Assembly: GCA_965225815.1 (NCBI GenBank)
Contig: CBDDBP010000004.1
Location: 85,074 to 149,073 of the forward strand
DNA from: Dehalococcoidia bacterium
GTDB lineage: Bacteria; Chloroflexota; Dehalococcoidia; DSTF01; WHTK01
Reading direction: 5' to 3'
Length of the DNA: 64,000 nt
The position numbers were made by a program, and so were the translations under genes. The notes under the pieces were generated by a model. It was given only the letters and a program-made list of their open reading frames with translations, did no database searches and was not told where the DNA came from. Shown piece after piece: positions 1 through 64,000 of the stretch (position 1 is the first letter of the stretch; the number at the start of each line of letters is the position of its first letter).

Positions 1-722
1 CGTAAGTCACCACGTCCACGCCTTCGACCGCATACTCCCGCAGCCGCATCGCCTCAGCGTCCGAAGCGCACAGCGCCAGCGTCCCACCCACCGGCACGTT
101 CGATGCGAATCCGGCGAACGCCTCCTGCACCGCTTCCCACGTCCCGTAATAGTCCAGGTGGTCCGCCTCCACGTTGGTCACCAGTGCCACCTGCGGGTGA
201 TAGCTCAGGAAGGCCCGGTCATACTCGTCCGCCTCGACCACGATGTGCGGGCCATCGCCCGCCGCCGCGTTCGTCCCCAGGTCGGCTACCTCGGCGCCTA
301 TCAGATAGGATGGGTCGCGGCCGGTCTGCGCCAGGATGTACGCCACCATCCCGCTCGTCGTGCTCTTGCCGTGGCACCCGGCGATTCCGACGCCCGTCTT
401 GCCCTGCATCAGCCGGCCCACCATTTCGGCTCGTTTGATCACCGAAATGCCACGCTTTTGGGCTTCGATAAGCTCCGGATTGTCCTCCGTCGCCGCCGAA
501 GTCGTCACCACTAGGTCAACATCGCCCACGTTCTCCGCCGCGTGCGGCCCGATGACAACCCGCGCCCCCAGCGCCGCGATCGCCTCCGTCACCGCCGTCT
601 CCCGCAGGTCGGACCCCGACACCTCAACCCCCCACGACAGCAATATCCGCCCGATCGCGGACATATGCGCCCCGCCGATCCCCACCAGGTGCACGCGTCC
701 CGGAATCAATTCGCCACTCACG
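1..722 (-). CDS. murC: UDP-N-acetylmuramate--L-alanine ligase, N-terminal part. The gene continues past the left edge of the window.
   Basis: The reverse-complement translation from ~722 reads VSGELIPGRVHLVGIGGAHMSAIGRILLSWGVEVSGSDL...GIAGCHGKSTTSGMVAYIL...EADEYDRAFL, which is the Mur ligase N-terminal and central domain. It sits in the classical position after murG. It is missing from the ORF track because it runs off the edge. Confidence 0.8.
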
Positions 723-1037
723 TCCCCATCATCTCACGCACCACACAACATGCGTCATTGCGAGGAGACGCCAGCCGACGCGGCAATTTCACGCCTTCAC
801 GTACGCCGCAACGCCGCGCATCCAACTCAACGGCACCCCATCGTCGAAGCTGTAGGTTTCAACCTGCAGACGCCCCTACACCCACAACCCGTAGTCTCCA
901 AACGCCAGCACGCGTACCGGAGGACGCAGCCCGAAAGCCGCCATCGCCGCGCGGAGCAAGGCCCACGTAGGGACGCAGCTTTAGCTCCGTCCGCAATGCC
1001 TCTACGCAGTCCACCCCTGACCTCTAACCCCCGACCC
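723..1037. repeat. Intergenic GC-rich repeat module between murC and murG. It is a diverged copy of the unit seen at 3345-3995 and contains the 28-bp core GTAGGGACGCAGCTTTAGCTCCGTCCGC at 967-994.
   Basis: GTCATTGCGAGGAG(A/G)CGCCAGCCGACGC(G/C)GCAAT occurs at 754-787, 3430-3463 and 3757-3790. A hairpin CTGTAGGTTTCAACCTGCAG lies at 850-869. The core motif recurs at 3649, 3963, 5765, 9067, 9283, 9499 and 10535. Confidence 0.8.
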
Positions 1038-2132
1038 CTAACTGCCCATCTCCACTAAAACCCTTGCCAGGTTCTCCGCCGCGTCCGGCCGCGCCAGCTT
1101 CGCCAACGCCGCCCGCATGTTCGTCAGTCGCGTCTCGTTGTTGATCAAGTACGTCACGGTGTCCTGCAACTGGTCCAGGTTGTTCTGCATCAGCATCACC
1201 GCCGCGTCGTTCTCCTCGAGGTATCGAGCGTTCGGTGTCTGGTCCCATCCTTCGTACTCCCCCGGCACCAGGATCGCCGGCAGCCGTGTCGCCGGCAGCT
1301 CCCCCAGCACCGATGCGCCCGCCCGCATCACCGCCATGTCCGCCGCCGCCATCGCCAGTGGCATCTCATCGTGCAGGTAGGCATAAAGGTGATACCGCGA
1401 CCGCAGCGCCTCCGGCAGCAGCTCCACACCCGCCCGCAGCCAGGGCTCATCGGCCACACCGCACACGTGGATCAACTGGCCGATCCCCAGGAAGCCCGTC
1501 GCCCAGGACGACACGGCGTGATTCAATCGGCTCGCGCCACTGCTCGCCCCGCTGACCAGCAGTGTCGGCAGACCCGAATCCAGTCCCAGCCGCTCCCTCG
1601 CATCCTCTTTTTCTGCTTCGAAAAAGACCTCACGCACCGGATACCCCGTCAGCACCGTCTTCTCGGCCGGCATCGTTGCCTGCGCCGGCGGCACCGTCAC
1701 GGCGATTCGGTCCGCGACCTTGGCCAGTGTCTTTACGGCAAGTCCGGCTTCGACGTCGGGCAGGAACAGCAGCAGCTTCTTTCGCCGCGCTCGCGCCGCC
1801 AGCCCAACCCCCACGCTGCCGTAGCCGCCGCTCGCGAACACCACGTCCGGCTTGAACTCGCCCAGGATGCTCAGCGCCTGCGCCGCCCCGGCAACGATCT
1901 TGAAGCCACCACGCACCGTGCCCATCACCGACCCGACACGCAGTGGGCCGGCCGTCACCGACCGAAACGCCATGCCCTCGCGCCGTGCGATGTCTTCGTC
2001 GATCTTCCCGCGCACGCCGATATACAGGAGCTCCAGCTCCTGGGCCTCAGGCAGCTTGCGTAGCGCGGTGGCCACAGCCAGCGCCGGATAGACGTGGCCG
2101 CCCGTGCCTCCACCACAAAACGCGATCCTCAT
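1038..2132 (-). CDS. murG: UDP-N-acetylglucosamine--N-acetylmuramyl-(pentapeptide) pyrophosphoryl-undecaprenol N-acetylglucosamine transferase
   Basis: 364 aa, beginning MRIAFCGGGTGGHVYPALAVA, the MurG glycosyltransferase family 28 signature. It overlaps ftsW by 4 nt. Confidence 0.9.
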   Translation of the reverse strand: MRIAFCGGGTGGHVYPALAVATALRKLPEAQELELLYIGVRGKIDEDIARREGMAFRSVTAGPLRVGSVMGTVRGGFKIVAGAAQALSILGEFKPDVVFASGGYGSVGVGLAARARRKKLLLFLPDVEAGLAVKTLAKVADRIAVTVPPAQATMPAEKTVLTGYPVREVFFEAEKEDARERLGLDSGLPTLLVSGASSGASRLNHAVSSWATGFLGIGQLIHVCGVADEPWLRAGVELLPEALRSRYHLYAYLHDEMPLAMAAADMAVMRAGASVLGELPATRLPAILVPGEYEGWDQTPNARYLEENDAAVMLMQNNLDQLQDTVTYLINNETRLTNMRAALAKLARPDAAENLARVLVEMGS

Positions 2133-3316
2133 ATTGGTGCGCTGCGTGTCCTTCTTTTGACCGGGCTTCTCGCCCTCACTGCTACCGGCCGCGGGGCCCG
2201 GACTTCCTCTCGGCTATACCTCGAAACGTTCAGCAGTATCCCAACCGCCGCCATAATCATGATCAATGAAGAGCCGCCGTAGCTCACGAACGGCAACGGG
2301 ATCCCCGTCAAAGGTATCGATCGTGTGATCCCGCCGATGTTGATCAGCGCCTGGAACGCGATCCAGCAGATCACTCCCATTGCCAGGTAGGCCCCGAACT
2401 CGTCCCGCGCGTTCATCGCCACTTTGAATCCCCGGTACACGAGGTAAGTAAATAGGCCGATCACGATCATCGCGCCGACGAAGCCGGTCTCCTCGCCGAT
2501 GATCGCGAACACGCCGTCCGTATGCGCCCCGGGTATATAGAAGAACTTCTGCCGGCTGACGCCCAGTCCCAGCCCTTCGATACCGCCGCTACCCAGCGCG
2601 ATCAGAAGCTGCAACGTATGGAACCCGACGCCCGACGGGTCATCCTCCGCCGAAGTGAAAGCCAGCACCCTGTCCGCACGATACGAACCGCCCAGCACCA
2701 GCAGGACGCCGGCCACCATGCCGATGCTCGCCAGCGTGAACACATGAATCATCGATCCGCCCGCCAGGAAGAACAGCGCCACCGTCGCCATCACCACGAT
2801 CGCCGCCGTTCCCGTATCCGGCTCCATCAGGATCAAAGCCGCCACGAGGCCAACCAGCAGGATGAAAGGCGCCAGGCCCAGCGCGAAGGTCTTGACCTCT
2901 CGCCCCCGCGACGCCAACCAGGCCGCTATATAAATGATCACTGCCAGCTTGGCGAACTCACTCGGCTGGAACGGTGGCAGGCCCCCAAACGTCATCCACC
3001 GACGCGCCCCGTTGACCTCCGTACCGATCGCCAGCACCGCCACCAAAGACAGCACTGCCAGCAGCATCAGAAGCGGGCTGAACAACCGCAGCCTGCGATA
3101 GTCCAACCGCATCAACCCGAACATAGCCACCAGGCCGATCAGCGAAGCGCCGAGTTGCCGAAACAGGAAGTAATTAACGTCGTCGTACTCCGCCAGCGCG
3201 ATCGCAAAGCTCGAGCTGTAAACAAAGATCAACCCAATGACCACCAACGCCAGCGTCGTCACCAGGATCGCGTAATCCGGCCTCCCCGGCTTCAACCTGA
3301 TGTTCCCCCTATTCAT
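2129..3316 (-). CDS. ftsW: Peptidoglycan glycosyltransferase FtsW (SEDS family)
   Basis: 395 aa polytopic membrane protein of the FtsW/RodA/SpoVE type. It lies between murD and murG in the dcw order. Confidence 0.8.
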   Translation of the reverse strand: MNRGNIRLKPGRPDYAILVTTLALVVIGLIFVYSSSFAIALAEYDDVNYFLFRQLGASLIGLVAMFGLMRLDYRRLRLFSPLLMLLAVLSLVAVLAIGTEVNGARRWMTFGGLPPFQPSEFAKLAVIIYIAAWLASRGREVKTFALGLAPFILLVGLVAALILMEPDTGTAAIVVMATVALFFLAGGSMIHVFTLASIGMVAGVLLVLGGSYRADRVLAFTSAEDDPSGVGFHTLQLLIALGSGGIEGLGLGVSRQKFFYIPGAHTDGVFAIIGEETGFVGAMIVIGLFTYLVYRGFKVAMNARDEFGAYLAMGVICWIAFQALINIGGITRSIPLTGIPLPFVSYGGSSLIMIMAAVGILLNVSRYSREEVRAPRPVAVRARSPVKRRTRSAPI

Positions 3317-4387
3317 CCCAGTCCAGTCTCATACCTACGCTCCGTCCAACCTCTGTAAGGGCGTGCCGTAAGGCCGTGCTTGATCGCGCTCGCGACGCCC
3401 ACAACGCGCCGCCCCGCCAAAGACCCCCTCGTCATTGTGAGGAGGCGCCAGCCGACGCCGCAATCCCGCGTCCACACCAACGCCCCAGCCCAGTTCACCT
3501 CTCCGCACCTCTTCAAAGCTGCAGGCTTCAACCTGCAGAACCGCATCCTCCAACCTCGCGCCGCCAACCCCCGAAACGGATGCAGCTTTAACTCCCTCCG
3601 AGGCGCTCTGTCCACAACTCCGCGCCTCCTCGAGCGCAGCCAACCTCCGTAGGGACGCAGCTTTAGCTCCGTCCGCTGCGCTCCGTCCAACCTCCGTAAA
3701 GCCGTGCTTGATCGCGCTCGCGACGCCCCGTCAAAGACCCCCTCGTCATTGCGAGGAGGCGCCAGCCGACGCCGCAATCCCGCGTCCACACCAACGCCCC
3801 ACCACAGTTCACCTCCCCACACCTCTTCGGTTCTGCAGGTTGAAACCTGCAGAACCGCATCCTCCAACCCCGCGCCGCCAACCCCCGTACGGACGCAGCT
3901 TTAACTCCCTCCGAGGCGCTCCGCCCACAACTCCGCGCCTCCTCGGGCGCAGCCAACCCCCGTAGGGACGCAGCTTTAGCTCCGTCCGCGGCGCTCCAAC
4001 CCAGTCCACCAAACGGTCTGTCCTGCCCAACGCCAGCAGGCGCCGCCCCATCCTCCACAGTCCCTCGCCTCGCAAGGAGAGGGACACGCGGCAGCGAGGA
4101 AGCGGTCGGCGCCCCGGCTTCAGTTATCAAAGCCGGTCGCGCAGCTGCTAGGCGTCCCTTACCCCCGAAGAGATCCCGAGTCCGCTGGGAAGTCATATGG
4201 TCCGGTCGATTCACTAAGACAGCGGGGTTAGTAGGGGCGCAACCCCTGCGGGGGGAGTCTGAGGGGTCTCCCCTCAGGGCTTTTGATGAACGGGCGAAGC
4301 GCACAAGCCCAACCGACAGGGCGGGCGCAGGTCGCGCAGCCTTCCGACGCCCCATGCGCCCGTACACCGCGAAAGCGTCTACGGTCC
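3317..4387. repeat. Composite intergenic repeat region between ftsW and murD. It holds two tandem copies of a ~315-330-bp unit (about 3345-3676 and 3677-3990), then an 'R2' hairpin element (GGGGCGCA(A/G)CCCCTGCGGGGGGAGTCTGAGGGGTCTCCCC, ~4231-4345) and a partial 'R3' fragment (~4100-4145).
   Basis: GTGCTTGATCGCGCTCGCGACGCC occurs at 3376 and 3704, a period of 328. The core GTAGGGACGCAGCTTTAGCTCCGTCCGC occurs at 3649-3676 and 3963-3990. The palindrome CTGCAGG(C/T)TTCAACCTGCAG appears in each unit. Confidence 0.85.
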
Positions 4388-5731
4388 TCACGCCTGGCCC
4401 CCAAGCGCCAGCACATGCCGCCGAAAATCCTCGCCCCGCTGCTCAAACTTCTCGTACGCGTCGAAGCTCGTGCACGCCGGCGACAGCAACACCACGTCGC
4501 CCTCCTGCGCCAACCTCGAAGCCGCCCTCACCGCGTCCGCCACCGTCTCAACCCGCGTCGCGTCCAGCCCCACGGCCTTCGACGCCTCCGCTAACATCCG
4601 TCCCGCCTCCCCGAAACACACCACCGCCCGGCACGATCGCTTCGCCTCGGCCAGCATCTGCTCCAGCGGCAACTGCTTTTCGCGCCCGCCCACCAGCAAC
4701 ACGATCGGCTCCTCAAACGACCGCAGCGCCGCCAACGTCCGCTCCGGCGCCGTCGCGATGCTGTCGTTGAAATAGTCCACGCCATTCACAGTCGCCACCG
4801 GCTCAAGTCGATGCGCCGGCGGCTTGAACTCCCGCACCGCCTGCCCCACCGCCTCCGGCGCCAGCCCGCAGGCCGATGCCACGGCCGTCGCCGCCGCCAC
4901 ATTCGCCACGTTGTGCTGCCCCCGGAGCGGGATTTCCCTCACCCTCACCACCTGGTAGCTCTTGCCGGCTTGTCGCATGTAGACCACGCCGTCTTTCACG
5001 TAGGCCCCGTTCATCCCGTGGTCGCCTCCCAGGCTGAACAGCAGCACGTCGCTCGGCGCCGTCGACGCCATCTCGCGCGACATCGGGTCGTCGGCGTTAA
5101 ATACGCACGCCGCGCCGGGCGCCTGAAACTCAAAAATACGGCGCTTCAGCGCCACGTACTCCTCCCAGGTGAATTGGTCTAGATGATTCGGCGTCACATT
5201 CGTCAGCGCCGCCACGTCCGGGCTGCGTTCCAGGAGCTGCAGCTGCGTATGGCTCACCTCCAGCACCGCCGGCTGCGACGCCTCCGCGCCTTCAAGCAAC
5301 CCCATCAACCCGACGCCGATGTTGCCCCCCATCACGTGCGCCCGGTTCGCCGCCGTGTACATCGAATCCACCAGCGCCGTCGTCGTCGTCTTCCCGCTCG
5401 ACCCCGTGATCCCCACGATCGGCCCCGGGTACTTCTCGAAAAACAGGCTCGTCATCGAACGTACCGGCGTCCCCGCCTCGCGCGCCGCGATCACCGCCGG
5501 TATCCCCAACGGCACGCCTTGCGACACGCAGACCAGGTCCGCGCCCTCAACGTCCTCCGGTGAATTCTCCCCAACCCGAAACGTAACGCCGCGACCCGTC
5601 AGCTCCTCCCGCACCTGCGCCAGCGACTCCGGCACCCGCACGGTGCTCACCAGCACCTCATCCCCCTGCGCCATGAAATACCGCGCCAGGTCCTCCCCCT
5701 CGATCGAAAACCCGATCACCGTGACCCTCAC
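4388..5731 (-). CDS. murD: UDP-N-acetylmuramoylalanine--D-glutamate ligase
   Basis: 447 aa with the GITGSSGKTTT P-loop. Mur ligase family, in the murD position. Confidence 0.9.
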   Translation of the reverse strand: MRVTVIGFSIEGEDLARYFMAQGDEVLVSTVRVPESLAQVREELTGRGVTFRVGENSPEDVEGADLVCVSQGVPLGIPAVIAAREAGTPVRSMTSLFFEKYPGPIVGITGSSGKTTTTALVDSMYTAANRAHVMGGNIGVGLMGLLEGAEASQPAVLEVSHTQLQLLERSPDVAALTNVTPNHLDQFTWEEYVALKRRIFEFQAPGAACVFNADDPMSREMASTAPSDVLLFSLGGDHGMNGAYVKDGVVYMRQAGKSYQVVRVREIPLRGQHNVANVAAATAVASACGLAPEAVGQAVREFKPPAHRLEPVATVNGVDYFNDSIATAPERTLAALRSFEEPIVLLVGGREKQLPLEQMLAEAKRSCRAVVCFGEAGRMLAEASKAVGLDATRVETVADAVRAASRLAQEGDVVLLSPACTSFDAYEKFEQRGEDFRRHVLALGGQA

Positions 5732-5870
5732 GCCGCACCCCCAACGCTCCTGGCCGTCCCCAACCGTAGGGACACAGCTCTAGCTCCGTCCGCGACGCCC
5801 TAACGCCGTCCACCAACGCTGCCTGCTCGTCGCCTAACCTCCAGCGCCTCATACGGCTTCCAGCCCATCC
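5732..5870. repeat. Short intergenic repeat between murD and mraY carrying the core variant GTAGGGACACAGCTCTAGCTCCGTCCGC (5765-5792).
   Basis: Same core motif as in the other dcw intergenic regions. Confidence 0.7.
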
Positions 5871-6842
5871 TCACTCCACCACCGCCAAACCCACGCCCGC
5901 CAATCCCCCCAGCAACCCGATCACCCAGAACCGCGTCACCACCTGCGTCTCCGTCCATCCCCCGAGCTGAAAGTGGTAATGGATCGGCGCCATGCGGAAC
6001 ACCCGCCGGCCGCCCGTCTTCTTGAAATAGGCAATCTGGATCACGTCCGACAGCCCCTCCGCCACGAACACGATGCCGATCACCGGCAGCAGCAGCCACC
6101 AGCCCGTCATGAACGCCAGCACCACCAGCCCGATCGCCAGCGCCTGTGACCCCACCTCGCCCATGAACACCTGCGCCGGATAAGCGTTGAACCACAGGAA
6201 CGCCGCCAGCGACCCGGCCACCGCGAACCCGAACGCCGCCAGCTCCTCCTGCCCTTGCGACAGTGCGATCGCCCCGTAGGCTCCGTAAGCGATCGCACTC
6301 ACGCCGGCCATCAGCCCGTCCATCCCGTCCGTAATCACGATGCCGCTCGTCCCGGCAACCATCACCCCGATAACGACCGGTATGTACAGCACGCCCAGGC
6401 TGTAGTCGCCAAAATGCGGCACGAGCACCGATTCCAGGTCCATCTCGTAATACAGCACCAACGCCACGATGACGCCCACCGCCACCAGCACGCCCCACTT
6501 CACCACCCAGAGCCATCGCTCGTGTCCCGCCGTCTCCTTCGATCCCACTAGCGTCTGAAAATCATCGAATGTCGCCAGCACTGCCGCCGCACTCATCGCG
6601 CCCAGAGGCAGCCAAACGTCCCCGGCTCGTAGCGCCGCGAGCGGTATCGCCGCCGCCGCAATGCCAACAAGAAACATCACGCCGCCCATCGTCGGCGTCC
6701 CCGCCTTCTCTGCGTACGCCTCCGGCGCCTCCGTGTCGGCCTGCTTGCCCAGCTTGCGCCGCCGCAGCTCCGAAACCACGGGACCGCCAACCGCCAGAGT
6801 CACCACCAGCGCCAGGCATCCCGCCAACATCGCCTCTACCAC
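5871..6842 (-). CDS. mraY: Phospho-N-acetylmuramoyl-pentapeptide-transferase
   Basis: 323 aa membrane protein, MraY family. Confidence 0.9.
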   Translation of the reverse strand: MVEAMLAGCLALVVTLAVGGPVVSELRRRKLGKQADTEAPEAYAEKAGTPTMGGVMFLVGIAAAAIPLAALRAGDVWLPLGAMSAAAVLATFDDFQTLVGSKETAGHERWLWVVKWGVLVAVGVIVALVLYYEMDLESVLVPHFGDYSLGVLYIPVVIGVMVAGTSGIVITDGMDGLMAGVSAIAYGAYGAIALSQGQEELAAFGFAVAGSLAAFLWFNAYPAQVFMGEVGSQALAIGLVVLAFMTGWWLLLPVIGIVFVAEGLSDVIQIAYFKKTGGRRVFRMAPIHYHFQLGGWTETQVVTRFWVIGLLGGLAGVGLAVVE

Positions 6843-7267
6843 GGACTCACCCCACTGTAGTCAGACCGCTTTGGTGAGAGCCGGCTTGGCTCGCCGAAAC
6901 ACAGCGAATTCGTTCTGATTATGCCTGGTACTCTGGCGTCAGCAGGGGAAGTGGGGGCACAGCCCCCGCGGGGGGAGTCTGAGGGGTCTCCCCGCAGGTT
7001 AACTTTGATAGATGGGCGAAGCGCACAAGCCCACCCGACAGGAAGGGCGCCGGTCGCGCAGCCTCTACGCCCCGTCCAGCCGTCTTCAGTGGGGTCTCGG
7101 GGCCAAGCCCCGGCTTCAGTTATAGAGCCCGCAGGCCGCGCAGGCCTCAACGCCTCGTCCAGCCGTCTTCAGTGGAGTCTCGGGGCCAAGCCCCGGCTTC
7201 AGTTATAGAGCCCGCAGGCCACGCGGTCCTCAACGTCTCGTACTGAATTGATGACCTCATGGCAACA
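6843..7267. repeat. Intergenic repeat region between mraY and ftsI. It holds an R2 element (~6945-7070) followed by two tandem 82-bp R3 units (7073-7154 and 7155-7236).
   Basis: The R3 unit CGTCCAGCCGTCTTCAGTGG(G/A)GTCTCGGGGCCAAGCCCCGGCTTCAGTTATAGAGCCCGCAGGCC... is duplicated head-to-tail. It carries the hairpin GGGGCCAAGCCCC. Confidence 0.85.
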
Positions 7268-9004
7268 CTAGCGCCCCTGCACCAGCGCGTCGTTCGGTCG
7301 CACATTCAGATACGCCAGGATCTTCGGCGCCAACTTGCCGAACACCGGCGCCGCCACGATGCCGCCCAACGGGTCGTCCTGGGGTTGATCGATCTTCACT
7401 AGCACGATGATCGCCGGGTCGTCAACCGGCGCGAACCCTACGAACGTCGCCAGCGTCGAATCCAGCGCATAGCCTGTCGGTATCGAAACCAGCGTCGTCC
7501 CCGTCTTGCCGCCCACGTCGTAGCCTCTCACCTGCCCCAGGTGCCCGGCCACGCCGTCAACGACCTGGTGCATCATCTCCACCATCGTCTCTGACGTCCT
7601 CGGCGATACCGTCTGCCGCACAACGACCGGCTCATAAACCCTTCGGCCGTCCGGTCCGTCGATTTCCGCAACGATGTACGGGCGCATCAGCTGCCCGCCG
7701 TTAACCACCGACGCGATCGCCGTAATCACCTGCAATGGCGTCGCCGCGATACCCTGCCCGTAGCTGTTTGTCGCCAGGTCCGACGCGTACCACTCGTTAT
7801 CTTTGTGCGTCCGCAGCAGCCCCGCCGACTCGCCGCCCAGTCCCGAGTGCGTTGGCTCGCCGAAGCCGAACCGCTCGATGCTGTCATAAAGCAGCTCCGG
7901 CCCGATCTGGTCGCTCAGCCAGATCGCTCCTGTGTTCAGGCTCTTCTGCAGCAGTTGCGTCATCGTCGTCTCGCCGTTCGCGCTGAAGTCCCAGTTCGCG
8001 AACGTGTATCCACCCTTCTCCACCACCCCGGAGTCGTAGTACGTCGTGTTCGGATTGACCAGCCCCAGGTCGATCGCGGTGGCCATCGTGATCACCTTCA
8101 GGACCGACCCCGGCTCGTACGCATCCGTCACCGCCCGGTTCCGATACAGGTCCTGCGCCGGGTTGTCGAGGTCAAGTTCGGAAAGCCGGAAGCTCGGACG
8201 GCTCGCCATCGCCAGGATCGCGCCCATCTTCGGCTCCATCACGATGATGCTGCCGCCCGACGCCTCGTGCGACGCAAGCTGAAAGTCCAGCTCGTCCTCG
8301 ACCAGGCTCTGGATATAGCGGTCGATCGTCAGTCGAACGTCCGAGCCCGGCTGTCCCGGTTGCTCCTGCGTCCGGCCCACGGCGATCGGTTGACCGCCGC
8401 CATCTCGTTCGAAGTACAACACTCCGGGCTGTCCGCCCAGGATCGACTCCAGGTCCGCTTCCAATCCGGCCAGGCCGCTGTGATCGCGACCCAGGAAGCC
8501 CAGCAGCGTTGAGGCCGTATCGCCCTCTGGATAGAACCGCTCCGTCGCGGCGGCCACCGTCACGCCCGGAAGCGCCAGCCGGTCGATCGCCAGGCCGGCC
8601 GAAAACTCGATGCCGTCCGCCAGCAACTCAATCGGCCCGTCTGCCTCAGCCAGCAAATGCGCCAGCATCAACTCAGAATCACCGCCCAGGTTTTCCGTGA
8701 GGCCGGCGGCCGTCTCCTGCGCCTTCGTAATGTCTTCTGCCCAGGCGCGCCGGTCGATATACACGTCGAACACGTCGATCGAAGTCGCCAGCGGGAAGCC
8801 GCTGCGGTCCAGGATCGCCCCGCGCTCCGACCGCACCAGCTTCTTCTCCCCGTGCACTTCCTGCACTTCGAGCCGGTAGTCTTCGTGCTCCAGCACCTGG
8901 ATCTGCACCAGGCGCCCCACGACGCCGCCGGTCGAAAGCAGCAACACCATCGCCAGCACCCCGAAGCGCCACGTAAACCGAGACCGCCCCGCCATCAGGC
9001 CCAA
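7268..9004 (-). CDS. ftsI: Peptidoglycan D,D-transpeptidase (penicillin-binding protein 2/FtsI class)
   Basis: 578 aa with an N-terminal membrane anchor, a PBP dimerisation domain and a transpeptidase domain. It lies in the dcw position after ftsL. Confidence 0.85.
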   Translation of the reverse strand: MGLMAGRSRFTWRFGVLAMVLLLSTGGVVGRLVQIQVLEHEDYRLEVQEVHGEKKLVRSERGAILDRSGFPLATSIDVFDVYIDRRAWAEDITKAQETAAGLTENLGGDSELMLAHLLAEADGPIELLADGIEFSAGLAIDRLALPGVTVAAATERFYPEGDTASTLLGFLGRDHSGLAGLEADLESILGGQPGVLYFERDGGGQPIAVGRTQEQPGQPGSDVRLTIDRYIQSLVEDELDFQLASHEASGGSIIVMEPKMGAILAMASRPSFRLSELDLDNPAQDLYRNRAVTDAYEPGSVLKVITMATAIDLGLVNPNTTYYDSGVVEKGGYTFANWDFSANGETTMTQLLQKSLNTGAIWLSDQIGPELLYDSIERFGFGEPTHSGLGGESAGLLRTHKDNEWYASDLATNSYGQGIAATPLQVITAIASVVNGGQLMRPYIVAEIDGPDGRRVYEPVVVRQTVSPRTSETMVEMMHQVVDGVAGHLGQVRGYDVGGKTGTTLVSIPTGYALDSTLATFVGFAPVDDPAIIVLVKIDQPQDDPLGGIVAAPVFGKLAPKILAYLNVRPNDALVQGR

Positions 9005-9894
9005 CCCCGCCCGTCATGCGACGCCGCAGTGCCCAGGTCCGTATCGCCGAGCGCAGCAAGGCGACCGTAGGGAGGCAGCTTTAGCTCCGTCCGCTGCGCC
9101 TCGTAACGGCGATCAACGTCGAGGCCAGCCCCACCAACCCCAGCGGCGTCAGTACGGGCGCAGTGCATCGTGAAGTCCGCCGAAGGGCCCCTGCGCGGAG
9201 ACCCTGAGCGGTGCCCCCTAAGGGTTAGCAAAGTAGATGCCGGAGTGCCCAGGTCCGTGTCACTGAGCGCAGCAAGGCCACCGTAGGGACGCAGCATTAG
9301 CTCCGTCCACAACGCCGCATGCCCCTCATCTAACGCAAACTCAGCCCCACCAACCCCAGCGGGGTCAGAAGGGGCGCAGTGCATCCTGAGCTCCGCCGAA
9401 GGTTCCCTGCGCGGAGACCCTGAGCAGTGCTCCTTCAGGCTTAGCAAACTAGATACGCGAGCGCCCAGGTCCGTATCGCCGAGCGCAGCAAGGCCACCGT
9501 AGGGACACAGCTTTAGCTCCGTCCGCAACTCCTCATGCCCCTCATCCAGCGCAAACTCAGCCTCACCAACCTCAGCGGGGTCAGTAGGGGCGCAGCCCCT
9601 GCGGGGGGAGTCTGAGGGGTCTCCCCGCAGGTTAGCTTTGATAGAAGGGCGAAGCGCACAAGCCCGCCCGAAAGGAAGGGCGCCGGTCGCGGAGCTAGAC
9701 GCCACGGCGTCAGCTACACCAACGCTCTCGGCGCCGCCTTTAGTGGGGTCTCGGGGCCAAGCCCCGGTTTCAGTTAGCAAAGCAGGACGCGCAGCCCTTC
9801 CTCGACAAACCGTCCTCAAGCCAAAGCGCACCGGAGCACCTGTCATCTCAACTCCCACGCCCTTGCCCCGGCGCCCTCTCGTCTGTCCTCTAGA
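9005..9894. repeat. Intergenic minisatellite between ftsI and ftsL. It holds three tandem copies of a ~216-bp unit (starting ~9029, ~9246 and ~9461), then an R2 element (~9590-9700) and an R3-like element (~9720-9800).
   Basis: The 28-bp core occurs at 9067-9094, 9283-9310 and 9499-9526, a period of 216. The GTGCCCAGGTCC anchors lie at 9029, 9246 and 9461. The units carry a variant hairpin GCCGAAGGGCCCCTGCGCGGAGACCCTGAGCGGTGCCCCCTAAGGG. Confidence 0.85.
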
Positions 9895-10326
9895 TCACGG
9901 CAGCGGAAGCGCCCGGTACAACGATTGCCACCACGGCTCCACGTCAGTGCTCTCAGCCAATGGCTCAACCAGTGGACGCGGCAACAAGACCCCCTCGGGA
10001 GCCTCAACCTCAACCGACAGGTAGCTGACGTTTCGCCCCTGGATCATTCCCAGTTGCTCTCGTGCCACCCGCTCAGTGCGGTCCAGTGATGTCAGCTGTG
10101 CTACCTCAGCCTGCAGGTCATATACCTCAGCCTTCAAGGCGATTCGCTCCGCCTCCAGGCGCTGCAGTTGTTGACCCGTGTTTGCCGAGCTGCTCGATTG
10201 CACAACCTGGAGAAGCGCGATAACCGCCGAAATCGCAAGGGCGACGGCTATCGCGCGACGGGGCCCCCAGGTTGCTGCCGATGGCGCCTCTAAGGACGCC
10301 GGACCAAGGCGATCGAGTGTTGCCAT
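9895..10326 (-). CDS. ftsL: Cell division protein FtsL-like (septum formation initiator family)
   Basis: 143 aa with one TM helix (AIAVALAISAVIALL) followed by a coiled-coil segment (LQRLEAERIALKAEVYDLQAEVAQL). It lies between rsmH and ftsI. Confidence 0.55.
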   Translation of the reverse strand: MATLDRLGPASLEAPSAATWGPRRAIAVALAISAVIALLQVVQSSSSANTGQQLQRLEAERIALKAEVYDLQAEVAQLTSLDRTERVAREQLGMIQGRNVSYLSVEVEAPEGVLLPRPLVEPLAESTDVEPWWQSLYRALPLP

Positions 10327-10934
10327 GCCAACACCTCACGCCGTAATCGTGGACCGCAGCCCACGACGTGATGTCTCAAACCTCTCGTCGAGACGAAGCT
10401 CTAGCTCCGTCCACAACGCCTCGTGCCTCTCATCCACACCGACGCCAGCAGCCTCGGAATCCACACAGTCCATATCAGACGAGCTCGGAACGTCTCCGCC
10501 CAGGTCCGTATTGCCGAGCGCAGCAAGGCGGCCGTAGGGACGCAGCTTTAGCTCCGTCCGCAACCCCTCATGCCCCTCATCCAGCGCAAACTCAGCCCCA
10601 CTAACCTCAGCGGCGTCAGTAGGGGCGCAGCCCCTGCGGCGGGAGTCAGAGGGGTCTCCGCTAAGGTCGTCTGATAAAGGGGCGGAGCGCACAAGCCCAA
10701 CCGTCAGGGCGGGCGCAGGTCGCACAGCCCCAAACGCCTCGTACCCGCGATCAAACGCAACCTCGGCCACACCAACCCCAGCAGGGTCAGTAGGGGCGCA
10801 GCCCCTGCGGCGGGAGTCTGAGGGGTCTCCCCTCAGGTCGCTCAGAAGAAGAGCGGAGCGCACAAGCCCAACCGATAGGGCGGGCGTAGGTCGCGTAGCT
10901 TCAAACGCCTCAACGAAGTCCAACCCCACCACGC
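10327..10934. repeat. Intergenic repeat region between ftsL and rsmH. It carries the core motif (10535-10562, and a partial copy at ~10389-10412) and two R2 elements ~179 bp apart (~10616 and ~10795).
   Basis: GTCAGTAGGGGCGCAGCCCCTGCGGCGGGAGTC(T)GAGGGGTCTCC occurs twice. The ORF 10336..10938 (-) is built entirely from these repeats. Confidence 0.8.
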
Positions 10935-11879
10935 TCACGCCGCCAGTCGCTCCGCCGCCCGCAACTTCGCGCTACGGCTCCGCGGGTTTGCCGCGACTTC
11001 CTCCCGCGATGGCGTCACAGTCCCCTTCGTAACCGGCTTCAGCGTGGCCTTGTGGTCACACGTACAGACCGGCTGCGATGGTGGGCAAACACAATCACGC
11101 GACTCTCGAGCAATGAACTGCTTAACAATGCGATCCTCAAGTGAGTGGTAACTGATCACCACTAGTCGGGATCCAAAGCCAAGCAGACCGTGAGCCCAGG
11201 GCAACGCCTCGGCCAGGCTGGCTAGTTCCTGGTTGACGGCAATGCGAAGGGCCTGAAACGTCTTGGTGGCGGGGTGGATTTGACTTCCAGTCCTCCGGCC
11301 CACGGCCTGCTCGACGGCTTTGGCTAGTTCGGTGGTCGTCCCCAAAGGACGGCCGTTGACAATGGCTCTGGCAATACGGCGGCTGCGCCGCTCCTCGCCA
11401 AAACGCCAGATGATATCTGCTAATTCTTCTTCCGGCGCCTCGTTCACCCAGTAAGCAGCCGTCGGCTCCTCACTCGGACCGAAGCGCATGTCCAGCGGCG
11501 CCTCCACGCGAAAGCTAAACCCCCGCACGCTCGCCAATTGGTGCGATGAAAGCCCGAGGTCGAACAGAATCCCGTTCACCGGCGCGAATCCGCCCTCGCG
11601 GCACAGCCGGTCCAGCTCTCGAAAGTTCCCCTGCACGATGGCGACACCGTCTCCGAATCGCGACAGCCGCTCCCGCGACATCTCAATCGCCCTGGGATCC
11701 GCGTCGATTCCCAGCAACGTGCCACCCGGCTTCGCAGCCTCCAGGATCGCCTCGGCATGGCCGCCACCGTTCACCGTGCAGTCCACGTAGCGGCCGCCCG
11801 GGCGCACGTCCAGCGCCGCGATTACCTCTCGCGGCATCACCGGGTCGTGCGTCACACGTGCGTCCATCACCAGCGTCAT
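10935..11879 (-). CDS. rsmH: 16S rRNA (cytosine1402-N4)-methyltransferase RsmH (MraW)
   Basis: 314 aa, MraW family, with a SAM-binding fold. It overlaps the mraZ stop by 4 nt. Confidence 0.9.
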
Positions 11880-12298
11880 TCCGATTCCAGGCTCTGCAGG
11901 AACATCGCCTCTTCGGCTCCTAACGCCGTCTCGAAATCATCTGAGTTCCAGATTTCGATACCCTCACCCGCCCCAACGACGATCACCTGGGTCTCCAGGT
12001 TCGCCCATTGGCGCAGCTGCGGTGGGATCAACACACGGCCCGCCCGGTCCAGCTCCGCTGGGAACGAACCGCTAAAGAACGCCCGGCGCATCACGCGACC
12101 ATTGCGCGTCGTCACCGGCTCGTTCATGTACAGCTGGGCTTGTCCGTCGAAAGAATCGGCCGGATAGGCGCGGATGCAATGGTCCGGCGTGCCTTGCGTC
12201 AGGATGATCCCCTGCATCAGTGCATCCCTGTAACGCGGGGGCATCGGGATCCGCCCTCGCTCGTCCATCGCGTATTCCTGCTTGCCGAGAAATAGCAT
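11876..12298 (-). CDS. mraZ: Transcriptional regulator MraZ
   Basis: The protein begins [24 protein letters not shown] (MraZ/UPF0040 duplicated domain) and runs to [10 protein letters not shown]. The start was moved to the internal ATG at 12296-12298, because the longer 165-aa ORF adds an unlikely N-terminus. Confidence 0.8.
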
Positions 12299-12339
12299 GT
12301 GCCGGGGCCCCGTCCCCCGAGAGAAGCTCCGGATCGTCC

Positions 12340-12405
12340 GGTATTTCTCCCATATCTTCCCACAAGCTCCCATATCCTACCATTCAAATATCCACTGTCA
12401 ACCAA
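12340..12405 (-). promoter_or_regulatory. Candidate mraZ/dcw promoter with MraZ-box-like direct repeats
   Basis: On the minus strand there is TTGACA (fwd 12396-12401), a 17-nt spacer and TAGGAT (fwd 12374-12379). Three TGGGA direct repeats at ~10-bp spacing (fwd ~12347-12372) follow, resembling the GTGGG-type triple repeats bound by MraZ. Confidence 0.4.
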
Positions 12406-12445
12406 TTTGCCTCCCTGACCGCACTCGCCCCACGAAAAGCCCACA

Positions 12446-12484
12446 AAAAGGCCCCGGCGTTTTCGCCGGGGCCTTTTAAACCGA
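12446..12484. terminator. Bidirectional rho-independent terminator hairpin
   Basis: AAAAAGGCCCCGGCGTTTTCGCCGGGGCCTTTTAAA is a perfect 10-bp GC stem flanked by A/T runs on both sides. It follows the 3' end of the substrate-binding-protein gene (minus strand). Confidence 0.7.
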
Positions 12485-12505
12485 AGTTCGGTTAAAGGTT
12501 GGAGC

Positions 12506-14418
12506 TTAGCCTTGGGGCAAGCTCTCATCCAGATACATCGTGTGCAGGCCCCACATGTCGTACATATTCACGCGCGAGTCTCCCTGGTAGCCCAGGAAGT
12601 TGCGCAGGCGCGGCCAGGTCAGCTTGAAGGTGTCCGATGTTCCTGGCTGCGGTACGTTGTAAATCACGCTACTCGCGTAGCGCTGCAAGTCGTGGATGAT
12701 CTCTCGACGCTTCTCAGAGTCGAACTCACCCTTCGCCGACTCGACCAGGCGGTCGATCTCCGAGTCCGCCACTGGGCCGTTCGGGCTACCAAGTCCGAGT
12801 TGACCAGAAGTAATGCCAGCCTTGGAGTAGTAGCGCCACACCCAGAGGTCCGTCGGGTCTGGAGAGGTCACCGCACCAATGGCGTAGGCCCAGCCCATGT
12901 CAGGGATCTTGAAGTGGCCCAACTCAGTCACAACCTTGGGCAGATAGTCCAGGTTGTAGTCCAGCGGGAAAGCATCGATCTCGAAACCGATCTCGCGCGC
13001 GAACTGGTCCATAACCTCGACCTGCTCGGCATACGTCGGCCCGAACACGGCGTTTACGCGGCCGGTAACGAAGCCCGGGAATTTGCCACCCGGATAGTCC
13101 GCCTCGGCCGCTGCCTTCAGCTTCATCGCCTCGGCGACGTTGTATTCGTAGAACTTCGCGTTCTCACCGAAAGTCTCGGCGTCGCGCGGGTCAAGAGTCC
13201 AGTCAGGCGTGTAGCCCATCTGGGTGTACCAGTACGTATCCACCGGCAGACCTTCAGCCCGGAACTTGTCGACGTCAAAGAAAGCATCGATGTAGGCGTC
13301 GCGGTCCTGCGACATTGAAAGCGCCTGGCGCACGCGAACGTCCAGGAAGGGCGAAGGGCCGCCACCGATGTCATCCCAGCCGAATCGCATCGAGGCACCT
13401 GGGCTGTTGGATGCCGCCACGTAGGAGAACATGTTCAGGTCAGGAGACGCCTTCTTGGTCTCCAGCACGTCCCTGGAAGCCACACCACGGGCAATCACTG
13501 GGATCTCGCCCGCCTTGAACTGGGCCAGCTTTTGTGCGTACTCGGGCAGAAGAACGAGTTCAATTTCGTCCAGGAAGGAAGCGTTTTCCTTGTCCCAGTA
13601 GTTCGGGTTCGCCTTGTAGACGATGTTGACAGACGGCTCGAACGAATCGAGCTGGTAGCCGCCCGTGCCTATCTGAGTTTCCTTCGCGTCGAAGGTGTCG
13701 CCGATCTCCCTCGGGTAGATCGAGCCAACCTCACCGGTAACCATGCTGGACAGTCGCTGGAAAATCATCGACGTCGGCTCGGACAGATTCAGCACCAGCG
13801 TGTGGTCGTCCGGTGCTTCCCAACCGATGATCGGCGCTGCCGGGTTGATTGAGTGGGCACTCGATGCCTTGTTGTTGGGCGAGTCGCCCGAGATGAAGTA
13901 CTCCCATGTCTTTAGGACGTCTTCGGCAACGAATTCGCGACCGCTTACCGGGGCCTTGTCGTGCCACATCACACCCTTGCGCAGCTTGAAAGTGATCTGC
14001 AGCTTATCGCTGCTGACCTCCCATGATTCCGCGAGATGAGGCTCTACTTCTGCGTATGGAGAAGGCTGGCCCGCGGCACCAGCGACGTTTTTTACCAGGT
14101 TTCGTACGCTGCTCCCTGGAGCTGGTTCAGCTGAATTTGGCCCTGGGCTTTTCCATCCCAGTGCAGCGGATCGCGGTTCGACCCGTTGTCGATGACCAGC
14201 TTGCCGCCACGGACTGCCTTGTCGACCTCCTGCGCGCGCGCCGCCAGCAGACCGCTTGTGTCTCGCGCTGCGGCCTGCTCAGGCTCGTCGTCACCGCCGC
14301 CATCACAAGCGGCCAGGAACGCAGCCGCACCGGCGGTCATTCCCGTCGCAGCAATCGCGCGGCGCCTTGTCATTCTCCTGTCGAGTACCTTGTTCCAGTA
14401 GCTCGGCATTGTCAGCAA
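12506..14418 (-). pseudogene. ABC transporter substrate-binding protein (family 5, peptide/nickel type, with a TAT/lipoprotein signal). It is interrupted by a frameshift in an A6 run at ~14087-14093.
   Basis: The N-terminal ORF 14092..14418 (MTRRRAIAATGMTAGAAAFLAAC, ending ...LQGAAYETW*) and ORF 12506..13972 belong to one gene. After the run GGTAAAAAACG the minus strand reads VKNVAGAAGQPSPYAEVEPHLAESWEVSSDKLQITFKLRKGVMWHDK, continuous with MMWHDKAPVSGREF. This is the SBP_bac_5 motif PxLAESWEVS.D.L..TF.LRKGV.WHD. Confidence 0.75.
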
Positions 14419-14697
14419 TCCTCCTCCAATGCACTCCCATAGGCACCGTGATCGGCACAGTACTTCTATCTTCGTAGTACGAAGAATCCTCGCATAGGGC
14501 TTAAAGCGTCTATAGCAATATGTTTCCGATATCGAAAATTTCTATTCCTCACAAACTATCAATAGTTATTTATTTTGAACGCATTCGATTCTCCGGAAAG
14601 CCCAGTAGCCCCCATCTGTCACGGGATCGACTCGACTTCACTTCGTCTGCAGCTTCTGGCCGTTCCGGCTCACCGCCAATGCTAGAATCGGCACCTT

Positions 14698-15201
14698 ATG
14701 ACGATTCGCGCCGCTGTCCTAACGCTCAGCGACAAGGGTGCCGGCGGCCAGCGGGTCGATACCGCCGGCCCAGCCGTAGCATCCCTACTGACTTCGATCG
14801 GCGCCCTCGTCGTTGAAACGGCGATCCTGCCCGATGACCGTGAAGCAATCGCTTCGCAGCTCCGCAGCTGGGCCGACGAATCCAGCGCCGACCTCATCCT
14901 AACCACAGGCGGCACCGGCCTCTCACCCCGTGATGTCACTCCCGAGGCGACCCTGGACGTGGCCGACCGCCTTGTCCCCGGCATCTCGGAGCTGATGCGC
15001 GAATCAGGCCGTAAGAGCACTCATCTGTCCTCTCTCTCGCGCTCCGTTGCTGTTACTCGGGCACGCGCGCTGATCATTAACTTGCCTGGCAGCGAGCGTG
15101 GCGCCCGCGAAAGCCTTGAAGCCATCCTCGAATTGCTCCCCCACGCCGTCGAGACGCTCCGCGGAGATTCCGGCGAAAGCCACCCCGTCGATCAGGTCTA
15201 A
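14698..15201 (+). CDS. mogA: Molybdenum cofactor biosynthesis protein MogA/MoaB family
   Basis: 167 aa with LSDKGAGGQRVDTAGP...LILTTGGTGLSPRDVTPEAT, the MoCF biosynthesis domain signature. Confidence 0.8.
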   Translation: MTIRAAVLTLSDKGAGGQRVDTAGPAVASLLTSIGALVVETAILPDDREAIASQLRSWADESSADLILTTGGTGLSPRDVTPEATLDVADRLVPGISELMRESGRKSTHLSSLSRSVAVTRARALIINLPGSERGARESLEAILELLPHAVETLRGDSGESHPVDQV

Positions 15202-15723
15202 ATGCGCCTGGAAGAGGCCACCTTCAACTTGCCCAACGGTCTCGTGGAATTCCTCCGAGAGGTCGGTAGTGGAGAGAGCGGCTTCGGTCGCGTACCTGAA
15301 GTAGCTGAGGGCCGACTTACCATCGATGCTTATCTGAAACGCGAAGTAGAATCGTCGCGGGGTAAGGTTCTGCCCGACGACCACGTCCCGCATACGACGT
15401 ACTGGCTTGTCGACGATAACGACCGGATTCATGGCATGTGTCGTTTGCGCCACCACCTCAACGAAACACTTCTGATACACGGTGGACATATCGGTTACTA
15501 CATACGTTCAGAGTCCCGAGGTAGGGGCTTTGGAACTTGCCTTCTCGCACTGGCTCTTGAAGAGGCGAAGAACATTGGTATCTGGCAGGCTCTGCTCACC
15601 GTTGGTTCTGACAACGATCCCTCCAACCGCGTCATCGAAGCCAACGGCGGCGTCATGGAAGACGAACGCTTCGACCCCGACAGCAGGCCTTACCGCCGCA
15701 ATTGGATCGACCTCGGGCGATAA
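15202..15723 (+). CDS. GNAT family N-acetyltransferase
   Basis: 173 aa with [26 protein letters not shown], the acetyl-CoA binding motif A. Its ATG is immediately after the mogA stop. Confidence 0.65.
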
Positions 15724-15731
15724 TAGTGACC

Positions 15732-16508
15732 ATGCGCATTGACGTCCTGACCTTGTTTCCCGAAACCTTCGAAGGTCCACTGCAAGCCAGCATCCTCGGC
15801 CGAGCCCTGCGCGAAGGCGTCGCCGAGGTACACCTGCACAACATCCGCGACTACGCCACGGACAAACATTCAATCGTCGATGACTATGCCTACGGCGGCG
15901 GCCCCGGCATGGTCATGAAACCCGAACCGCTCGCGGCGGCAGTCGAATCCGTGCAAGCGGCCGTTCCGACCCCGGCTCGCGTCGTCCTCCTCACCCCACA
16001 GGGGCGTCTATTCAACCAGCAGGTCGTCGATGAGCTCGTCGCTGAGCCGCGCCTTATTCTCCTCTGCGGCCACTACGAAGGCGTCGACGAGCGCGTCCGC
16101 GAGCACCTTGCCGATGACGAGATCAGCATCGGCGACTTCGTGCTCTCTGGCGGCGAATACGCCGCGATCGTCGTTATCGATGCCCTCGTTCGCCGCCAGC
16201 CCGGCACGCTCGGCTCCTCCGACTCCCTGCTTGAGGAGTCGCATTCCGACGGGTTGCTGGAATACCCCCAATACACCAGACCGGCGGAGTTTCGCGGATG
16301 GCAGGTACCGGATATACTGCTCTCCGGTAACCACGGCGAAATCGCGAAATGGCGACGCCAGCAACGGATCCTCCGCACAGCCAGGCGTCGACCCGATCTG
16401 CTTCAACAAGCGCTTCGGGAACCTGGACCGGCCTGCCTCACCGAGGAAGAAATACGCCTTGCGGCGGAAGCAACGAAAGCGCCGCAAGAAGACGAGGACG
16501 AAACCTAA
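15732..16508 (+). CDS. trmD: tRNA (guanine37-N1)-methyltransferase
   Basis: [25 protein letters not shown], the TrmD signature. The start was placed at the internal ATG after the GNAT gene's stop. Confidence 0.9.
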
Positions 16509-16856
16509 ATGGATGCGAACGAATTCTCCAACGCCAAGCAAAACCCCCAGATGGGAGTGTTTCAGGCGGGCGACCACGTCAAAGTCAGCGTCAAAGTTGT
16601 CGAAGGTAACCGGGAGCGCATCCAGGTCTTCGAAGGCGACGTCATTCGCGTCCGTCGCGGCGGTCCAGCCTCCACGTTTACGGTCCGAAAGATCAGCAAC
16701 GGCGTCGGCGTAGAGCGCACCTTCCTGCACAGCTCGCCCCGCGTCGACAAAGTCGAAGTCATCCGCCAGGGCAAAGTGCGGCGTTCTCGCCTCTACTACC
16801 TGCGCGCCCTACAAGGTCGAGCCGCACGAATCAAAGAGAAGGCTCGAGTCCGCTAG
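16509..16856 (+). CDS. rplS: 50S ribosomal protein L19
   Basis: 115 aa: [35 protein letters not shown]...[13 protein letters not shown]. This is the canonical trmD-rplS pair. Confidence 0.95.
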
Positions 16857-16907
16857 CACGTCACTTTCAGCGGCGTAATGAGAACGCGGCCGTCTGACCG
16901 CCTTTTG

Positions 16908-17936
16908 CTATGCCGCACGCCCGTGTGCGGCTGGCCGCTCAATTTCGTCTCGCCGAAACGGCCCACGATCCCGCTTCGACACGTACGCGTTCTGCACCAT
17001 GCTGCCCGAGAATCCGCCGCCAACACGTCCCGTTGCCGCGTAGTCATACAGACTCACCTTGTAGATGATGTCGAGTGACTTCGCAGTCGCTAGCCCTGGC
17101 GTTAACAAGACGGCACCTGAAGTGACTGCGAGGAAGGTCGAGCCCAGCCCGAAGTAAACCAGCGCCGCCGGTCCGAGAGCGAAAACAGCGACCAGCACGT
17201 ACGCCGCGCCGAAGCCATAGTTAGCGACGAGGGTCTTTCCCCACTGTTGCCGGAACAGATCCGTCGACCGGCTCAATGCGTCCGCGGGATTCGCGCTCTC
17301 GATCACCAGTACCGGAATGACGAAGAACGTAGTGTAGTTCCAGAAGAGACGCAGCGCGAAGCCAAACGGGCGGCCAAGCAAACTCCGGCTGCTGCTCAGT
17401 TCGTTGAGCACCAAGACAAACTATGCTGCCATCGCCGACCAGCCGGCTAGAGCTCCCAACTGATCGCTGGCCGCTACAAGTCCTGTGCGAACGTCGGGGT
17501 TGAACCCTTCGAGCCGCTGATAGGCAGCCGCAGACATAGCGGCGGTAAAATACACCGCAACAAAAGCAGCTAGGGAATACGCCAGGGCCACGAAGATCAA
17601 GTCTGCCAGGTTAAAGCGGTAGTCGGGACCAATACGGTCGAACGTACCTCCCGCCCAGAATGCCGCCGCCGTATACGCGAACACGAGGAACAGGGCTCCT
17701 CCCGCCAGCAGCGGGAAGATAATCAACTCTCGGTCCGATTTGAGAATGCCCCAGGAAACCCTGAAGAGCTTGAAGCTGTTACCCAGAGTGCCGAACATGC
17801 CGGTCTCCCTGAAACGCGTAGTTGAATCTCTACGGGGTCTTACCAGGATTATCGACTCGAAACGTCGCTTGCTTAGGGGTTCTCTTCCGCTCATCTGCGG
17901 ACTATCCCCCATGTGATCTCCCTTTTTCGCACTCAC
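16908..17936 (-). CDS. Hypothetical polytopic membrane protein. One continuous reading frame is interrupted by an in-frame TAG at 17421-17423, so this is either one gene or two adjacent same-frame genes.
   Basis: ORFs 17421..17936 and 16908..17414 are in the same frame, separated only by TAG-TTT-GTC. Both halves are hydrophobic with multiple TM helices (IIFPLLAGGALFLVFAYTAAAFWAGG; FFVIPVLVIESANPADAL...). Confidence 0.45.
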
Positions 17937-17953
17937 AGTTATGATTAGAACAA

Positions 17954-20452
17954 ATGCCCTTTGTTGAAGTCGCCGTCAATTCCGGATTGCCCCATCGTCA
18001 GAGCTTCAGCTATGCCGTTCCTGACGGTATGACGCTGCAGCCCGGCGATGCCGTATTCGTACCGTTTGGGCGCCGTTTCCTCCAGGGCGTCGTGATGCAG
18101 GTCGTCGAAGTACCCGCATTCCACGATCCGAAGCCCGTCGACGCGCCCATCTCGGACGTGCCGGTCATCTCCGCCGCCCACGTCGAGCTGGCGCGATGGC
18201 TCGCCGACTACTACTTGGCGCCGCTCTTCGCCGCTGTCGCGCTCATGTTGCCTCCCGGCTTCGAGCGCAAACCTCTCACGTTCTACGAGTCCGCTGTTTC
18301 CGTCGAAGAGCTCGACAACTACAAAATCCCGCCGCGCCAGCTTGCGGTCCTGACCCATCTCATCGCCGCCGGCCGCAGCGAGGCGCGAGAGATCGAACGC
18401 GCTTCGAAGCTGAAAGGCGTCGCCATCGCACTGTCCCAGCTAACCCAGCGAGGTCTTATCCAGCGCAGTTTTGGCATGGCCCGCCCGACAGTTCGGCCCA
18501 AGACTGCACGTTATGTCCAATTAATCGCACCAACCTCCGTGATCGAGATGGCGATCACAGACCTCACCGCCGCCCGAAAAGGACGTCTCGCAAAGGCTCT
18601 TCGTCTCCTGCTCGACGCCGGACCCTCCCTACCCGCCTCCGAGCTCCGGCTCCGTGCCGGCGCAACGCTCCCTGTCCTTCGGCCCCTTGCAGAGGATGGC
18701 CTCATCGAGGTCAAAGACGAGCCAGTCGAGCGCGACCCACTGGCCGGGCGCAATTACGCCCCTCGCGAAGCCTCACCTTTGACCCGAGAACAGCTCACCA
18801 CGCTGGCGCCAGTCGTTGCAGCCCTCGATACCGACCACTCTCAAAGCTTTCTGTTGCATGGCGTCACCGGCAGCGGCAAGACGGAAATTTATCTCACCGC
18901 ATTGCAGCGCGCCATAGACCTCGGCAAGCGCGCCATCGTCTTGGTGCCGGAGATTGCCCTGACGCCGCAGACGGTCAGGCGCTTTGCTGAGCGCTTCCCC
19001 GGCCAGGTGGCGGTGCTGCATAGCGGCCTCTCGCAGGGAGAGCTATTCGACCAATGGCACGGCATCCGGGAGGGACGTTACGCGGTCGTTATTGGTAGCC
19101 GCTCTGCCATATTCGCGCCGCAGCCAAACCTCGGCCTCATCGTCATCGACGAGGAGCACGAGTGGACCTACAAGCAGAACGAGCCTTCGCCGCGCTATCA
19201 CGCCCGCGAAGCCGCGGAAACGCTGGCGAAACTCACCGGCGCCGTTCTCCTCCTCGGTTCCGCCACTCCAGACGTCATCAGCTACCAGAAGGCGCTCTGG
19301 GGCATCCACCGACTCCTCGAGCTCAAGGAACGCGTCCGTCCCGTTCGCGATTCAGACGGCAACATTCTCAGCATTCACAGCTCCACCGTCCTGCCACCAG
19401 TCGATGTCGTCGACATGCGAGAAGAGCTGAAAGGTGGCAATCGTTCGATTTTCAGTCGCTCATTGCAGATCGGCCTGCATCAGGCGATTGAAAATGGCGA
19501 GCAGGCGATCCTCTTCCTCAATCGCCGCGGCAGCGCAGGCTTTCTGCAATGCCGCGACTGCGGATACGTGCCGCAGTGCAGCGCCTGCGCCATCGCGCTC
19601 GGCTATCACCGCCGCGGTGTGTCCGGCAACATCGAGCGCCTCGTCTGTCATCAGTGCAACCGTAGTCGTGGTCCGCTAGCGAGCTGTCCCATGTGCGGTG
19701 GTGCCCGGCTTCGACCCATGGGCCTCGGCGTCGAGGCTGTCGAAGAGGCCGTGCAGGATCTGCTGCCCGGCGTTCGGACCCTGCGTTGGGACCGCGACGT
19801 GACTCAGGGCCGGCACGCCCACGAGCAAATCCTCGCCAGCTTCATGGACGGTAAGGCGGACGTCCTTGTCGGCACACAAATGGTAGCCAAGGGCCTCGAC
19901 CTGCCAGCCGTGACCATCGTCGGCGTGATCAGCGCAGATATCGGCCTGCACATACCTGACTTTCGCTCCTCGGAACGAACCTTTCAGTTGCTAACTCAGG
20001 TCTCGGGGCGGGCCGGACGTTCGGGTCCCGCTGACGGCGACAGTTCGCTATCCGGGCGCGTCGTCGTGCAGACCTACACGCCGGACAACTACGCCATCGT
20101 CGCCGCGGCTCAGCACGACTACCACGCCTTCTTCGAAGCCGAGGTTGAGCTACGTCGCGCCCAGGCTTATCCGCCGTTCACACGTCTAGCCCGCCTCGTC
20201 TACTCCCACACCAACGCCGACTACGGCATGCAGCAGGCGGAGCGCATGGTCAGCGCCCTGCGCGCCGACATCTCTCAGCGCGGCCTGCCCGGAGTGGAAA
20301 TCATTGGCTCAGCGCCGCCTTATATACCAAAGTGGCACGGCCGCTTCCGCTGGCAGATAACGGTGCGTTCCCCCGACCCCGTCGAGCTGCTGCGCGACGT
20401 CACGCTCGCCGAAGGCTGGATCCTGGACATCGACCCCGCCAGCATCGCCTGA
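17954..20452 (+). CDS. priA: Primosomal protein N' (replication restart helicase PriA)
   Basis: 832 aa with the GVTGSGKTE Walker A motif, DEEHE, and a Cys-rich zinc-binding insert (CRDCGYVPQCSACAIALGYH...CHQCN...CPMCGG). Confidence 0.9.
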   Translation: MPFVEVAVNSGLPHRQSFSYAVPDGMTLQPGDAVFVPFGRRFLQGVVMQVVEVPAFHDPKPVDAPISDVPVISAAHVELARWLADYYLAPLFAAVALMLPPGFERKPLTFYESAVSVEELDNYKIPPRQLAVLTHLIAAGRSEAREIERASKLKGVAIALSQLTQRGLIQRSFGMARPTVRPKTARYVQLIAPTSVIEMAITDLTAARKGRLAKALRLLLDAGPSLPASELRLRAGATLPVLRPLAEDGLIEVKDEPVERDPLAGRNYAPREASPLTREQLTTLAPVVAALDTDHSQSFLLHGVTGSGKTEIYLTALQRAIDLGKRAIVLVPEIALTPQTVRRFAERFPGQVAVLHSGLSQGELFDQWHGIREGRYAVVIGSRSAIFAPQPNLGLIVIDEEHEWTYKQNEPSPRYHAREAAETLAKLTGAVLLLGSATPDVISYQKALWGIHRLLELKERVRPVRDSDGNILSIHSSTVLPPVDVVDMREELKGGNRSIFSRSLQIGLHQAIENGEQAILFLNRRGSAGFLQCRDCGYVPQCSACAIALGYHRRGVSGNIERLVCHQCNRSRGPLASCPMCGGARLRPMGLGVEAVEEAVQDLLPGVRTLRWDRDVTQGRHAHEQILASFMDGKADVLVGTQMVAKGLDLPAVTIVGVISADIGLHIPDFRSSERTFQLLTQVSGRAGRSGPADGDSSLSGRVVVQTYTPDNYAIVAAAQHDYHAFFEAEVELRRAQAYPPFTRLARLVYSHTNADYGMQQAERMVSALRADISQRGLPGVEIIGSAPPYIPKWHGRFRWQITVRSPDPVELLRDVTLAEGWILDIDPASIA

Positions 20453-20466
20453 TCCTCTGACGTGCC

Positions 20467-21327
20467 CTACTTGCCCGCTAGCTTCGCCACCACAGGCGCG
20501 AACGCGTCCATCACAGGACCGATGACGCAGATATACGAGATGTCGTTCTCCTCACGCAGCTTCAACAACTGCTCGACGATCTCATCGCGGCTCCCCATCA
20601 GGCTCAACCCGGGACGCTGAGCGCCCGGCGTATTCGGCTGGCCATCCACTTTCACGTTGAAGAAGAGCTGCGTGAATTCGATCTGGTCGTAGCGCGCACC
20701 CGCCGCCTCGCGTACCACCGCCATCTTCGCGCTCAGGCCGCCCTCCGGCTCGTCGCCGCCCATCATCACGCCGACAATGTCCGCCTCACGCGCCGCCAGC
20801 CGCAGCATGCGGTTCCCCCGCGCGCCCATCATGATCGGCATCGGCTTCTGCACCGTCTTGGGATACGCCTCAAGGTCCTTTATCTGATAGTGCTTCCCGT
20901 CGAAGCTGATCCGCTCGTCCTCGCCGTAGTACAGCTTCAGGATGCTCACCAGCTCCGTAATTCGCTCCACCTTGACGCCCGGCGCGTCGTCCGGCATCCC
21001 GGCTTCCGTGAGGTCATCCGGTCGCGAGCCGGTGCCAATGCCCAACTCGAAGCGTCCGTCTGTCATCACGTCGACCGTCGCGGCTTCCTTGGCCAGCATG
21101 ATCGGATGGCGGAAGTCGTTGCAAATCATCGTCGTCGTCAGTCGAATGCTTGACGTTGCTCGCGCGGCCGCTACAAGCGCCGGGAGCGGAGAAAATTGGC
21201 GCGTGAAGTGGTCCGGAATGTCGAACGACCAGTAGCCGAAGTCCTCCGCCTTACTTGCGAAGTCGCACCATTGCGACGCCGTATCACCCCGCCCGCTGAC
21301 CCCAAATCGAAACTTGCGCTCGCTCAT
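20467..21327 (-). CDS. LLM-class (luciferase-like) flavin/F420-dependent oxidoreductase
   Basis: The protein from MSERKFRFGVSGRGD... has the luciferase-like monooxygenase fold. The track ORF 20467..21807 is over-extended and overlaps the convergent/divergent neighbour. The start was placed at the ATG at 21325-21327. Confidence 0.7.
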   Translation of the reverse strand: MSERKFRFGVSGRGDTASQWCDFASKAEDFGYWSFDIPDHFTRQFSPLPALVAAARATSSIRLTTTMICNDFRHPIMLAKEAATVDVMTDGRFELGIGTGSRPDDLTEAGMPDDAPGVKVERITELVSILKLYYGEDERISFDGKHYQIKDLEAYPKTVQKPMPIMMGARGNRMLRLAAREADIVGVMMGGDEPEGGLSAKMAVVREAAGARYDQIEFTQLFFNVKVDGQPNTPGAQRPGLSLMGSRDEIVEQLLKLREENDISYICVIGPVMDAFAPVVAKLAGK

Positions 21328-21426
21328 GCTGACCTCCGTAATCTCGCCGTCTAACCTTGCTTTCGACGCATCATAGCCGCCCGCAGAGGCGTTGACGCCT
21401 TCCTCATCCGCTTCTACGCTCCGACC

Positions 21427-23241
21427 ATGACGAACACCGGCGTCGATGTCCTCAGCGACCTCATGATCCTGATGCGAGATGGCGTCGGCCTTGCTACAGA
21501 CGTCTACCTCCCGGCGTCCCGTCATGGACCCGTGCCGGCGCTGCTCACACGCACGCCGTATAGCAAAACCCAGGAGCCGCCGGCTGGCCGGACTGGCATT
21601 GTCGAGCTCGGCCACTACTTCGCGAGCCATGGATACGCCGTCGTCGTCCAGGACGTGCGCGGACGCTGGATGTCGGAAGGGACCTGGGACTTTCTCGGCG
21701 GTGACGCCCCGGACGGCGTCGACATCTGCGCCTGGATCGGCTTGCAGCCCTGGTCCGACGGCCAGGTCGGCATGTTCGGTACGTCCTACCCGGGCGGCAC
21801 CCAGCACGCCGTCGCGCTGGAGGGTGCCCCTGAGCTCAAGACCGTAATCCCCGTCGACGCCGTCTCCAACCTCGGCTACCAGGGCATGCGCAACGCCGGC
21901 GCTTTCGAGCTGCGCTTCTGGAACTGGGTCTATACCGCCGGGAACGACCCCTCATGGAATGGCCGCAACGCTCCCCACACCTCCCACGAGGCGCTGGCGC
22001 AGATGTCGCGCGACCGCCGCCACTACCTCCTAAACCTCCCGCTGCGGCCTGGCACCACACCCCTCAAGTACGCCCCCGAGTACGAACGCTGGCTCGTCGA
22101 GGCGATGGAGCACGGCGACAACGACGAGTTCTGGGCTCATAACAACATTCTCGATAATCCAGGACGCTACAAAGACATCCCTGTCTACCTCGTCGGCGGC
22201 TGGTACGACTCATGGGACGGAAACACCAGCGCCAACTACAAGGCGTTGAGTCAGGCGATTACCGGCCCCGTCTACTTGATCATGGGACCCTGGATCCACG
22301 GCCAGCAGGCCCAGCACGCCCACGGCCAGGTCGAGTTTGGCGCCGAGGCCGCGATCGAGGATCAGCTCGGCTGGCGCCGCGAATGGTTCGACCGCTGGCT
22401 CATGGGCAAAGACACGTCCGTCGGCAAATCCGCCCCATTTGCGACACCGGTGCGTCTCTTCGTCATGGGCACTGGTAATGGCAGCCGCACGGCCGACGGT
22501 CTGCTCAACCACGGCGGCCACTGGCGCGACGAGCAGGAATGGCCCCTGGCTCGCACCCAGTACACGGATTACTACCTGCACGCTGACGGCTCGCTCTCGA
22601 TACAAGCGCCAAATGACGACGCCTCATCAACCAGCTACGACTTCGATCCGCGCGATCCGGTACCGACTGTCGGCGGCAACGTCTCATCCGCCGACGGCAT
22701 CCTGCTGCAGGGCGCCTACGACCAGCGCGGCGGCGAGCACATCTGGAACTGGACGACGCCCTTACCGCTGTCCGCCCGCCGCGACGTCATCGTTTTCCAG
22801 ACGGAGCCACTGGAAGCCGACCTCGAAGTCACAGGCGAGATCGAGGTCAAGCTATGGGCCTCATCGTCGGCCATCGATACGGACTTCACCGCCAAGCTGA
22901 TCGACGTCTATCCGGCCTCCGCCGACTTCCCGGGCGGATTCGACCTGCTACTGGAGGACGGTATCATCCGTGCCCGTTATCGCGAGTCGCTGCAGTACGA
23001 GAAGCTCCTGGAACCCGGCACGCCGTACGAGTTCACAATCAAGCTCTATCCCACCTCAAACGTCTTCAAGAAGGGGCACCGCATCCGGCTCGACATCTCG
23101 TCTAGCAACTTCCCCCGCTTCGACGTCAACCCAAACAGCGGCGAGCCGCTCAATCGCCACCGCCGCACCGTCATCGCCACCAACACCGTGTTCCACGACG
23201 CTGCTCACGGTTCGCGCGTGGTGCTGCCGGTTATTCCGTAG
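21427..23241 (+). CDS. CocE/NonD family hydrolase (X-Pro dipeptidyl-peptidase S15-like alpha/beta hydrolase)
   Basis: 604 aa. The N-terminus (LMRDGVGLATDVYLPAS...PALLTRTPYSK...) and a C-terminal beta-sandwich are typical of the CocE/NonD family. Confidence 0.8.
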   Translation: MTNTGVDVLSDLMILMRDGVGLATDVYLPASRHGPVPALLTRTPYSKTQEPPAGRTGIVELGHYFASHGYAVVVQDVRGRWMSEGTWDFLGGDAPDGVDICAWIGLQPWSDGQVGMFGTSYPGGTQHAVALEGAPELKTVIPVDAVSNLGYQGMRNAGAFELRFWNWVYTAGNDPSWNGRNAPHTSHEALAQMSRDRRHYLLNLPLRPGTTPLKYAPEYERWLVEAMEHGDNDEFWAHNNILDNPGRYKDIPVYLVGGWYDSWDGNTSANYKALSQAITGPVYLIMGPWIHGQQAQHAHGQVEFGAEAAIEDQLGWRREWFDRWLMGKDTSVGKSAPFATPVRLFVMGTGNGSRTADGLLNHGGHWRDEQEWPLARTQYTDYYLHADGSLSIQAPNDDASSTSYDFDPRDPVPTVGGNVSSADGILLQGAYDQRGGEHIWNWTTPLPLSARRDVIVFQTEPLEADLEVTGEIEVKLWASSSAIDTDFTAKLIDVYPASADFPGGFDLLLEDGIIRARYRESLQYEKLLEPGTPYEFTIKLYPTSNVFKKGHRIRLDISSSNFPRFDVNPNSGEPLNRHRRTVIATNTVFHDAAHGSRVVLPVIP

Positions 23242-23677
23242 CGAGCTGGGCTGGAGGGCGAACGGTTCGAATCCAGCTCCCAGCGCAAACGACAGCGATA
23301 AGGATGCCCAAGCCACTCAACCCTAGGATTCTGAGCACGTCGTCCCAGGCTTCCGCATGGGATGTCAGCAATATCCAGGCCGAGACGACGGAATGCGCTG
23401 CCGCGACCACCATCAGGGATGCCTGTTGAGCCATCCTGAGCAGGCGTACTGACGAGGCCACTCGAAGAACGCCCAGGGCAGCAACATAATCGGCCACGGC
23501 GAGGAACAGAATGGCGGAGATCGGTCCGAGACGTGGCCACCAGGGCTCCGGCTCCGGCTGTCTATCAAACCAGATTGGACCCGCCGGCCACGTGGCAAAA
23601 ATCCACAAAAGCCACATCAGCAACGCTATCTCAAGGACCAGAGCCAGAACCACGACATGCCGAAGAGAAAACATCAC
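23231..23677 (-). CDS. Hypothetical small membrane protein (4 predicted TM helices)
   Basis: 148 aa, hydrophobic, no recognisable family. Confidence 0.4.
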   Translation of the reverse strand: MMFSLRHVVVLALVLEIALLMWLLWIFATWPAGPIWFDRQPEPEPWWPRLGPISAILFLAVADYVAALGVLRVASSVRLLRMAQQASLMVVAAAHSVVSAWILLTSHAEAWDDVLRILGLSGLGILIAVVCAGSWIRTVRPPAQLATE

Positions 23678-23799
23678 TATCGACTATATGCCCTCTTTCG
23701 AGACCCGTGCCCTTAGCAACACCCTGCGATAGAATGGCGCTGCTTCCGCCGAGCGGCCCGAAGCATCAATTCGAAACTAAAGGAAGCCTGTCTCCACCC

Positions 23800-24324
23800 A
23801 TGGCCGTACTGCGCATCGCCAAGATCCCGGAGCCCGTCTTGCGAGTTAAAACCAAGAAGGTTCGCAAGATTGACGCCGCGATCCACAAGCTGATCGACGA
23901 CATGATCGAGACCATGCACGACGCACCGGGAGTCGGGCTCGCTGCGCCCCAGGTTGGCGTCTCCCTGCGCATCTGTGTCATCCACATCCCCGGCGATGAA
24001 ATCGTCACACTCGTAAACCCGGAGATCGTGCGCCGCACCGGTGAACGCGTTTGCGAAGGCGAAGGCTGCCTCTCCTTACCAGGCTATAAGGGTGCTGTGC
24101 CCCGCGCCGAAAAGGTCGTCGTCAAAGGCCTCGACCGGGACGGCAAGCCAGTGCGCTATCACGCCGAAGAGCTCTTTTCCGAAGCGATAGAGCACGAGCT
24201 CGACCACCTCGACGGCAAACTCTACTTCGACTACATCGGAAGCATCGACGACCTGACGCCCTACACTGGGCATGAAGAAGAAACCGAAGAGGAGGAGGAA
24301 GCGGCGGAAAGTCCCTCCCAGTAG
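23800..24324 (+). CDS. def: Peptide deformylase
   Basis: MAVLRIAKIPEPVLRVKTKKV...GVGLAAPQVG...EGCLS...HELDHLDG, the three PDF motifs. An RBS (AAGGAAG) lies 13 nt upstream. The track ORF is over-extended at its 5' end. Confidence 0.85.
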   Translation: MAVLRIAKIPEPVLRVKTKKVRKIDAAIHKLIDDMIETMHDAPGVGLAAPQVGVSLRICVIHIPGDEIVTLVNPEIVRRTGERVCEGEGCLSLPGYKGAVPRAEKVVVKGLDRDGKPVRYHAEELFSEAIEHELDHLDGKLYFDYIGSIDDLTPYTGHEEETEEEEEAAESPSQ

Positions 24325-24338
24325 GGTGCATCAAAGCA

Positions 24339-25838
24339 ATGACTGCCGCCTCCCCCGCTACCGTGTCTGAACCCAACCAAGCCCTAACCCCGGATCTCCG
24401 CAGTCTGCTGGCTACGGTTCGCGCCGCAGTGCCAGATGCGTACGCCGTCGGCGGTATGCCCCGTGACCTTCTGCTCGGCCGCAACCCTGCAGACCTCGAC
24501 ATCGTCACGGGCAAAGACCCAGGAGTCGCCGGCGAACGTCTCGCACAAGCCCTCGGAGCCAGCATCTTCGCCCTCGACGCCGAGCGTGGACATTACCGCC
24601 TCGGCCTCCCTGATTCCGCTCCTCTACAGGAAATCGATATCTCTCATGAACAGGACCTCGAGGCAGACCTCGCTCGTCGTGATTTCACCATCAACGCAAT
24701 GGCGGCTCCCCTTCGCGAGGACGGCTCGCTGGGCGAGCTGATAGATCCATTTAGGGGCCTCGCCGACCTGGAATCGCACGCGCTCCGGATGCTTAGCCGC
24801 CAGGCGTTCCAGGACGACCCGCTGCGCCTCCTGCGAGCGATCCGTCTTACGGTCGAACTGGATCTAGAAATCGAAGACGATACAGAGGAAGCGATTCGAG
24901 AGCTCGCCTTTCTCCTGCCTCAGACCGCCGGCGAACGTCAGCGCGAGGAGTTGGTCCGCATTCTCACCGCACCTCGTTCTGCCTACGGCGTGCGCCTGCT
25001 AGACGGCGTCAGCCTTCTCGATGAGTTACTGCCCGAAATCGGCGCCGGCCGAGGCGTTGGTCAACCCTCCGAACACCACTACTGGGACGTCTTCGACCAC
25101 TCGGTCGAAGCGCTGGCTGCCCTTGACCTCATGCTTTCGCCCCCAACCGACCCGGAACGCTGGCTTGCCCCGATATTCCGAGACGTCCTCACAGGGTTCG
25201 ACTTGGACGCTTATCTCGAAGGCAAGGTTGGAGGCCACAGTCGTCGCGTCCTCCTCAAGCTGGCCGGCCTGCTTCACGATGTCTCGAAACCTGAGACCAA
25301 GTCAGAGCAACCGGACGGGAAGGTTCGTTTCCTCGGCCACCCCGAACAAGGTGCCGCAAAGGCTGAGACCATCTGTGGCCGCCTCCGTTTCGGCGCCAAG
25401 GAGACTCGATTCGTTTCGCTCCTCGTAGAGGAGCACCTGCGTCCCGCTCAGCTCTCGCAAGGAGACGCGCTGCCATCAAAGCGCGCCTTGTACCGATTCT
25501 TCCGTGACCTCAGCGACGCGGCGCCTGCTTGCCTCTTCCTCAGCCTTGCTGATGTAGCCGCTGCACAGGGTCCGCGCCTGGAGAAAGATCGCTGGGCCGG
25601 TCACGTCGCGTATGTGCGGTGGATCTTGGTCAGCGGACTGGAGCCAGACACCGCTGAACCGCAAAAGCACCGGCTGGTCGACGGCGACGCGCTTATGACC
25701 GCCCTCGGCCTGGAACCTGGCCCCGAGGTCGGACGTCTCCTCGCTGCCATCGAGGAGGCTCATGCTGTAGGTGAGCTTTCGACCGCTGATGAGGCGTTTG
25801 CACTCGCTCGCCTTCTCATTGGGGAGGACACGCCGTGA
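24339..25838 (+). CDS. cca: CCA-adding tRNA nucleotidyltransferase / poly(A) polymerase family protein with a C-terminal HD domain
   Basis: 499 aa. The N-terminal PolyA_pol head domain (GGMPRDLLLGRNPADLDIVT) precedes an HD phosphohydrolase motif (LLHDVSK). Confidence 0.8.
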   Translation: MTAASPATVSEPNQALTPDLRSLLATVRAAVPDAYAVGGMPRDLLLGRNPADLDIVTGKDPGVAGERLAQALGASIFALDAERGHYRLGLPDSAPLQEIDISHEQDLEADLARRDFTINAMAAPLREDGSLGELIDPFRGLADLESHALRMLSRQAFQDDPLRLLRAIRLTVELDLEIEDDTEEAIRELAFLLPQTAGERQREELVRILTAPRSAYGVRLLDGVSLLDELLPEIGAGRGVGQPSEHHYWDVFDHSVEALAALDLMLSPPTDPERWLAPIFRDVLTGFDLDAYLEGKVGGHSRRVLLKLAGLLHDVSKPETKSEQPDGKVRFLGHPEQGAAKAETICGRLRFGAKETRFVSLLVEEHLRPAQLSQGDALPSKRALYRFFRDLSDAAPACLFLSLADVAAAQGPRLEKDRWAGHVAYVRWILVSGLEPDTAEPQKHRLVDGDALMTALGLEPGPEVGRLLAAIEEAHAVGELSTADEAFALARLLIGEDTP

Positions 25839-26161
25839 ACGATGCAGAAATACTGGCGGCCGTCATCCTCGGCGTCGTAGTCGCTTTCTACTTCATGTTT
25901 ATGCGACCGATTCAAAAAGATCAGGAACGCCACAAGAAACAGATGCGCGACCTGCGTCCAGGCGATATTGTGGTGACAACCTCCAATTTTGTGGCGACGG
26001 TCAAGGACATTCAGGTCGCAGAAAAGGGAGGTACGCGGGTCGCGCTGGAGCTCGCTGATGGCGTCGTCATCACGGCTCTACCCATCGCGATCATGCGCCT
26101 CCTAGACGAATCCGAGGCTCCCAACGTGGGCGGCCCAGGACAGAAAGGCGCCTCTGGATGA
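25835..26161 (+). CDS. yajC: Preprotein translocase subunit YajC
   Basis: 108 aa with one TM helix and RDLRPGDIVVTTSNFVATV. It lies immediately upstream of secD. Confidence 0.85.
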   Translation: MNDAEILAAVILGVVVAFYFMFMRPIQKDQERHKKQMRDLRPGDIVVTTSNFVATVKDIQVAEKGGTRVALELADGVVITALPIAIMRLLDESEAPNVGGPGQKGASG

Positions 26162-27711
26162 GAAACCGCACCACGCGGCTGATGCTGCTCTTCATCGTGG
26201 CGCTCACGACGTTCGCCGTCTTTGTCACCTTTCCGTCCAACCCCAACCGTTACTTGCCCGACTTCATTCCATGGCCGGAAGAGGAATGCGTCGGAAGCAT
26301 CTGCATCGGCAAGGGCATCGACATTTTCGGCGTCGAACGGCGGGAGATGCGTCTCGGCCTCGACCTGCGTGGGGGAACTCGCCTCGTCCTGCAAGCTGAC
26401 CTGTCGGCGGACCCCGACATCGACCTCGACGAAGCACTTGACTCCGCAGTCGAGGTCATCGAGCGCCGCGTCAACGCCTTCGGTGTCGCCGAGTCCATAA
26501 CCGAACGCGTCGGAAGTAATCGCATCCAGGTCCAACTTCCCGGAATCTCGGCGGACGAAGCCCTGGATCAGATCGGACGCACCGCTCAGCTGCAGTTCAT
26601 GGAGCTGGCCCGCGACGCGAACGGAGACGTGATCTTCGAGAACTCAGATGGCACTACGATCACGCAGCCACTAGATACGGTGCTGGCCAATCCAACGCTG
26701 GTTCAGTCGGCCCTCTTCGTGCCGGTCACGGTCATAGATACCGACGGTGTCCAACGCATCCTTGATGGCCGGTTCCTCGACCGCGATGACATCCGCGCCG
26801 AGCGCAGCTCGATAACCAACCTGCCACAGCTTGTCTTCGGCATGAACAGTGAGGGCGGCGAACTGTTGGCGTTGGCCACTTCACGGCTCTCGAATCCACC
26901 TCAACCCATGGCTTTCTTCCTGGACGGTCAGCCCATTCGCGGCACGCAAGGCAGCATCATCGCACCGTTTGTGCAGCAACAGCTCTCCGACAACGGCGTC
27001 ATCAGCGGCCTCAGCTTCGAGGACTCGCGAACCTTGGCTACTTTGCTGCGCACTGGAGCATTCCCCGTACCGCTGACCGTGGTGCAGCAGGAGGAAGTAG
27101 ATGCGACGCTGGGTGATACAGCCGTCGTTGATTCTGTCCAGGCCGGCGTCATCGCCGTCATCGCCGTCATGGCCTTTATGGTGGCTTACTACCGGCTCCC
27201 CGGCCTGCTTGCCGCCGCCTCCCTTTTCGTCTACGTCTCGTTGACGCTCGCCGTCTTCAAGCTCTGGCCGGTCACCATTACGTCCGCCGGTATGGCCGCC
27301 TTCGTCCTCTCCGTCGGCATGGCAGTCGACGCCAACATCCTCATCTTCGAGCGCATGAAGGAGGAGCTGCGGCTCGGTCGCAATCTTCTCGGTGCCGTCG
27401 ATGCCGGCTTCTCCCGCGCCTGGACCTCAATTCGAGACAGCAACGTCGCCACTTTAATTATTTGCATGATTCTTTACTGGTTCGGAGACCAATTCGGCGC
27501 CAGCCTGGTAAAAGGATTTGCCCTGACCCTGGCTCTCGGCGTCCTGGTCAGCATGTTCACGGCCATAACCGTGACACGCACATTCCTTCACGCCCTGGTC
27601 GGATCTCCGGTTATGCGCCACCTTTGGCTCCTCGGCGCAGACGTTGAAGAGGCTCGAACCGCCAGCAACCGCCCCGCTACGGGTGAGGCGACCGGAGGGT
27701 CGGGATCATGA
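26158..27711 (+). CDS. secD: Protein translocase subunit SecD
   Basis: 517 aa with a large periplasmic domain and C-terminal RND-like TM helices. It overlaps secF by 4 nt. Confidence 0.9.
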   Translation: MRNRTTRLMLLFIVALTTFAVFVTFPSNPNRYLPDFIPWPEEECVGSICIGKGIDIFGVERREMRLGLDLRGGTRLVLQADLSADPDIDLDEALDSAVEVIERRVNAFGVAESITERVGSNRIQVQLPGISADEALDQIGRTAQLQFMELARDANGDVIFENSDGTTITQPLDTVLANPTLVQSALFVPVTVIDTDGVQRILDGRFLDRDDIRAERSSITNLPQLVFGMNSEGGELLALATSRLSNPPQPMAFFLDGQPIRGTQGSIIAPFVQQQLSDNGVISGLSFEDSRTLATLLRTGAFPVPLTVVQQEEVDATLGDTAVVDSVQAGVIAVIAVMAFMVAYYRLPGLLAAASLFVYVSLTLAVFKLWPVTITSAGMAAFVLSVGMAVDANILIFERMKEELRLGRNLLGAVDAGFSRAWTSIRDSNVATLIICMILYWFGDQFGASLVKGFALTLALGVLVSMFTAITVTRTFLHALVGSPVMRHLWLLGADVEEARTASNRPATGEATGGSGS

Positions 27712-28712
27712 TCGACTTCGTGGGCAAACGGCCCCTGTTCTACCTGATTTCGCTGTTGTTCATCTTGCCGAGCGTCATTTCTCTGGCGCTCCCTGATGGT
27801 TTGCGACGCGGTATTGAATTCAGCAGCGGCACTAACTTCGCGGTCTCATTCCAGGAGTCTGTTAGCCAGGTCGAGCTTCGTGAAGCCCTCGCTGAACTCG
27901 GACATGCCGAGGCCAGAATTCAGCAGACCACTGAGGGTCGCCTCTTGATCCGCACTGACCTGATCGCAGGTTCGGGTGAAGCGCCCGCCTTCGGTCCCGC
28001 CGCACCATCTGAGCGCGAGGACCTGGAAGCCGCGCTTGAGCAGCGCTTCGGACCAATCGTGGCCTCCGACGGAACCCCCACCGGGCGCTTCCTCGAGTTC
28101 TCTTCCGTGTCACCCTCCGTGTCCTCGGACATCACACGAAACGCCGCGTTCGCTGTCGCTGCGGCCGCCGTGGCCATCCTTATCTACGTCACCATTTCGT
28201 TCATCTCGGTTCCCAACCCGATTCGCTACGGTGCGGCGGCAATTCTGGCCTTGGTTCACGATGTCATCATCGTTCTGGGTGTAATGTCGATCCTCGGCCG
28301 TATATTCAACTTCGAAGTCGACACGCTCTTTATCACAGCGATGCTCACTATCGTCGGATTCAGCGTCCACGACACGATAGTCGTCTTCGATCGCATCAGA
28401 GAGAATATCCGCCGCGCCGAAAACGCGGGCTACGATCCACCGATGTCCGACGCCGTAAACGCTAGCTTGAATCAAACCCTGGCCCGGTCGTTGAACACGT
28501 CTTTGACCGCGATCCTGGTACTGATCGCGCTGATCTTGCTAGGCGGAGACACGATTCGCGACTTCGTGACGGTGATGGCAATCGGCATCGTCGTCGGTAC
28601 CTATAGCTCGATCTTTGTTGCCGCGCAGTTGCTGGTCTCATGGGATGAGGGCGACTTCAGCCTGGAGCGCATTCGTGGCACGACTGAAAGCACGGTTAGC
28701 GTCAGCGACTAA
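27708..28712 (+). CDS. secF: Protein translocase subunit SecF
   Basis: 334 aa SecF family protein. It forms the secDF pair. Confidence 0.9.
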   Translation: MIDFVGKRPLFYLISLLFILPSVISLALPDGLRRGIEFSSGTNFAVSFQESVSQVELREALAELGHAEARIQQTTEGRLLIRTDLIAGSGEAPAFGPAAPSEREDLEAALEQRFGPIVASDGTPTGRFLEFSSVSPSVSSDITRNAAFAVAAAAVAILIYVTISFISVPNPIRYGAAAILALVHDVIIVLGVMSILGRIFNFEVDTLFITAMLTIVGFSVHDTIVVFDRIRENIRRAENAGYDPPMSDAVNASLNQTLARSLNTSLTAILVLIALILLGGDTIRDFVTVMAIGIVVGTYSSIFVAAQLLVSWDEGDFSLERIRGTTESTVSVSD

Positions 28713-28783
28713 CCGTGCGTGCTCACCCGAAGGCCGAAGTCTCATCTTTCTTAATCCCAAGGTTCGCGGCTTATAGTTAAGCC

Positions 28784-29374
28784 GTGCCCAACAACGCGAT
28801 CCTCGAATCGGTACGCGGATTTGACCTGCGGCTTCAGACGCAGCCGGGTGTATTCGCTCATCGTGAACTGGATGAAGGCACGCGTCTCTTGATCGAAGCC
28901 ATGCGTGTCTCACCAACGGCCCGCGTTTTGGACTGGGGTTGTGGTTACGGCGCCATCGGAATCATCGCCGCGAAGCTCGCGACAAAAGGTCATGTCACGC
29001 TTGTCGATGTCGACATACGTGCGACGCGTCTCGCCCAGCGAAATCTCGAGATGAACAAAGTCGAAAACGCGGACGTAGTGCTGGGCGACGGGACCGACGA
29101 CCTGCCACCTAAAACTCGCTTCGACCTTATTCTCAGCAATCCTCCGACCCACAGTGGTCGCGAAGTGCTCGACAGCCTCGTGACAAGCTCGTTCAAAGCC
29201 CTGCGTCCTCGCGGTCAGATATACCTCGTCATCAATCGACTGCTTAGCCTCCGACGAGAGGTTGAGGACATCTATGGAAACACGGAGACGGTTGCCCGAC
29301 AAAAAGGCTTCGTTGTCATCCGTGCCGTCAAGGTGCCTCGCCTTCACGAAAGCGACTTGATCAACGAGCGATAA
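28784..29374 (+). CDS. Class I SAM-dependent methyltransferase (RsmC/RlmG-like small-domain methyltransferase)
   Basis: 196 aa with VLDWGCGYGAIGI (motif I) and LILSNPPTH, the N-methyl-transferase NPPx motif. Confidence 0.75.
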   Translation: MPNNAILESVRGFDLRLQTQPGVFAHRELDEGTRLLIEAMRVSPTARVLDWGCGYGAIGIIAAKLATKGHVTLVDVDIRATRLAQRNLEMNKVENADVVLGDGTDDLPPKTRFDLILSNPPTHSGREVLDSLVTSSFKALRPRGQIYLVINRLLSLRREVEDIYGNTETVARQKGFVVIRAVKVPRLHESDLINER

Positions 29375-29392
29375 TGATCGAGGAGGTGCGCT

Positions 29393-29647
29393 ATAGCGAG
29401 CCAGAAACTGAAGATCGAACTGCTTTACTGCCGGCCTTGAAACTACTACACCGCACGCGCCGCGTGGACGGCGCAGGAACTGCTGCAGACATTTGGCGAA
29501 TGGACCGACGGCGTCACTCTTATTCCTGGCGACCGCGGCGCCTTCGAAATCTCCGTCAACGGCGAAGAGATCTACTCCAAGTTGAAGACCGGCCATTTCC
29601 CTGACCTCGACGAACTGAATCAGTCAATCCAGAAACTGGTCGAGTGA
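29393..29647 (+). CDS. Rdx/SelW-family selenoprotein (CxxU) with an in-frame TGA (Sec) at 29438-29440. The start codon is uncertain.
   Basis: Frame 2 reads ...QKLKIELLYCRP-U-NYYTARAAWTAQELLQTFGEWTDGVTLIPGDRGAFEISVNGEEIYSKLKTGHFPDLDELNQSIQKLVE*. This matches the Rdx consensus (KIEIEYCxxUx..RAAWxAQELL...L.PG.GG.FE..V.G..I.SK...G.FP). A GGAGGTG SD lies at 29382-29388. No ATG/GTG/TTG occurs in frame between the upstream TGA (29375) and the CxxU motif. A hairpin GCGCCG-CGTGGA-CGGCGC at 29457-29474 sits 17 nt after the UGA. The track ORF 29374..29604 is the wrong frame. Confidence 0.6.
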
Positions 29648-29673
29648 TTACGAACGCCTGCTAGGCTTAGCGC

Positions 29674-30702
29674 GTGGGGGGCGTCTCTCTTTACTACGAT
29701 CCCTTGTTCCTGGGCCACGACACGCTGACCCACCCTGAAAGCGCCTCTCGCGTCGAAGCATGTCTTGGCCTGCTTGAGGACTCAGGTGTCGTCGCCCAAC
29801 TCGGACGGCCCGAGTGCCGTGACGCCACCCTGGACGAGCTGTCTCGCATTCACACCCCAGCCCACATCGAACGCATGCGCACCATTGGCGATCGCGGGCC
29901 CGTAATGGTCCTCGCCGATACGATCGCGAACACGGGAACCTACGCTGCCGCACTTCGTGCCGCTGGAGCCGTCATGGGAGCGACAGAGGCCGTCCTTCAT
30001 GGCGACTTCGATTCTGCCTACTGTCTGACGCGCCCGCCCGGCCACCACGCCGTCGCCACGGCGCCCATGGGCTTCTGCTTCTTCAACAACGTCGCGGTCG
30101 CAGCGCGCCACGCCACCGACATTCTTGAGCTCGAACGTATTGCCATTGTCGACATCGACATTCATCACGGTAACGGCACGCAGGACGCCTTCTTCGACGA
30201 TCCGCGAGTCCTCTACGTGTCCACGCATCAGTACCCCTACTATCCTGGCAGCGGGCACTGGCGTGAGGCCGGTGACGGCACGACGCTCAACCTGTCCCTC
30301 CCAGGCGGATGCGGTGACGCCGAATATGCGCTGCTTTTCGACCAGATCATCACGCCCAAACTGCGCGCCTTTCGGCCGCAGCTCATCCTGGTCTCCGCCG
30401 GCTACGACGCCCACCACGCCGACCCTATCGACGGCTCTCTGATGCGTCTGTCGTGTGCTGGATATGCTGCGCTCGTCACCGGCTTGCGGACCCTTGCGCA
30501 GGAGCTCTGTGGCGGCCGAATCGTAGTTGCACTCGAAGGCGGTTATGACCTCACGGCATTATCCTGGAGCGTCCGCAATAGCATCGAAGCGCTTCTCAGC
30601 GATCCCCTGACGCCCGATCCGATCGGCCCAGCGCCCGACAGTCAGCGCCCTGATCTCTCCGAGCTGATCTCAGGGATCAAAGCGCTACACGGCCTTGCCT
30701 AG
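29674..30702 (+). CDS. Histone deacetylase / acetoin utilisation AcuC family protein (arginase-deacetylase fold)
   Basis: 342 aa with RPPGHHA...DIDIHHGNGTQ...GGYD, the Zn-dependent deacetylase motifs. Confidence 0.8.
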   Translation: MGGVSLYYDPLFLGHDTLTHPESASRVEACLGLLEDSGVVAQLGRPECRDATLDELSRIHTPAHIERMRTIGDRGPVMVLADTIANTGTYAAALRAAGAVMGATEAVLHGDFDSAYCLTRPPGHHAVATAPMGFCFFNNVAVAARHATDILELERIAIVDIDIHHGNGTQDAFFDDPRVLYVSTHQYPYYPGSGHWREAGDGTTLNLSLPGGCGDAEYALLFDQIITPKLRAFRPQLILVSAGYDAHHADPIDGSLMRLSCAGYAALVTGLRTLAQELCGGRIVVALEGGYDLTALSWSVRNSIEALLSDPLTPDPIGPAPDSQRPDLSELISGIKALHGLA

Positions 30703-30727
30703 CTGAAGACGCCGCTCGCTTGGCTCG

Positions 30728-30937
30728 TCAGCCGCGGATCACACTCTCGAAGCCATGATCGCGATGTGATCCATCACAGATCGGCTTGGTGTCCGAATGC
30801 CCGCAACGACACAGCGCCATCCGGCCTTCGTAGCGAATGGCCTTGCCTTCAATGTCAACCAGCGTGACATCACCAAGGACGAAGTACGGACCGTTGTCTC
30901 GGGGCACTATGGTGGCGTCATTGTCTCTTTCAGGCAT
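30728..30937 (-). CDS. CDGSH iron-sulfur domain protein
   Basis: 69 aa with CRCGHSDTKPICDGSH, the CDGSH zinc-finger motif. Confidence 0.7.
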   Translation of the reverse strand: MPERDNDATIVPRDNGPYFVLGDVTLVDIEGKAIRYEGRMALCRCGHSDTKPICDGSHRDHGFESVIRG

Positions 30938-31034
30938 CCGTTAGCCCCAATCGATGGCCTTCTTCTAGATGAGCGGACCTATCCTGATAGCAAAGCTTTT
31001 TCGCGTATTGCCGTCACTTCAATTACGTCCTGCC

Positions 31035-32243
31035 CTATCGCGCTTCCTCTTTCGCGCCGTCTGGAGAAAGGAACCGGAGGAAGGCCTCATCGCCCAGCAG
31101 GACCGCCTCGTCCCGTAGCCGCAGGTGACCCTCCGAAAGCTCCGTCAGGCCGAGGGACTGGGTTTCGCGCATCGCCTTACCGAAGACTTGCTCGAACTTC
31201 ACACCGAAGCGCGACTCAAAGGCGGCGATATTCAGGCCCTCGCGCAAACGCAGTGCGAGGAAAGCCGTCTCCGACATCTCGCGCTCCTGGTTCGCCTCGT
31301 CTCGAATACTGACCTGGCGCATGCCTTCGAGCGGTTCGCCCTCCTGAGCCACCGATTCGTTGGTCAGGGCAATGTAGCGTGAAGGGCTCGCGGCTCCGGC
31401 AAAGCGCTGATTATTAAGATGCGAATGCGCCCCAGCTCCAAGACCGAGCCAGTCTCGATTGTGCCAGTAGAAGAGGTTGTGATGGCATTTTCGTCCTGAT
31501 TTTGACCAGTTCGACACTTCGTAATGCGAATAGCCTGAGCGCCTCATGCGCTCGACGCTCCACTCGAACATATCAGCCTGCAGATCAAGGTCCGGGCCCT
31601 CCGCACGGCCGCGATTGACGTCGCGCGTAAGTGGAGTCCCATCTTCGAGCGTCAGCGCATAGAGCGAGAGGTGCTCAGGTCCCATAGCCAGCGCTCGCTC
31701 CAGATTGAACTGCCACCCGGCAAGCGTCTGCCCGGCCAACCCGTAGATCAGATCCAGGTTGATGTTCTCAAAGCCCTGCTCCCGCGCCCAGCTATAGGCC
31801 TGATCCACCTCTTCGGCGTCGTGGATCCGCTCTAACGTGCGCAGTTCCTCGTCGTGAAAGCTCTGAACCCCGAAGCTAATCCGGTTGAAACCCATTCGAC
31901 GCAGGCCGCCAAGATGGGTCGCGTCGACCGTCCCCGGATTTGCCTCAAGCGTGACCTCAGCTCCGGGATCGATATCGAACCGCTCTTGCAAGGCCTTCAT
32001 GATGATCTGCATCTCCGGAAGTGGCAGCAAACTGGGCGTCCCGCCGCCGAAGAACACGGTTTCGACGCGCCTCCCTGCGAGATGTCCAGCCCACAGCTCT
32101 GCCTCTCTGGCGACCGCCTGCGAATAGGGACTCATCAAGGAATCCTGCCCCGCGTAGGAATTGAAGTCGCAGTAAGTGCACTTGGCAGTGCAAAAGGGGA
32201 TATGGACGTATAGCGCCAGCGGTTCAACAGCGATCATGCTCAT
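31035..32243 (-). CDS. hemW: Radical SAM heme chaperone HemW (coproporphyrinogen III oxidase-like)
   Basis: 402 aa with YVHIPFCTAKCTYCDF (CxxxCxxC) and a HemN C-terminal domain. Confidence 0.85.
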   Translation of the reverse strand: MSMIAVEPLALYVHIPFCTAKCTYCDFNSYAGQDSLMSPYSQAVAREAELWAGHLAGRRVETVFFGGGTPSLLPLPEMQIIMKALQERFDIDPGAEVTLEANPGTVDATHLGGLRRMGFNRISFGVQSFHDEELRTLERIHDAEEVDQAYSWAREQGFENINLDLIYGLAGQTLAGWQFNLERALAMGPEHLSLYALTLEDGTPLTRDVNRGRAEGPDLDLQADMFEWSVERMRRSGYSHYEVSNWSKSGRKCHHNLFYWHNRDWLGLGAGAHSHLNNQRFAGAASPSRYIALTNESVAQEGEPLEGMRQVSIRDEANQEREMSETAFLALRLREGLNIAAFESRFGVKFEQVFGKAMRETQSLGLTELSEGHLRLRDEAVLLGDEAFLRFLSPDGAKEEAR

Positions 32244-32326
32244 AGTGTAGCCTTCACGCCGAGTGGTTTGCGCCTGATATCGACGTTGTATACGATATGG
32301 GCACTACTCACGGGGAGGCGCTGTTT

Positions 32327-32449
32327 ATGAAAAAGCTCCCAATCATCGGCCTGCTTATCGGCGCCGTCGCCGCTCTCTTCGCCATGAAGAAGAAAAAGGG
32401 TGAAGCTCCGACGGAAGATACCGACTCCGCGGCCAGCGGAGACCAGTAG
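32327..32449 (+). CDS. Possible 40-aa single-TM peptide (MKKLPIIGLLIGAVAALFAMKKKKGEAPTEDTDSAASGDQ)
   Basis: It is too short for the ORF track. A GGGGAGG SD lies 8 nt upstream of the ATG. It has a hydrophobic core followed by a Lys-rich anchor. Confidence 0.3.
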   Translation: MKKLPIIGLLIGAVAALFAMKKKKGEAPTEDTDSAASGDQ

Positions 32450-32593
32450 ACCCATCGCCTAGTCCGACTCCAAATCTTCAGCGACAGTCGATCGACTGTC
32501 GCTGCCAGTTCTTGCCCTACATCGCGTGCCAAAATGAGAGGCGACGTAGCTCTGCTCGGGCCTTCCGCGCTTCAGCCTCAAGGGAGGTCCATC

Positions 32594-34414
32594 GTGCTTA
32601 AGAGCCACTACTGCGGAGACTTGCGCCCGGAACACAACGGTCAAACTGTAACGTTGGCCGGGTGGGTGCACCGTCGACGCGACCACGGTGGCCTCATCTT
32701 TCTCGACCTGCGCGACTCGAGCGGAATCGTGCAGGTCGTGGTCAATCCTCAAACAGCGGCAGAGGCTCACGCCATCGCCAGCGACGCTCGTAACGAGTTC
32801 GTTCTGCAAATAGAGGGTGACGTGGCGCCGCGGCGCCCTGGAACCGAGAACGAATCGATGCCCACGGGCACGATCGAAGTTGTCGCGCGATCAGTCGTGA
32901 CCCTCAACTCGGCTCGGACGCCGCCCTTTTACATAAACGAAGAGTCGGCGGTTGAAGAGCTCTTGCGGTTGCGCTACCGCTACCTGGACCTGCGACGAGA
33001 AACGATGCACCGAAACATCGTCCTGCGAAGCCAGGTCATTCATTACATCCGTCAGTTCCTCAACGACCGCGGTTTCACTGACATCGAGACGCCGATCCTG
33101 GCTAACCCAACGCCGGAAGGAGCCCGCGACTACCTCGTCCCAAGCCGCGTCCACCCCGGTAGCTTCTATGCCCTGCCACAGTCGCCACAGCAGTTCAAGC
33201 AGCTACTGATGGTCTCCGGGTTCGAGCGCTACTACCAGATTGCCAAATGCTTTCGGGACGAGGATCTCCGAGCTGACCGACAGCCCGAGTTCACCCAGCT
33301 CGACCTGGAGATGAGCTTCGTCACGCAGGAAGACATCCTGGAGCTCACGGAGGCCCTGTACAGCGGTCTCGTCCAGGAGTTGCGCCCCGACCTTAGCCTG
33401 CCCTCGCCCTTCCCACGCCTGACCTACGCCGAATGTTTGCGCCGCTTCGGCACGGACAAGCCGGACCTTCGCTACGGCCTTGAGTTGACCGACTTCACCG
33501 AGCTGGTCCGCGATACCGAATTCGCTGTCTTCAGGAGCGCCGTCGAGAATGGCGGTGCGGTCGAAGGCATCTGCGTACCCACCGGCGCTTCTTTCTCTCG
33601 TCGCGAGATCGATGGCCTCACTGAAACGGTGAAGACTATGGGCGCACGCGGCCTCGTCTCTATCGCGTTTGAGGCCGAGCCTCGCAGCGCGACTGAGGAG
33701 CAAATTCGCTCACCCGTCCTCAAGTTTCTCGGTCTTGAGTTGACGCGGGCGATCGGACTCAACGCCGGCGCGGGCGCCGGCGACCTCGTGCTCATCGTCG
33801 CGGGATCTGGCGGCATCCCGTCCAAGGAGCCCGGCTCGGTCGCACGCGTCAAGCCGGCGCTCGACCTACTGCGGCGCACGGTCGCCTCAAAGCAGGAACT
33901 CGCGGATCCCGGTACGCTGTCCTTCCTGTGGGTTGTCGACTTCCCGATGTTCGAATGGGACGACGAGGACGAGCGCTGGAGTCCCAGCCATCACCTCTTC
34001 ACGTCGGTGAAGCCCGAATCACTGGCAAGCCTCGAATCGGATCCCGGTGTGGCGCTTAGCAACGCCTACGACATCGTCTGCAACGGTCAGGAGATCGGCA
34101 GCGGCAGCATCCGAATTCACAAGCGCTCGGAGCAGGAAAGCATCCTGCGCCTGCTCAAGATCACGGACGAAGATGCCAACGAGCGCTTCGGTCACATGCT
34201 CGAGGCATTCGAGTATGGCGCTCCGCCTCACGGCGGAATTGCGCCGGGCATCGACCGTACAGTGGCATTATTGGCTCAGGAGTCCGACATCCGCGAAGTC
34301 ATCCCGTTCCCAAAGACGAAGAGCGCTTCCGATCCGATGACCGGCGCGCCTTTACGCGCGGCCCCGGAGGCGCTTCGCACGCTCAGCATCTCGGTCGAGG
34401 CGACGGAGGACTGA
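32594..34414 (+). CDS. aspS: Aspartate--tRNA ligase
   Basis: Class IIb aaRS with HYCGDLR at the N-terminus, motif 2 FRDEDLRADRQPEFTQLD and a GAD insertion domain. The start was placed at the GTG at 32594 after an AGGGAGG SD. Confidence 0.9.
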   Translation: MLKSHYCGDLRPEHNGQTVTLAGWVHRRRDHGGLIFLDLRDSSGIVQVVVNPQTAAEAHAIASDARNEFVLQIEGDVAPRRPGTENESMPTGTIEVVARSVVTLNSARTPPFYINEESAVEELLRLRYRYLDLRRETMHRNIVLRSQVIHYIRQFLNDRGFTDIETPILANPTPEGARDYLVPSRVHPGSFYALPQSPQQFKQLLMVSGFERYYQIAKCFRDEDLRADRQPEFTQLDLEMSFVTQEDILELTEALYSGLVQELRPDLSLPSPFPRLTYAECLRRFGTDKPDLRYGLELTDFTELVRDTEFAVFRSAVENGGAVEGICVPTGASFSRREIDGLTETVKTMGARGLVSIAFEAEPRSATEEQIRSPVLKFLGLELTRAIGLNAGAGAGDLVLIVAGSGGIPSKEPGSVARVKPALDLLRRTVASKQELADPGTLSFLWVVDFPMFEWDDEDERWSPSHHLFTSVKPESLASLESDPGVALSNAYDIVCNGQEIGSGSIRIHKRSEQESILRLLKITDEDANERFGHMLEAFEYGAPPHGGIAPGIDRTVALLAQESDIREVIPFPKTKSASDPMTGAPLRAAPEALRTLSISVEATED

Positions 34415-34563
34415 CCTCGTGCTAGGGAAACCTTACAGACCTGTGACACATGGAAGGAGTGCGTCGTTGTAGGTTGAAACCGGCGTTTGCTAACATTCGT
34501 AGCAGCATTGGCGGACATTTAGCCTTCGTCGATTCAGTTGGCGGCAGCGGGCAGGAGGTTGCG

Positions 34564-36201
34564 ATGACAGGCACCCCACGAAGACTCTGGTTCTCGATTC
34601 TCCTGATGGGAGTGGCGCTGGCTGCGCTTGCATGCGGCGGCAGTGATAGCGGTGACAGCGATTCGGGCAGCAACGCCAGCAGCGGCGACTCATCCGCATC
34701 GCCAGCCAACGCCGATCTACGGATGGCTGGCTCCGACCCGATTACGCTCGATCCGGCACTGGCGGGCGACGCCGGCTCCGCTCGCTACATCGTCGAAATC
34801 TTCGGCGGGCTCGTCACGCTCGATCGCGACCTTCAGATCGTCCCTGACCTCGCCGAGAGCTGGAAAGTCAGTCGCGACGGACTGACGTACACCTTCCACA
34901 TTCGCCCAGACGCCAAATTCCACGACGGCAAACCGGTCACAGCCAATGACTTCAAATACTCGCTCGATCGAACGGCAAAGCTCGGCCAAACAGTCTCGGC
35001 TACTGCGGAGGCATACCTCGGTGACATCATTGGCGCCAAAGACGTCACCCGTGGTCGGGCTGACGAGATTACCGGCGTTCAGGTTGTCGATGCTCGCACC
35101 CTCGAAATCACCATCGACGAGCCAAAGGCCTACTTCCTCGCCAAGCTGACCTATCCCACCGCTTTCGTCGTCGATCAGCAAGAAGTCGAGTCGAATCCGC
35201 GCAACTGGACTCGCAAGCCCAACGGCACGGGGCCCTACAAGATGGCGGAGTGGCGCCTCAATGAGCGCATAATCCTCGAAGCAAATCAGAACTACCACCT
35301 CGGTGCGCCCGAGGTTGAACGAGTGCTCTACGTCCTGGCCGGCGGCTCCACGCTCACCCAGTACGAGAATGACGAGCTGGATGTAGCGGGCATCAGCACC
35401 GCTGATATCGAGCGCGTACTCAGTCCTCGCGATCCACTCAACGCCGACTATCGCAGTGGCGACAACCTGTCCGTCTCCTACATCGGCTTCAACGTCACCC
35501 AGCCGCCCTTCGACGACCCCAATGTCCGCCGGGCCTTCGCCATGGCAATCAACCGTGAGCAGATTGTCCGCGTCGTCCTCAAGGACATGCTGAACGTCGC
35601 CACGAGCATCATGATGCCCGGCCTCCCTGGCTTCAACGAAAACGCTTCCGTTCCTGAGTTCGACCCCGAAGGCGCTCGTGCAGCCTTGGCCGCCTCCAAG
35701 TACAAGGACGCCGCCGGCCTCGGCGATGTGACGTTAACCGAAATTGGTGGCGGAGCAAACGCTGGAATTGGCACGCAAGCCATCATCGAAATGTGGCGGA
35801 CCAACCTCGGCGTCGACGTCTCGATCGCGCAGGCTGAGCCAGCGAGCTTCTTCGACGACCTCGATCGCGGCCGCCTCCAGATGTTCGACATTGGCTGGAT
35901 AATGGACTACCCGGACCCGGAAGACATCATCGATCTGCTATTCCACAGCACCAGCCGGCAGAACAACACGCACTACAGCAACGAAGCATTCGACGCGTTG
36001 GTCGAGCAGGCTCGAATTGAGGGTGACCCAACGACGCGCCTCCAGCTCTACCAGGATGCCGAACAGATTCTGCTCGATGACCTGCCGTGGATACCGCTCT
36101 ACTTCGGCAAGGATCACTTTGTGGTCAAGCCCCGAGTCCAGGGTTTTGACCCGCTGCCCATTGTCATCCCGATGCTACGCTACCTCTCGATAGTCGAGTA
36201 A
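34564..36201 (+). CDS. ABC transporter substrate-binding lipoprotein, family 5 (oligopeptide/dipeptide/nickel type)
   Basis: The start was placed at MTGTPRRLWFSILLMGVALAALACGG (lipobox). CAGGAGG is the SD. The protein has an SBP_bac_5 fold. Confidence 0.85.
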   Translation: MTGTPRRLWFSILLMGVALAALACGGSDSGDSDSGSNASSGDSSASPANADLRMAGSDPITLDPALAGDAGSARYIVEIFGGLVTLDRDLQIVPDLAESWKVSRDGLTYTFHIRPDAKFHDGKPVTANDFKYSLDRTAKLGQTVSATAEAYLGDIIGAKDVTRGRADEITGVQVVDARTLEITIDEPKAYFLAKLTYPTAFVVDQQEVESNPRNWTRKPNGTGPYKMAEWRLNERIILEANQNYHLGAPEVERVLYVLAGGSTLTQYENDELDVAGISTADIERVLSPRDPLNADYRSGDNLSVSYIGFNVTQPPFDDPNVRRAFAMAINREQIVRVVLKDMLNVATSIMMPGLPGFNENASVPEFDPEGARAALAASKYKDAAGLGDVTLTEIGGGANAGIGTQAIIEMWRTNLGVDVSIAQAEPASFFDDLDRGRLQMFDIGWIMDYPDPEDIIDLLFHSTSRQNNTHYSNEAFDALVEQARIEGDPTTRLQLYQDAEQILLDDLPWIPLYFGKDHFVVKPRVQGFDPLPIVIPMLRYLSIVE

Positions 36202-36282
36202 GCAGTGATCGGCCCGGCTGCGAAGCCTAGAGGTGTGATTGTGCCTTTCGACACCGTGGCAGAGGTCAGGTAGTTCCGGCCC

Positions 36283-37287
36283 ATGGAAGGCAGGCTATCC
36301 TACATCCTCCGCCGCCTGCTCTGGGTCCCTCCCATCCTGATCATCGTCACGTTCGCCACTTTTGCACTCGCACGATTCGGACCTGGCGATCCTGTCCGCG
36401 TTGCCGCCGGCAACTTCCGTGACGAAGAGGCTTTCGAGCGCGTCCGCGCCGCGCGTGGCCTGGATAAGCCGATCTACGAGCAGTACTACATCTACATGCG
36501 GGACGTCTTCACCAAGGGCGACTTCGGCGAGAGCTACCGATACCAGGGCGTAACCGTCAACGAAGTCCTCTTTCCCGCTATGTGGCGGTCCTTTCAGTAC
36601 AACATCGTCGCTCTGATTATCACGGTATCGATCGGCATTCCCTTAGGCATCTTTGCGGCCAGGAGACAAGGAACATGGGCCGACCCCGCAGCCATCAGCA
36701 GCTTCCTCGTCATCCAATCCGTGCCGGCCTTGATCTCGTTGCCTTTCGCGCTGCTCTTCTTCGCCCTCAAGCTAGGCATCTTGCCGGCCAGCGGTTGGCC
36801 CCAGGACTGTAACGTCACGCTAGGAGCCCTCGGCGACAGCTATGAATGCATCGGCGTGCTAAGCAAGGAGGCGGTGATCCCTGTGATGGCCCTGTCGCTG
36901 CCGGGCATCGCTATCTGGGGCCGTTTCACTCGCGCCTTCACGCTTGAAGTGATGAAGGAGGACTACGTTCGGACCGCCCGCTCAAAGGGCCTCAGTGAGT
37001 TCACCGTCATGCGACGTCACGTCCTTCGAAACGCGATGTTGCCCCTGAGCACCATCGTCGTGTTTTCACTCATCACCCTGCTCGAAACCAATTTCTTCGT
37101 CGAAACGATCACCGGTATCCCAGGGGCTGGCCGGCTCGCTTTCGAGGCAATCCCGGGCCGCGACTACGACATCATCATGGCCGTCGTGATGATCGGCGCC
37201 ATACTCTTCTTGATCGCCAGCATCGTCGTCGACGTTCTGTACACACTCATAGACCCAAGGATCAGGTATGGCTCGCGAGACGCCTGA
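36283..37287 (+). CDS. ABC transporter permease (DppB/OppB-like)
   Basis: 334 aa, 6 TM helices, BPD_transp_1 family. Confidence 0.85.
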   Translation: MEGRLSYILRRLLWVPPILIIVTFATFALARFGPGDPVRVAAGNFRDEEAFERVRAARGLDKPIYEQYYIYMRDVFTKGDFGESYRYQGVTVNEVLFPAMWRSFQYNIVALIITVSIGIPLGIFAARRQGTWADPAAISSFLVIQSVPALISLPFALLFFALKLGILPASGWPQDCNVTLGALGDSYECIGVLSKEAVIPVMALSLPGIAIWGRFTRAFTLEVMKEDYVRTARSKGLSEFTVMRRHVLRNAMLPLSTIVVFSLITLLETNFFVETITGIPGAGRLAFEAIPGRDYDIIMAVVMIGAILFLIASIVVDVLYTLIDPRIRYGSRDA

Positions 37288-38266
37288 CCTGGCGCTTAAC
37301 GGAGGGTTCGAGGAGGAGCTCAGCTCGATAAGCCCGATGGGGCTGGCTTGGCGGCGCCTCGTCAAGAAGCGTATCGCCATGCTGGCCCTTCTTTTCATCG
37401 GCGTCTTTTACTTCTGCGGCCTGACGGCGCCACTTCTGACCGACACTGGAGTCATCCAGTCCTACCGTGAGCAGAATCTGGAGCTGGCAGCTGACGGCCC
37501 GCTAGGCCCGTCGCTGGAGCATCCCTTCGGCACGGACCGCCTCGGCCGAGATCAGCTAAGCCGCGTGATCTGGGCCTCTCAAACCACCGTGATTATCACT
37601 GTCTTAACGATCATCACCGGCAGCCTCTTCCTGGCGGTGGGACTCGGCCTGCTCTCAGGCTACGTCGGAGGCTGGGTAGACGCCCTGATCATGCGCGTCG
37701 GAGATACCTTTGCATCCCTGCCGTCGCTTCTGATGTTGATCCTGATCAACGCAACTTTAGGCGAACGGGTTAGGGACGCGGCAAGAGACGTTGAGGACTT
37801 CACCGGGATTAGCGGCATTGTTCAACATGGCGTCGCCGACTACTTCCTCGTTTTTGCCGCACTCTCGGCCTTTAGTTGGGTGGGACTGGCCCGAATCCTG
37901 CGTTCTCAAGTCCTGGCGCTAAGGGAAACCGAGTTCATCCTCGCAGCTCGCATGCTGGGGGCTTCCACGCGTCGCATCATGTTTCGCCACCTGCTGCCCA
38001 ACGTCAGCAACGTCATCATCGTCAGCATTTCGCTGGCGCTGGCCGGCATCGCGGGCTCTGAGCTCGTGCTCACCTGGTTCGGCGTCGGGATCAAGCCGCC
38101 GAATCCTAGCTTCGGCGCCATGATCTTCGAGGCGTCCAGCGTACGCACCGTGAACGAACATCCTCATCTTCTGCTGTTCCCAGGCGGGATCATTGCGGGC
38201 CTCCTGTTTTCCTTCAATCTCCTTGGTGACGCCCTGACAGATGTCTTCACGCCGAAAGCCACCTAG
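37268..38266 (+). CDS. ABC transporter permease (DppC/OppC-like)
   Basis: 332 aa, overlapping the preceding permease. No ATPase gene follows in the window. Confidence 0.85.
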   Translation: MARETPDLALNGGFEEELSSISPMGLAWRRLVKKRIAMLALLFIGVFYFCGLTAPLLTDTGVIQSYREQNLELAADGPLGPSLEHPFGTDRLGRDQLSRVIWASQTTVIITVLTIITGSLFLAVGLGLLSGYVGGWVDALIMRVGDTFASLPSLLMLILINATLGERVRDAARDVEDFTGISGIVQHGVADYFLVFAALSAFSWVGLARILRSQVLALRETEFILAARMLGASTRRIMFRHLLPNVSNVIIVSISLALAGIAGSELVLTWFGVGIKPPNPSFGAMIFEASSVRTVNEHPHLLLFPGGIIAGLLFSFNLLGDALTDVFTPKAT

Positions 38267-38374
38267 CCTCGACATTTCGTCCGGCAGATTGGGCTTGCTA
38301 TAATTGCTGATAGTGGCCAACTCGCAAGGAAATCCTCGCGCCCGTCCCCGGACAGGTAGGAACGTAAGGAAACA

Positions 38375-39772
38375 GTGAAGGTAACAACAGAAGAACTTCC
38401 AGAGCGCCAGGTCAAGCTGCAGATCGAAGTCGACGACGAACGCCACAACAAAGCCATAGAGGCGGCTTACAAGAAGCTAGCTCCTAAAGTGCAGATCGCG
38501 GGTTTTCGCGCCGGCAAAGCGCCGCGGAAGTTGATCGAAAAGGAGCTGGGACGTCATCGTCTGCTCGATGAGGCGATGGATATGGTCGTTCCGGAAGCCT
38601 ACGTTGAGGCACTCGAAGAGGCGGCCATCACGCCGGTAGCTCAACCCTCAGTAGAGTTGGTCAGCCATGAGCCGCTGGTCTTCACGGCCACCGTGCCGCT
38701 CCAGCCCGTCGTCGAGCTTGAGGACTACGCGACGATTCGCGTGCCACGTGAAGACGTCAAGATCGACGACAATCAAGTCGAAGAGGCGCTTACCGAACTT
38801 CAGCATCGCAATGCGGTGATTGAGCCCGTCGAACGCAAGGCCAAGAAAGACGACGTCCTTAGCGGCAGCGTCTCCGCCCGCGCCGATGACATGAGCATCT
38901 TTTCCGCCGACGACATTGAGTTTCGTGTCACAGAAGAATCATTGAAGTCCCTTCCCGGCTTCATCGGCGTTGTTACCGGACTCAAGAAGGGTGACGAGGT
39001 CACCAAGACCCTGAAAGCGCCAGCCGACCACGAGGACGAGAACGTCGCCGGTAAAACGATGACCTACGTGGTCAAAATCTCCGAGGTCAAAGAAGAAACG
39101 CTGCCGGTTCTGGATGACGAATTTGCCAAGACCATCGGCGAAGGCCACGAGACGCTTCTTGCGTTGCGTGCCCAGATTCGTGAGGACATTGAGAAGGCCG
39201 AGAACGAGAGTGCCCTTCGAGCCTATGAGGCCCTGACCGTCGACGCACTGGTCGAGCAGGCGAAGATCGAGTACGCACCTCAGATGCTCGAGCATGAAAT
39301 TGACCATCTGCTTCAGGACCAGGCGAACCTCGATCCACGCGATCCGCGCGCTCAATTGCTGTACCTGCAACGCATGAGCAAGAGCGAGGAAGAAGTCCGC
39401 GAGACCGTGCGCGAAGAAGCTCTCTTGAGATTGAAGCGCTCACTTGTATTGAGTCACTTCGCTGAAGCCGAGAATATCTCTGTAGAGGATTCCGATATCG
39501 AGGCAGAGATAGACGCAATGGCGAGCACTGCCGCAGGGCAGGCCGATATGCTTCGTCAGCTACTTTCTGGCGAAGACGCACGCGAATCATTGGCACGGAC
39601 GCTACACACAAAGAAGACGTTGGGCCGGTTGGTAGAGATTACCGGCCAGGACGGCGGAAAGGCTCCGGCTAAGAAAAAGGCACGGGCCACGGCGAAGAAG
39701 CCAGCATCGAAGCCCAGGCGGGCTGCGAGCAAGGCAGGTACGCCGGAGGCAGAGACTCAGGAGAAGGCATGA
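38375..39772 (+). CDS. tig: Trigger factor
   Basis: 465 aa with an N-terminal ribosome-binding domain and an FKBP-like PPIase core. It has a Lys/Ala-rich C-terminal tail. It lies upstream of clpP-clpX. Confidence 0.9.
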
Positions 39773-40380
39773 ACGACCCGTTGCGAGCCATTGTCCCCGC
39801 CGTGGTGGAAACGACACCACGTGGCGAGCGCGTCTACGACATCTACTCGATGCTCCTCAAGGAGCGGATCATTTTCCTCGGCTCACCGATCGATGATCAG
39901 GTTGCTAACAGTATCATCGCGCAGCTCCTGCACCTTGAGCGCGAAGATCCGGAACGCGACATATCCTTCTACATCAACTCGCCCGGTGGTTCGGTCCATG
40001 CTGGCCTCGCGATCTACGACGCCATGCAGCTCAACCGTTGCGATGTCTCGACGTACTGCGTCGGGATTTGCGCGAGCATGGCTACCGTTTTGCTGAGTTC
40101 GGGTACGCCGGCCAAGCGTTTCGCAATGCCCCGCTCAACCATTCATATGCACCAAGTCATGAGTGGCGCCCGCGGCCAGGCATCCGATATTGAGATCGAG
40201 GCACGAGAGACTCTCCGCCTCAACGATCTGCTGCGAAACATCCTCGCGACGAACACTGGACAAGACCCGGAGCGAATTCGTCGCGATTTCGACCGAAACT
40301 TCTATATGGATGCACAACAAGCAAAAGAATACGGGATGATTGACGAGATCCTCTCAAGGGCAAGTGAGAGCGGAGGCTAA
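39769..40380 (+). CDS. clpP: ATP-dependent Clp protease proteolytic subunit
   Basis: 203 aa with [19 protein letters not shown]...INSPGGSV, containing the Ser-His-Asp triad region. Confidence 0.95.
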
Positions 40381-41691
40381 ATGGCAACCACTAAGGGAAG
40401 CCGCCTGCAATACCAGTGCTCGTTTTGCGCCAAGAGTCAGGATCAGGTTAAGAAACTGATCGCGGGACCTGGCGCCGTCTACATATGCGACGAGTGCGTA
40501 GAGCTGTGCCGTGAAATCATCGAGGAAGAAGGCGGGCCCGCGAAAGCTGCCGCGGCCGAGAAGGTTCCGCCGCCACGCGCCCTCCACGAGCAGCTCAGCG
40601 AATACGTTATTGGGCAAGAGCAGGCAAAGAAGATTCTTTCGGTTGCCGTCTACAACCACTACAAGCGTGTCAACGCAAACGCCTCTGGCAGCGACACTGA
40701 AGTAGAGCTCGAGAAAAGCAACATCTTGCTCGTCGGACCCACTGGCGTTGGTAAAACACACCTTGCTCGCACGCTGGCGAAGATACTCGACGTGCCCTTC
40801 ACCATCGCTGACGCCACAGCCCTTACCGAGGCAGGCTATGTTGGCGAGGACGTAGAAAACATCCTGCTGCATCTGATTCAGGCCGCGGACCTCGACGTTG
40901 CTCGAGCCGAACGCGGCATCGTCTACATTGACGAGATCGACAAGATCTCGCGCAAGTCGGATAACCCCTCCATTACGCGGGACGTGTCTGGCGAAGGCGT
41001 ACAGCAAGCCCTCCTCAAAATCATCGAAGGCACAGTGGCGAACGTTCCACCGCAAGGCGGACGCAAACATCCGCATCAGGAGTTCATTCAGATAAACACC
41101 CAGAACATCCTGTTTATCTGCGGTGGCGCCTTCGAGGGAATCGATTCCGTCATCGAGAAACGGCTAGGACGCGATCGGCGTGGTCTGGGCTTCACCGCCA
41201 ACCTCGACCGCAAGTCCGGGCAGGAGCGCATCGATGAGCTGATGAAGCACGTCGAACACGACGACCTCCTGGCTTACGGCCTCATCCCGGAGTTCGTCGG
41301 GCGTCTCCCGTTGGTTGTCGGGCTCGAATCACTCAGCAAAGAAACCCTGATTCGGATCCTGCAGGAGCCAAAGAACGCCGTCATGCGGCAGTTCCAGCGT
41401 TTCTTCTCCCTCGACGACGTCGATCTGGTGTTCACGCCTGATGCCCTCGAATGCATTGCAGATGAGGCCCTCCACCACAAGACCGGCGCCCGCGGGCTCC
41501 GTACCGTGCTGGAGGACACTCTGCTCGATGTGATGTACGAGGTGCCATCTCGTGGCGATGTACAGAAATGTATCGTCAGCGCTGAGACGATTCGAATGCG
41601 CCAGCGGCCGCTATTGGTCACCGCAAGCGGTCAGGAAATCGCCCCTGAAGACGTCATGGCCTTCGAGAGCCTCAAGAACGCCTCGGCGTAA
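40381..41691 (+). CDS. clpX: ATP-dependent Clp protease ATP-binding subunit ClpX
   Basis: 436 aa with the zinc ribbon [28 protein letters not shown] and the Walker A motif GPTGVGKT. Confidence 0.95.
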
Positions 41692-41722
41692 ATAGCGGCC
41701 TTCAATGAGCACGAAAAGGAGC

Positions 41723-41762
41723 CGGGGTTGTCCCGGCTCCTTTTCCTTTCTCCCCTGCAATC
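41723..41762 (+). terminator. Rho-independent terminator after clpX
   Basis: GGAGCCGGGGTTGTCCCGGCTCC is a 9-bp stem. TTTTCCTTTCT follows it. Confidence 0.7.
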
Positions 41763-41786
41763 GAACGGCGTATTCTTGGAGACGCT

Positions 41787-43010
41787 ATGAGCCTGGAGAT
41801 TCGCGCCCTCAAGCTTGACGACCTCGAAGCCGCGTTGTTGGTCGACGCCCATGCTTTCGGCATGGCGCGACGTCACGACATTGAACCCGTAGTCGAGAGT
41901 GCCAGGAATCGCTTCGACACTGATTCGTACCTCGGCGTGTTTGAGGACGGGGAACTGACGTCAATGATGCGCACGGTGCCGGTTCAGATGTACCTCAACG
42001 GAGGATTGCTGAGTCTGGGCGCCGTGAGCCCCGTAGCGAATTCACCGTTACATCGGCGCAAGGGACACACCGGAGCCATGCTCAAGCACTCACTGCAACA
42101 GATGCATGACGAAGGCCTCGTCCTATCCGGTCTCTACACGCCTCATCCGAGTTTCTACCGCCGTTACGGTTGGGAGGTGGCCTCCGAATGGCGCAACATC
42201 AGCTTCAAGCCGAAGGACTTCGGCCTAACCGTCGAAGCGTCTCAGCGGGGTCGCTTTCGCTTTCTTCAGCCCGAGAACTGGAAACAAATGGAGCCTGTAT
42301 ACCAGGCATACGCCACACTCGGAAACGGACCCTTCAATCGGTCCGAATCCTGGTGGCGCTCCTATGTCACCGAAGTGCCGTGGCGCCAGGGAACCGACGT
42401 AGTCCTCTGGCAGAGCGATGCGGGCTTGGCCGAAGGCTACGCTATATACGAGCAGCCAAGTACCCCGGGTTTCGAGTACCCGGTCACAGACGTTCGAGTT
42501 CGTGAGCTTGTTGCTGCCTCCCGAGATGCCTATCTAAATCTGCTTGCCTACTTCGGCCGCCACGACATTCACAATGAGGTTTCAATCGCTGTGGCGCCCC
42601 ATGATCCCGTATTCGCGTTGTTTGCCGACTCCGAGAAGCTCCAGACACAACAAGGTCCGGCTGTATTGCTTCGCATCATTGATTTCGAGGCCGCCATGGT
42701 GAGTCGAACTCCTGCCCTCATGGATGACGAAGCTGAGCTAACGCTGCGACTGATCGACGACACAGCTCCCTGGAATGACGGGACCTGGCGAATTGGCATC
42801 ACCAAGGGACGCACTCAAGTCGCACGCACCGTGGCCGAGCCGGGGGTCACAACTCACGCGCGTGGGTTGGCGTCACTTTTCAACGGTTACATTTCCCCGT
42901 GGGTCGCGGCGTCAACCGGCCTCATCGAAGCAACGAACGAGGACGCCATCCTTCGGGCTGGGCGCGTCTTCGCGGTGCGTTGCCCGCCCTACTTCACGGA
43001 CCATTTCTAA
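41787..43010 (+). CDS. Eis-like GNAT N-acetyltransferase (GNAT plus a C-terminal SCP2-like domain)
   Basis: 407 aa with an architecture like the enhanced-intracellular-survival/aminoglycoside acetyltransferase family. Confidence 0.65.
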   Translation: MSLEIRALKLDDLEAALLVDAHAFGMARRHDIEPVVESARNRFDTDSYLGVFEDGELTSMMRTVPVQMYLNGGLLSLGAVSPVANSPLHRRKGHTGAMLKHSLQQMHDEGLVLSGLYTPHPSFYRRYGWEVASEWRNISFKPKDFGLTVEASQRGRFRFLQPENWKQMEPVYQAYATLGNGPFNRSESWWRSYVTEVPWRQGTDVVLWQSDAGLAEGYAIYEQPSTPGFEYPVTDVRVRELVAASRDAYLNLLAYFGRHDIHNEVSIAVAPHDPVFALFADSEKLQTQQGPAVLLRIIDFEAAMVSRTPALMDDEAELTLRLIDDTAPWNDGTWRIGITKGRTQVARTVAEPGVTTHARGLASLFNGYISPWVAASTGLIEATNEDAILRAGRVFAVRCPPYFTDHF

Positions 43011-43340
43011 GCGCTGGGCGCCTCTACTGACGTCATGTCCCGCCGCTCGCAACAGCTGCGCCATGTGATCGCTCGCGTGCCGCGATGCCAGCTTCAGCCA
43101 GTCGTTTAGCCCAACGCCTCGAGTAGCTCGACTTTCGCTGCAACAAGGGACTCAACCAGCACAGGCGAAGTCTTGAGCGGGCGGTCGTAGTGGAAGCGCC
43201 ACATAAACTCCGATTCAACCGCCCAGCCTGGCTCTGCCGGTCAAGATCGGTCATCGAGAGGGACGCAACAGCCTCACGCACAGCGCGAACCGCATCTTGA
43301 TAAAGCGCGAGCAATCGGACGCACTGCTCGAGACCCAAGG

Positions 43341-43640
43341 CTACCGGGTCTTGTTGTACTCGTAATCCTCGCGTGAAGGCGGCCCGCCTGCCCTCAGTTC
43401 GTCCATCGCCGGATTCGCCGGCCGGCTCGCGTTCACCCCGGCATGGACATCGAGCGCCGCCTGATCGGCCCACAGCTCCAGCAGACAAAGGTTGTCCGGG
43501 TCATTTCCACTCTGGAATATTTCAAACTGCTGACATCCGGGCTCACTCCGAACCTCGACACAGCGCTGCTCCTGTGCCTTCAGAAGCTCGTTACCTCGCC
43601 CCGGCGCTGCTTTTATGTTTATGACAAGTCGGACTGACAT
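43341..43640 (-). CDS. Antibiotic biosynthesis monooxygenase (ABM) domain protein
   Basis: 99 aa, a single ferredoxin-like ABM fold (IKAAPGRGNELL...ELWADQAALDVH). Confidence 0.55.
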   Translation of the reverse strand: MSVRLVINIKAAPGRGNELLKAQEQRCVEVRSEPGCQQFEIFQSGNDPDNLCLLELWADQAALDVHAGVNASRPANPAMDELRAGGPPSREDYEYNKTR

Positions 43641-43664
43641 TCTGTGATCCTCCTTCTCGATAAG

Positions 43665-44150
43665 TTAGCTTTGAGCCAGCCCAATGGCAATTGCCGTTCT
43701 CTCACTTGTAGCGGCCCAATCATCACCGATCAGGACGTGGTGCTGAGCGCCCTCCGGACTAAGACTTACCTGGGACATGATCCCGAGCGGCTTTCCGTCC
43801 GGATCGTTGAAGAACGCCATCCACTCCTCGATCCCATCAGGGTGCTTGAAAATCATGTGGGGCGGATGCGTGATCGACACGCTGCGGTTCGCTAACTGTT
43901 GCTGGGCCGCCTTGATGTCCGGCACACGGAAATACAGGACAGAATCGTTTTGCAATCCGAGGCTTCAATTTGCGATCACTCCTCAATTAGGAGCCGCGTG
44001 CCAGCGCAGTCGAAGAATGCCAGCTTGCCGTACGTGTAAAGGTGGGCCAAGCCCAACACGTCTCGATACCAGCTTTCAGCCTTTGCAATGTCCTTGACCG
44101 CTCTGGCAACCTGACCCAACGGGCCGAGTTTTACTTCGTCCTCATCGTGA
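43665..44150 (-). pseudogene. VOC (glyoxalase/bleomycin-resistance) family gene remnants. The N-terminal module (ends in TGA, no usable start) and the C-terminal module (ORF 43665..43955, TTG start) are in different frames.
   Basis: The minus-strand frame reads ...VKLGPLGQVARAVKDIAKAESWYRDVLGLAHLYTYGKLAFFDCAGTRLLIEE* (first beta-alpha-beta-beta-beta module). It is followed out of frame by QNDSVLYFRVPDIKAAQQQL...FFNDPDGKPLGIM (second module). No single indel reconnects them. Confidence 0.35.
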
Positions 44151-44308
44151 CTTCCTTTCTTTGCTATCGATCATAGGGCAGCCCAACACACGTCCAGCCG
44201 TCGCTAGCCAACACTGCGGGCGCCATCATGCGCCGGACGCGTTGACACCCAATGCCGACACAGCGATGATCCGCTTTGTCCCGCGTTTCAGACTTGAGGA
44301 GCATTCCT

Positions 44309-45379
44309 GTGCCAGACTTCGTCAGCAACGAGGAGATCGTGCTCGCTGCACGGAACAAGCTGCAGCAAGGCGCCTGGGACTACCTGGTTGGCGGCTCCGA
44401 GTCTGAAACCACGTTGCGCCGCAACCGCCTGGCCTTCGACCGCTGGGGGTTCAGGCCTCGCATCCTCGTAGACGTTTCCGAGATAGATACTTCCATTACC
44501 TTCCTTGGCGAGAAGATGCGCATTCCTGCCATGCTCGCACCCGTTGGCTCGCTTCAGACATTCACGCCGGAAGGCGGCGTGGCGGCCGCGAAGACCGCGG
44601 CTGAGTTCGGCACCATGCACTGCGTCAGCTCGGTGACCGAGCCCTCGTGGGAAGAAACCGCCGCCGCAGGCACAAAGTTCTTCCAGCTTTACGTCCATGG
44701 CGACGAGGACTGGACTCGAGATGCCGTTCAACGCATCAAAGCGGCTGGGTACAAGGCACTCGCCATCACCGTCGATACGGCGATATACAGCCGTCGTGAG
44801 CGGCCTATGGTGAGCGGTTGGACGCCGCCAACGCGACGCGCCGCCGACGGTCGCAGCTTTCTCTCCCAGCTCACGTGGCGGAAGCTCGACGTAATCAAAG
44901 AGGCCTGGGGAGACCTGCCTCTCATGGTCAAAGGCGTCATGACCGTCGAGGACGCGCAGCTCTGCATCGAGCACGGCGTCGAGGTTATCTGGGTCTCCAA
45001 CCACGGCGGGCGCCAGCTCGACCACGGGCTCGGCAGCATGGACGTATTACCTGAGATCGTCCAGGCAGTCGCCGGCAAGGCCGACGTGATCCTCGACGGC
45101 GCCGTCCAGCGCGGCGCCGATATCGTCAAGGCAGTCGCTCTGGGGGCGAAATGCGTTGCACTCGGCCGACTCCAGGCTTGGGGTCTCGCCGCCGATGGGC
45201 AGGCGGGCTGCACGCGCATGCTGGAGATCATCGAGGACGAGATCATCTCGGCGATGGGCCTCATGGGCGTCACCAGCCTCGACCAGCTCAGTGAACGCTA
45301 CGTGTGCCGAGCCGAGCCTGTCATCCCACCTCACGAGATGAGCCTGTGGACCAATATGCCCGGTTACCGTATTCAGTAA
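44309..45379 (+). CDS. FMN-dependent alpha-hydroxy acid dehydrogenase/oxidase (L-lactate/glycolate oxidase family)
   Basis: It has the TIM-barrel FMN_dh motifs (GAWDYLVGGSESETTLRRN; SNHGGRQLD). The start was placed at the GTG at 44309 after a GAGGAG SD, by N-terminal length comparison with LldD. The ORF-track ATG is 44276. Confidence 0.75.
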   Translation: MPDFVSNEEIVLAARNKLQQGAWDYLVGGSESETTLRRNRLAFDRWGFRPRILVDVSEIDTSITFLGEKMRIPAMLAPVGSLQTFTPEGGVAAAKTAAEFGTMHCVSSVTEPSWEETAAAGTKFFQLYVHGDEDWTRDAVQRIKAAGYKALAITVDTAIYSRRERPMVSGWTPPTRRAADGRSFLSQLTWRKLDVIKEAWGDLPLMVKGVMTVEDAQLCIEHGVEVIWVSNHGGRQLDHGLGSMDVLPEIVQAVAGKADVILDGAVQRGADIVKAVALGAKCVALGRLQAWGLAADGQAGCTRMLEIIEDEIISAMGLMGVTSLDQLSERYVCRAEPVIPPHEMSLWTNMPGYRIQ

Positions 45380-45402
45380 CGATCCGTGGAGGGTAGCCCT
45401 GG

Positions 45403-46551
45403 ATGAACCAGTACTCGAGGACCGTGGCGATCGTTGGCGCGGCGGAGTCCGACGAAATCGGCAATGTACCAGACAAGTCACCTCTGCAGCACCATGCCGA
45501 GGCCGCTCACAACGCCCTCGCTGACGCTGGCCTCTCCATAGGCGACGTCGACGGGTTGTTCACGGCGGGCTACTCAACGCTCGCGTTGGGTGAGTACATT
45601 GGCGTCCGGCCGAAGTACACGGACAGCACCGCCGTCGGTGGTTCGTCCTTCGTTATCCACCTGGCGCATGCCGTAGCGGCGATCAACGCAGGCTATTGCG
45701 ACGTTGCATTGGTGACCCACGGCGAGGCCGGACGCAGCGGCCGCGAGCGCGGCGCTGCGGGACTCGGTGGCGCCGGCCTGGCAGGCCCCCAGTTCGAAGC
45801 GCCTTACGGCATCATCGGCCCGCCTGTCAGCTACGCCATGGCCTGCTCGAACTACATGAGTCGATACGGCGAGGATCGAACGCGTCAGGCGCTTTCGGAA
45901 ATTGCGGTGTCGTCGCGCAAATGGGCCCTGATGAACCCCAAGGCATACATGAAGGAACCCCTCTCGTTCGAGGACTACCATGCGTCACGCTGGATCGCCT
46001 GGCCCTTTCTTCTTCTCGATTGCTGTCTCGTAACGGATGCTGGAGGCGCCGTGGTCCTGACGCGCGCCGACCGCGCTCGCGACCTGCCTAAGAAGCCCGT
46101 CTACATCCTCGGCGCCGCCGAACACCACGACCATTCAATGATCAGTCAGATGCCTGACCTCACGGTTACGCCGGCGCACAGTAGCGGTCCTCGCGCTCTT
46201 GAGATGGCCGGGCTCAAGCACAGCGACATCGACCTGACCATGATCTACGACTCCTTTACCTACACCGTGCTGATCACACTCGAGAGCCTCGGCTATTGCG
46301 GCCCCGGCGAAGGCCCTGACTTCGTCGCCAAGCAGCGCACGGCGCCCGGCGGCGACTTCGCCCTGAACACGAGTGGCGGCGGCCTCTCCTACACGCACCC
46401 TGGCATGTACGGCATGTTCCTCACAATCGAAGCGGTGCGTCAGCTACGCGGTGAATGTGGTGAACGCAACGTCAACCCCCAGATCGCCTTGGTCAACGGC
46501 ACCGGCGGCGTGCTTTCATCAACCGGCACCGCAGTGCTCGCAGTGGACTAG
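45403..46551 (+). CDS. Thiolase-like protein (SCP-x/nonspecific lipid-transfer-type thiolase, DUF35 partner)
   Basis: 382 aa thiolase fold lacking the classical N-terminal Cys motif. It is followed by a DUF35 OB-fold protein. Confidence 0.75.
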   Translation: MNQYSRTVAIVGAAESDEIGNVPDKSPLQHHAEAAHNALADAGLSIGDVDGLFTAGYSTLALGEYIGVRPKYTDSTAVGGSSFVIHLAHAVAAINAGYCDVALVTHGEAGRSGRERGAAGLGGAGLAGPQFEAPYGIIGPPVSYAMACSNYMSRYGEDRTRQALSEIAVSSRKWALMNPKAYMKEPLSFEDYHASRWIAWPFLLLDCCLVTDAGGAVVLTRADRARDLPKKPVYILGAAEHHDHSMISQMPDLTVTPAHSSGPRALEMAGLKHSDIDLTMIYDSFTYTVLITLESLGYCGPGEGPDFVAKQRTAPGGDFALNTSGGGLSYTHPGMYGMFLTIEAVRQLRGECGERNVNPQIALVNGTGGVLSSTGTAVLAVD

Positions 46552-46563
46552 AAGGACCGACCG

Positions 46564-46986
46564 ATGACAACCAATACATATAATCGGCCCCTTCCTCTCT
46601 CCCAACCGGAATGGGACTTCTACTGGGAGAAGACGAAGCAGCACGAGTTATGGATCATGCGCTGCGACGACTGCGCAAAGCATTACTTCTACCCTCGCGC
46701 CATCTGCCCCAACTGCTTTTCTCGCAACACGCGCTGGGCACAATCCTCTGGAAATGGGACGTTGCTCGGCTTCTCGATCGTTCACCGCGGTCCGACACCG
46801 GCATTCGCTGATCACGTTCCCTATATCGCCTGCATCATCGAACTCGAAGACGGCGCCCGGTTCCCCAGCAACCTGGTCGATGTCGAACCGGAACCGGCAA
46901 ATATCCGGGTCGGCATGTCGGTTGAGGTCGTCTTCGACGACGTGACTGAGGCCGTGACATTGCCCAAGTTTCGGCCGGCCCGCTGA
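46564..46986 (+). CDS. Zn-ribbon/OB-fold acyl-CoA-associated protein (DUF35 family)
   Basis: 140 aa with CDDCAKHYFYPRAICPNCFS (rubredoxin-like Zn ribbon) followed by an OB fold. It is the typical partner of SCP-x thiolases. Confidence 0.8.
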   Translation: MTTNTYNRPLPLSQPEWDFYWEKTKQHELWIMRCDDCAKHYFYPRAICPNCFSRNTRWAQSSGNGTLLGFSIVHRGPTPAFADHVPYIACIIELEDGARFPSNLVDVEPEPANIRVGMSVEVVFDDVTEAVTLPKFRPAR

Positions 46987-46988
46987 CG

Positions 46989-47759
46989 ATGCAAAGTCGC
47001 AACAAAGTCGTCACGAGCTTCAAAGAGGCGATCGCAGACATCCAGGACGGTTCGAGCATCCTGATCGGTGGCTTCGGTTCAGGCACGCCCCACAACCTGA
47101 TCAACGCCCTCTTCGAGCAAGGCGCAACCGACCTGACATTGATTCTCAACTCGGCCGGGACGGGCGGTGGCAGCGTCAAGATGGGCAACGTATCCGTCAT
47201 CGACTTTCTGGAGCAGCGCCGCGTCCGGAAGGTCATCATGGCCTTCACCGCTTCGACCCATCCATCCCGAAAGTCCATTATCGAAGAGCTCGAGGAAGCT
47301 GGCGAGATCGAAGCAGAGCTTGTTCCACAGGGGACGCTCGCGGAGCGCATTCGCGCCGGCGGAGCGGGAATCCCGGCGTTCTATACGCCGGCTGCCGTCG
47401 GCACGCAGTTGGCCGAAGGTAAGGAGCATCGCGAATTCAACGGCCGTACTTACCTCATGGAAGAGGCGATAACGGCCGACTACGCCCTCGTTCGCGCCTG
47501 GCGGGCGGACGAATTCGGTAACCTCAACTATAAGGGCTCCGAGCGAAACTTCAACCCGCTCATGGCCACGGCGGCCCGTACCACCGTCGCGGAAGCGGAA
47601 GAAGTCCTGGCTATCGGCGCTTTAGAGCCGGAGCACGTCCACACGTCAGGGATCTTCGTGCAGCGCCTGGTCAAGATTCCGCCCGACGGGATCTTTCACG
47701 TGTCATCGCCGTTTGCTCCTACCTCAAAAGAGAAGCCGGGAGGTACTGGTGGCCGATAA
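46989..47759 (+). CDS. 3-oxoacid CoA-transferase subunit A
   Basis: 256 aa. GGFGSGTPHNLINAL matches the CoA_trans family subunit A. Confidence 0.85.
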   Translation: MQSRNKVVTSFKEAIADIQDGSSILIGGFGSGTPHNLINALFEQGATDLTLILNSAGTGGGSVKMGNVSVIDFLEQRRVRKVIMAFTASTHPSRKSIIEELEEAGEIEAELVPQGTLAERIRAGGAGIPAFYTPAAVGTQLAEGKEHREFNGRTYLMEEAITADYALVRAWRADEFGNLNYKGSERNFNPLMATAARTTVAEAEEVLAIGALEPEHVHTSGIFVQRLVKIPPDGIFHVSSPFAPTSKEKPGGTGGR

Positions 47760-48423
47760 GACCCGCCTTACTCGAGACATGATGGCCGCACGCATCACGG
47801 CTGAGTTTCAGGATGGCTGGATTGCCAATCTCGGCGTCGGCATGCCAACGATGTGCTCCGACTTCTTACCTGCAGAAAAGTTTATCGTCCTGCACTCCGA
47901 AAACGGCCTCGTCGGCTACGGCCGAGCCGCAACCGTGGAAGAGGCCGGTCCCTACGTCGTCAACGCCGGCATCATCCCTGTGCTTCTGCAAGATTACGCG
48001 GCGATCCTGCACCACGCTGATGCCTTTGGTGTCATACGCGGTGGCCGTCTGGACGTCGGCGTCCTGGGCGCCTACGAGGTCGCCGCCAACGGCGACTTTG
48101 CCAACTGGAAGACCGGCGTGGACAAGAAGGGCGGCGGCATCGGTGGCGCAATGGACATCGCCGTATGTGCTCAGCGTATCTTCATTATGATGGAGCACAC
48201 ACTCCGAGACGGACGGCCGCGAATGCTAGAGCAATGCAATCTCCCCGTCACAGCACGAGGCGTTGCAAAGCTCGTGATGACCGACCTGGGCCTCTTTGAG
48301 CCAACCGGCGCCGGCTTCCGCATCCTCGAAATTGCACCGGGTTTCAGTGTCGACGAGGTGGCAGCCCTCACCGGTGCGCCGCTTGAAGCATCTCCAGACC
48401 TTCGAGAGGTCCAACTCAGCTAA
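47749..48423 (+). CDS. 3-oxoacid CoA-transferase subunit B
   Basis: ANLGVGMPT... contains the catalytic Glu region of subunit B. The start was placed at the GTG at 47749 after a GGGAGG SD, overlapping subunit A's stop. Confidence 0.8.
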   Translation: MADKTRLTRDMMAARITAEFQDGWIANLGVGMPTMCSDFLPAEKFIVLHSENGLVGYGRAATVEEAGPYVVNAGIIPVLLQDYAAILHHADAFGVIRGGRLDVGVLGAYEVAANGDFANWKTGVDKKGGGIGGAMDIAVCAQRIFIMMEHTLRDGRPRMLEQCNLPVTARGVAKLVMTDLGLFEPTGAGFRILEIAPGFSVDEVAALTGAPLEASPDLREVQLS

Positions 48424-48443
48424 CAGTTGCCACGAGGATCCGA

Positions 48444-49136
48444 ATGAATCCTGAAGCATTGGCCGGCTTCGCCAATCGTTTCAACGGCGAGCTCATCAGC
48501 GCTGAAGACGGTGCCTACGATGAGGTGCGCAAGGTCTGGGACGGCATGATCGACAAGCGTCCTGCCGCGATCGTCGGGCCCTACGTCGGGCCGGCCGAGG
48601 AAGGGCAGCTTCTGACACAGCCCCTGTACGAACTGGGCACCGTGCTCTTCGACGGAAGTGAGGTCATGCCGTTTGGCACCGTCCAGGCTTTCTTCGACGA
48701 AGAATATCCAAACGGCAGGCGCTATTACTGGCGCTCTTCTTACCTTCCGGAACTCAGCGACGAGGCCATCGACAAGATTATTAACCTTGGCAGTCGGCGT
48801 CCGTCGCCCCTTACGTCGCTGGACCTCTGGGTCCTCGGCGGCGCCATCGGCGACGTTAGGCTGAACGATACGCCTATTGCCCACCGCGACGCGCCGTTCA
48901 TGGTCGGCATCGAGTCGAACTGGGACGACCCGGCGCAAGACACTGCGAACGTAGCGTGGGCGCGCGAGGTGTTCTCGGCTCTTAAGCCGCATTCGACGGG
49001 CGGTCCCTATATTAACTTCGAGGACCCAGACGACCCGGCGTGGGTTGCTGCAGTCTACGGAGCGAACCATGATCGCCTCATGGATATAACGCGCCGATAC
49101 GACCCCGACAACCGCTTTGGCTCGCGTCGAGCCTAG
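48444..49136 (+). CDS. FAD-linked oxidase-like protein retaining only the extreme N-terminus and the C-terminal BBE-like domain. The FAD-binding PCMH domain is absent.
   Basis: Residues 1-40 (GAYDEVRKVWDGMIDKRPAAIVGP) match the N-terminus of FAD-binding oxidoreductases. The sequence then jumps straight into the C-terminal domain (...PNGRRYYWRSSYLPELSDEAIDKI...PAWVAAVYGANHDRLMDITRRYDPDNRFG). About 200 aa of FAD-binding domain are missing. Confidence 0.55.
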   Translation: MNPEALAGFANRFNGELISAEDGAYDEVRKVWDGMIDKRPAAIVGPYVGPAEEGQLLTQPLYELGTVLFDGSEVMPFGTVQAFFDEEYPNGRRYYWRSSYLPELSDEAIDKIINLGSRRPSPLTSLDLWVLGGAIGDVRLNDTPIAHRDAPFMVGIESNWDDPAQDTANVAWAREVFSALKPHSTGGPYINFEDPDDPAWVAAVYGANHDRLMDITRRYDPDNRFGSRRA

Positions 49137-49432
49137 CGGGCCATGCTTGGTTCATCGCCTTACGCCGACTCGCCTTTAAGAGGCGATATCTCGTTTTGGT
49201 TACACCTGGCACAAGCCCGAGGCTAGATATTGAGCCGGCATTGCAATTGCGCCTGGACGAATCTGGGCGAGTGACGGGATCTCGAGCAAACGGATTCGTA
49301 CCGACTCCACAAATCCTCAGCATTTCAGTCCAGTAGGCCGAGAATACCTTTGTAGGTAGAGACCATGGTAGGTCGGATGTTTTACAGCCGCTTTACGCGA
49401 TTTCGGCCTCCCTACGAGCCGGACACCCGATA

Positions 49433-50110
49433 TTGATCATGAATGGGTGGCAGTTGCTGAAGGAGGCAGGTCATCGCTCTCGTCCTGAGTCAGACCTCTG
49501 CCCTGCGCCAAACCTCACGCTTGAGTTTCGTTCGAGGTATGCCCTCAACGACTCGGCGTTCGTGGTCGCCTGGGAAGTTCAATCTCAGTTGGCGACGCTT
49601 GTCCTGTTCTCGCTTATCGCGTTCGTTTCCATTTGGGTCGCGCTGGCAACGATGCTCGTCTGGTCCATCATCGCCCATCTCATTTACCACCACGCTCGCG
49701 AGCGTGGCCTTCCGGACCTGTTCAGGATTGAACTACCAAAGCGCGGCTGCGGCCGCTACACCTTCATCCGCCACGCTGCTGGTTCCGCGGCCCGACTCTG
49801 GCTCGTCGGCCTGCACAACCTCGTCTTCGCCAGGGCGGCATGTCGCGTCATGCGAAGTGGAGGGGGAGATGGAGCCGGAAGCCGTATTCGCCGTGCCGGA
49901 ATCCTTGGCCTGGGCATGACGTTGTTCGGTGTGACTACAGCTGAGCATCTCCTACGGCGCGCCGGATTCACGGGGCCGGCACTACTCTCCCGCGGCCTGA
50001 TTGGACCTTTTCTCAACGTCCCTTATCGCATCTTCCTGAGCGCTGCGGTCGTCCACGCAGTCGTGAGTGTCACGAAAGCTCTTTGCGGTCTCGGAACCTG
50101 TCTGGCCTGA
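49433..50110 (+). CDS. Hypothetical membrane protein
   Basis: 225 aa with several hydrophobic helices and no recognisable family. It is preceded by a ~300-bp lower-GC intergenic region. Confidence 0.35.
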   Translation: MIMNGWQLLKEAGHRSRPESDLCPAPNLTLEFRSRYALNDSAFVVAWEVQSQLATLVLFSLIAFVSIWVALATMLVWSIIAHLIYHHARERGLPDLFRIELPKRGCGRYTFIRHAAGSAARLWLVGLHNLVFARAACRVMRSGGGDGAGSRIRRAGILGLGMTLFGVTTAEHLLRRAGFTGPALLSRGLIGPFLNVPYRIFLSAAVVHAVVSVTKALCGLGTCLA

Positions 50111-50144
50111 GAGGCTACGGAGCGGGCTCGAAGGGATGGCTGAG

Positions 50145-51101
50145 CTACGGTGACGGCTCAGCGCCAGGCGCCTCATCGAATAGCTGGACGAATTGCCACC
50201 CGAAACGCCCCTTGATGCAGAGGTTCCCGCTGGTCACGTCGTGATCTAGCGGGGAGGTCACTTTGACTATCCGGTCATCCTGAACATGCAGCTCCAGCGT
50301 GCAACCAACGCCACAGTAAGGGCAGATCGTGTCCGTCTTCGTCTGACGTCCTTCGTCCCAGGTGCCCGCCTGCCGCATATCGTACTCGGACTTGAACATG
50401 AGAGACCCGGTGGGGCAGACGGCAATGCAGTTGCCGCAATACACGCAGGCCGAATCCGGCAGAGGTGTCGTGAACTCGGTTGAAACGCGAGCATCAAAGC
50501 CGCGCCCGGCGATCCCCAGGGCGAACGTGTTCTGATGATCGTAGCCGCACGCCTCGACGCACTTGTAGCAGAGGATGCAGCGAGAGTAGTCACGAACGTA
50601 CAGGTTGTTGTCCACTTTGACCGGCTGATGCACTGTTGCCGCGTTGCCATCGGTCGCGTGATGGTGCCCGGTCAAGGCGGCGTCGCGTTCGCCTTCGTTG
50701 GCTGCCGCCGCCGCCGGGCCGAACCGTGCAGGCTGAGCGGCGTAGCGCTCAAGGTACCCCTGCACCTCAGGAGGCGCGTAGGACAGATCTACTGACGACG
50801 CGAGGAGTTCTAGCACCAGGCGCCGGCTGTGCTCAACGCGCTCGCTATCCGTCTTGACGACCATGCCTGGATCAACCTTGCGGGAACATGCCGGTACTAG
50901 CGTTCGCGAGCCTTCGAGCTCTACCACGCAGAGCCGGCACGCGTTAACCGGCGTTAACGTCTCCAGGTAGCACAGCGTCGGCGTGTCGATCCCCTGCTCC
51001 CGGCAGGCATCCAGGATCGAGGTGCCCTCAGCTACGCTGACTGGTCGCCCGTCGATCGTCAGCTCCACCTGGCGTGTCGGCGCTGCAAGACGGTTGGTCA
51101 C
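50145..51101 (-). CDS. Formate dehydrogenase Fe-S subunit carrying the N-terminal domains usually fused to FdhA/NuoG (2Fe-2S ferredoxin, two 4Fe-4S, and the MopB 4Fe-4S domain; HylA/NuoG-N-terminal-like)
   Basis: 318 aa with an N-terminal 2Fe-2S (CYLETLTPVNACRLCVVE), CxxCxxCxxxCP ferredoxin motifs, and at the C-terminus ICPYCGVGCTLELHVQDDRIVKVTSPLDHDVTSGNLCIKGRFGW (the molybdopterin-oxidoreductase Fe4S4 domain). Confidence 0.8.
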   Translation of the reverse strand: MTNRLAAPTRQVELTIDGRPVSVAEGTSILDACREQGIDTPTLCYLETLTPVNACRLCVVELEGSRTLVPACSRKVDPGMVVKTDSERVEHSRRLVLELLASSVDLSYAPPEVQGYLERYAAQPARFGPAAAAANEGERDAALTGHHHATDGNAATVHQPVKVDNNLYVRDYSRCILCYKCVEACGYDHQNTFALGIAGRGFDARVSTEFTTPLPDSACVYCGNCIAVCPTGSLMFKSEYDMRQAGTWDEGRQTKTDTICPYCGVGCTLELHVQDDRIVKVTSPLDHDVTSGNLCIKGRFGWQFVQLFDEAPGAEPSP

Positions 51102-52990
51102 GAAGTCCTCCCTTTCTGAAAGACGCCCAGTTTCTCGATAGCCGACTGCACCGCGCTCGCGGCGGTCTGGCCCAGGCCGCAGATTGAAGCGTCGCGCATG
51201 ACCTGCGCAATCTCGCCAATGAGCATGACATCATCGCTTACGGTCCCCAGTGGACGCCCTGCGGCCAATCGCTGTAGAGCCTCTTCCTGTCGCTGCGTTC
51301 CAACACGACAAGGGACGCATTGCCCACACGATTCGTCACGGAAAAATGCGCCGATACGCGACACGAAACCTTCTAGGTCGGCACTTTCGGCGATTGCCAT
51401 CACAACACCCGACCCCAGTGACGCGCCGATGTCCCGCGTACCCTCGAATGTCAGCGGCACGTCCAATTCATCGGGCAGTACAAATCCGCCCGCCGCGCCA
51501 CCCAGCAGAACGGCTCGCAGGATTTCGCCAGATGGCAATCCTCCAGCCATTGCCATTAGCTCTCTTAGCGTGACGCCGAACGGCACCTCGTAGACGCCGG
51601 GACGCTGAATCGCGCCCGATAGGCAGAACAGCTTGGTACCCTTCGACTCCTGCGTTCCTGTCGCCGCATAGGCAGCTCCGCCTCGCATCACGATGTCGAT
51701 GACGTTGATCAATGTCTCGACGTTGTTGATAACGGTCGGCTTGCCGAATAGACCGACCTGCGTCGGGAAAGGCGGCTTGTTGCGAGGCTCCCCGCGGAAG
51801 CCTTCGATAGAGTTAAAGAGCGCGGTCTCCTCGCCGCAGATATAGGCTCCGGCGCCCAATCTCAACTCAATATCGAACGCGATGTCCGAGTTCATCACGC
51901 CTTGGCCCAGGAAGCCACGTCGACGGGCGGTCGCAATGGCGTTTTGCAACCGTTGGGCCGCCAGCGGGTATTCGCCGCGAAGATAGATATAGCCCCGCGC
52001 CGCGCCGGCCGCGTAGCCGGCGATCGTCATTGATTCGATGACCGAGAACGGGTCTTCCTCCATGATTACGCGATTGCTGAAGGTTCCAGGCTCCGACTCG
52101 TCGGCGTTGCAGACAACGTAGTGCGGCCGTACTGGTGCCGAAGCCACATCTTGCCACTTGCGTCCTGTGGGAAAGGCCGCTCCGCCTCGACCTTGTAGAC
52201 CCGATTCTTGAACCTCGCGAATGATCCCCGCAGAACCCAACTCGATCGCCCGCCGCAGTGCCGTATAACCGCCAGCCGCCCGATACTCATCGAGACTCCC
52301 TGGGTCGATCCGTCCAACGCGCTCAAGAAGACGAAGAGCCTGACCGTTTCGATCCAGCGTTTGGGGAGCTGATGGCGATCCCTTGCGCCGCACCGGGGTC
52401 TCCGGCGCTCCGGCGCCAGACGCTAGCTGCGCAACGACTACATCCGCGCTCGCCGGCGCAATGACCACGTCGCTCGCAGCCTCTCCTGAATGCTGGAAGA
52501 GAACCGCAGGGGCCATTTCGCAGAGACCTAGACAAGGACTGTGTTTCCACGTTACCTCGCCATTCAACGTAGGCTGGCCTGCCAGGCCTGGTTCCTGCTC
52601 TAGCGCCTGGCAAAGCTCCAGCCCTCCTGCCATTCGGCAGGCAAGGTCATCACAGACGTGGGCAACACGGGGAGGCATCGGTTCGACATAGAGCAAGGCG
52701 TAAAACGTGGCAACGCCGTAGGCCTCTGCCGGCGGGACTTCAAGACGCTGACAGATGTAATTCAGGGCGCCCGGAGTAATGTATCCGACTCGTCGTTGAA
52801 CAGCCTCCAGCGTTGGTAAGAGAAGGTGCCGTTCCTTACGGGAGTCGTACCCGCCGCGACCGAGAAACCAGTCGTCCGCCGCATTCTCGCGGCGAATCTC
52901 CCAACCCGTCTCCGGCTGGCCGAGCAACGCATCCACCGCGGCTCGTTCGGAGTCATCCGGAACGGCGTTCGGGATTAGATGTAGGTCCAC
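51098..52990 (-). CDS. NAD(P)H-dependent formate dehydrogenase/NADH dehydrogenase diaphorase subunit, a fused NuoE-like (thioredoxin-like 2Fe-2S) and NuoF-like (FMN/NAD/4Fe-4S) protein
   Basis: 630 aa. The N-terminal NuoE-like domain (VCDDLACRMAGG) precedes NuoF motifs (GGAGAYICGEETAL; ESCGQCVPCRVG). Confidence 0.85.
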   Translation of the reverse strand: MDLHLIPNAVPDDSERAAVDALLGQPETGWEIRRENAADDWFLGRGGYDSRKERHLLLPTLEAVQRRVGYITPGALNYICQRLEVPPAEAYGVATFYALLYVEPMPPRVAHVCDDLACRMAGGLELCQALEQEPGLAGQPTLNGEVTWKHSPCLGLCEMAPAVLFQHSGEAASDVVIAPASADVVVAQLASGAGAPETPVRRKGSPSAPQTLDRNGQALRLLERVGRIDPGSLDEYRAAGGYTALRRAIELGSAGIIREVQESGLQGRGGAAFPTGRKWQDVASAPVRPHYVVCNADESEPGTFSNRVIMEEDPFSVIESMTIAGYAAGAARGYIYLRGEYPLAAQRLQNAIATARRRGFLGQGVMNSDIAFDIELRLGAGAYICGEETALFNSIEGFRGEPRNKPPFPTQVGLFGKPTVINNVETLINVIDIVMRGGAAYAATGTQESKGTKLFCLSGAIQRPGVYEVPFGVTLRELMAMAGGLPSGEILRAVLLGGAAGGFVLPDELDVPLTFEGTRDIGASLGSGVVMAIAESADLEGFVSRIGAFFRDESCGQCVPCRVGTQRQEEALQRLAAGRPLGTVSDDVMLIGEIAQVMRDASICGLGQTAASAVQSAIEKLGVFQKGRTS

Positions 52991-52999
52991 GTTGGCAGT

Positions 53000-54919
53000 C
53001 TAAACCAATGCTTGGCTTGGAGCAGTTGAGAGCTTTTCTATGCGTATGGCGGCAGCCTTGAACTCAGCCGTACCGGACCGCGGGTCTGTCTCGTCAATCG
53101 TAATAGTGTTTGAGGCGACGTCATCCGGGAAATGCAACGTCATGAACGCAAGCCCAGGACGGAGGGTCGAATCGAACCTGACCGGTGCCTCGATGGCACC
53201 ACGCCGCGAAACCACCCGGACGATTTCGCCATCAGCCAACCCGAGGCGCAAGCCGTCTTCAGCGTGGATATCCAGAGATTCGCCCCTGCGCAGAGGCGAC
53301 GTGTAACCGCCTGTCTGGACGCCCGTGTTGAACGAATCGAGACGCCGACCGGTGGTAAGCCTGATCGGGTACTCCTCACTGAGCTGCTCAACCGGCCCCT
53401 CATGTTCAACGACGCTGAACGGAGCCGGCGGGCCCTCCAGAGGCTCGCTCCAAAGCCGGCCGTGGAGGAATTGGCTTCCGGGATGATCCTCCGCCGGGCA
53501 CGGCCAGTGGATGCCGTTGAGTTCCTCGAGGCGCGAGTAGCTCATGCCTCTGTGCCAGTCAGAAAGGCCGCGTAGCTCGTCCCATACGGCTTCCGCAGTC
53601 AGGTGACCCCAGTCGTGACCCATCAGCCGGGCAACTTCGCAAATCAGCTCCATATCGTCGCGCACGCCCTGAGGCGGATTCAACGCTTTGCGCACTCGTT
53701 GGACTCGACGTTCCGAACTAGTCACGGTCCCTTCAGACTCGCACCAGGAGGCGGCCGCAGGGAAAACAACGTTGGCGAGCTCAGCTGTCGCGGTAAGAAA
53801 GATGTCCTGCACAACCAGGTGGTCGAGGCCAGACAGGAGCTTTACTGCGCGTGTCGTGTCAGCCTCCGATTGGGCTGGGTTCTCTCCGATCACGTAGAGG
53901 GCCCGTAACTCACCCTCCTCCATTGCGTCGAACATCTCTGTCAGATTCTTCCCGCGCTTCGTGGAAAGCAATCGCTCGTAGACGCGCTCGAAGGGTGCCC
54001 GCTGCTGCTCGTTTTCGAGGTCGTTGCCGCCCGGTAGCCGGTTAGGCAGAGCGCCCATGTCGCCGCCGCCCTGGACGTTGTTCTGACCGCGCAGCGGCAC
54101 TAAGCCTGAACCGTAGCGGCCGATGTGTCCCGTAAGGAGCGCAAGGTTACACAGCGCCAGCACGTTATCGACGGCGTTGTGGTGCTCCGTAATACCAAGC
54201 GTCCAGCACAATTGCGCACGGTCCGCCCGGGCATAGGTGTGCGCCAGTTCGCGGATCGTGTCTGCCGGGACGCCGGTTACCTCCTGAGCGTAGTCGAGCG
54301 TATAAGGCTGGACGCACTGCTCATACTCCGCGAACCCGGTTGTCGCGTGCTGAATGAACGCCTCGTTGTGCAAGCCAGAAGCGATGATTTCGCGGCCAAT
54401 CGCGTTCGCCAGCGCGATGTCTGAACCGACGTCGAGGCCAAGCCACAGGTCAGCCCATTGCGCCGAAACGGTCCGCCGTGGGTCTACGACAGCCAGTCGG
54501 GCACCCCGGTTCACCGCCTTCATGACATGGTGAAAGTAGATAGGGTGAGTTTCGCGCGCGTTAGAACCCCAGAGGATGATGAGGTCTGCCTCTTCGGCCT
54601 CTTTGTATGAGCTCGTTCCCCCGCCTGCCCCGAATACTGCCGTCAGACCGACGACGCTGGGAGCGTGTCAAGTGCGGTTGCAGGAATCGATATTGTTGGT
54701 TCCGATGACCTGCCGGGCGAACTTCTGAGCCAGGTAGTTGACCTCGTTCGTCGCCTTGGAGCAGGAGAACAGGCCAAAGCTGTCAGGGCCATGCGCCGAA
54801 ACCGTGTCGCGGAATCCTTCTGCGGCGACAGCAAGTGCTTCGTCCCAAGTGGCCGGCCTCAGTTCCCCTCGCCTCCGGACGAGCGGCTGAGTCAATCTCG
54901 TATAACGCTTGGGCATCAC
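53000..54919 (-). CDS. fdhA: Formate dehydrogenase catalytic subunit, selenocysteine-containing (in-frame TGA at 54668-54670). It lacks the N-terminal Fe4S4 domain.
   Basis: ORFs 54668..54919 and 53000..54523 are in the same frame (54670-54523=147). Read-through gives ...NNIDSCNRT-U-HAPSVVGLTAVFGAGGGTSSYKEAEEADLIILWGSNARETHPIYFHHVMKAVNRGARLAVVDPRR, the FdhF/FdhA Sec active-site motif (cf. E. coli CCARV-U-HGPSV). The molybdopterin dinucleotide-binding C-terminus is present. A TAA at 54938-54940 closes the frame upstream, so the N-terminus is MMPKRYTRLTQPL... Confidence 0.8.
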
Positions 54920-54984
54920 ACCCCCTAGGCAATCAGCTTAGCGATGGCGCGGAGGGCAGTAAAGATTCACGGCACCAGGTAAGG

Positions 54985-55908
54985 CTATTCGACCAGACGT
55001 TTGGCGCCGCTGTACACATTCAACGAATCAGGCTTTACAAAGCCGCAAAGCGTTATGTTAAATGATTCGGCCAACTCAGCCGCCAGGCTTGACGGCGCTC
55101 CAACGGCTGCGACGACCGGGATGCGCGACACCAACGCTTTCTGTAGGAGCTCGAAGCTGGCCCGCCCACTCAGCATCAGAACGTAATCTGAGAGCGGCAT
55201 TGCTTCATGGAGGAAACGGTCACCAATCAGCTTGTCTACCGCATTGTGACGGCCAACGTCTTCGTACACCGCGACGAGATTGCCGTTGCCGTCAAAGAGG
55301 CCTGCGGCATGAAGACCACCCGTCTGTTCGAACACCACCTGCGCCTCTCGAACTCTTGCCGGCAACTCGCAGACCAGCTGCGCCGAGACCTCGAAGCCGG
55401 ATGGAATTGAGTCGCAGCCCTGGACTTCGAGTGATTCGAGCGCCGCCTTGCCACAGACGCCGCAGCTTGAGGTGGTGTAAAAGTTCCGCTCAAGGCGGGA
55501 AGAGTCGAAGACGAGGCCGGGCCGGAGCGTCACCCTGACCACGTTGAATGCCTGCTCCTCGGCTTCGTCGGTGCAGTAGGACACGTCGGCCACATCCTCG
55601 CGACCGCCGAGGATGCCCTCGCCGTACAGAAACCCCACGGCGAGCTCAAAATCGCTGCCAGGTGTCCGCATCGTCACGGCGATGCTCTTGGTGACGGAGT
55701 CTCGGCCGTCATTCCAGGTCAGACGTATTTCTAACGGCTCCTCGCCGGCAAGTCGGTCGTCAACCTCAGCCCAAGCACCAGCACGCCAACGACGGATCCG
55801 GTGGTCGATCAGTCCCCTCGGCTTGAAAGCGGTCATCGATGGTGCCTCGGATTCGTCGTTATGACGACTAGCATACCAGTAGGATCGGGCTAAGAGCGGC
55901 CAAGACAC
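54985..55908 (-). CDS. fdhD: Formate dehydrogenase accessory sulfurtransferase FdhD
   Basis: 307 aa with SSCGVCGKAALE and GLHAAGLFD...GRHNAVDK, the FdhD/NarQ family motifs. Confidence 0.85.
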   Translation of the reverse strand: MSWPLLARSYWYASRHNDESEAPSMTAFKPRGLIDHRIRRWRAGAWAEVDDRLAGEEPLEIRLTWNDGRDSVTKSIAVTMRTPGSDFELAVGFLYGEGILGGREDVADVSYCTDEAEEQAFNVVRVTLRPGLVFDSSRLERNFYTTSSCGVCGKAALESLEVQGCDSIPSGFEVSAQLVCELPARVREAQVVFEQTGGLHAAGLFDGNGNLVAVYEDVGRHNAVDKLIGDRFLHEAMPLSDYVLMLSGRASFELLQKALVSRIPVVAAVGAPSSLAAELAESFNITLCGFVKPDSLNVYSGAKRLVE

Positions 55909-55949
55909 CCGTTACGCGAAGCACGAACGGCGCGCTCAGCGCCCTCGTC

Positions 55950-56453
55950 CTACCAGGGCAGACCCTTCAAGCCCATCACACCCTTAAGCGACGCGATCTC
56001 GCCGGCGTGGAACGACATGTGCACCAACACCGTATCGGCTATAACCCACGCCATCGATTCGTTGCGGCCAAAGAAATCGATCGGCCTGTCGAGATCCGCA
56101 TCGGTGAGGCTATCGAGAAAGGCATCAGTCGCCTCGATTACAGCCTTACCGTATGCCTGCAACTCCGCCATGTGAGTCTGAGCCACTTCGACCCAGTCGG
56201 GGTCCTTACCTTCTTCGATACCGAGCTTCGCGGCCCACGACCCCGTCTTCAGGATCTGTTCCTTGCCCTGGATCAGCTCGTTGAAGGCCCAATCCTCTCC
56301 GGAGACGGTGTGACCGTAGATCTCACCGATTGGCCCAATGGTGGCTCCGGGCAGCCTGGTCCCGAGTGTCTTGGCATCAGTCTCTTGAATAGCCGCATCG
56401 AGATACTGGCGCGTCATGCCCAGCGTCTCCTTGATAGAATCCACTCCGTTCAT
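55950..56453 (-). CDS. DinB/YfiT-like (DinB_2 superfamily) metal-dependent protein
   Basis: 167 aa four-helix-bundle DinB-family pattern with His residues (H..E...H). Weak family call. Confidence 0.55.
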   Translation of the reverse strand: MNGVDSIKETLGMTRQYLDAAIQETDAKTLGTRLPGATIGPIGEIYGHTVSGEDWAFNELIQGKEQILKTGSWAAKLGIEEGKDPDWVEVAQTHMAELQAYGKAVIEATDAFLDSLTDADLDRPIDFFGRNESMAWVIADTVLVHMSFHAGEIASLKGVMGLKGLPW

Positions 56454-56521
56454 GTTTTCCTCCTAGGAATTTCGCACTGGGCCGAATCCTATCAGGAAAA
56501 TCCGCCGACGTTGAGAAGCTG

Positions 56522-57562
56522 GTGCGCTTCATAGCCCATCTTTTAGTTACTTCTTCGGGGTATCGGTCCAACGGAAAGACTAGGCTCTTGGCTGAGATTC
56601 GTATCGACAACCATCTGAATGACGAGGACTTCTTCAGCAGCATGGCGGAGGACGTGCGTCAGGGCCTTACCGCTGCAGTCAAACGCCTCCAGCCCAAGTA
56701 CTTCTACGACGAACGTGGCTCAGAGCTCTTTGAGCGGATCACCGAGCTACCCGAGTACTATCCGATGCGCGAAGAGGGAGCACTCCTGGACCTGATCTCA
56801 CCACGCCTGGTCGAATCCATGGGCCCGAACGAGATCGTGGAGCTGGGTTCGGGATCTTCCACCAAGACGCGAGCGCTTCTGGACGCCGGTCGTGCTAACG
56901 GTTGTCTCAGTCGCTACGTCGCCTTCGACGTCAGCGAGTCGATTATTCGTCTCGCCATGAGCGATCTTCTGCAGCGCTACGAAGGCCTCGAAGTGAGTGG
57001 GATTGTCGGAGACTTTCTCCGCCACCTCGACAAAATTCCCGAACAGTCGGGGCGAAGGCTTGTCCTCTTCCTTGGCGGCACACTGGGCAACCTATACCAA
57101 GAAGAGCGCATCAGGCTGCTTCGCGAGATCTGCGGCTTGTTGGAGCCTGAAGATCGCTTGCTTGTTGGGTTCGACCTGGTTAAGGACAGTGCCCTGATCG
57201 AAGCTGCGTACAACGACGCTCAGGGAGTCACCGCCGACTTCAATCGAAACATGTTGAACGTCATCAACGACGGCCTGGATGGCGATTTCCAGCCCGACGC
57301 CTACGACCACTACGCGTTCTTCAACACCGAAGAGTCGCGCATTGAGATGCATCTGCGCCCTCGGTCGAAACAGGTGGTCCACCTCAAGAAGCTCGACCTG
57401 GCTGTAGAAATTGAGCCACCGCAGACCATCTGGACCGAGAGCTCCCACAAGTTCACCCGTGATTCGGTCGAGGAGATGCTCACCGCTTCGGGCCTATCAC
57501 TAAAGGAGTGGCACGCCGCGTCAAAGAACATGTTTGCCCTGGCGCTCGCAGGCCCGGCCTGA
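56522..57562 (+). CDS. egtD: L-histidine N(alpha)-methyltransferase (ergothioneine biosynthesis)
   Basis: DVRQGLTAAVKRLQPKYFYDERGSELFERITELPEYYPMREE...VELGSGSSTKTRALL closely matches the EgtD N-terminus. The start could alternatively be the TTG at 56588. Confidence 0.85.
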   Translation: MRFIAHLLVTSSGYRSNGKTRLLAEIRIDNHLNDEDFFSSMAEDVRQGLTAAVKRLQPKYFYDERGSELFERITELPEYYPMREEGALLDLISPRLVESMGPNEIVELGSGSSTKTRALLDAGRANGCLSRYVAFDVSESIIRLAMSDLLQRYEGLEVSGIVGDFLRHLDKIPEQSGRRLVLFLGGTLGNLYQEERIRLLREICGLLEPEDRLLVGFDLVKDSALIEAAYNDAQGVTADFNRNMLNVINDGLDGDFQPDAYDHYAFFNTEESRIEMHLRPRSKQVVHLKKLDLAVEIEPPQTIWTESSHKFTRDSVEEMLTASGLSLKEWHAASKNMFALALAGPA

Positions 57563-57703
57563 CGTCCGGGACCGTATCGTGGCCTCTGATGCTTCGTAAC
57601 ATTAATCACAGTTCGCTGAGCAGTAATTGATACAATGGCCGGGTCACGGGCTGGGGCACGCACTTCTTGCGCGCACAATTCCTTTTTCTCCATTTCCTCA
57701 GGA

Positions 57704-58981
57704 GGCGTCATGAGCACTATGAGACTCGGACGACCACAAACCGATCGCGCATCACTGATTGAGGCTTTCCGGGAAATCAGAGGGCAAACCGAGAAGCTCT
57801 GCGAGCCTCTCGAAACTGAGGACTACGTCATCCAGTCTGTAAGCGACGTTAGTCCACCCAAGTGGCATCTGGCGCATACGAGTTGGTTTTTCGAGCACTT
57901 CGCCCTGGCGGAAGCCCAGACAGACTACAAACGATTCCACCCGAAGTACGCCTTCCTGTTCAACTCCTACTACAACCTGGCTGGCGAATATCATCCCCGC
58001 GTCAAACGTGGGGTTCTCTCCCGGCCCACCGTCTCTGACATCTACCGATTTCGCGAACACGTGACGGAACACGTGACAGAGCTGCTGGACAGTGTCACAG
58101 ACGAAGAGCTGCAGCGCCTCGAGCCGACTATTACGCTCGGCCTCAACCATGAACAGCAGCACCAGGAGCTTCTCCTCACCGACATCAAGCACATCCTCTG
58201 GTGCAATCCGCTCGAGCCCGTCTACCGGGAGCGCGACGAGGCTCCTGCGCAGACGGCTCGTCCTATCGAGTGGTTGGAGTTCAAGGGCGGGCTCCAGAAG
58301 ATCGGCCTGGAGGACGGTGGGTTCAGCTTCGATAACGAAGTGCCGCGGCACACGCTCTTCATGAACCGCTTCCGCATCGCTGATCGGCTCGTCACCAACG
58401 GGGAATACATCCGCTTCATCGACGACGGTGGCTACACTCGCGCCGACCTGTGGCTCTCCGATGGCTGGTATACCGTCAAAGAGCAGCGTTGGGAGTCTCC
58501 CCTCTACTGGGAGAAACGGGACGGGGAATGGTGGAACTTCACCTTGGCAGGCATGCGCAAGGTCGACCCGAATGAGCCTGTTTGCCACGTTTCTCACTAC
58601 GAAGCCGATGCCTACGCGCGGTGGGCTGGCAAGCGTCTGCCAACCGAGGCCGAGTGGGAACTAGCCGCCGCATCGCAATCTATCGAGGGCAACTTCGTCG
58701 AATCGGAGCGATACCACGTTGCAGGCTCTAACAATGGCTCGACGCAGTTCTTTGGCGATGTGTGGGAATGGACCCAGAGTGCCTACCTGCCGTATCCCGG
58801 CTTCCAACCGTTGCCGGGTGCCATAGGCGAATATAACGGTAAGTTCATGTCGAACCAGATGGTATTACGGGGTGGATCCTGCGCCACGCCCGCCTCACAC
58901 ATCCGCCCGACGTACCGCAATTTTTTTCAGCCCTACCTGCGCTGGCAGTTCATGGGTATGCGGCTGGCTGAGGACGCTTAG
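57704..58981 (+). CDS. egtB: Ergothioneine biosynthesis sulfoxide synthase EgtB (DinB_2 plus FGE-sulfatase domains)
   Basis: The start was placed at MSTMRLGRPQ after a GGAGG SD. It has a C-terminal FGE-sulfatase domain (GDVWEWTQSAYLPYPGF...RGGSCAT). Confidence 0.85.
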   Translation, partial: GVMSTMRLGRPQTDRASLIEAFREIRGQTEKLCEPLETEDYVIQSVSDVSPPKWHLAHTSWFFEHFALAEAQTDYKRFHPKYAFLFNSYYNLAGEYHPRVKRGVLSRPTVSDIYRFREHVTEHVTELLDSVTDEELQRLEPTITLGLNHEQQHQELLLTDIKHILWCNPLEPVYRERDEAPAQTARPIEWLEFKGGLQKIGLEDGGFSFDNEVPRHTLFMNRFRIADRLVTNGEYIRFIDDGGYTRADLWLSDGWYTVKEQRWESPLYWEKRDGEWWNFTLAGMRKVDPNEPVCHVSHYEADAYARWAGKRLPTEAEWELAAASQSIEGNFVESERYHVAGSNNGSTQFFGDVWEWTQSAYLPYPGFQPLPGAIGEYNGKFMSNQMVLRGGSCATPASHIRPTYRNFFQPYLRWQFMGMRLAEDA

Positions 58982-59008
58982 GCTTCGCCTAGTGGCCCTC
59001 TCGCTGGA

Positions 59009-59272
59009 TTAGCTGTCTTTCAGGTAGTCACCGTGTTCGTAGCACCAGACCCATGATTCGGCGCTGAACGGCATACGGGCGATGATCGGGTGACCGGTCT
59101 GCTTCCAGTGCTCCGTGTCGTGAGAGTTCATCGACTCGCAGCAGCCCACGAATCCGCACGTCGCGCACATACGCGATGGGCCGTTGATGCCGCAGACTTC
59201 GCACTTTTCCGTGTTGGGTGTGACATCAGCCTTGATGAACTCCGCAGAGTGGTTACATTCCGTCTTCAGCAT
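59009..59272 (-). CDS. UBP-type zinc-finger domain protein
   Basis: 87 aa with CEVCGINGPSRMCATCGFVGCCESMNSHDTEHWKQTGH, a zf-UBP-like Cys/His pattern. Confidence 0.55.
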   Translation of the reverse strand: MLKTECNHSAEFIKADVTPNTEKCEVCGINGPSRMCATCGFVGCCESMNSHDTEHWKQTGHPIIARMPFSAESWVWCYEHGDYLKDS

Positions 59273-59336
59273 GTGTGCGCTCCTAAGTCTCTCTGCGAAA
59301 TTCTAGGACAACAACTGGGTGACTTCGGTCACGTCC

Positions 59337-60509
59337 TCAATTCCAAAGGCGCTGGCTGGCAAGTCTGGCGCCTTCAGCCATCGACTGGAACTTGGCCCAG
59401 ACCACCGTGGGATGAATCTCCGGATGGTAGCCAGCCACCGACGAAAAGCCGCAATCCGCCCCCGCGATCACGCGCTCCTTACCAACAAGATTAGCGTGCA
59501 GTTCGATCTGGTCCGCGATCCATTCTGGATGCTCGACCAGGGCTGTGGCATGACTAATTACGCCGGGAATAATCACTTTCCCTTCAGGAAGCTCAGTCTC
59601 TTCCCAAACCCGCCATTCGTGGGCGTGCCGGGCGTTGGCAACTTCATAGGAGTAGCCGGAGGCGTTGATTTTCAACATTAGGTCGACAAAGTCAGCCAGC
59701 GGGGCGTCGTTAACGCGGGGGCCAATGTTGATGCTGTAGCAAGTGTGAAAGCGCACCTTCTCAGGAGGGATGTTACTCAGAGCGTAGTTGATCACCTCAA
59801 CCTGCTTCTCTGCTGCACGCCGTCGCGCTTCCTCTGGCGCCGTGTCGTGGCCGTACATCGTAGCGAAACCCGGGTCGTCGACTTGCAAGATGAAACCCGC
59901 AGCAACGATAGCTTCGTATTCCACTGCCACGGCATCCGCCAGAGCCTGGATAAACTCATCGTCCGTCTTGTAGTGCGCATTTCGACCCGGAGCGCGCGGC
60001 GCCATCGCAGGCATAAAGCCAAGACTAACTCCCGATGCCTTCATCGCCGCTTTCAGGTTGGTGATATCGCGCTGCAGGTCAGGCATACCGGTATACGTCA
60101 GAGGCCCGCTGCAGATCAGCGGCATTCGCTCTTGCTCAATTGGCTTGCGGTTCTCACGCTGACCCTCGTACCACTGGTAGTACTCAGGAAACGCCAGCGT
60201 CTCACGCGTGGTTCCCCCTCGGCCCATCGCGATCGGCGCCCCATCTGGCGAAGGTTCGAAGCCGCCGAGACGATGCCGGATATAGGCATTGAAGCTCGAC
60301 TTGCTGATTTCGCCATCCGAAACGATGTCGACACCGCATTCAACCTGTTTACGGACGATGTCTTCAGTCGCCTCACGTAGAGTCGCCTCAAATTCCGCAT
60401 CGTCGAAAGACTGCCTTCGAAGCCGCGCCTGGAGCATGTCGAGAACGTGATGCGGTCGGGCCAGGCTGCCCACGTGCGTGGTGAGAATTCGATCCGTGTT
60501 TTGCTGCAT
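59337..60509 (-). CDS. Cobalamin-independent methionine synthase (MetE) C-terminal-domain-like protein (methionine synthase II family)
   Basis: 390 aa with THVGSLARP near the N-terminus and a UroD/MetE-like (beta/alpha)8 barrel with Zn-ligand-like residues. Confidence 0.65.
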   Translation of the reverse strand: MQQNTDRILTTHVGSLARPHHVLDMLQARLRRQSFDDAEFEATLREATEDIVRKQVECGVDIVSDGEISKSSFNAYIRHRLGGFEPSPDGAPIAMGRGGTTRETLAFPEYYQWYEGQRENRKPIEQERMPLICSGPLTYTGMPDLQRDITNLKAAMKASGVSLGFMPAMAPRAPGRNAHYKTDDEFIQALADAVAVEYEAIVAAGFILQVDDPGFATMYGHDTAPEEARRRAAEKQVEVINYALSNIPPEKVRFHTCYSINIGPRVNDAPLADFVDLMLKINASGYSYEVANARHAHEWRVWEETELPEGKVIIPGVISHATALVEHPEWIADQIELHANLVGKERVIAGADCGFSSVAGYHPEIHPTVVWAKFQSMAEGARLASQRLWN

Positions 60510-60589
60510 CGTGAACTCCTCGCTGTTGCGTAGCCTCGAGCGACTCCGTGCAACCGTCTGGTTCTTCGCGCTATGGACGCTTCGGGCCC

Positions 60590-61957
60590 CTAGGCTGTCC
60601 TCGCCGCCTTGACCGCAGCCACTAACGGCGCATCCTCACCAGGCTGCACGGTTCGAGGATCGAGGAGCAAGAGGCCGTCCTCAATACGTCCTACAACAGG
60701 TGTTTCGCCTTGACGCATTCGTTGCGCTAAAGCCTCCAGGGCACTGCCACTGGCTGCTGGCAGCGCCACCAGTTTCGTGGGCAGACTCTCTTCCGGCAGG
60801 CTGCCGCCGCCAATCATTGAACGGCCATCGACTACCGTCGAACCTGCCCCGATCTGGCGCGAGAGTCGTCTTGCTCGCGCGGCGACGTCCGTCAGCGGCG
60901 CAGAGATCATGCGCCAGACCGGCACCTCATTCTCCGCCTCACCCCTGGCATAGTGCAGCAGCGTCGCATTCAGTCCAGCGATGCTGGCCTTGTCCATGCG
61001 AAGCGCGCGCGCCAATGGATGTCGCCGTAGCCTGGCGATGAGGTCCTTTTTGCCCACGACAATGCCCGCCTGTGGCCCCCCCAGCAGCTTGTCGCCGGAA
61101 AACGCGACCATATCCGCACCAGCACTGATACTGTCCTGCGCCGTCGGCTCAGCGCTGAGTCCGTAAGCCTGCGTATTTAACAAGCAACCGCTGCCAAGGT
61201 CGTCAAGAAGCAGAAGGCCGCGCTCGTGCGCCAGCTTTGATAGGGCCTCCAGAGAAGTCGACTCGACGAAACCTACGACGCGAAAGTTGCTGCTGTGGAC
61301 ACGCATCAGTGCGGCTGTCTCATCGCCGATCGCGGTCTCGTAGTCTCGAGCGTAGGTCCGATTCGTCGTGCCGACCTCAATGAGGCGAGCGCCACTTTGC
61401 GCCATTACGTCGGGTATGCGGAAGCCACCGCCGATTTCGACCAGCTGGCCGCGCGAAATCACGACCTCACGCTCCTGCGCCAGGGCCGAGAGCATGAGCA
61501 GCAGCGCGGCGGCGTTGTTGTTAACAGCGATCGCGGCTTCGGCGCCTGTCACTCGACAAAGAAGTGCCTCTAGGTGGTCATAGCGACTGCCACGTCCACC
61601 AGACTCGAGTTCGTACTCCAGGTTGCTGTAGCCGCGACTCACACCAGCCATCGCAGCGATTGTCGAAGCGGACAGCGGGGCGCGCCCAAGGTTGGTGTGA
61701 ATGATCACCCCAGTCGCGTTGATTACGGGCCGCAGGCTGGCGCGTAGCGATGCGTAGGCGCGCTCGGCAGCTGCCCTGGCGATTGACTCGAGCGAGACCT
61801 CGGCTCCCCCGTTGCGTAGAGCTGCGCGCCGCTCCGCGAGCTCGACGCGGACGGCCTCGGTGGCCGCGGCAACTCCTACTTCACGGGCTGCTTGCTGCAA
61901 AACATCGGCAACAAGGACGCGATCTACCGAAGGCAGCCGACGATATTGGTTCGTCAT
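60590..61957 (-). CDS. selA: L-seryl-tRNA(Sec) selenium transferase
   Basis: 455 aa with RLPSVDRVL...SLRPVINATGVIIHTNLGRAPL, the SelA signature, and a PLP-dependent fold. Confidence 0.9.
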   Translation of the reverse strand: MTNQYRRLPSVDRVLVADVLQQAAREVGVAAATEAVRVELAERRAALRNGGAEVSLESIARAAAERAYASLRASLRPVINATGVIIHTNLGRAPLSASTIAAMAGVSRGYSNLEYELESGGRGSRYDHLEALLCRVTGAEAAIAVNNNAAALLLMLSALAQEREVVISRGQLVEIGGGFRIPDVMAQSGARLIEVGTTNRTYARDYETAIGDETAALMRVHSSNFRVVGFVESTSLEALSKLAHERGLLLLDDLGSGCLLNTQAYGLSAEPTAQDSISAGADMVAFSGDKLLGGPQAGIVVGKKDLIARLRRHPLARALRMDKASIAGLNATLLHYARGEAENEVPVWRMISAPLTDVAARARRLSRQIGAGSTVVDGRSMIGGGSLPEESLPTKLVALPAASGSALEALAQRMRQGETPVVGRIEDGLLLLDPRTVQPGEDAPLVAAVKAARTA

Positions 61958-62052
61958 GTCTCAAATTCTACGACTTCCAGCCGGCCAAACTCAGGGTTTA
62001 CTCCAATTGCCCGCCTCGTGTGAGAGGTAGATAGTAGCCGCGAGGTGACGTT

Positions 62053-62175
62053 ATGTCAGATGAAGATCCGCAAACACACGCAGTGACCAAACACCATCCG
62101 CCGCTAACCGCCTGGCTGGTCGCGGCGTTTCTATTCATCTTTGGGATCAAGCTGCTAAGCACCGCAGACCGCTAG
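62053..62175 (+). CDS. Possible 40-aa small membrane peptide (MSDEDPQTHAVTKHHPPLTAWLVAAFLFIFGIKLLSTADR)
   Basis: A GAGGTGA SD lies 5 nt upstream. The peptide has one hydrophobic helix. It lies in the divergent selA/SDR promoter region. Confidence 0.2.
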   Translation: MSDEDPQTHAVTKHHPPLTAWLVAAFLFIFGIKLLSTADR

Positions 62176-62242
62176 CCGGACTCTTCGGAGCATGCAACGA
62201 ACGCCACGGCGAAGCCTGTGATAGGCTCGGCCGCGGGGTGTA

Positions 62243-63010
62243 GTGATGCGGTTCGAGGACAAGGTCGCGATCGTCACTGGAGCCGCCGGCGGCATCGGCA
62301 GCGCCACGGTACTGCTACTTGCTCAGGAAGGCGCCCGCGTCGCCGCGCTGGACCTCGATAAGACCGGCCTCGACAAGCTAGTTGAGGATAGCGGCGACTT
62401 TTCTGGCCCCATCACGCCGTTCGTCGCCGATGCATTCGACCCTGACGAAGTCCAACGTACCGTGCAGGCAGTAATCGACTGGACCGGGCACGTCGACATC
62501 CTGATTAATTGCGTCGGCGGCAGCACAGTTATTGCCAATTCTGGCCGGCCTGTCGAGGAGTTAGAGCCTGAGGAGTGGAAACGAGTCCTCGACTTCAACC
62601 TCGACTCCACCTTCCTGTTCTGTCGCGCAGTCTTGCCGCTGATGAAGCAGCAGCGATCCGGAAAGATCGTTAACCTTTCATCGCGATCCGCGACTGGGCT
62701 TGGCAGCACGCCATCAGCGTACGCCGCCGCCAAGGCAGGAATCGTTGCCTTCACAACACGGGTGGCCAACGAAGCCGGGCCCTTCGGTATAAACGTCAAC
62801 GCGGTAGCGCCGGACACGACACTGACCAGGCGTATCGCCGAGAAGATCTGGGATATCAAATCGCCCGAGGAACAGAATGCTTACCTGGAAACCGTGGCGT
62901 TGAGACGCCTGGGTCAACCAGAGGACCAGGCAAAGGTCATCGCCTTTCTGGCCTCAAACGATGCAGACTTCATTTCCGGTCAGACGATCCACGTTAACGG
63001 CGGCATGTAA
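62243..63010 (+). CDS. SDR family NAD(P)-dependent oxidoreductase (3-oxoacyl-ACP reductase-like)
   Basis: 255 aa with TGAAGGIGSAT (TGxxxGxG) and the catalytic YAAAK. Confidence 0.85.
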   Translation: MMRFEDKVAIVTGAAGGIGSATVLLLAQEGARVAALDLDKTGLDKLVEDSGDFSGPITPFVADAFDPDEVQRTVQAVIDWTGHVDILINCVGGSTVIANSGRPVEELEPEEWKRVLDFNLDSTFLFCRAVLPLMKQQRSGKIVNLSSRSATGLGSTPSAYAAAKAGIVAFTTRVANEAGPFGINVNAVAPDTTLTRRIAEKIWDIKSPEEQNAYLETVALRRLGQPEDQAKVIAFLASNDADFISGQTIHVNGGM

Positions 63011-63074
63011 GCGCCTCAGAGAGCCAGCGCTTCGTTATACTTTGGACACCAAATCATTCGGCGAGGAGAAAGCA

Positions 63075-63488
63075 ATGACTAGGATTCGACACATCGCGCT
63101 GGCGACGGACGATCCGGAAGAGACGGCGCGGTTCTACATCGAGGGCCTCGGCATGAAGCAGATCGGTGAGATCAAGTCACCGACCGACGATGGCTACTAC
63201 CTGACCGACGGCTACATCACGATGGCGATCCTGAAGTTCAAACAAGACGCCGCCGCAACGACCGAGGGCGCGCCCAAGTACCGCGGCATTCACCACTTCG
63301 GCTACAAAGTTGAGTCAATGACCGATGCCCAGGATCGCATCACCGGCGCCGGCGCGACACTCCTGCATCAGCCCAAGGATGCGGATGGCAAGCTGCGGAC
63401 CGGCAACGTTGAAGTCAAGTTCACGGGACCAGACGGCGTCACGATCGACCTGTCCGAAGGTGGCTGGGTCGGCCAGCAGAACGAGTAG
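63075..63488 (+). CDS. VOC family protein (glyoxalase/bleomycin resistance/dioxygenase fold)
   Basis: MTRIRHIALATDDPEETARFYIEGLGM. The start was placed at the ATG after an AGGAGAA SD. Confidence 0.7.
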   Translation: MTRIRHIALATDDPEETARFYIEGLGMKQIGEIKSPTDDGYYLTDGYITMAILKFKQDAAATTEGAPKYRGIHHFGYKVESMTDAQDRITGAGATLLHQPKDADGKLRTGNVEVKFTGPDGVTIDLSEGGWVGQQNE

Positions 63489-63503
63489 GACCTGTAGCGA
63501 AGG

Positions 63504-64000
63504 CTAAGCCTGGCGTCCGGTGAGGCGAAAACCTTCCTCGAGTCCATCGAACGTCAATGTAGGCCGGGTCATGAGAAATCGATAGCCCATCTCCAGCAGG
63601 CCGCCGACATTCTGTTGGGAAACGTGGGGATGCCCACAGGCAACATCGTGGCGCTGACAGACCTCGGCCACGAGACGCAGGGTGTCGCGAAACTCGGGAT
63701 GGTCGTACTGCTGTGGAATACCCATGTCGTGTGTCAGATCAGCCTCGCCAACCAGCACCACGGCAATGCCTGGGACTTCTGCGAGCACTTCATCCAGGTT
63801 CTCCACCGCCGCCATGGTTTCGCACATCGTGACTACGACCAACTCTCCGTCCGGGTTCAGCGGCCAAACGTCGCAGCGGGCATAGTATTCCTCGCGTGAC
63901 AGGCCCCAGTAACGCGCCGCATTAGTCGCGGCGTCACCTCGCACGCCTCGAGGCTCATAAAACGGCGAGTCCTTTATGGCCGGGTAACGACAAGCGGCGA
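63504..64000 (-). CDS. HpcH/HpaI aldolase / citrate-lyase beta family protein, C-terminal part. The gene continues beyond the right edge.
   Basis: Phosphoenolpyruvate/pyruvate-domain aldolase motifs are present. The reading frame stays open upstream to the window edge (...YPAIKDSPFYEPRGVRGDAATN). Confidence 0.65.
   Translation of the reverse strand, partial: AACRYPAIKDSPFYEPRGVRGDAATNAARYWGLSREEYYARCDVWPLNPDGELVVVTMCETMAAVENLDEVLAEVPGIAVVLVGEADLTHDMGIPQQYDHPEFRDTLRLVAEVCQRHDVACGHPHVSQQNVGGLLEMGYRFLMTRPTLTFDGLEEGFRLTGRQA

Follow-up and report, generated by a model that had tools for sequence, protein, structure and literature searches.

The dcw cluster of an uncultured soil Chloroflexota bacterium raises the question of how an essential operon can carry long arrays of repeats between most of its genes. 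In the window analysed (the whole stretch of 64,000 nt) the cluster runs from mraZ to murC on the minus strand, and six of its eight junctions are filled with a non-coding repeat mosaic of 139–1071 nt, which makes up about 30% of the cluster. The reading that we favour, with a probability of roughly 0.6, is that the repeats are selfish elements of the REP/BIME type, tolerated in this operon only if translation can bridge them, as has been proposed for MIRUs. The new result lies in the reading frames: a sense-specific excess of stop-free spacers.

Gene layout and spacer content

Pfam searches identified, all on the minus strand, a partial murC (2–721; 5' part with a GTG start at 721, Mur_ligase and Mur_ligase_M), murG (1038–2132), ftsW (2129–3316), murD (4388–5731; a 100% match to P0001), mraY (5871–6842), ftsI (7268–9004), ftsL of the DivIC family (9895–10326), rsmH (10935–11879) and mraZ (11876–12373). 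The probable true start of ftsI is the ATG at 8995, which gives a protein of 575 aa, as in relatives, and extends the ftsI–ftsL gap from 890 to 899 nt. The overlaps of murG/ftsW and rsmH/mraZ (4 nt each) are as originally predicted, and the predicted gap lengths were correct within 1–9 nt (316 nt for a predicted 315, then 1071, 139, 425, 890 and 608 nt). The operon likely starts 5' of mraZ, at a promoter-like site (TTGACA-16-TAGGAT; 12374–12401, minus strand) recognized by consensus match alone.

Eight copies of the predicted 28-bp core were recovered with at most three mismatches (967–994, 3649–3676, 3962–3989, 5766–5793, 9067–9094, 9283–9310, 9499–9526 and 10534–10561), all with their GTAG strand on the plus strand, i.e. 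antisense to the operon, together with three degenerate copies (3574–3601, 3887–3914 and 10387–10414). R2 is present in five copies, R3 in three, and the strandless palindrome CTGCAGGTTGAAACCTGCAG also in three (850–869, 3519–3538, 3833–3852). The original list lacked module A (GGGCGAAGCGCACAAGCCC; five copies), an 83-nt unit in which the core is joined to a flanking module (five copies), and a palindromic module of the CGTC superfamily (PMC3733652), CGTCATTGCGAGGAG..GCAATC, with three plus-strand copies (753–810, 3430–3487, 3744–3801). An element of about 150 nt that includes R2, designated A-B, was located on the minus strand (4213–4362, 6933–7077, 9558–9711, 10592–10745, 10767–10909) with an nhmmer profile derived from 99 copies in metagenomes. 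The chance expectation for repeat counts in shuffles is approximately zero. As predicted, all repeat copies in the operon share a single orientation and the modules are confined to 750–10910; a repeat scan of 11–64 kb gave chance-level matches only.

The spacers, given here on the minus strand, differ in composition. The murG–murC spacer (722–1037, 316 nt) contains a core REP, the palindrome and the CGTC-tagged module. One A-B element and four core or core-like REPs occupy the murD–ftsW spacer (3317–4387, 1071 nt), which includes a 313/314-nt duplication bearing the palindrome and the CGTC module, and has GTGA where it meets the murD stop and ATGA where it meets the ftsW start. The mraY–murD spacer (5732–5870, 139 nt) holds a single core REP (5766–5793) and corresponds to the 28-nt spacer of the relative L186 plus 111 nt (37 x 3). 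Two 83-nt R3 units (7061–7226) and an A-B element (6933–7077) were found between ftsI and mraY (6843–7267, 425 nt). The ftsL–ftsI spacer (8996–9894, 899 nt) comprises three 216-nt tandem units (9030–9677), each with a core REP, an A-B element (9558–9711) and an R3 unit (9715–9797). Finally, the rsmH–ftsL spacer (10327–10934, 608 nt) carries the A-B elements at 10592–10745 and 10767–10909, which belong to a 171-nt tandem, along with a core REP (10534–10561) and a degenerate core (10387–10414).

The tandem duplications in these spacers (216 x 3, 171 x 2, approximately 314 x 2 and 83 x 2 nt), and the fact that short-read contigs of the host organism end at repeats, could be taken as signs of mere local duplication or of a metagenome assembly artefact. 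That explanation is hardly credible: the modules are present in 12 MAGs and on 111 contigs from metagenomes, independent assemblies show the same architecture, and two of them (L189 and L190) are mutually consistent. The motifs are widespread in relatives, and the original prediction's reservation that they might be absent elsewhere does not apply.

The comparison of dcw clusters across relatives, which had been proposed with the original prediction, revealed both presence or absence of the insertions and different fillings. Relatives at 81–89% MurD identity have these modules too, at other junctions or in other fillings, and those at 79% and 62–63% have compact clusters with very few modules or none. 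For example, mraY and murD overlap by 4 nt in L072, while elsewhere they are separated by 28, 139, 298, 337 or 489 nt of differing content. The insertions at dcw junctions are recent and polymorphic.

Identity and dispersal of the repeat families

In the core, the stem GGACG-c-AGC/tttA/GCT-c-CGTCC is immediately preceded on its 5' side by GTAG. We detected 127 copies with sharp borders at 70 loci of 12 related Chloroflexota MAGs; the inner stem covaries (AGC/GCT with ACC/GGT), and no distinct variant breaks the pair. Inverted core doublets are present in these MAGs, and core copies there flank ORFs with HUH and Y motifs. All four of the ORFs tested match Pfam Y1_Tnp, and both of those scanned against NCBIfam (from L053 and L056) exceed the NF047646 RAYT cut-off; both the RAYT link and the core copy counts refer to these related MAGs. 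By these sequence features the 28-bp core is a GTAG-tagged REP. In the window it occurs only as same-orientation singletons, without the inverted doublets typical of REPINs.

The core is the only module shared with the 70 MAG loci. The R2 pattern was found at 111 metagenome loci, one of them dcw, and the B1 hairpin of the A-B element covaries (39 double-change cells versus 8.6 in shuffles); a RAYT adjoining the A-B element was looked for and not found. The A-B element and the CGTC-tagged palindrome each form a dispersed family of their own, and a transposase is known for neither. Since other genomes carry the modules independently of one another, the "one mosaic family" originally proposed has to be replaced by several. 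The proposed likeness to REP/BIME elements is correct, the core being GTAG-tagged and, in related MAGs, dispersed, in inverted doublets and RAYT-flanking. We suppose that at least three families of small non-autonomous mobile repeats, encoding no functional protein, became mixed via insertion and local tandem duplication, with repeated recent insertion at dcw junctions within one soil Chloroflexota clade. By analogy with E. coli REPs, the core would be mobilized by a RAYT (Y1 HUH) transposase acting on single-stranded DNA.

Outside the dcw cluster the core has no preferred direction with respect to genes (19 sense, 20 antisense), and the A-B element is more often antisense (17 sense versus 28 antisense). 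Each strand of the A-B element has one open frame, so bridging alone does not explain the uniform orientation in the operon. Same orientation is not special to dcw, since neighbouring copies elsewhere are also co-oriented (28 of 30 pairs).

Stop-free sense frames across the spacers

Of 23 filled junctions from five genomes, 12 have a spacer that is open in a sense frame along at least 95% of its length, against 3.4 expected from dinucleotide shuffles (P=8e-7; the 23 tests are not fully independent, as some fillings share ancestry and some contain tandem copies). The antisense control showed no excess (7 open, 7.9 expected), and the signal was kept after collapsing tandem copies (P=0.007 and 0.012). 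Bridging frames often open with an RTGA at the stop of the upstream gene and close with another at the start of the downstream gene; the second RTGA is partly a relic of ancestral overlap, and therefore the informative feature is the open-frame length alone.

In the window, the murD–ftsW spacer is bridged only via two overlapping minus-strand ORFs: one of 242 codons (3663–4391), whose GTG overlaps the murD stop and which has non-gene-like codon use and no Pfam match, and one of 184 codons (3313–3867), whose stop overlaps the ftsW ATG (ATGA). The ftsI–mraY spacer ORF (6836–7150, minus strand) stops 4 nt inside mraY, and one sense frame of the ftsL–ftsI spacer lacks stops for 299 codons and closes in TGATG at the ftsI start. 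Between rsmH and ftsL, a 200-codon ORF (10336–10938, minus strand) begins with a GTG overlapping the rsmH stop (GTGA) and ends 9 nt 5' of the ftsL ATG. The longest bridge, 417 codons from ATGA to ATGA at murD–ftsW of L191, has no stops, versus 11 and 22 in the other frames; further bridges were identified at ftsQ–ftsA of L074 (193 codons) and murD–ftsW of L189 and L086 (104 and 126). Bridging is absent in 11 of the 23 spacers: the mraY–murD spacer of the window has one in-frame stop, and no bridging ORF was found at murG–murC in the window, L189 or L191.

These ORFs do not resemble genes. Their GC3 is 0.62–0.70, versus 0.67–0.87 in the dcw genes (0.80–0.87 in the five largest), their GC2 is 0.56–0.71 versus 0.44–0.51, and the codon score per codon is at most 0.06 versus 0.11–0.37. 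Pfam searches of the spacer ORFs gave no match, and the substitutions that separate tandem copies fall about equally on the three codon positions (13/16/13, 22/24/24, 27/29/25, 21/21/20), which indicates that the peptides are unconstrained. It is accordingly very improbable that the spacers are real, fast-evolving repeat proteins, i.e. extra genes of the cluster, even though the long sense ORFs begin and end at the boundaries of neighbouring genes and metagenome pipelines annotate them as genes (L191 3143–4396; L074 17826–18404): their content is not conserved between relatives, and the component repeats occur elsewhere in either orientation. The conserved coding genes that would have contradicted the original prediction are not what these ORFs represent.

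A purely selfish or neutral origin, in which GC-rich REP/BIME clutter copied in phase yields open frames with no translational selection, deserves more weight, although we consider it rather unlikely. The genome-wide dispersal of the families, the polymorphic fillings of close relatives and the roughly half of spacers left unbridged are all in line with it, and tandem copying of a chance-open unit lengthens ORFs, which gene callers then label hypothetical proteins. Against this origin speak the restriction of the excess to the sense strand, its survival when tandem copies are collapsed, its recurrence in independent fillings of one junction (murD–ftsW of 313, 379 and 1246 nt), and the fact that the bridging frame has stayed free of stops in copies 20–37% diverged, despite even substitutions. 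In favour of bridging, the tandem periods in bridged spacers (216, 216, 171 and 150) are each a multiple of 3, and spacer lengths share a phase by junction (mraY–murD 28/139/298/337, ftsQ–ftsA 21/39/567, ftsA–ftsZ 43/49/265). Phase counts can be blurred by sequence errors, as a one-nucleotide difference between near-identical assemblies shows (312 nt in L073, 313 nt in L189 and L190).

This pattern suggests that ribosomes read across the spacers. The elements would be co-transcribed with the operon, as a single promoter-like site was recognized, 5' of mraZ, and sense-strand terminators are not in excess. Persisting arrangements would be those with one stop-free sense frame that begins at or close to the upstream stop and reaches the downstream start or its vicinity, so that ribosomes would translate through the spacer and arrive at the next gene, preserving translational coupling and avoiding polarity on long untranslated RNA. 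This role would match that proposed for MIRUs in mycobacterial operons.

Hairpins and related systems

Folding confirmed the local hairpins (core, R2 and palindrome; z from -2.4 to -6.3, the last for CTGCAGGTTGAAACCTGCAG), but whole gaps are unexceptional, folding little above shuffle level (z from -0.04 to -1.9). The originally proposed RNA-level role, with post-cistron hairpins as 3'-exonuclease barriers or RNase sites setting the stabilities of dcw segments, is quite improbable. The hairpins are indeed stable and preserved by covariation, the operon copies are all co-oriented, and E. coli REPs can stabilize the mRNA that lies upstream of them and influence both termination and translation (review: PMC6006769). 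Nevertheless, close relatives have unrelated fillings, or none, at the same junction, the core lacks orientation preference elsewhere and A-B is more often antisense there, covariation is equally expected from DNA-level recognition by a transposase, and translation of the spacers would melt the hairpins. In the bridging model, they would serve the DNA-level propagation of the elements and not the mRNA.

The repeats resemble the REP/BIME/REPIN and RAYT (TnpA-REP) systems of E. coli and Pseudomonas (PMC6006769, also the source for how REPs and RAYTs are defined and for the lagging-strand ssDNA mechanism; PMC3116915) in the GTAG foot of an imperfect hairpin, in dispersed, mostly extragenic copies that also lie between operon genes, in the flanked Y1 HUH transposase gene and inverted doublets (here in related MAGs), and, as in BIMEs, in mosaics of modules with other conserved motifs. 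Unlike in those systems, the operon copies are same-orientation singletons inside larger composite units, the arrays are up to 1 kb long and take up the majority of junctions in an essential operon, the basal stem has just 5–6 bp before a 1x1 mismatch, and the spacers retain a stop-free sense frame. GTAG REPs are known in Chloroflexi, in clustered blocks (PMC3733652), and Thermomicrobium roseum, the source of the GTAG-23 REPs (Di Nocera et al. 2013, PMC3733652), belongs to the same phylum. GTAG- and CGTC-tagged palindromes coexist, as do the two superfamilies of that study, and REP arrays flank every gene of an EPS cluster in Thauera (PMC3733652); head-to-tail pairs are reported there as rare, however, and CGTC repeats are not listed for Chloroflexi.

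MIRUs are inserted at start codons with a coupled ORF, and are intercistronic, oriented with the genes and strain-variable (PMC12548453). The comparison made in the original prediction is apt in function, given that co-oriented intercistronic repeats here often contain a sense ORF linking upstream stop to downstream start. The hosts are unrelated, and the likeness drawn here is one of arrangement: instead of 40–100-bp direct units there are hairpin-forming REP-type modules of several families, one with a known transposase type, and ORFs of 100–417 codons.

Rickettsia palindromic elements (RPEs) insert in frame within genes and are incorporated into the protein. They and the intragenic REPs (see PMC3733652 for these REPs and for RPE sequences) are likewise small palindromic mobile repeats, and the spacer repeats, if translated, would similarly persist by keeping the frame open; unlike in RPEs, the translated stretch would be a separate intergenic ORF.

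Repeat modules in the spacers of the dcw cluster

The dcw cluster, which is among the most conserved and compact bacterial operons, is encoded on the minus strand within the leftmost 12.4 kb of the window (mraZ, rsmH, ftsL, ftsI, mraY, murD, ftsW, murG and murC, every gene being recognized by Pfam). Two gene pairs overlap by 4 nt (rsmH/mraZ and murG/ftsW), and the six remaining junctions hold spacers of 316, 1071, 139, 425, 890–899 and 608 nt, ~3.46 kb in total, i.e. ~30% of the stretch between mraZ and the murC start. The original prediction that these gaps are filled with repeats proved correct. All of its motifs were found, in numbers for which the chance expectation is ~0: 8 copies (≤3 mismatches) of the 28-bp GTAG-tagged core plus 3 degenerate ones, 5 copies of R2, 3 of R3 and 3 of the palindrome. 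The uniform orientation and the confinement to the dcw gaps were likewise seen for every copy within the window; all are co-oriented and lie between positions 750 and 10910, and the repeat scan detected repeats at chance level only in the other 53 kb. Further common modules are 'A', located beside R2, a CGTC-tagged palindrome, and an 83-nt unit joining the core to a flanking block. The mix of core, A-B (a ~150-nt element containing R2), R3, palindrome and CGTC modules differs from spacer to spacer and from relative to relative. Local tandem duplication has also contributed to the spacer content (3 × 216, 2 × 171, 2 × ~314 and 2 × 83 nt).

Directly upstream of mraZ we identified a promoter-like site (12374–12401; TTGACA-16-TAGGAT with TG, a good sigma-70-like match). 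It is preceded by a hairpin with a T-run (GGCCCCGGCGAAAACGCCGGGGCCTTTTTG) at 12440–12475, and the two features together probably mark the boundary of the dcw transcription unit.

The long minus-strand ORFs of the spacers gave no Pfam match, and their codon signature is unlike that of their neighbours: GC3 is 0.62–0.70 versus 0.67–0.87 in the dcw genes (0.80–0.87 in the five largest), GC2 is 0.56–0.71 versus 0.44–0.51, and the codon score per codon is at most 0.06 versus 0.11–0.37. The spacers were therefore rejected as ordinary genes. Rfam produced no match at gathering score in the window, the sole match below E=1 in the region 1–13000 lies inside ftsI and is at chance level, and the tRNA search together with Rfam at permissive and gathering thresholds revealed nothing relevant. 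Elsewhere in the window, two apparent gaps contain genes for a luciferase-like monooxygenase (20467–21807, minus strand) and a peptide deformylase (23533–24324, plus strand); the codon-based gene caller thus overlooked at least two real non-dcw genes, which makes the counts of 'empty' gaps outside the cluster rough. Three stretches of 0.5–1.3 kb (43011–44275, 14419–15003 and 15490–16007) yielded no confident gene, Pfam, tRNA or Rfam match, and no repeat.

The expectation that the repeats form hairpins was upheld for the single modules, since the core, R2 and the palindrome fold stably (z −2.4 to −6.3), but not for whole spacers, which fold hardly better than dinucleotide shuffles. Sense-strand terminators in the spacers amounted to one weak site (9252–9240), with totals equal to those of shuffles. 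On the antisense (plus) strand, the R2 hairpin at 4258–4278 and the R3 hairpin at 9751–9767 are each followed by a T-rich tract; these terminator-like structures might block antisense transcription into the dcw genes. Termination as the main cause of the uniform orientation was rejected, because A-B elements in antisense orientation likewise occupy gaps flanked by confirmed, co-directional genes. A-richness upstream of the A-B hairpin did not vary with context.

The core REP, its putative transposase and the A-B element

On the plus strand the core consists of GTAG followed directly by the stem-loop GGACG-c-AGC/TTTA/GCT-c-CGTCC, i.e. the layout of tetranucleotide and hairpin that defines REPs (PMC6006769, PMC3733652), although its basal stem of 5–6 bp is shorter than the 7 bp of the REP search rule of PMC6006769. 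GTAG stands immediately 5' of GGACG...CGTCC in the 8 copies of the window and in the majority of those of relatives (127 in total), a minority having a variant tag. The hairpin has an MFE of −11.6 and −13.7 kcal/mol (z −2.5 and −3.1). Its inner-stem pair is G-C in 12 distinct variants, C-G in 6 and broken in none (covariation of AGC/GCT versus ACC/GGT).

In a search that covered each prokaryotic species with one genome, the core was located outside the window as well, at 70 loci in 12 Chloroflexota MAGs (labelled Dehalococcoidia, Chloroflexia or Chloroflexota), 28 of these loci being in the single MAG JBBQVO01. With mismatches allowed, the loci contain 127 copies with sharp borders, and 5 of 84 were intragenic according to crude gene calls. 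Close inverted doublets of the REPIN type are frequent in the relatives (loci L005, L007, L016, L054 and L070), whereas in the window all 11 core copies are in direct orientation. In four loci (L053, L056, L030 and L037), core copies with GTAG pointing outward flank an ORF with HUH and tyrosine motifs; in L053 the REPs on either side of this RAYT gene (3564–4229) are those at 3608(+) and 4103(−). Pfam assigned each of the four ORFs to Y1_Tnp (PF01797; E 1e-11 to 3e-13). The NCBIfam scan, which covered those of L053 and L056, assigned both to the equivalog NF047646 (REP-associated tyrosine transposase; 106 and 94 bits versus a cut-off of 80). The 64-kb window contains no RAYT.

The other modules are absent from the core loci of relatives. 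The original view of one mosaic family thus gave way to several families, as only the ~40-nt core is common with core loci elsewhere and R2 is dispersed separately. In two of the core loci (L011 3855–5790, L056 1894–2248) we observed blocks of 4–8 co-oriented core variants spaced ~90–230 nt apart, resembling the behaviour of GTAG-23 of T. roseum, reported as 'clustered in large blocks'. Two further RAYT-like genes were detected (L126 1158–1919, NF047646 109 bits; L121 480–1592, 65 bits, below the cut-off), with neither core nor A-B repeats at their flanks; they may serve other REP families.

R2 is also widespread outside the window: a degenerate R2 pattern, scanned against metagenomes, matched 111 loci, only one of them dcw (L086, murD–ftsW spacer). 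Their alignment defined the A-B element, ~125–150 nt long, which is composed of the 'A' part, an A-rich linker, the hairpin CYGAGGGG-ACA-CCCCTCRG (B1), and a C-rich tail ending in ...GCCCC(CG)CTAC. RNAalifold missed B1 owing to gap columns, and base pairs were therefore counted explicitly, which gave 39 double-change cells versus 8.6 in shuffles; compensatory changes thus maintain the hairpin. A profile search of the window found 5 A-B copies, all in dcw spacers. In locus L140 (9139–9422) the C-rich tail itself (CTCCC..CGCATGGGCTGCGCCCCCGCGACCCCTG) forms a tandem array of ~35–36-nt units.

A strict orientation rule with respect to transcription was rejected for both repeats: core copies were 19 sense and 20 antisense relative to flanking co-directional genes, and A-B copies outside dcw clusters 17 sense and 28 antisense (flanking genes partly Pfam-confirmed). 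Neighbouring A-B elements more than 300 nt apart had the same orientation in 28 of 30 pairs; uniform orientation is thus a regional trait of the family and not a peculiarity of the dcw cluster. Candidate causes are local copying and strand-specific single-strand insertion, the latter known for Y1 transposases (PMC6006769). The two RAYT-like genes encountered in the search beside A-B elements (L126 and L121) are not flanked by them.

A further module (CGTCATTGCGAGG...) bears the CGTC tag that marks the second of the REP superfamilies described by Di Nocera et al., whose members carry CGTC at one end, an 8–9-bp stem opening with complementary A/T, and a 4–5-nt loop (PMC3733652). In the module (CGTC|ATTGCG...CGCAAT) the tag is present and the stem begins with A/T; its outer stem is 6 bp long and encloses another stem-loop.

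Filling of the dcw cluster in related genomes

The dcw clusters of relatives were located through MurD homologues. The same modules, all in sense orientation, were present in L072 (MurD 89%), L074 (86%), L073, L189 and L190 (85%) and L191 (81%); in L072, L073, L189 and L190 they occupy other junctions, and in L074 the filling extends downstream to ftsZ. L186 (79%) contains two traces only, of 27–46 nt, and the clusters of L187 and L188 (62–63%) are compact, with no modules. Antisense matches in the window, L072, L073, L074 and L191 were limited to the palindrome or overlapped sense matches. The length of the mraY–murD spacer varies from a 4-nt overlap (L072) through 28 nt (L186), 139 nt (the window, one core REP), 298 nt (L073) and 337 nt (L074) to 489 nt (L191), and its contents differ as well; the fillings of this junction are independent of each other. 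The invasion of the dcw cluster is recent, clade-restricted and repeated. Mobile repeat DNA has come to form ~30% of this cluster, and sister lineages acquired it independently at shared junctions. No module copy was found in the flanks of the relatives' clusters (4–5 kb upstream of mraZ) or in the rest of the window, which identifies the dcw cluster as a local hot spot in this clade.

In this clade mraY directly follows ftsI (window 7268–6842) and the cluster lacks murE and murF; in the 62% relative L187 these two genes are separated by a single Mur ligase gene (7666–9030). L072 carries an alpha/beta-hydrolase gene (Peptidase_S15/AXE1; 13689–14654) on the opposite strand after murG, inside the cluster, and the contig of another relative, encoding protein P0015, has a zinc alcohol dehydrogenase gene in the same position. 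The murG–murC junction thus also takes gene-sized insertions.

Stop-free sense frames and their possible meaning

Plotting stop codons by frame revealed one stop-free sense frame in many spacers. Its start codon often shares nucleotides with the stop of the upstream gene (RTGA), and its own stop often overlaps the start of the downstream gene or precedes it by a few nt (ATGA, GTGA, TGATG). In the window, the rsmH–ftsL spacer is open for 200 codons, starting at GTGA and stopping 9 nt short of the ATG, and ftsL–ftsI for 299. Among the relatives, open frames cross mraY–murD in L073 and L074 (GTGA to GTGA), ftsQ–ftsA in L074 (193 codons), and murD–ftsW in L189 and L190 (313-nt spacer), L086 (379 nt) and L191. 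The last of these (1246 nt) is a single 417-codon ORF from ATGA to ATGA, with 0 stops versus 11 and 22 in the other frames.

The main test comprised 23 spacers of five non-redundant genomes and dinucleotide-preserving shuffles, a spacer being counted as spanned when at least 95% of it was covered by an open frame; L072 was excluded for its fragmented gene calls, probably due to indel errors. On the sense strand 12 of the 23 spacers were spanned versus 3.4 expected (Poisson-binomial P=8e-7, with some shared ancestry among the samples), and on the antisense strand 7 versus 7.9 (P=0.76). The rsmH–ftsL and ftsL–ftsI spacers of the window remained significant with tandem copies collapsed (P=0.007 and 0.012). 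Tandem periods are multiples of 3 in bridged spacers (216, 216, 171, 150) and not in unbridged ones (313/314, 83). Spacer lengths at a given junction are usually in phase (mraY–murD 28/139/298/337, ftsQ–ftsA 21/39/567, ftsA–ftsZ 43/49/265, rsmH–ftsL 158/608). Outside dcw clusters, spacers with antisense A-B showed no gene-strand ORF excess, and those with sense elements a weak one. Near-identical assemblies differ by single bases in G/C-rich spacers (11344–11657 in L073 versus 11344–11658 in L189/L190; ftsL–ftsI 330 versus 331 nt), which probably reflects long-read homopolymer errors, and errors of this type can falsely break or create reading frames.

Short spacers of element-free relatives are already bridged by mini-ORFs. 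The compact state of murD–ftsW is an RTGA overlap, and in its filled states the insert is bounded by RTGA on either side, RTGA-to-RTGA frames being found at mraY–murD and murD–ftsW; the terminal stop is partly an ancestral relic. Substitutions between tandem copies are spread evenly across the three codon positions. The peptide is not under selection, and what appears to be preserved is solely the lack of stops.

The dcw spacers are best seen as several REP/BIME-type families behaving like MIRUs inside the operon. The core shares with REP/RAYT systems the tag, the hairpin and the dispersed, mostly extragenic copies, the REP-flanked transposase being present in related MAGs only, and the spacers resemble BIMEs as mosaic clusters of REPs with other conserved motifs. 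As in MIRUs, the modules sit between operon genes in the genes' orientation, and ORF ends overlap or abut the flanking stop and start codons; such frames are found in 12 of the 23 spacers and absent in 11, murG–murC being unbridged in the window, L189 and L191. The REP/MIRU-like character originally proposed was thereby borne out. MIRUs are tandem direct units of ~40–100 bp forming a Mycobacterium family, whereas the dcw modules are hairpins of 28 bp to 150 nt arranged in mosaics, with tandem periods of 83–314 nt, in a Chloroflexota host.

The simplest account of all these observations has two parts. REP/BIME-type elements, selfish at the DNA level, would have spread in the clade, and in an essential operon with translational coupling, the arrangements to persist would have been only those in which ribosomes can pass from cistron to cistron. 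The benefit would likely be that termination-reinitiation coupling is kept and that Rho-type polarity on long untranslated RNA is avoided; the hairpins would be retained for the elements' own propagation. On this account the suggested role of the repeats as mRNA stabilizers is neither needed nor supported. We give slightly less than an even chance (about 0.45) to the reading that the repeats of this clade are 'operon-compatible', i.e. that they carry, or were filtered for, a stop-free frame passing ribosomes between genes, and so colonize a coupled essential operon, in which case REP/RAYT-type hairpin elements would have converged on MIRUs. If it holds, the dcw cluster would amount to a natural experiment, with as much as 1.2 kb of spacer that is translated yet meaningless being tolerated between genes of cell division. 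Should the stop-free frames reflect selection, ribosome continuity (coupling or protection from polarity) would decide which insertions an operon bears, and the MIRU strategy would have arisen independently from REP-type elements in a distant phylum.

To our knowledge, REP-type elements have been little described in uncultured soil Chloroflexota, to whose known repeats the REP-RAYT pair and the ~150-nt dispersed element are an addition. Selection for open frames would also imply that many 'hypothetical proteins' of Chloroflexota MAGs are translated spacers and not genes. Metagenome gene callers do annotate repeat-built spacer ORFs as proteins without a Pfam domain (L191 3143–4396 and 1–354; L074 17826–18404 and 19648–19911), a likely source of spurious entries of this kind.

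Follow-up and report, generated by a model that had tools for sequence, protein, structure and literature searches.

Is a short reading frame that carries the redox motif, the in-frame TGA and the ribosome-binding site of a bacterial selenoprotein gene, but has no canonical start codon, a real gene, and if so, where would its translation begin? The question is raised by a locus of a Dehalococcoidia bacterium lying in a stretch of 64,000 nucleotides (contig CBDDBP010000004.1), hereafter the window, to whose positions all coordinates refer. The original prediction for this locus was an Rdx/SelW-like CxxU selenoprotein hidden across two frames, with a hairpin downstream of its TGA. Here the locus is compared with its relatives and with sister strains of the same species.

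The SelW-like gene and its relatives

Direct reading of positions 29100–29900 and translation of 29375–29647 reproduced the coordinates of the original prediction (Table 1). The gene is not, however, split across two frames as had been supposed: it occupies a single frame, of which the Sec-UGA is the only break, and this frame is also that of the upstream methyltransferase (28784–29647 for the two genes together; 29375 − 28784 = 591 = 3 × 197). The tandem TAA-TGA and five sense codons separate the two genes, after which the frame runs from the ATA through ...KLKIELLYCRP-TGA-NYYTARAAWTAQELLQTF...QKLVE-TGA. The predicted product begins with (f)M/I-ASQKLK... and contains the segment GAFEISVNGEEIYSK. 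The same in-frame arrangement of methyltransferase and selenoprotein gene is found in two related loci (L001 and L003), but with a single TAA. Two other routes into the frame were considered and rejected. The tandem stops rule out readthrough from the methyltransferase into the Rdx gene that shares its frame, and a +1 frameshift from the frame-1 ATG at 29374 has no slippery or stop context and is not needed by any orthologue. The gene went unreported in the list of open reading frames because its frame has no ATG, GTG or TTG ahead of the Cys codon.

Table 1. Coordinates of the features discussed in the text (window positions).
Feature	Position	Strand	Details
Upstream methyltransferase ORF	28784-29374	+	PF05175 MTS, E=8.6e-45
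Tandem stops TAA-TGA	29372..29377	+	End of the upstream methyltransferase; in frame with the selenoprotein gene; 18 nt before the ATA
Methyltransferase stop TAA	29372-29374	+	Read from sequence
In-frame TGA after the methyltransferase TAA	29375-29377	+	Read from sequence
Shine-Dalgarno (SD) site AGGAGGTG	29381..29388	+	GGAGG core ends 6 nt before the ATA; GGAGGTG at 29382-29388
ATA at the place of the ancestral ATG; proposed AUA initiation codon	29393..29395	+	Codon alignment with orthologues
SelW-like (Rdx family) selenoprotein CDS	29393..29647	+	84 residues; stop TGA 29645-29647 included
Near-cognate CTG, in frame	29408-29410	+	Read from sequence
CxxU redox motif TGC CGG CCT TGA (Cys-Arg-Pro-Sec)	29429..29440	+	Sec codon 29438-29440
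TACTAC, in-frame TAC duplication	29441..29446	+	Extra Tyr (NYYTAR); UGA-SECIS spacer 13 to 16 nt; polymorphic in the species
Bacterial SECIS apical hairpin	29457..29474	+	6-bp stem GCGCCG/CGGCGC, loop CGUGGA; inside the R-A-A-W-T-A-Q codons
Formate dehydrogenase catalytic subunit (second selenoprotein)	53000-54916	-	TGA 54668-54670, motif CNRT-U-HAPSV
selA, L-seryl-tRNA(Sec) selenium transferase	60590..61957	-	PF03841, E=3.4e-144, profile positions 1-366 of 367

For profile and homology searches of the product, U was written as C. The protein matches PF10262 (Rdx) from end to end (E=6.5e-23; 81.2 bits against a cut-off of 22.6; profile positions 1–73 of 74) and the NCBIfam model TIGR02174 CXXU_selWTH, “SelT/SelW/SelH family” (69.7 bits against a cut-off of 34.2). 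The Cys-form structures 2p0g (“selenoprotein W-related protein”, E=1.2e-15), 2fa8 (Atu0228, E about 1e-15), 2obk, 2oka and 2ojl are matched over residues 3–83 with E values of 1e-15 to 1e-12, and their CxxC aligns with the CRPU of the window; they differ from it in having Cys for Sec, in extending about 20 residues further at the C terminus (...APxxxLGHSD) than the window clade does, and in lacking the extra Tyr, which leaves a one-residue gap in the alignment. With both family models above threshold and CRPU aligned with the family CxxU/CxxC in 129 loci, the assignment to the Rdx/SelW-like CxxU selenoproteins is borne out. By homology to these solved structures (E about 1e-15), the product is predicted to be a small redox protein with the thioredoxin fold, belonging to the SelW-like (Rdx, SelT/SelW/SelH) family.

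SelW-like proteins are an established family of bacterial selenoproteins (PMC1794560). With the members described previously (PF10262; TIGR02174; surveys by Zhang, Gladyshev et al., PMC1794560, PMC1088965, PMC2398784) the gene shares the full-length domain of about 80 residues, the place of the CxxU, an in-frame UGA with Cys homologues, and a SECIS right after the UGA. It departs from them in starting with ATA and not with ATG, GTG or TTG, and in having, in the window strain, one more Tyr between the Sec and the following helix, which sets the SECIS 3 nt further from the UGA; moreover, the Chloroflexota clade to which it belongs is characterized by CRPU or CVPU with an invariant RAAWTAQELL. 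The family to which the gene genuinely belongs is known and very common in Chloroflexota; the gene represents no new kind of system.

A word-indexed protein search returned only three matches, because gene callers truncate Sec genes. P0002, one of the three, is a fragmentary call of 54 residues lying downstream of the UGA, and the JGI contig it comes from is fully syntenic with the window (SecF, MTase, Rdx, HDAC, CDGSH, HemN, AspRS). Scans with back-translated DNA were far more productive and gave 80 loci in GTDB species genomes and 47 in metagenomes, that is, 127 useful loci, nearly all of them from Chloroflexota (Dehalococcoidia, Tepidiformaceae and Anaerolineaceae-labelled MAGs). The co-orientation with a methyltransferase and an HDAC-family gene, also part of the original prediction, is seen, but as a lineage-specific trait and not as one of the family: only about 15 of the closest loci have the MTase-Rdx-HDAC-CDGSH neighbourhood, which is uninformative on function in general. 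Two related Rdx genes carry lesions. In L016 (CBDCMQ010000005.1) an in-frame TAG stands at the Trp of the “(F)AEW” found in others, and L077 (OZ241349.1) goes out of frame about 55 residues in; the lesions reflect either decay or errors of MAG assembly.

On the opposite strand, an antisense ORF of 228 aa (28910–29596, −) spans the end of the methyltransferase and the greater part of the Rdx gene. Two public assemblies (L130 and L132) annotate it as a gene (227 aa, without a Pfam match) in place of the real ones; it is almost certainly spurious, a long-ORF product of high G+C. Elsewhere, the window holds an ordinary housekeeping locus, the dcw cell-wall and division cluster (1038–11879, −), with MraW, a PBP transpeptidase, a Mur ligase, MraY, FtsW and MurG.

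The Sec codon, the hairpin and the selenium machinery

The codon aligned with the UGA at 29438–29440 is TGA in 111 of 129 loci and encodes Cys in the other 18 (TGC in 16, TGT in 2), a distribution that identifies this TGA as the Sec codon, as first proposed. The stem of the hairpin begins at the 17th nucleotide after the UGA, with 16 nt in between, and the hairpin as a whole reads, in codons, cGC GCC Gcg ugg aCG GCG Cag. In two of the six pairs both partners are wobble positions, so that these pairs are free to vary at the protein level.

Folding of the single sequence gave no support to this hairpin: for 29430–29500 the MFE z-score was 0.82, not distinguishable from chance, and RNAfold prefers another fold. 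Comparative evidence was used for this reason. On an alignment of 93 sequences the RNAalifold consensus is exactly the hairpin at 29457–29474. All 558 cells of its pairs (100%) are paired, a proportion that falls to 25–45% when the partner strand is slid, 28 double compensatory changes occur, and in none of 500 shuffles did the covariation rise to the observed value. The wobble–wobble pair 21–36 is CG in 65 of the 93 sequences, GC in 22, UA in 3, AU in 2 and GU in 1. When the 98 unique Sec forms are considered, the first wobble pair is C:G in 66, G:C in 26, U:A in 3, A:U in 2 and G:U in 1, the second is C:G in every one, and the loop codons GCG UGG are invariant; among the 18 Cys forms, which have the same RAAWTAQE peptide, the first pair is formed in 14 and the second in 8, and the loop Ala codon varies. 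A search against Rfam at gathering thresholds gave no match in the window. The complete pairing across the alignment, its compensatory changes and the consensus fold uphold the original reading of the hairpin as a SECIS: it is a genuine bacterial SECIS, which would recruit SelB with Sec-tRNA(Sec).

The SECIS of E. coli fdhF, with an upper stem-loop of 17 nt in its minimal form, offers a comparison; 11 nt separate that stem-loop from the UGA (summarised in PMC8659212). The two elements have in common a short G+C-rich hairpin within the coding sequence, an apical loop containing G and U, and a fixed short distance from the UGA, which is 13 nt in the family described here. The hairpin of the window differs in its loop, CGUGGA, in having no evident bulged U, and in its 16-nt spacer, a distance that, set beside the 11 nt of E. 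coli, counts against a functional gene.

The window also bears on whether the organism can make selenoproteins, on which the original prediction depended. Of the Sec machinery it encodes SelA, along with a second selenoprotein, the catalytic subunit of a formate dehydrogenase (FDH; Table 1). The latter has its own hairpin, GUCGUC/GGUCU/GACGGC, 12 nt after its UGA. The selA gene stands alone, with neither selB, selD nor tRNA-Sec adjacent, and its downstream neighbour encodes a 390-aa protein with a weak Meth_synt_2 match. Neither selB, selC (tRNA-Sec) nor selD was found in the window or 8 kb beyond, which counts against a translated Sec gene; the 10 kb around selA contained no selB or selD, and with ARAGORN the window and three sister loci gave no tRNA, hence no tRNA-Sec. 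A GC3-based scan for further genes interrupted by TGA returned only FDH and noise.

The FDH gene is split by gene callers into pieces of 82 and 507 aa. This molybdopterin subunit begins after the usual N-terminal Fe4S4 domain; a Fer2/Fer4 gene apart from it (50145–51101) ends with a Molybdop_Fe4S4 domain instead. A NuoF-like gene (51098–52990) lies between the two, and FdhD is encoded upstream of FDH (54985–55908). Between the FDH cluster and selA there is a pair of genes, one EgtD-like (PF10017, histidine-specific methyltransferase; 56522–57562, +) and one EgtB-like (DinB_2 and FGE-sulfatase; 57635–58981, +), a combination that is the signature of ergothioneine-type biosynthesis.

The start codon and its alternatives

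Direct reading confirmed that the frame is free of ATG, GTG and TTG from 29378 to 29428, up to the Cys codon, and the codon alignment shows an ATA at the orthologous start position. This ATA (29393) aligns with the ATG of L001, L003, L004, L084, L086, L089 and L126. Where the window reads ..AGG AGG TGC GCT ATA GCG AGC CAG AAA CTG AAG ATC GAA CTG.., L001 reads ..CGG AGG TAT TGC ATG GCT GAC GAG AAG CTG AAC ATC GAG CTG.., and the residues A-S-Q-K-L-K-I-E-L-L-Y-C that follow the ATA align without a gap with the orthologous M-A-D-D-K-L-K-I-E-L-L-Y-C. A single G>A transition at 29395 accounts for the missing start. Across all loci, starts are canonical and located 10–15 codons before the Cys, with the exceptions of the window and L057; the approximately 112 Sec-form loci nearly all have ATG, and a few GTG or TTG. 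The second exception (L057, CAZCDK010000116.1, about 2992–2994) is a SelW-like Sec gene with ATT aligned to the ATG of L116, L022 and L023, a weaker case because it comes from a co-assembly MAG, in which an error is possible. The strong SD of the original prediction, GGAGGTG, is confirmed, with the 6-nt spacing and the geometry of the orthologues (e.g., L001, cGGAGGTattgcATG), and its complementarity is 1–2 nt longer than that of close relatives (GGAGGT or AGGAGGT).

Exact-protein look-ups with the flanking methyltransferase and HDAC recovered nine loci (L130–L138) from seven assemblies, five of them from ENA with long-read-style contigs of up to 3.49 Mb (ERZ21829562, ERZ25068966, ERZ25069191, ERZ28669063 and ERZ28763718) and two of them Logan short-read assemblies (ERR14231557 and ERR14231558). 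Their identity to the window is 99.78–100% over about 21 kb. ATA is present in all eight of these sister-strain loci that cover 29393–29395, which represent the seven assemblies, and the sister assemblies show no difference anywhere in 29378–29441. These data bear on the simplest explanation of the missing start, an artefact of sequencing or assembly that would conceal a true ATG, or a 1-nt indel near 29395–29400 that would join the frame to the frame-1 ATG at 29374. The ATG of the orthologues at the same position speaks for it, and the original prediction had taken such an ATG as a pointer to a sequencing error. The orthologues do have the ATG in the same frame, but the error attached to it is ruled out by the ATA of all independent assemblies of the species, which come from different samples and include both long-read-style and Logan short-read contigs. 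Nor is an indel needed, because the gene lies in one frame, the alignment with the orthologues is free of gaps from the start codon on, and the G>A change suffices. An artefact of either kind retains hardly any probability, and of the ways of initiation originally put forward, the indel finds no support, whereas non-canonical or coupled initiation survives. So does a recent loss of the start codon, which the original prediction had not named. That the locus holds a genuine gene for a SelW-like selenoprotein, with a SECIS and with an ATG>ATA change fixed in the species, is close to certain.

Translation could also begin further downstream, at the CTG at 29408 or the ATC at 29414, which would shorten the protein by 5–7 residues. 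Each of them is in frame and precedes the Cys, and a start at the CTG would still cover the Pfam domain, whose first residue is encoded at 29411. The SD, however, would then be 21–27 nt away, far beyond its working range, a start at the ATC would remove the first residue of the conserved first β-strand, and the starts of the orthologues all fall at the position aligned with the ATA. A downstream start is very unlikely.

The reading that we favour, and hold to be probable, is that of an intact SelW-like selenoprotein gene still translated, weakly, from AUA. Initiation with fMet would take place at the AUA at 29393, where it could be aided by the 8-nt SD match at its optimal 6-nt spacing and by ribosomes ending at the methyltransferase stop 18 nt upstream (termination-reinitiation coupling), and the output would probably be between a few per cent and about 15% of the AUG level. 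AUA is a measurable initiator in bacteria: its activity was 1–2% (0.02–3%) of that of AUG in E. coli reporters (bioRxiv 10.1101/063800), about 15% for T4 rIIB and 7.5% for a phage lysin, among older phage examples, and it was indistinguishable from AUG in vitro with an optimised initiation region (PMC5499595).

Natural starts other than AUG, GUG and UUG, such as the AUU of infC (as summarised in PMC5499595), resemble the present one in having an AUH codon at the start place and a good SD upstream; IF3 discriminates against such codons, and their output is low or regulated. The window differs from infC in having AUA and in that its start is confined to the species, together with the one ATT case of L057, and is not conserved across orthologues, for which reason the AUA offers no evidence of being a selected regulatory device. 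It is doubtful that the AUA is functional in the stricter sense of being kept by selection, either for a very low level of the protein or for dependence on methyltransferase coupling or on IF3 and stress status. Were that the case, a natural bacterial gene for a selenoprotein would have AUA fixed as its start in the population, and the ATT of L057 would be an independent second case in the same family.

Variants within the species and the state of the gene

The TAC duplication that follows the Sec codon in the window is shared by L137 (Logan ERR14231557) and is absent from L130–L132, L134–L136 and L138 (ERR14231558), and five sister assemblies have a single TAC. The UGA-SECIS spacer is accordingly 13 nt in these five assemblies, as it is in 92 of 92 other Sec-form sequences, and the duplication is the only indel above noise in the 21 kb of the sister-strain comparison. 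The Logan contigs break at the TAC/TACTAC site (L137 ends at 29474, L133 starts at 29446 and L138 ends at 29467), a variant-bubble pattern which suggests that both alleles coexist in the samples. In the window strain, the displacement of the SECIS by 3 nt would be likely to lower Sec insertion further. The gene varies at other sites as well: L130 and L135 have a T>C change at 29598 that replaces Phe by Ser (Phe>Ser) where 89 of 91 orthologues have F or Y, and L136 has a synonymous C>G change at 29557. In total, about 3 variants fall in the 255-nt gene where about 0.9 are expected (P about 0.06), which is no significant excess, since in the flanking genes, too, non-synonymous differences between sister strains are about as frequent as synonymous ones.

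These variants could be the first signs of decay in a recent pseudogene, inactivated by the ATG>ATA change in the ancestor of the species and left with an intact ORF by the short time elapsed. The ATA is unique among close orthologues and departs from a strongly conserved state, the TAC indel falls in this one short gene and breaks a spacing that is otherwise invariant, and together with the Phe>Ser change it would fit relaxed constraint. Loss of selenoproteins, SelW-like ones included, is documented and frequent in bacteria (PMC1794560), and the in-frame TAG of L016 and the frameshifted C-terminus of L077 are lesions of the same gene in other MAGs. Moreover, the sister strains differ by only about 0.15–0.2%, so a freshly dead gene would show an intact ORF as well. 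Set against this, the SD, the ORF, the Sec codon and the SECIS are intact in every strain, the SD being, if anything, stronger than in relatives, the Phe>Ser change is part of no significant excess, and AUA can initiate at a measurable level (10.1101/063800; PMC5499595). Of the 34 alignment columns with at least 90% conservation among 91 orthologues, the window also retains 32, the exceptions being the extra Tyr and a conservative E>D, and its dN/dS against relatives is low (0.13–0.28), in the same range as that of the relatives among themselves, although neither this pairwise measure nor the polymorphism test separates a weakly expressed gene from a freshly dead one. We regard a recent pseudogene as possible, yet rather unlikely, and retain weak translation of an intact gene from AUA as the preferred reading.

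In every public assembly of the species the gene is missed by gene callers, because of its Sec-UGA and its non-canonical start, and its place is taken by a gap or by the spurious 227-aa antisense ORF, which makes it a clean test case for selenoprotein-aware annotation. For the family as a whole, the comparison reveals that the SECIS of SelW-like genes is very widespread across Chloroflexota and strikingly uniform, with its invariant loop CGUGGA and its 13-nt spacer. Only two features of the locus are unusual, the species-fixed ATG>ATA change and the 3-nt wider UGA-SECIS spacer of the strain, and the gene has either been tuned down or is just starting to be lost. The biological value of the locus is modest, that of a small case study of selenoprotein tuning or loss, which provides a population-level snapshot of a fixed start-codon downgrade together with segregating variants of the SECIS spacing and of the active fold.

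Follow-up and report, generated by a model that had tools for sequence, protein, structure and literature searches.

The window analysed here, a 64,000-nucleotide stretch of DNA, carries on its minus strand a locus that very likely encodes a heterotrimeric, cytoplasmic, non-bifurcating NAD(P)-linked Mo/W-selenocysteine formate dehydrogenase (FDH), whose alpha subunit would consist of two polypeptides, with the proximal cluster and a lysine provided in trans. The first Fe-S domain of the catalytic selenoprotein is no longer part of that chain and resides instead on a small protein whose gene lies two genes downstream. A first-pass annotation had read the minus strand as fdhD, a 639-codon FdhA with an in-frame UGA, a NuoE-NuoF fusion and a 318-aa Fe-S protein, in that order, and our ORF, Pfam and NCBIfam analyses place the ORFs exactly where it had put them:

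54985..55908, minus strand: fdhD, longest ORF 307 aa, FdsC-type sulfurtransferase/chaperone for FDH maturation
53000..54919, minus strand: FdhA catalytic core, 639 codons including Sec84, with Molybdopterin and Molydop_binding domains
54668..54670, minus strand: in-frame UGA, putative selenocysteine codon (Sec84), TGA in 70/70 loci
54639..54655, minus strand: putative SECIS-like hairpin, GUCGUC-GGUCU-GACGGC, from RNAalifold
51098..52990, minus strand: NuoE-NuoF fusion, the diaphorase, 630 aa, from Pfam, NCBIfam and PDB ranking
50145..51101, minus strand: 318-aa Fe-S subunit, with Fer2_4 [2Fe-2S], 2x[4Fe-4S] and MopB Fe4S4 domains
50184..50342, minus strand: displaced MopB Fe4S4 domain, residues 254-306 of the Fe-S subunit, from Pfam Molybdop_Fe4S4 and TIGR01591
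60590..61957, minus strand: selA, selenocysteine synthase, from Pfam SelA, outside the operon

The junctions between the core, nuoEF and the Fe-S gene look operon-like: only 9 nt separate the core stop from the NuoE-NuoF start, and the GTG start of the Fe-S gene, which has GGGAGG 6 nt upstream, overlaps the nuoEF stop (GTGA); these two genes are probably translationally coupled. Compared with the usual NuoE/F > FeS-core arrangement, the genes are circularly permuted, to core > NuoEF > FeS. The fdhD product contains SCGVCG and matches Pfam FdhD-NarQ (6.5e-63) and NCBIfam NF001943 (288 bits vs a cut-off of 269); gene callers put its start at 55836 (283 aa) in identical loci, and its placement relative to the operon differs among loci.

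The alpha subunit is cut cleanly between its Fe4S4 and Molybdopterin domains, leaving two complementary halves. The core consists of an 83-aa ORF (54668-54919) and a 507-aa ORF (53000-54523) in one frame, with a single TGA at 54670-54668 between them, in the context CNRT-U-HAPSVVGL. Translation probably starts at the ATG at 54916, which follows AGGGGG, and an in-frame TAA lies 12 codons upstream of the GTG/ATG start. Pfam finds only two domains in it, PF00384 (Molybdopterin, 7.5e-68) and PF01568 (Molydop_binding, 2.7e-23), and it matches positions 51-672 of the 672 of TIGR01591 (636 bits, below the cut-off of 666), while the C terminus of the Fe-S protein matches positions 1-49. In agreement with the initial reading of a core closed upstream by a TAA and devoid of the N-terminal Fe4S4 domain, neither this [4Fe-4S] domain nor the equivalent of Lys44 of E. 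coli FdhH is found in the core polypeptide; both are on the 318-aa protein. In a similarity ranking of solved structures, the FdhF of the Thermoanaerobacter kivui HDCR comes first, with 434-504 bits for FdhF and E. coli FdhH (7QV7, 1AA6). The core shares with these enzymes the Sec-His pair and the arginine motif, its U-H pair and PLRGQNNVQG aligning with T. kivui FdhF, but both relatives have Lys44 and the Fe4S4 domain (residues 1-60) on the catalytic chain itself, and their alignments with the core begin only at residue 63 of FdhF and residue 61 of FdhH. Fused relatives have KGRFG-x-x-F-[IV]-x-x-P-x-RL-x-x-PL as one uninterrupted sequence; at this locus, KGRFGWQFVQ and a variable tail close the Fe-S protein, and the core opens with M-PKRYT-RLTQPL.

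The same arrangement, with the alpha halves in two genes in inverted order and the diaphorase gene between them, had been proposed for this locus and recurs elsewhere: 65/66 informative loci, from at least eight phyla, have core > NuoEF > FeS in this order on a single strand, and NuoEF lies immediately upstream of FeS in 71/72 loci. The phyla represented include Acidobacteriota, Chloroflexota, Actinomycetota, Gemmatimonadota, Planctomycetota, Methylomirabilota and Dormibacterota, and the architecture occurs in hundreds of soil-bacterial genomes. The truncated N terminus of the core recurs across phyla, alongside the gene order and the TGA. In one locus (L068), the Fe-S gene is present and the other two genes are not nearby. 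Such an arrangement is far beyond chance and is no assembly error.

The catalytic codon is TGA in all 70 loci that cover this part of the core (66 distinct sequences), and the Sec-His motif around it (CNRT-U-HAPS) is invariant. The tblastn alignments cross the TGA in one frame, and 65-76% protein identity continues past it. A search for a SECIS stem-loop near 54668, as the first-pass annotation had suggested, yielded a conserved hairpin whose 6-bp stem begins 12 nt after the UGA and which carries an invariant GGUCU loop (54649-54645), at the same distance from the UGA as in the E. coli fdhF SECIS. RNAalifold independently predicts this hairpin from the 66 sequences. Its pair 20-28 is UG in 38 sequences, CG in 19 and UA in nine, with no mismatch, and pair 18-30 shows one compensatory GC. 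At codons +5 to +9, third-base entropy does not exceed 0.12 bits, vs 1.5-1.9 bits at flanking four-fold sites, and the Gly+7 codon is GGT in 68/68. Taken alone, the hairpin (-8.4 kcal/mol, z = -1.6) is not significantly more stable than shuffled sequence, and its sole Rfam match, SECIS_3, scores 13.7 bits, far below threshold. The suppressed synonymous variation and the compensatory changes are nevertheless as expected for a SECIS-like element, and, together with the conservation on both sides of the TGA, they support the reading of the UGA as a selenocysteine codon rather than a stop. The initial reading had placed the cluster alongside mogA and selA. For selA this is correct, the gene lying ~6 kb upstream of the core and 4.7 kb from fdhD; Pfam SelA matches an identical selA gene in L001-L003, and in L014, L025, L026 and L052, too, selA lies no more than 8 kb from the operon. 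The only mogA-like gene (MoCF_biosynth, 14698-15201) is ~35 kb away. No tRNA, and hence no tRNA-Sec, was found within the window, nor selB or selD among the window ORFs scanned.

That the locus is a pseudogene, or an artefact of assembly or annotation, with the TGA a true stop or the alpha halves really fused, has a negligible probability, and we rejected this reading as already refuted by the comparative data. Gene callers do break the core into 82-aa and 507-aa ORFs, and some long-read MAG loci (L002, L008, L015, L025) give frameshifted tblastn pieces. However, the TGA and the identity across it are kept throughout, three independent metagenome assemblies contain the identical locus, a conserved gene separates the two halves by 1.9 kb in 65/66 loci, and the free termini at the cut are variable. 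Neither a frameshift nor a fusion joining the halves was found, and both a SECIS-like hairpin and selA are present.

We then considered the 318-aa Fe-S protein, in which the proposed Pfam searches identify Fer2_4, a 2x[4Fe-4S] ferredoxin domain and Molybdop_Fe4S4 (residues 254-306, 1.5e-20), the core bearing the Molybdopterin and Molydop_binding counterparts. The displaced domain carries C260, C263, C267, C295 and K297, all invariant in the alignment, as are 30 of its 53 positions in total. K297 is the equivalent of Lys44, which is essential in EcFDH-H and located between the cluster and the Mo cofactor (PMC12176258). Such a strong constraint, together with the retention of the lysine, suggests that the domain still binds to a partner protein containing the pterin. 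Among solved structures, the Fe-S protein is most similar, over its whole length (residues 11-305), to the N terminus of Rhodobacter capsulatus FdsA (6TG9; 163 bits), in which SDHPLDCLTCAANGDCELQ aligns with ASSVDLSYAPPEVQGYLERY of the Fe-S protein. A single-subunit AlphaFold model had a mean pLDDT of 53, too low for use. Separately, and absent from the first-pass annotation, we observed that the protein has lost the His-Cys3 [4Fe-4S] cluster (A4/N5 type; NADH-G_4Fe-4S_3): there is no PF10588 match, and the ligand positions are replaced by ASSVDLS..., with S102-L106 invariant and no Cys. Since this cluster is off the MGD-to-FMN path in RcFDH (PMC7171172), the main electron chain would stay complete.

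The middle gene is a NuoE-NuoF fusion, as first described, with 2Fe-2S_thioredx, Complex1_51K, SLBB and NADH_4Fe-4S domains in one 630-aa chain. Its [2Fe-2S] domain is thioredoxin-like and N-terminal, and besides SLBB the chain has an FMN/NAD(P)H site and a single [4Fe-4S], of the N3/B1 type. Likeness to the HylABC/HydABC systems had been suggested, with a hint of electron bifurcation. The likeness holds in part: the core is nearest to the FdhF of the T. kivui HDCR filament, the flavoprotein ranks closest to HydB (7Q4V_B, 415 bits), followed by 7T2R_B, 9BOV_B and 9N5U_B, HydB, NfnB and StnB subunits of bifurcating enzymes that all outrank FdsB, and a separate NuoG-N-terminal-like Fe-S subunit is reminiscent of HylA; the Fe-S protein, by contrast, is most similar to FdsA. 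A bifurcating or confurcating Bfu-family FDH of the FdhF2-HylABC/HydABC type, in which formate oxidation would reduce NAD+ and ferredoxin together, is nonetheless very improbable. True enzymes of this family have a BfuB with five Fe-S clusters, including a C-terminal 2x[4Fe-4S], and a separate one-cluster BfuC, whereas their non-bifurcating homologues described by Schut et al. lack clusters B2-B5 and have only the [2Fe-2S] and N3-type clusters (PMC9304861). The flavoprotein has just one [2Fe-2S] and one [4Fe-4S], and its chain stops ~10 residues past the single [4Fe-4S] motif (CxxCxxC...C), without a C-terminal ferredoxin domain; the HydB alignment likewise ends at residue 517/599, short of that domain. 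There is no separate NuoE/BfuC gene at the locus, and in Bfu systems the Fe4S4 domain remains on FdhF. The bifurcating HylABC-type reading is thus unsupported, as the additional clusters by which the family is defined are missing from the flavoprotein.

In functional terms, the locus looks instead like an MeFDH1/FdsABG-type FDH, NAD(P)-linked and non-bifurcating. In Methylorubrum extorquens MeFDH1 (Fdh1AB; 7E5Z/7VW6/7XQW), a cytoplasmic metal FDH linked to NAD+, the beta subunit is a NuoE-NuoF fusion, and the alpha subunit bears, like the locus, the pterin site together with [2Fe-2S], ferredoxin-type [4Fe-4S] and MopB [4Fe-4S] clusters; its two solved chains both match locus proteins. In MeFDH1, alpha is a single chain of 989 aa, with W as the metal and Cys as its ligand (PMC13397495), whereas the locus alpha is two chains, with a permuted gene order, a Sec ligand and no His-Cys3 ligands. 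The Fds systems of R. capsulatus (FdsABGD) and Cupriavidus necator (FdsDABG) (6TG9/6TGA, 6VW7) resemble the locus in the inferred chain A1-A2-A3-[2Fe-2S]-B-FMN and in having an FdhD/FdsC-type maturation gene nearby. They differ from it in a fused, Cys-containing FdsA (958 aa), which has its cluster A4 at a dimer interface (PMC7171172), in separate FdsG and FdsB proteins and in the presence of FdsD, for which the window shows no evident candidate. As for the split itself, the locus detaches the N-terminal cluster domain of a MopB enzyme and fuses it to a different Fe-S protein. A MopB catalytic unit split over two polypeptides has a precedent in formylmethanofuran dehydrogenase FwdB/FwdD, where the separate piece is the C-terminal cap domain (Molydop_binding).

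Based on the anatomy, conservation, recoding signals and cluster-ligand set described above, we infer how the three subunits would assemble, which path electrons would take and which nucleotide they would reach. The enzyme would couple formate/CO2 to NAD(P)+/NAD(P)H and would need Sec and a Mo or W bis-pyranopterin cofactor, matured by FdhD, with SelB decoding UGA84 via the hairpin directly downstream. In this model, the core would supply Sec84, His85, the conserved Arg and the pterin-binding domains, and the Fe-S subunit the proximal [4Fe-4S] (A1), the essential Lys, two ferredoxin-type [4Fe-4S] and one [2Fe-2S]. Electrons would then pass from formate to Mo/W-Sec, to A1 in trans on the Fe-S subunit, to A2, A3 and the [2Fe-2S], and on to the NuoF-domain [4Fe-4S], FMN and NAD(P)+.

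The direction assumed here is formate oxidation. The identical architecture could also serve NAD(P)H-dependent reduction of CO2 to formate, for C1 assimilation or redox balancing, which we consider rather unlikely: metal-dependent FDHs are reversible (PMC7171172, PMC13397495), but CO2 reduction driven by NADH is thermodynamically unfavourable at ambient CO2, and no Wood-Ljungdahl or reductive-glycine genes flank the operon within the window. Sec-containing FDHs and FdhF/HDCR-like cores are typical of CO2-reducing anaerobes, while the phyla that carry the operon consist chiefly of soil heterotrophs, aerobic or facultative. We found no published description or curated family for the split, permuted architecture. 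Taken together, and with formate oxidation as the assumed direction, these results describe a split, permuted version of NAD-linked formate dehydrogenase that is real and conserved and, apparently, undescribed.

The formate dehydrogenase (FDH) locus lies on the minus strand at 50145-55908 and comprises four genes:

54985-55908, minus strand: fdhD
53000-54919, minus strand: frame of the FdhA catalytic core, 639 codons, with a TGA at 54670-54668 as its sole interruption
51098-52990, minus strand: nuoEF, encoding a NuoE-NuoF fusion of 630 aa
50145-51101, minus strand: gene for an Fe-S protein of 318 aa

The core frame is shut upstream by a TAA 12 codons ahead of its GTG-ATG start, and AGGGGG precedes the ATG at 54916. 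Since only 9 nt separate the core stop from the nuoEF start, and nuoEF and the Fe-S gene share a GTGA overlap with GGGAGG 6 nt upstream, this spacing is suggestive of a translationally coupled operon; scanning for promoters and terminators gave nothing informative. Directly upstream of the operon, and divergently transcribed, are the ergothioneine genes egtD (Methyltransf_33; 56522-57562, plus strand) and egtB (DinB_2/FGE-sulfatase; 57635-58981, plus strand). Between these and fdhD sits a DinB_2 protein gene (55950-56453, minus strand), which may be co-transcribed with fdhD because it lies 41 nt upstream on the same strand. The remaining window is ordinary chromosome (dcw cluster, priA, secDF, aspS, tig, clpP and clpX). 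At 0.63-0.67, the GC content of the complete dcw cell-division and cell-wall cluster (1-12400, minus strand; mraZ, mraW, PBP, murD/mraY-type, ftsW, murG) is markedly above that of the remaining window, and its GC skew is more strongly negative. The first-pass annotation had placed mogA alongside the FDH cluster; a mogA-like gene is indeed present, but 35 kb away. A weak sub-threshold match to an archaeal C/D-box snoRNA model of Rfam inside the core gene, on the opposite strand (54572-54601, plus strand; 19 bits, where the gathering score is 45), is almost certainly due to chance.

The core contains a Molybdopterin and a Molydop_binding domain and no others, and matches positions 51-672 of the FDH-alpha model TIGR01591 (636 bits, slightly below the cut-off of 666). 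The Fe-S protein combines Fer2_4 and a two-cluster ferredoxin domain with a Molybdop_Fe4S4 domain (residues 254-306) that corresponds to TIGR01591 positions 1-49. Judging from these matches, the two proteins complement each other exactly as parts of a single FDH alpha subunit, and the Pfam and NCBIfam domains thus agree with the split that the first-pass annotation expected domain searches to reveal. Consistent with this division, the alignment of the core to solved structures starts at residue 63 of Thermoanaerobacter kivui HDCR FdhF (504 bits) and at residue 61 of E. coli FdhH, while residues 11-305 of the Fe-S protein align with residues 24-303 of Rhodobacter capsulatus FdsA. In the fused relatives P0223, P0229 and P0238, the sequence KGRFG-x-x-F-I-x-x-P-D-RL-x-x-PL runs unbroken; at the cut site in the window, the Fe-S protein ends with KGRFGWQFVQ and a tail that is short and variable; the first residues of the core are MPKRYTRLTQPL. 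NuoEF joins a NuoE-like [2Fe-2S] domain to an FMN/NAD(H) module resembling NuoF, with just one [4Fe-4S] motif. An NCBIfam search of the Fe-S protein found no model above its cut-off, source names for this protein are generic (“2Fe-2S iron-sulfur cluster-binding protein,” “YjgC,” “HndD”), and in an AlphaFold model of it alone, built on a shallow alignment (A1), the pLDDT averaged 53.

The arrangement is widespread and strongly conserved. The same locus occurs, identical, in three independent metagenome assemblies, and when GTDB was scanned by pattern, with each species represented by a single genome, at least 592 relatives emerged. We compared the best 80 of these by tblastn with the four window proteins; all 80 are metagenome-assembled genomes (MAGs), many from soil catalogues, and belong to Acidobacteriota, Chloroflexota, Actinomycetota, Gemmatimonadota, Planctomycetota, Methylomirabilota, Dormibacterota and Armatimonadota. 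In 71 of the 72 loci having room for the pair, the Fe-S gene immediately follows NuoEF, and the order core, NuoEF, Fe-S protein on a single strand holds in 65 of 66. The lone exception is a Chthonomonadaceae MAG (L068, 8001-8918) whose Fe-S gene stands alone, with no nuoEF or core in the 8 kb upstream of it, and in which the operon may have been dispersed or the contig misassembled. In all loci the core alignments begin at query residues 1-8, and the position and strand of fdhD differ between loci. Between phyla, the Fe-S protein shares ~70% identity, the core ~67% and NuoEF ~58%, and clustering at 50% identity leaves essentially one full-length representative of the family; the next full-length relatives in the library clustered at this level are fused proteins of at most 47% identity. 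Among the matches listed, the closest operon relatives are Chloroflexota/Thermomicrobiales and Acidobacteriota MAGs. The PLSDB plasmids hold no family member, only fused FdsA-type genes of <40% identity.

Eight loci, mainly of Chloroflexota (L012, L026, L027, L049, L054, L056, L058 and L080), carry 0.8-4.9 kb of inserted genes between core and nuoEF; among the products are a transglycosylase/SBP fusion, a methyltransferase, a subtilase, an ABC transporter and a two-component system. We rejected these as operon parts, as they are unrelated and specific to lineages (some Chloroflexia loci); the nuoEF–Fe-S pair is never split in this way. Shifted tblastn pieces of NuoEF or core in long-read MAGs (L002 at 8111-10001, which is otherwise the window locus, L008, L014, L015, L020, L025, L057 and L058) most likely reflect indel errors rather than pseudogenes.

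The catalytic codon is TGA in every locus that covers it (70 loci, 66 distinct sequences), the surrounding DSCNRT-U-HAPS motif is invariant across these loci, and tblastn alignments pass through the TGA in frame. Together with a conserved hairpin downstream, this conservation bears out the earlier reading of the UGA as a selenocysteine (Sec) codon rather than a stop. The hairpin, found by RNAalifold on the 66 sequences, has a 6-bp stem and a GGUCU loop and lies 12 nt after the UGA. Its stem pair 20-28 occurs as UG (38), CG (19) or UA (9) with no mismatch, and pair 18-30 shows one double compensatory change. At codons +5 to +9, the entropy of the third codon position is at most 0.12 bits, compared with 1.5-1.9 bits at flanking four-fold sites, and the loop glycine codon is GGT in 68 of 68 sequences, while nearby glycines use all four codons. 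We take the loop of the E. coli fdhF SECIS element, with G23/U24, to have the same spacing from its UGA. The folding energy of the 61 nt after the UGA is no better than that of shuffled sequence (z = +0.8), Rfam gave no match in the window at the gathering threshold, and the sole match at a permissive threshold, SECIS_3, is in register but non-significant (13.7 bits, E = 1.7) and serves as a lead only. The SECIS element predicted within ~60 nt of the UGA is therefore backed by comparative rather than thermodynamic evidence. As for the Sec machinery, selA is present at 60590-61957 (minus strand) and lies at most 8 kb from the operon in four other loci, but no tRNA-Sec, selB or selD was seen within the 64-kb window. 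Downstream of selA are, instead of selB, genes for a 390-aa MetE-like protein (59337-60509, minus strand; weak Meth_synt_2 match) and an 87-aa zf-UBP protein (59009-59272, minus strand).

The core retains the Sec-His pair and the Arg motif, and in the displaced Fe4S4 domain the four Cys and K297 are all invariant. In E. coli FDH-H, the counterpart of K297 is Lys44, a residue positioned between cluster and Mo cofactor; substituting it abolishes or strongly reduces activity (PMC12176258). Given this strong constraint and the strict synteny, the displaced domain would dock on the core and receive its electrons, which would then pass through the two ferredoxin-type clusters, the [2Fe-2S] cluster and the NuoF [4Fe-4S] cluster to FMN and NAD(P)+, on the model of the R. 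capsulatus FDH (RcFDH) electron chain (PMC7171172). For assembly and electron path, as for the metal, nucleotide specificity and direction, we infer rather than observe. One cluster is gone, a feature overlooked in the first-pass annotation: the Fe-S protein lacks the His-Cys3 [4Fe-4S] cluster of NuoG and FdsA (A4). A Pfam search found no NADH-G_4Fe-4S_3 domain in it, and in the alignment SDHPLDCLTCAANGDCELQ of R. capsulatus FdsA corresponds to ASSVDLSYAPPEVQGYLERY. The replacement of the cluster ligands is kept across the family, with S102-L106 invariant. In RcFDH, A4 sits at the dimer interface, off the path from bis-MGD to FMN (PMC7171172), so that its loss would leave the main electron chain unbroken but may have altered the oligomeric state. 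The His-Cys3 ligands are also gone from P0229 (L084, 6001-8715), a stand-alone fused Sec-FDH (FeS-Fe4S4-core) of 39% identity with no adjoining NuoEF, which may be a ForC/YjgC-like lineage that lost the cluster independently.

In sequence, NuoEF comes closest to HydB, NfnB and StnB of the Bfu enzymes, and this likeness is the part that stands of an earlier suggestion that the FDH resembles HylABC/HydABC and may be electron-bifurcating. The Bfu family as described by Schut et al. has five clusters in BfuB and one in a separate BfuC, and non-bifurcating homologues are without the extra BfuB clusters B2-B5 (PMC9304861). Alignments of NuoEF with HydB-type proteins end ahead of the C-terminal ferredoxin domain of HydB, and NuoEF itself terminates ~10 residues past its only [4Fe-4S] motif. 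The cluster set that defines Bfu enzymes is thus absent, which makes bifurcation of this type unlikely.

Relative to NuoE/F, FeS-Fe4S4-core, the order core, NuoE-NuoF, FeS-Fe4S4 is circularly permuted. We hypothesize that an operon was first duplicated in tandem and the resulting array then lost its two ends, and put this no more strongly since no closely related fused or unpermuted intermediate was found among P0004, P0271, P0229, P0270 and P0244. Of these homologous proteins, P0271 (318 aa) proved to be a fused protein in truncated form, P0229 was rejected as a stand-alone enzyme without NuoEF, and in P0270 and P0244 the MopB domain is degenerate and has no Sec/Cys-His pair. P0004 (392 aa; 6.6-kb ENA contig) is probably a chimeric gene call, with an internal duplication of ~70 residues that covers the second ferredoxin cluster as well as the beginning of the Fe4S4 domain and could reflect chimeric assembly or genuine tandem duplication.

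Through the split and permutation, the UGA falls in the operon's first gene, at codon 84, versus ~codon 390 in a fused alpha subunit, and a failed Sec insertion would therefore cost little: it would yield only a harmless 83-aa peptide, whereas in a fused subunit it would leave a cluster-loaded dead fragment able to poison the diaphorase. Under selenium scarcity, failed insertion may also silence nuoEF and the Fe-S gene downstream by polarity. That split and permutation are an adaptation to Sec decoding, through a cheap failure product and possibly selenium-dependent polarity, nevertheless strikes us as improbable. If it were true, the operon would be a built-in selenium checkpoint; and should the trans-assembled enzyme be the main FDH of aerobic soil phyla, soil formate turnover would be selenium-dependent.

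The nearest characterized systems are MeFDH1, which has a fused NuoE-NuoF beta subunit, a single alpha chain, Cys and W, and FdsABG(D), with Cys and Mo; a 2026 review treats MeFDH1 and the two FdsABG(D) enzymes of Cupriavidus necator and R. capsulatus as the representative NAD-dependent systems (PMC13397495). Unlike these, the present family has a split alpha subunit whose cluster domain is fused to a NuoG-like module, a permuted gene order, universal Sec, and no A4. In a full-text literature search, in which coverage of subscription journals is incomplete and an earlier account possible, we found no description of a split alpha subunit; a Sulfobacillus genome paper mentions Sec-FDH catalytic subunits syntenic with NuoEFG homologues, with no further analysis (PMC4378227). 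In metal-dependent FDHs, the proximal [4Fe-4S] cluster and the neighboring Lys are regarded as intrinsic to the catalytic subunit (PMC12176258). Here, as predicted from sequence, both would come from a second polypeptide, making the family a natural test case for the docking of domain I on the catalytic body, for the tuning of the Mo/W site by Lys and cluster, and for modularity in FDH engineering, where the core might be swapped onto other electron-transfer modules. Metabolic surveys may miscount such FDHs, because pipelines annotate the locus as a “2Fe-2S iron-sulfur cluster-binding protein” and two molybdopterin oxidoreductase fragments. To our knowledge, the characterized NAD-linked FDHs of aerobes all use Cys; as this family uses Sec without exception and occurs in abundant soil phyla such as Acidobacteriota, Chloroflexota, Actinomycetota and Gemmatimonadota, it is relevant to oxygen tolerance, the selenium demand of soils and formate cycling.
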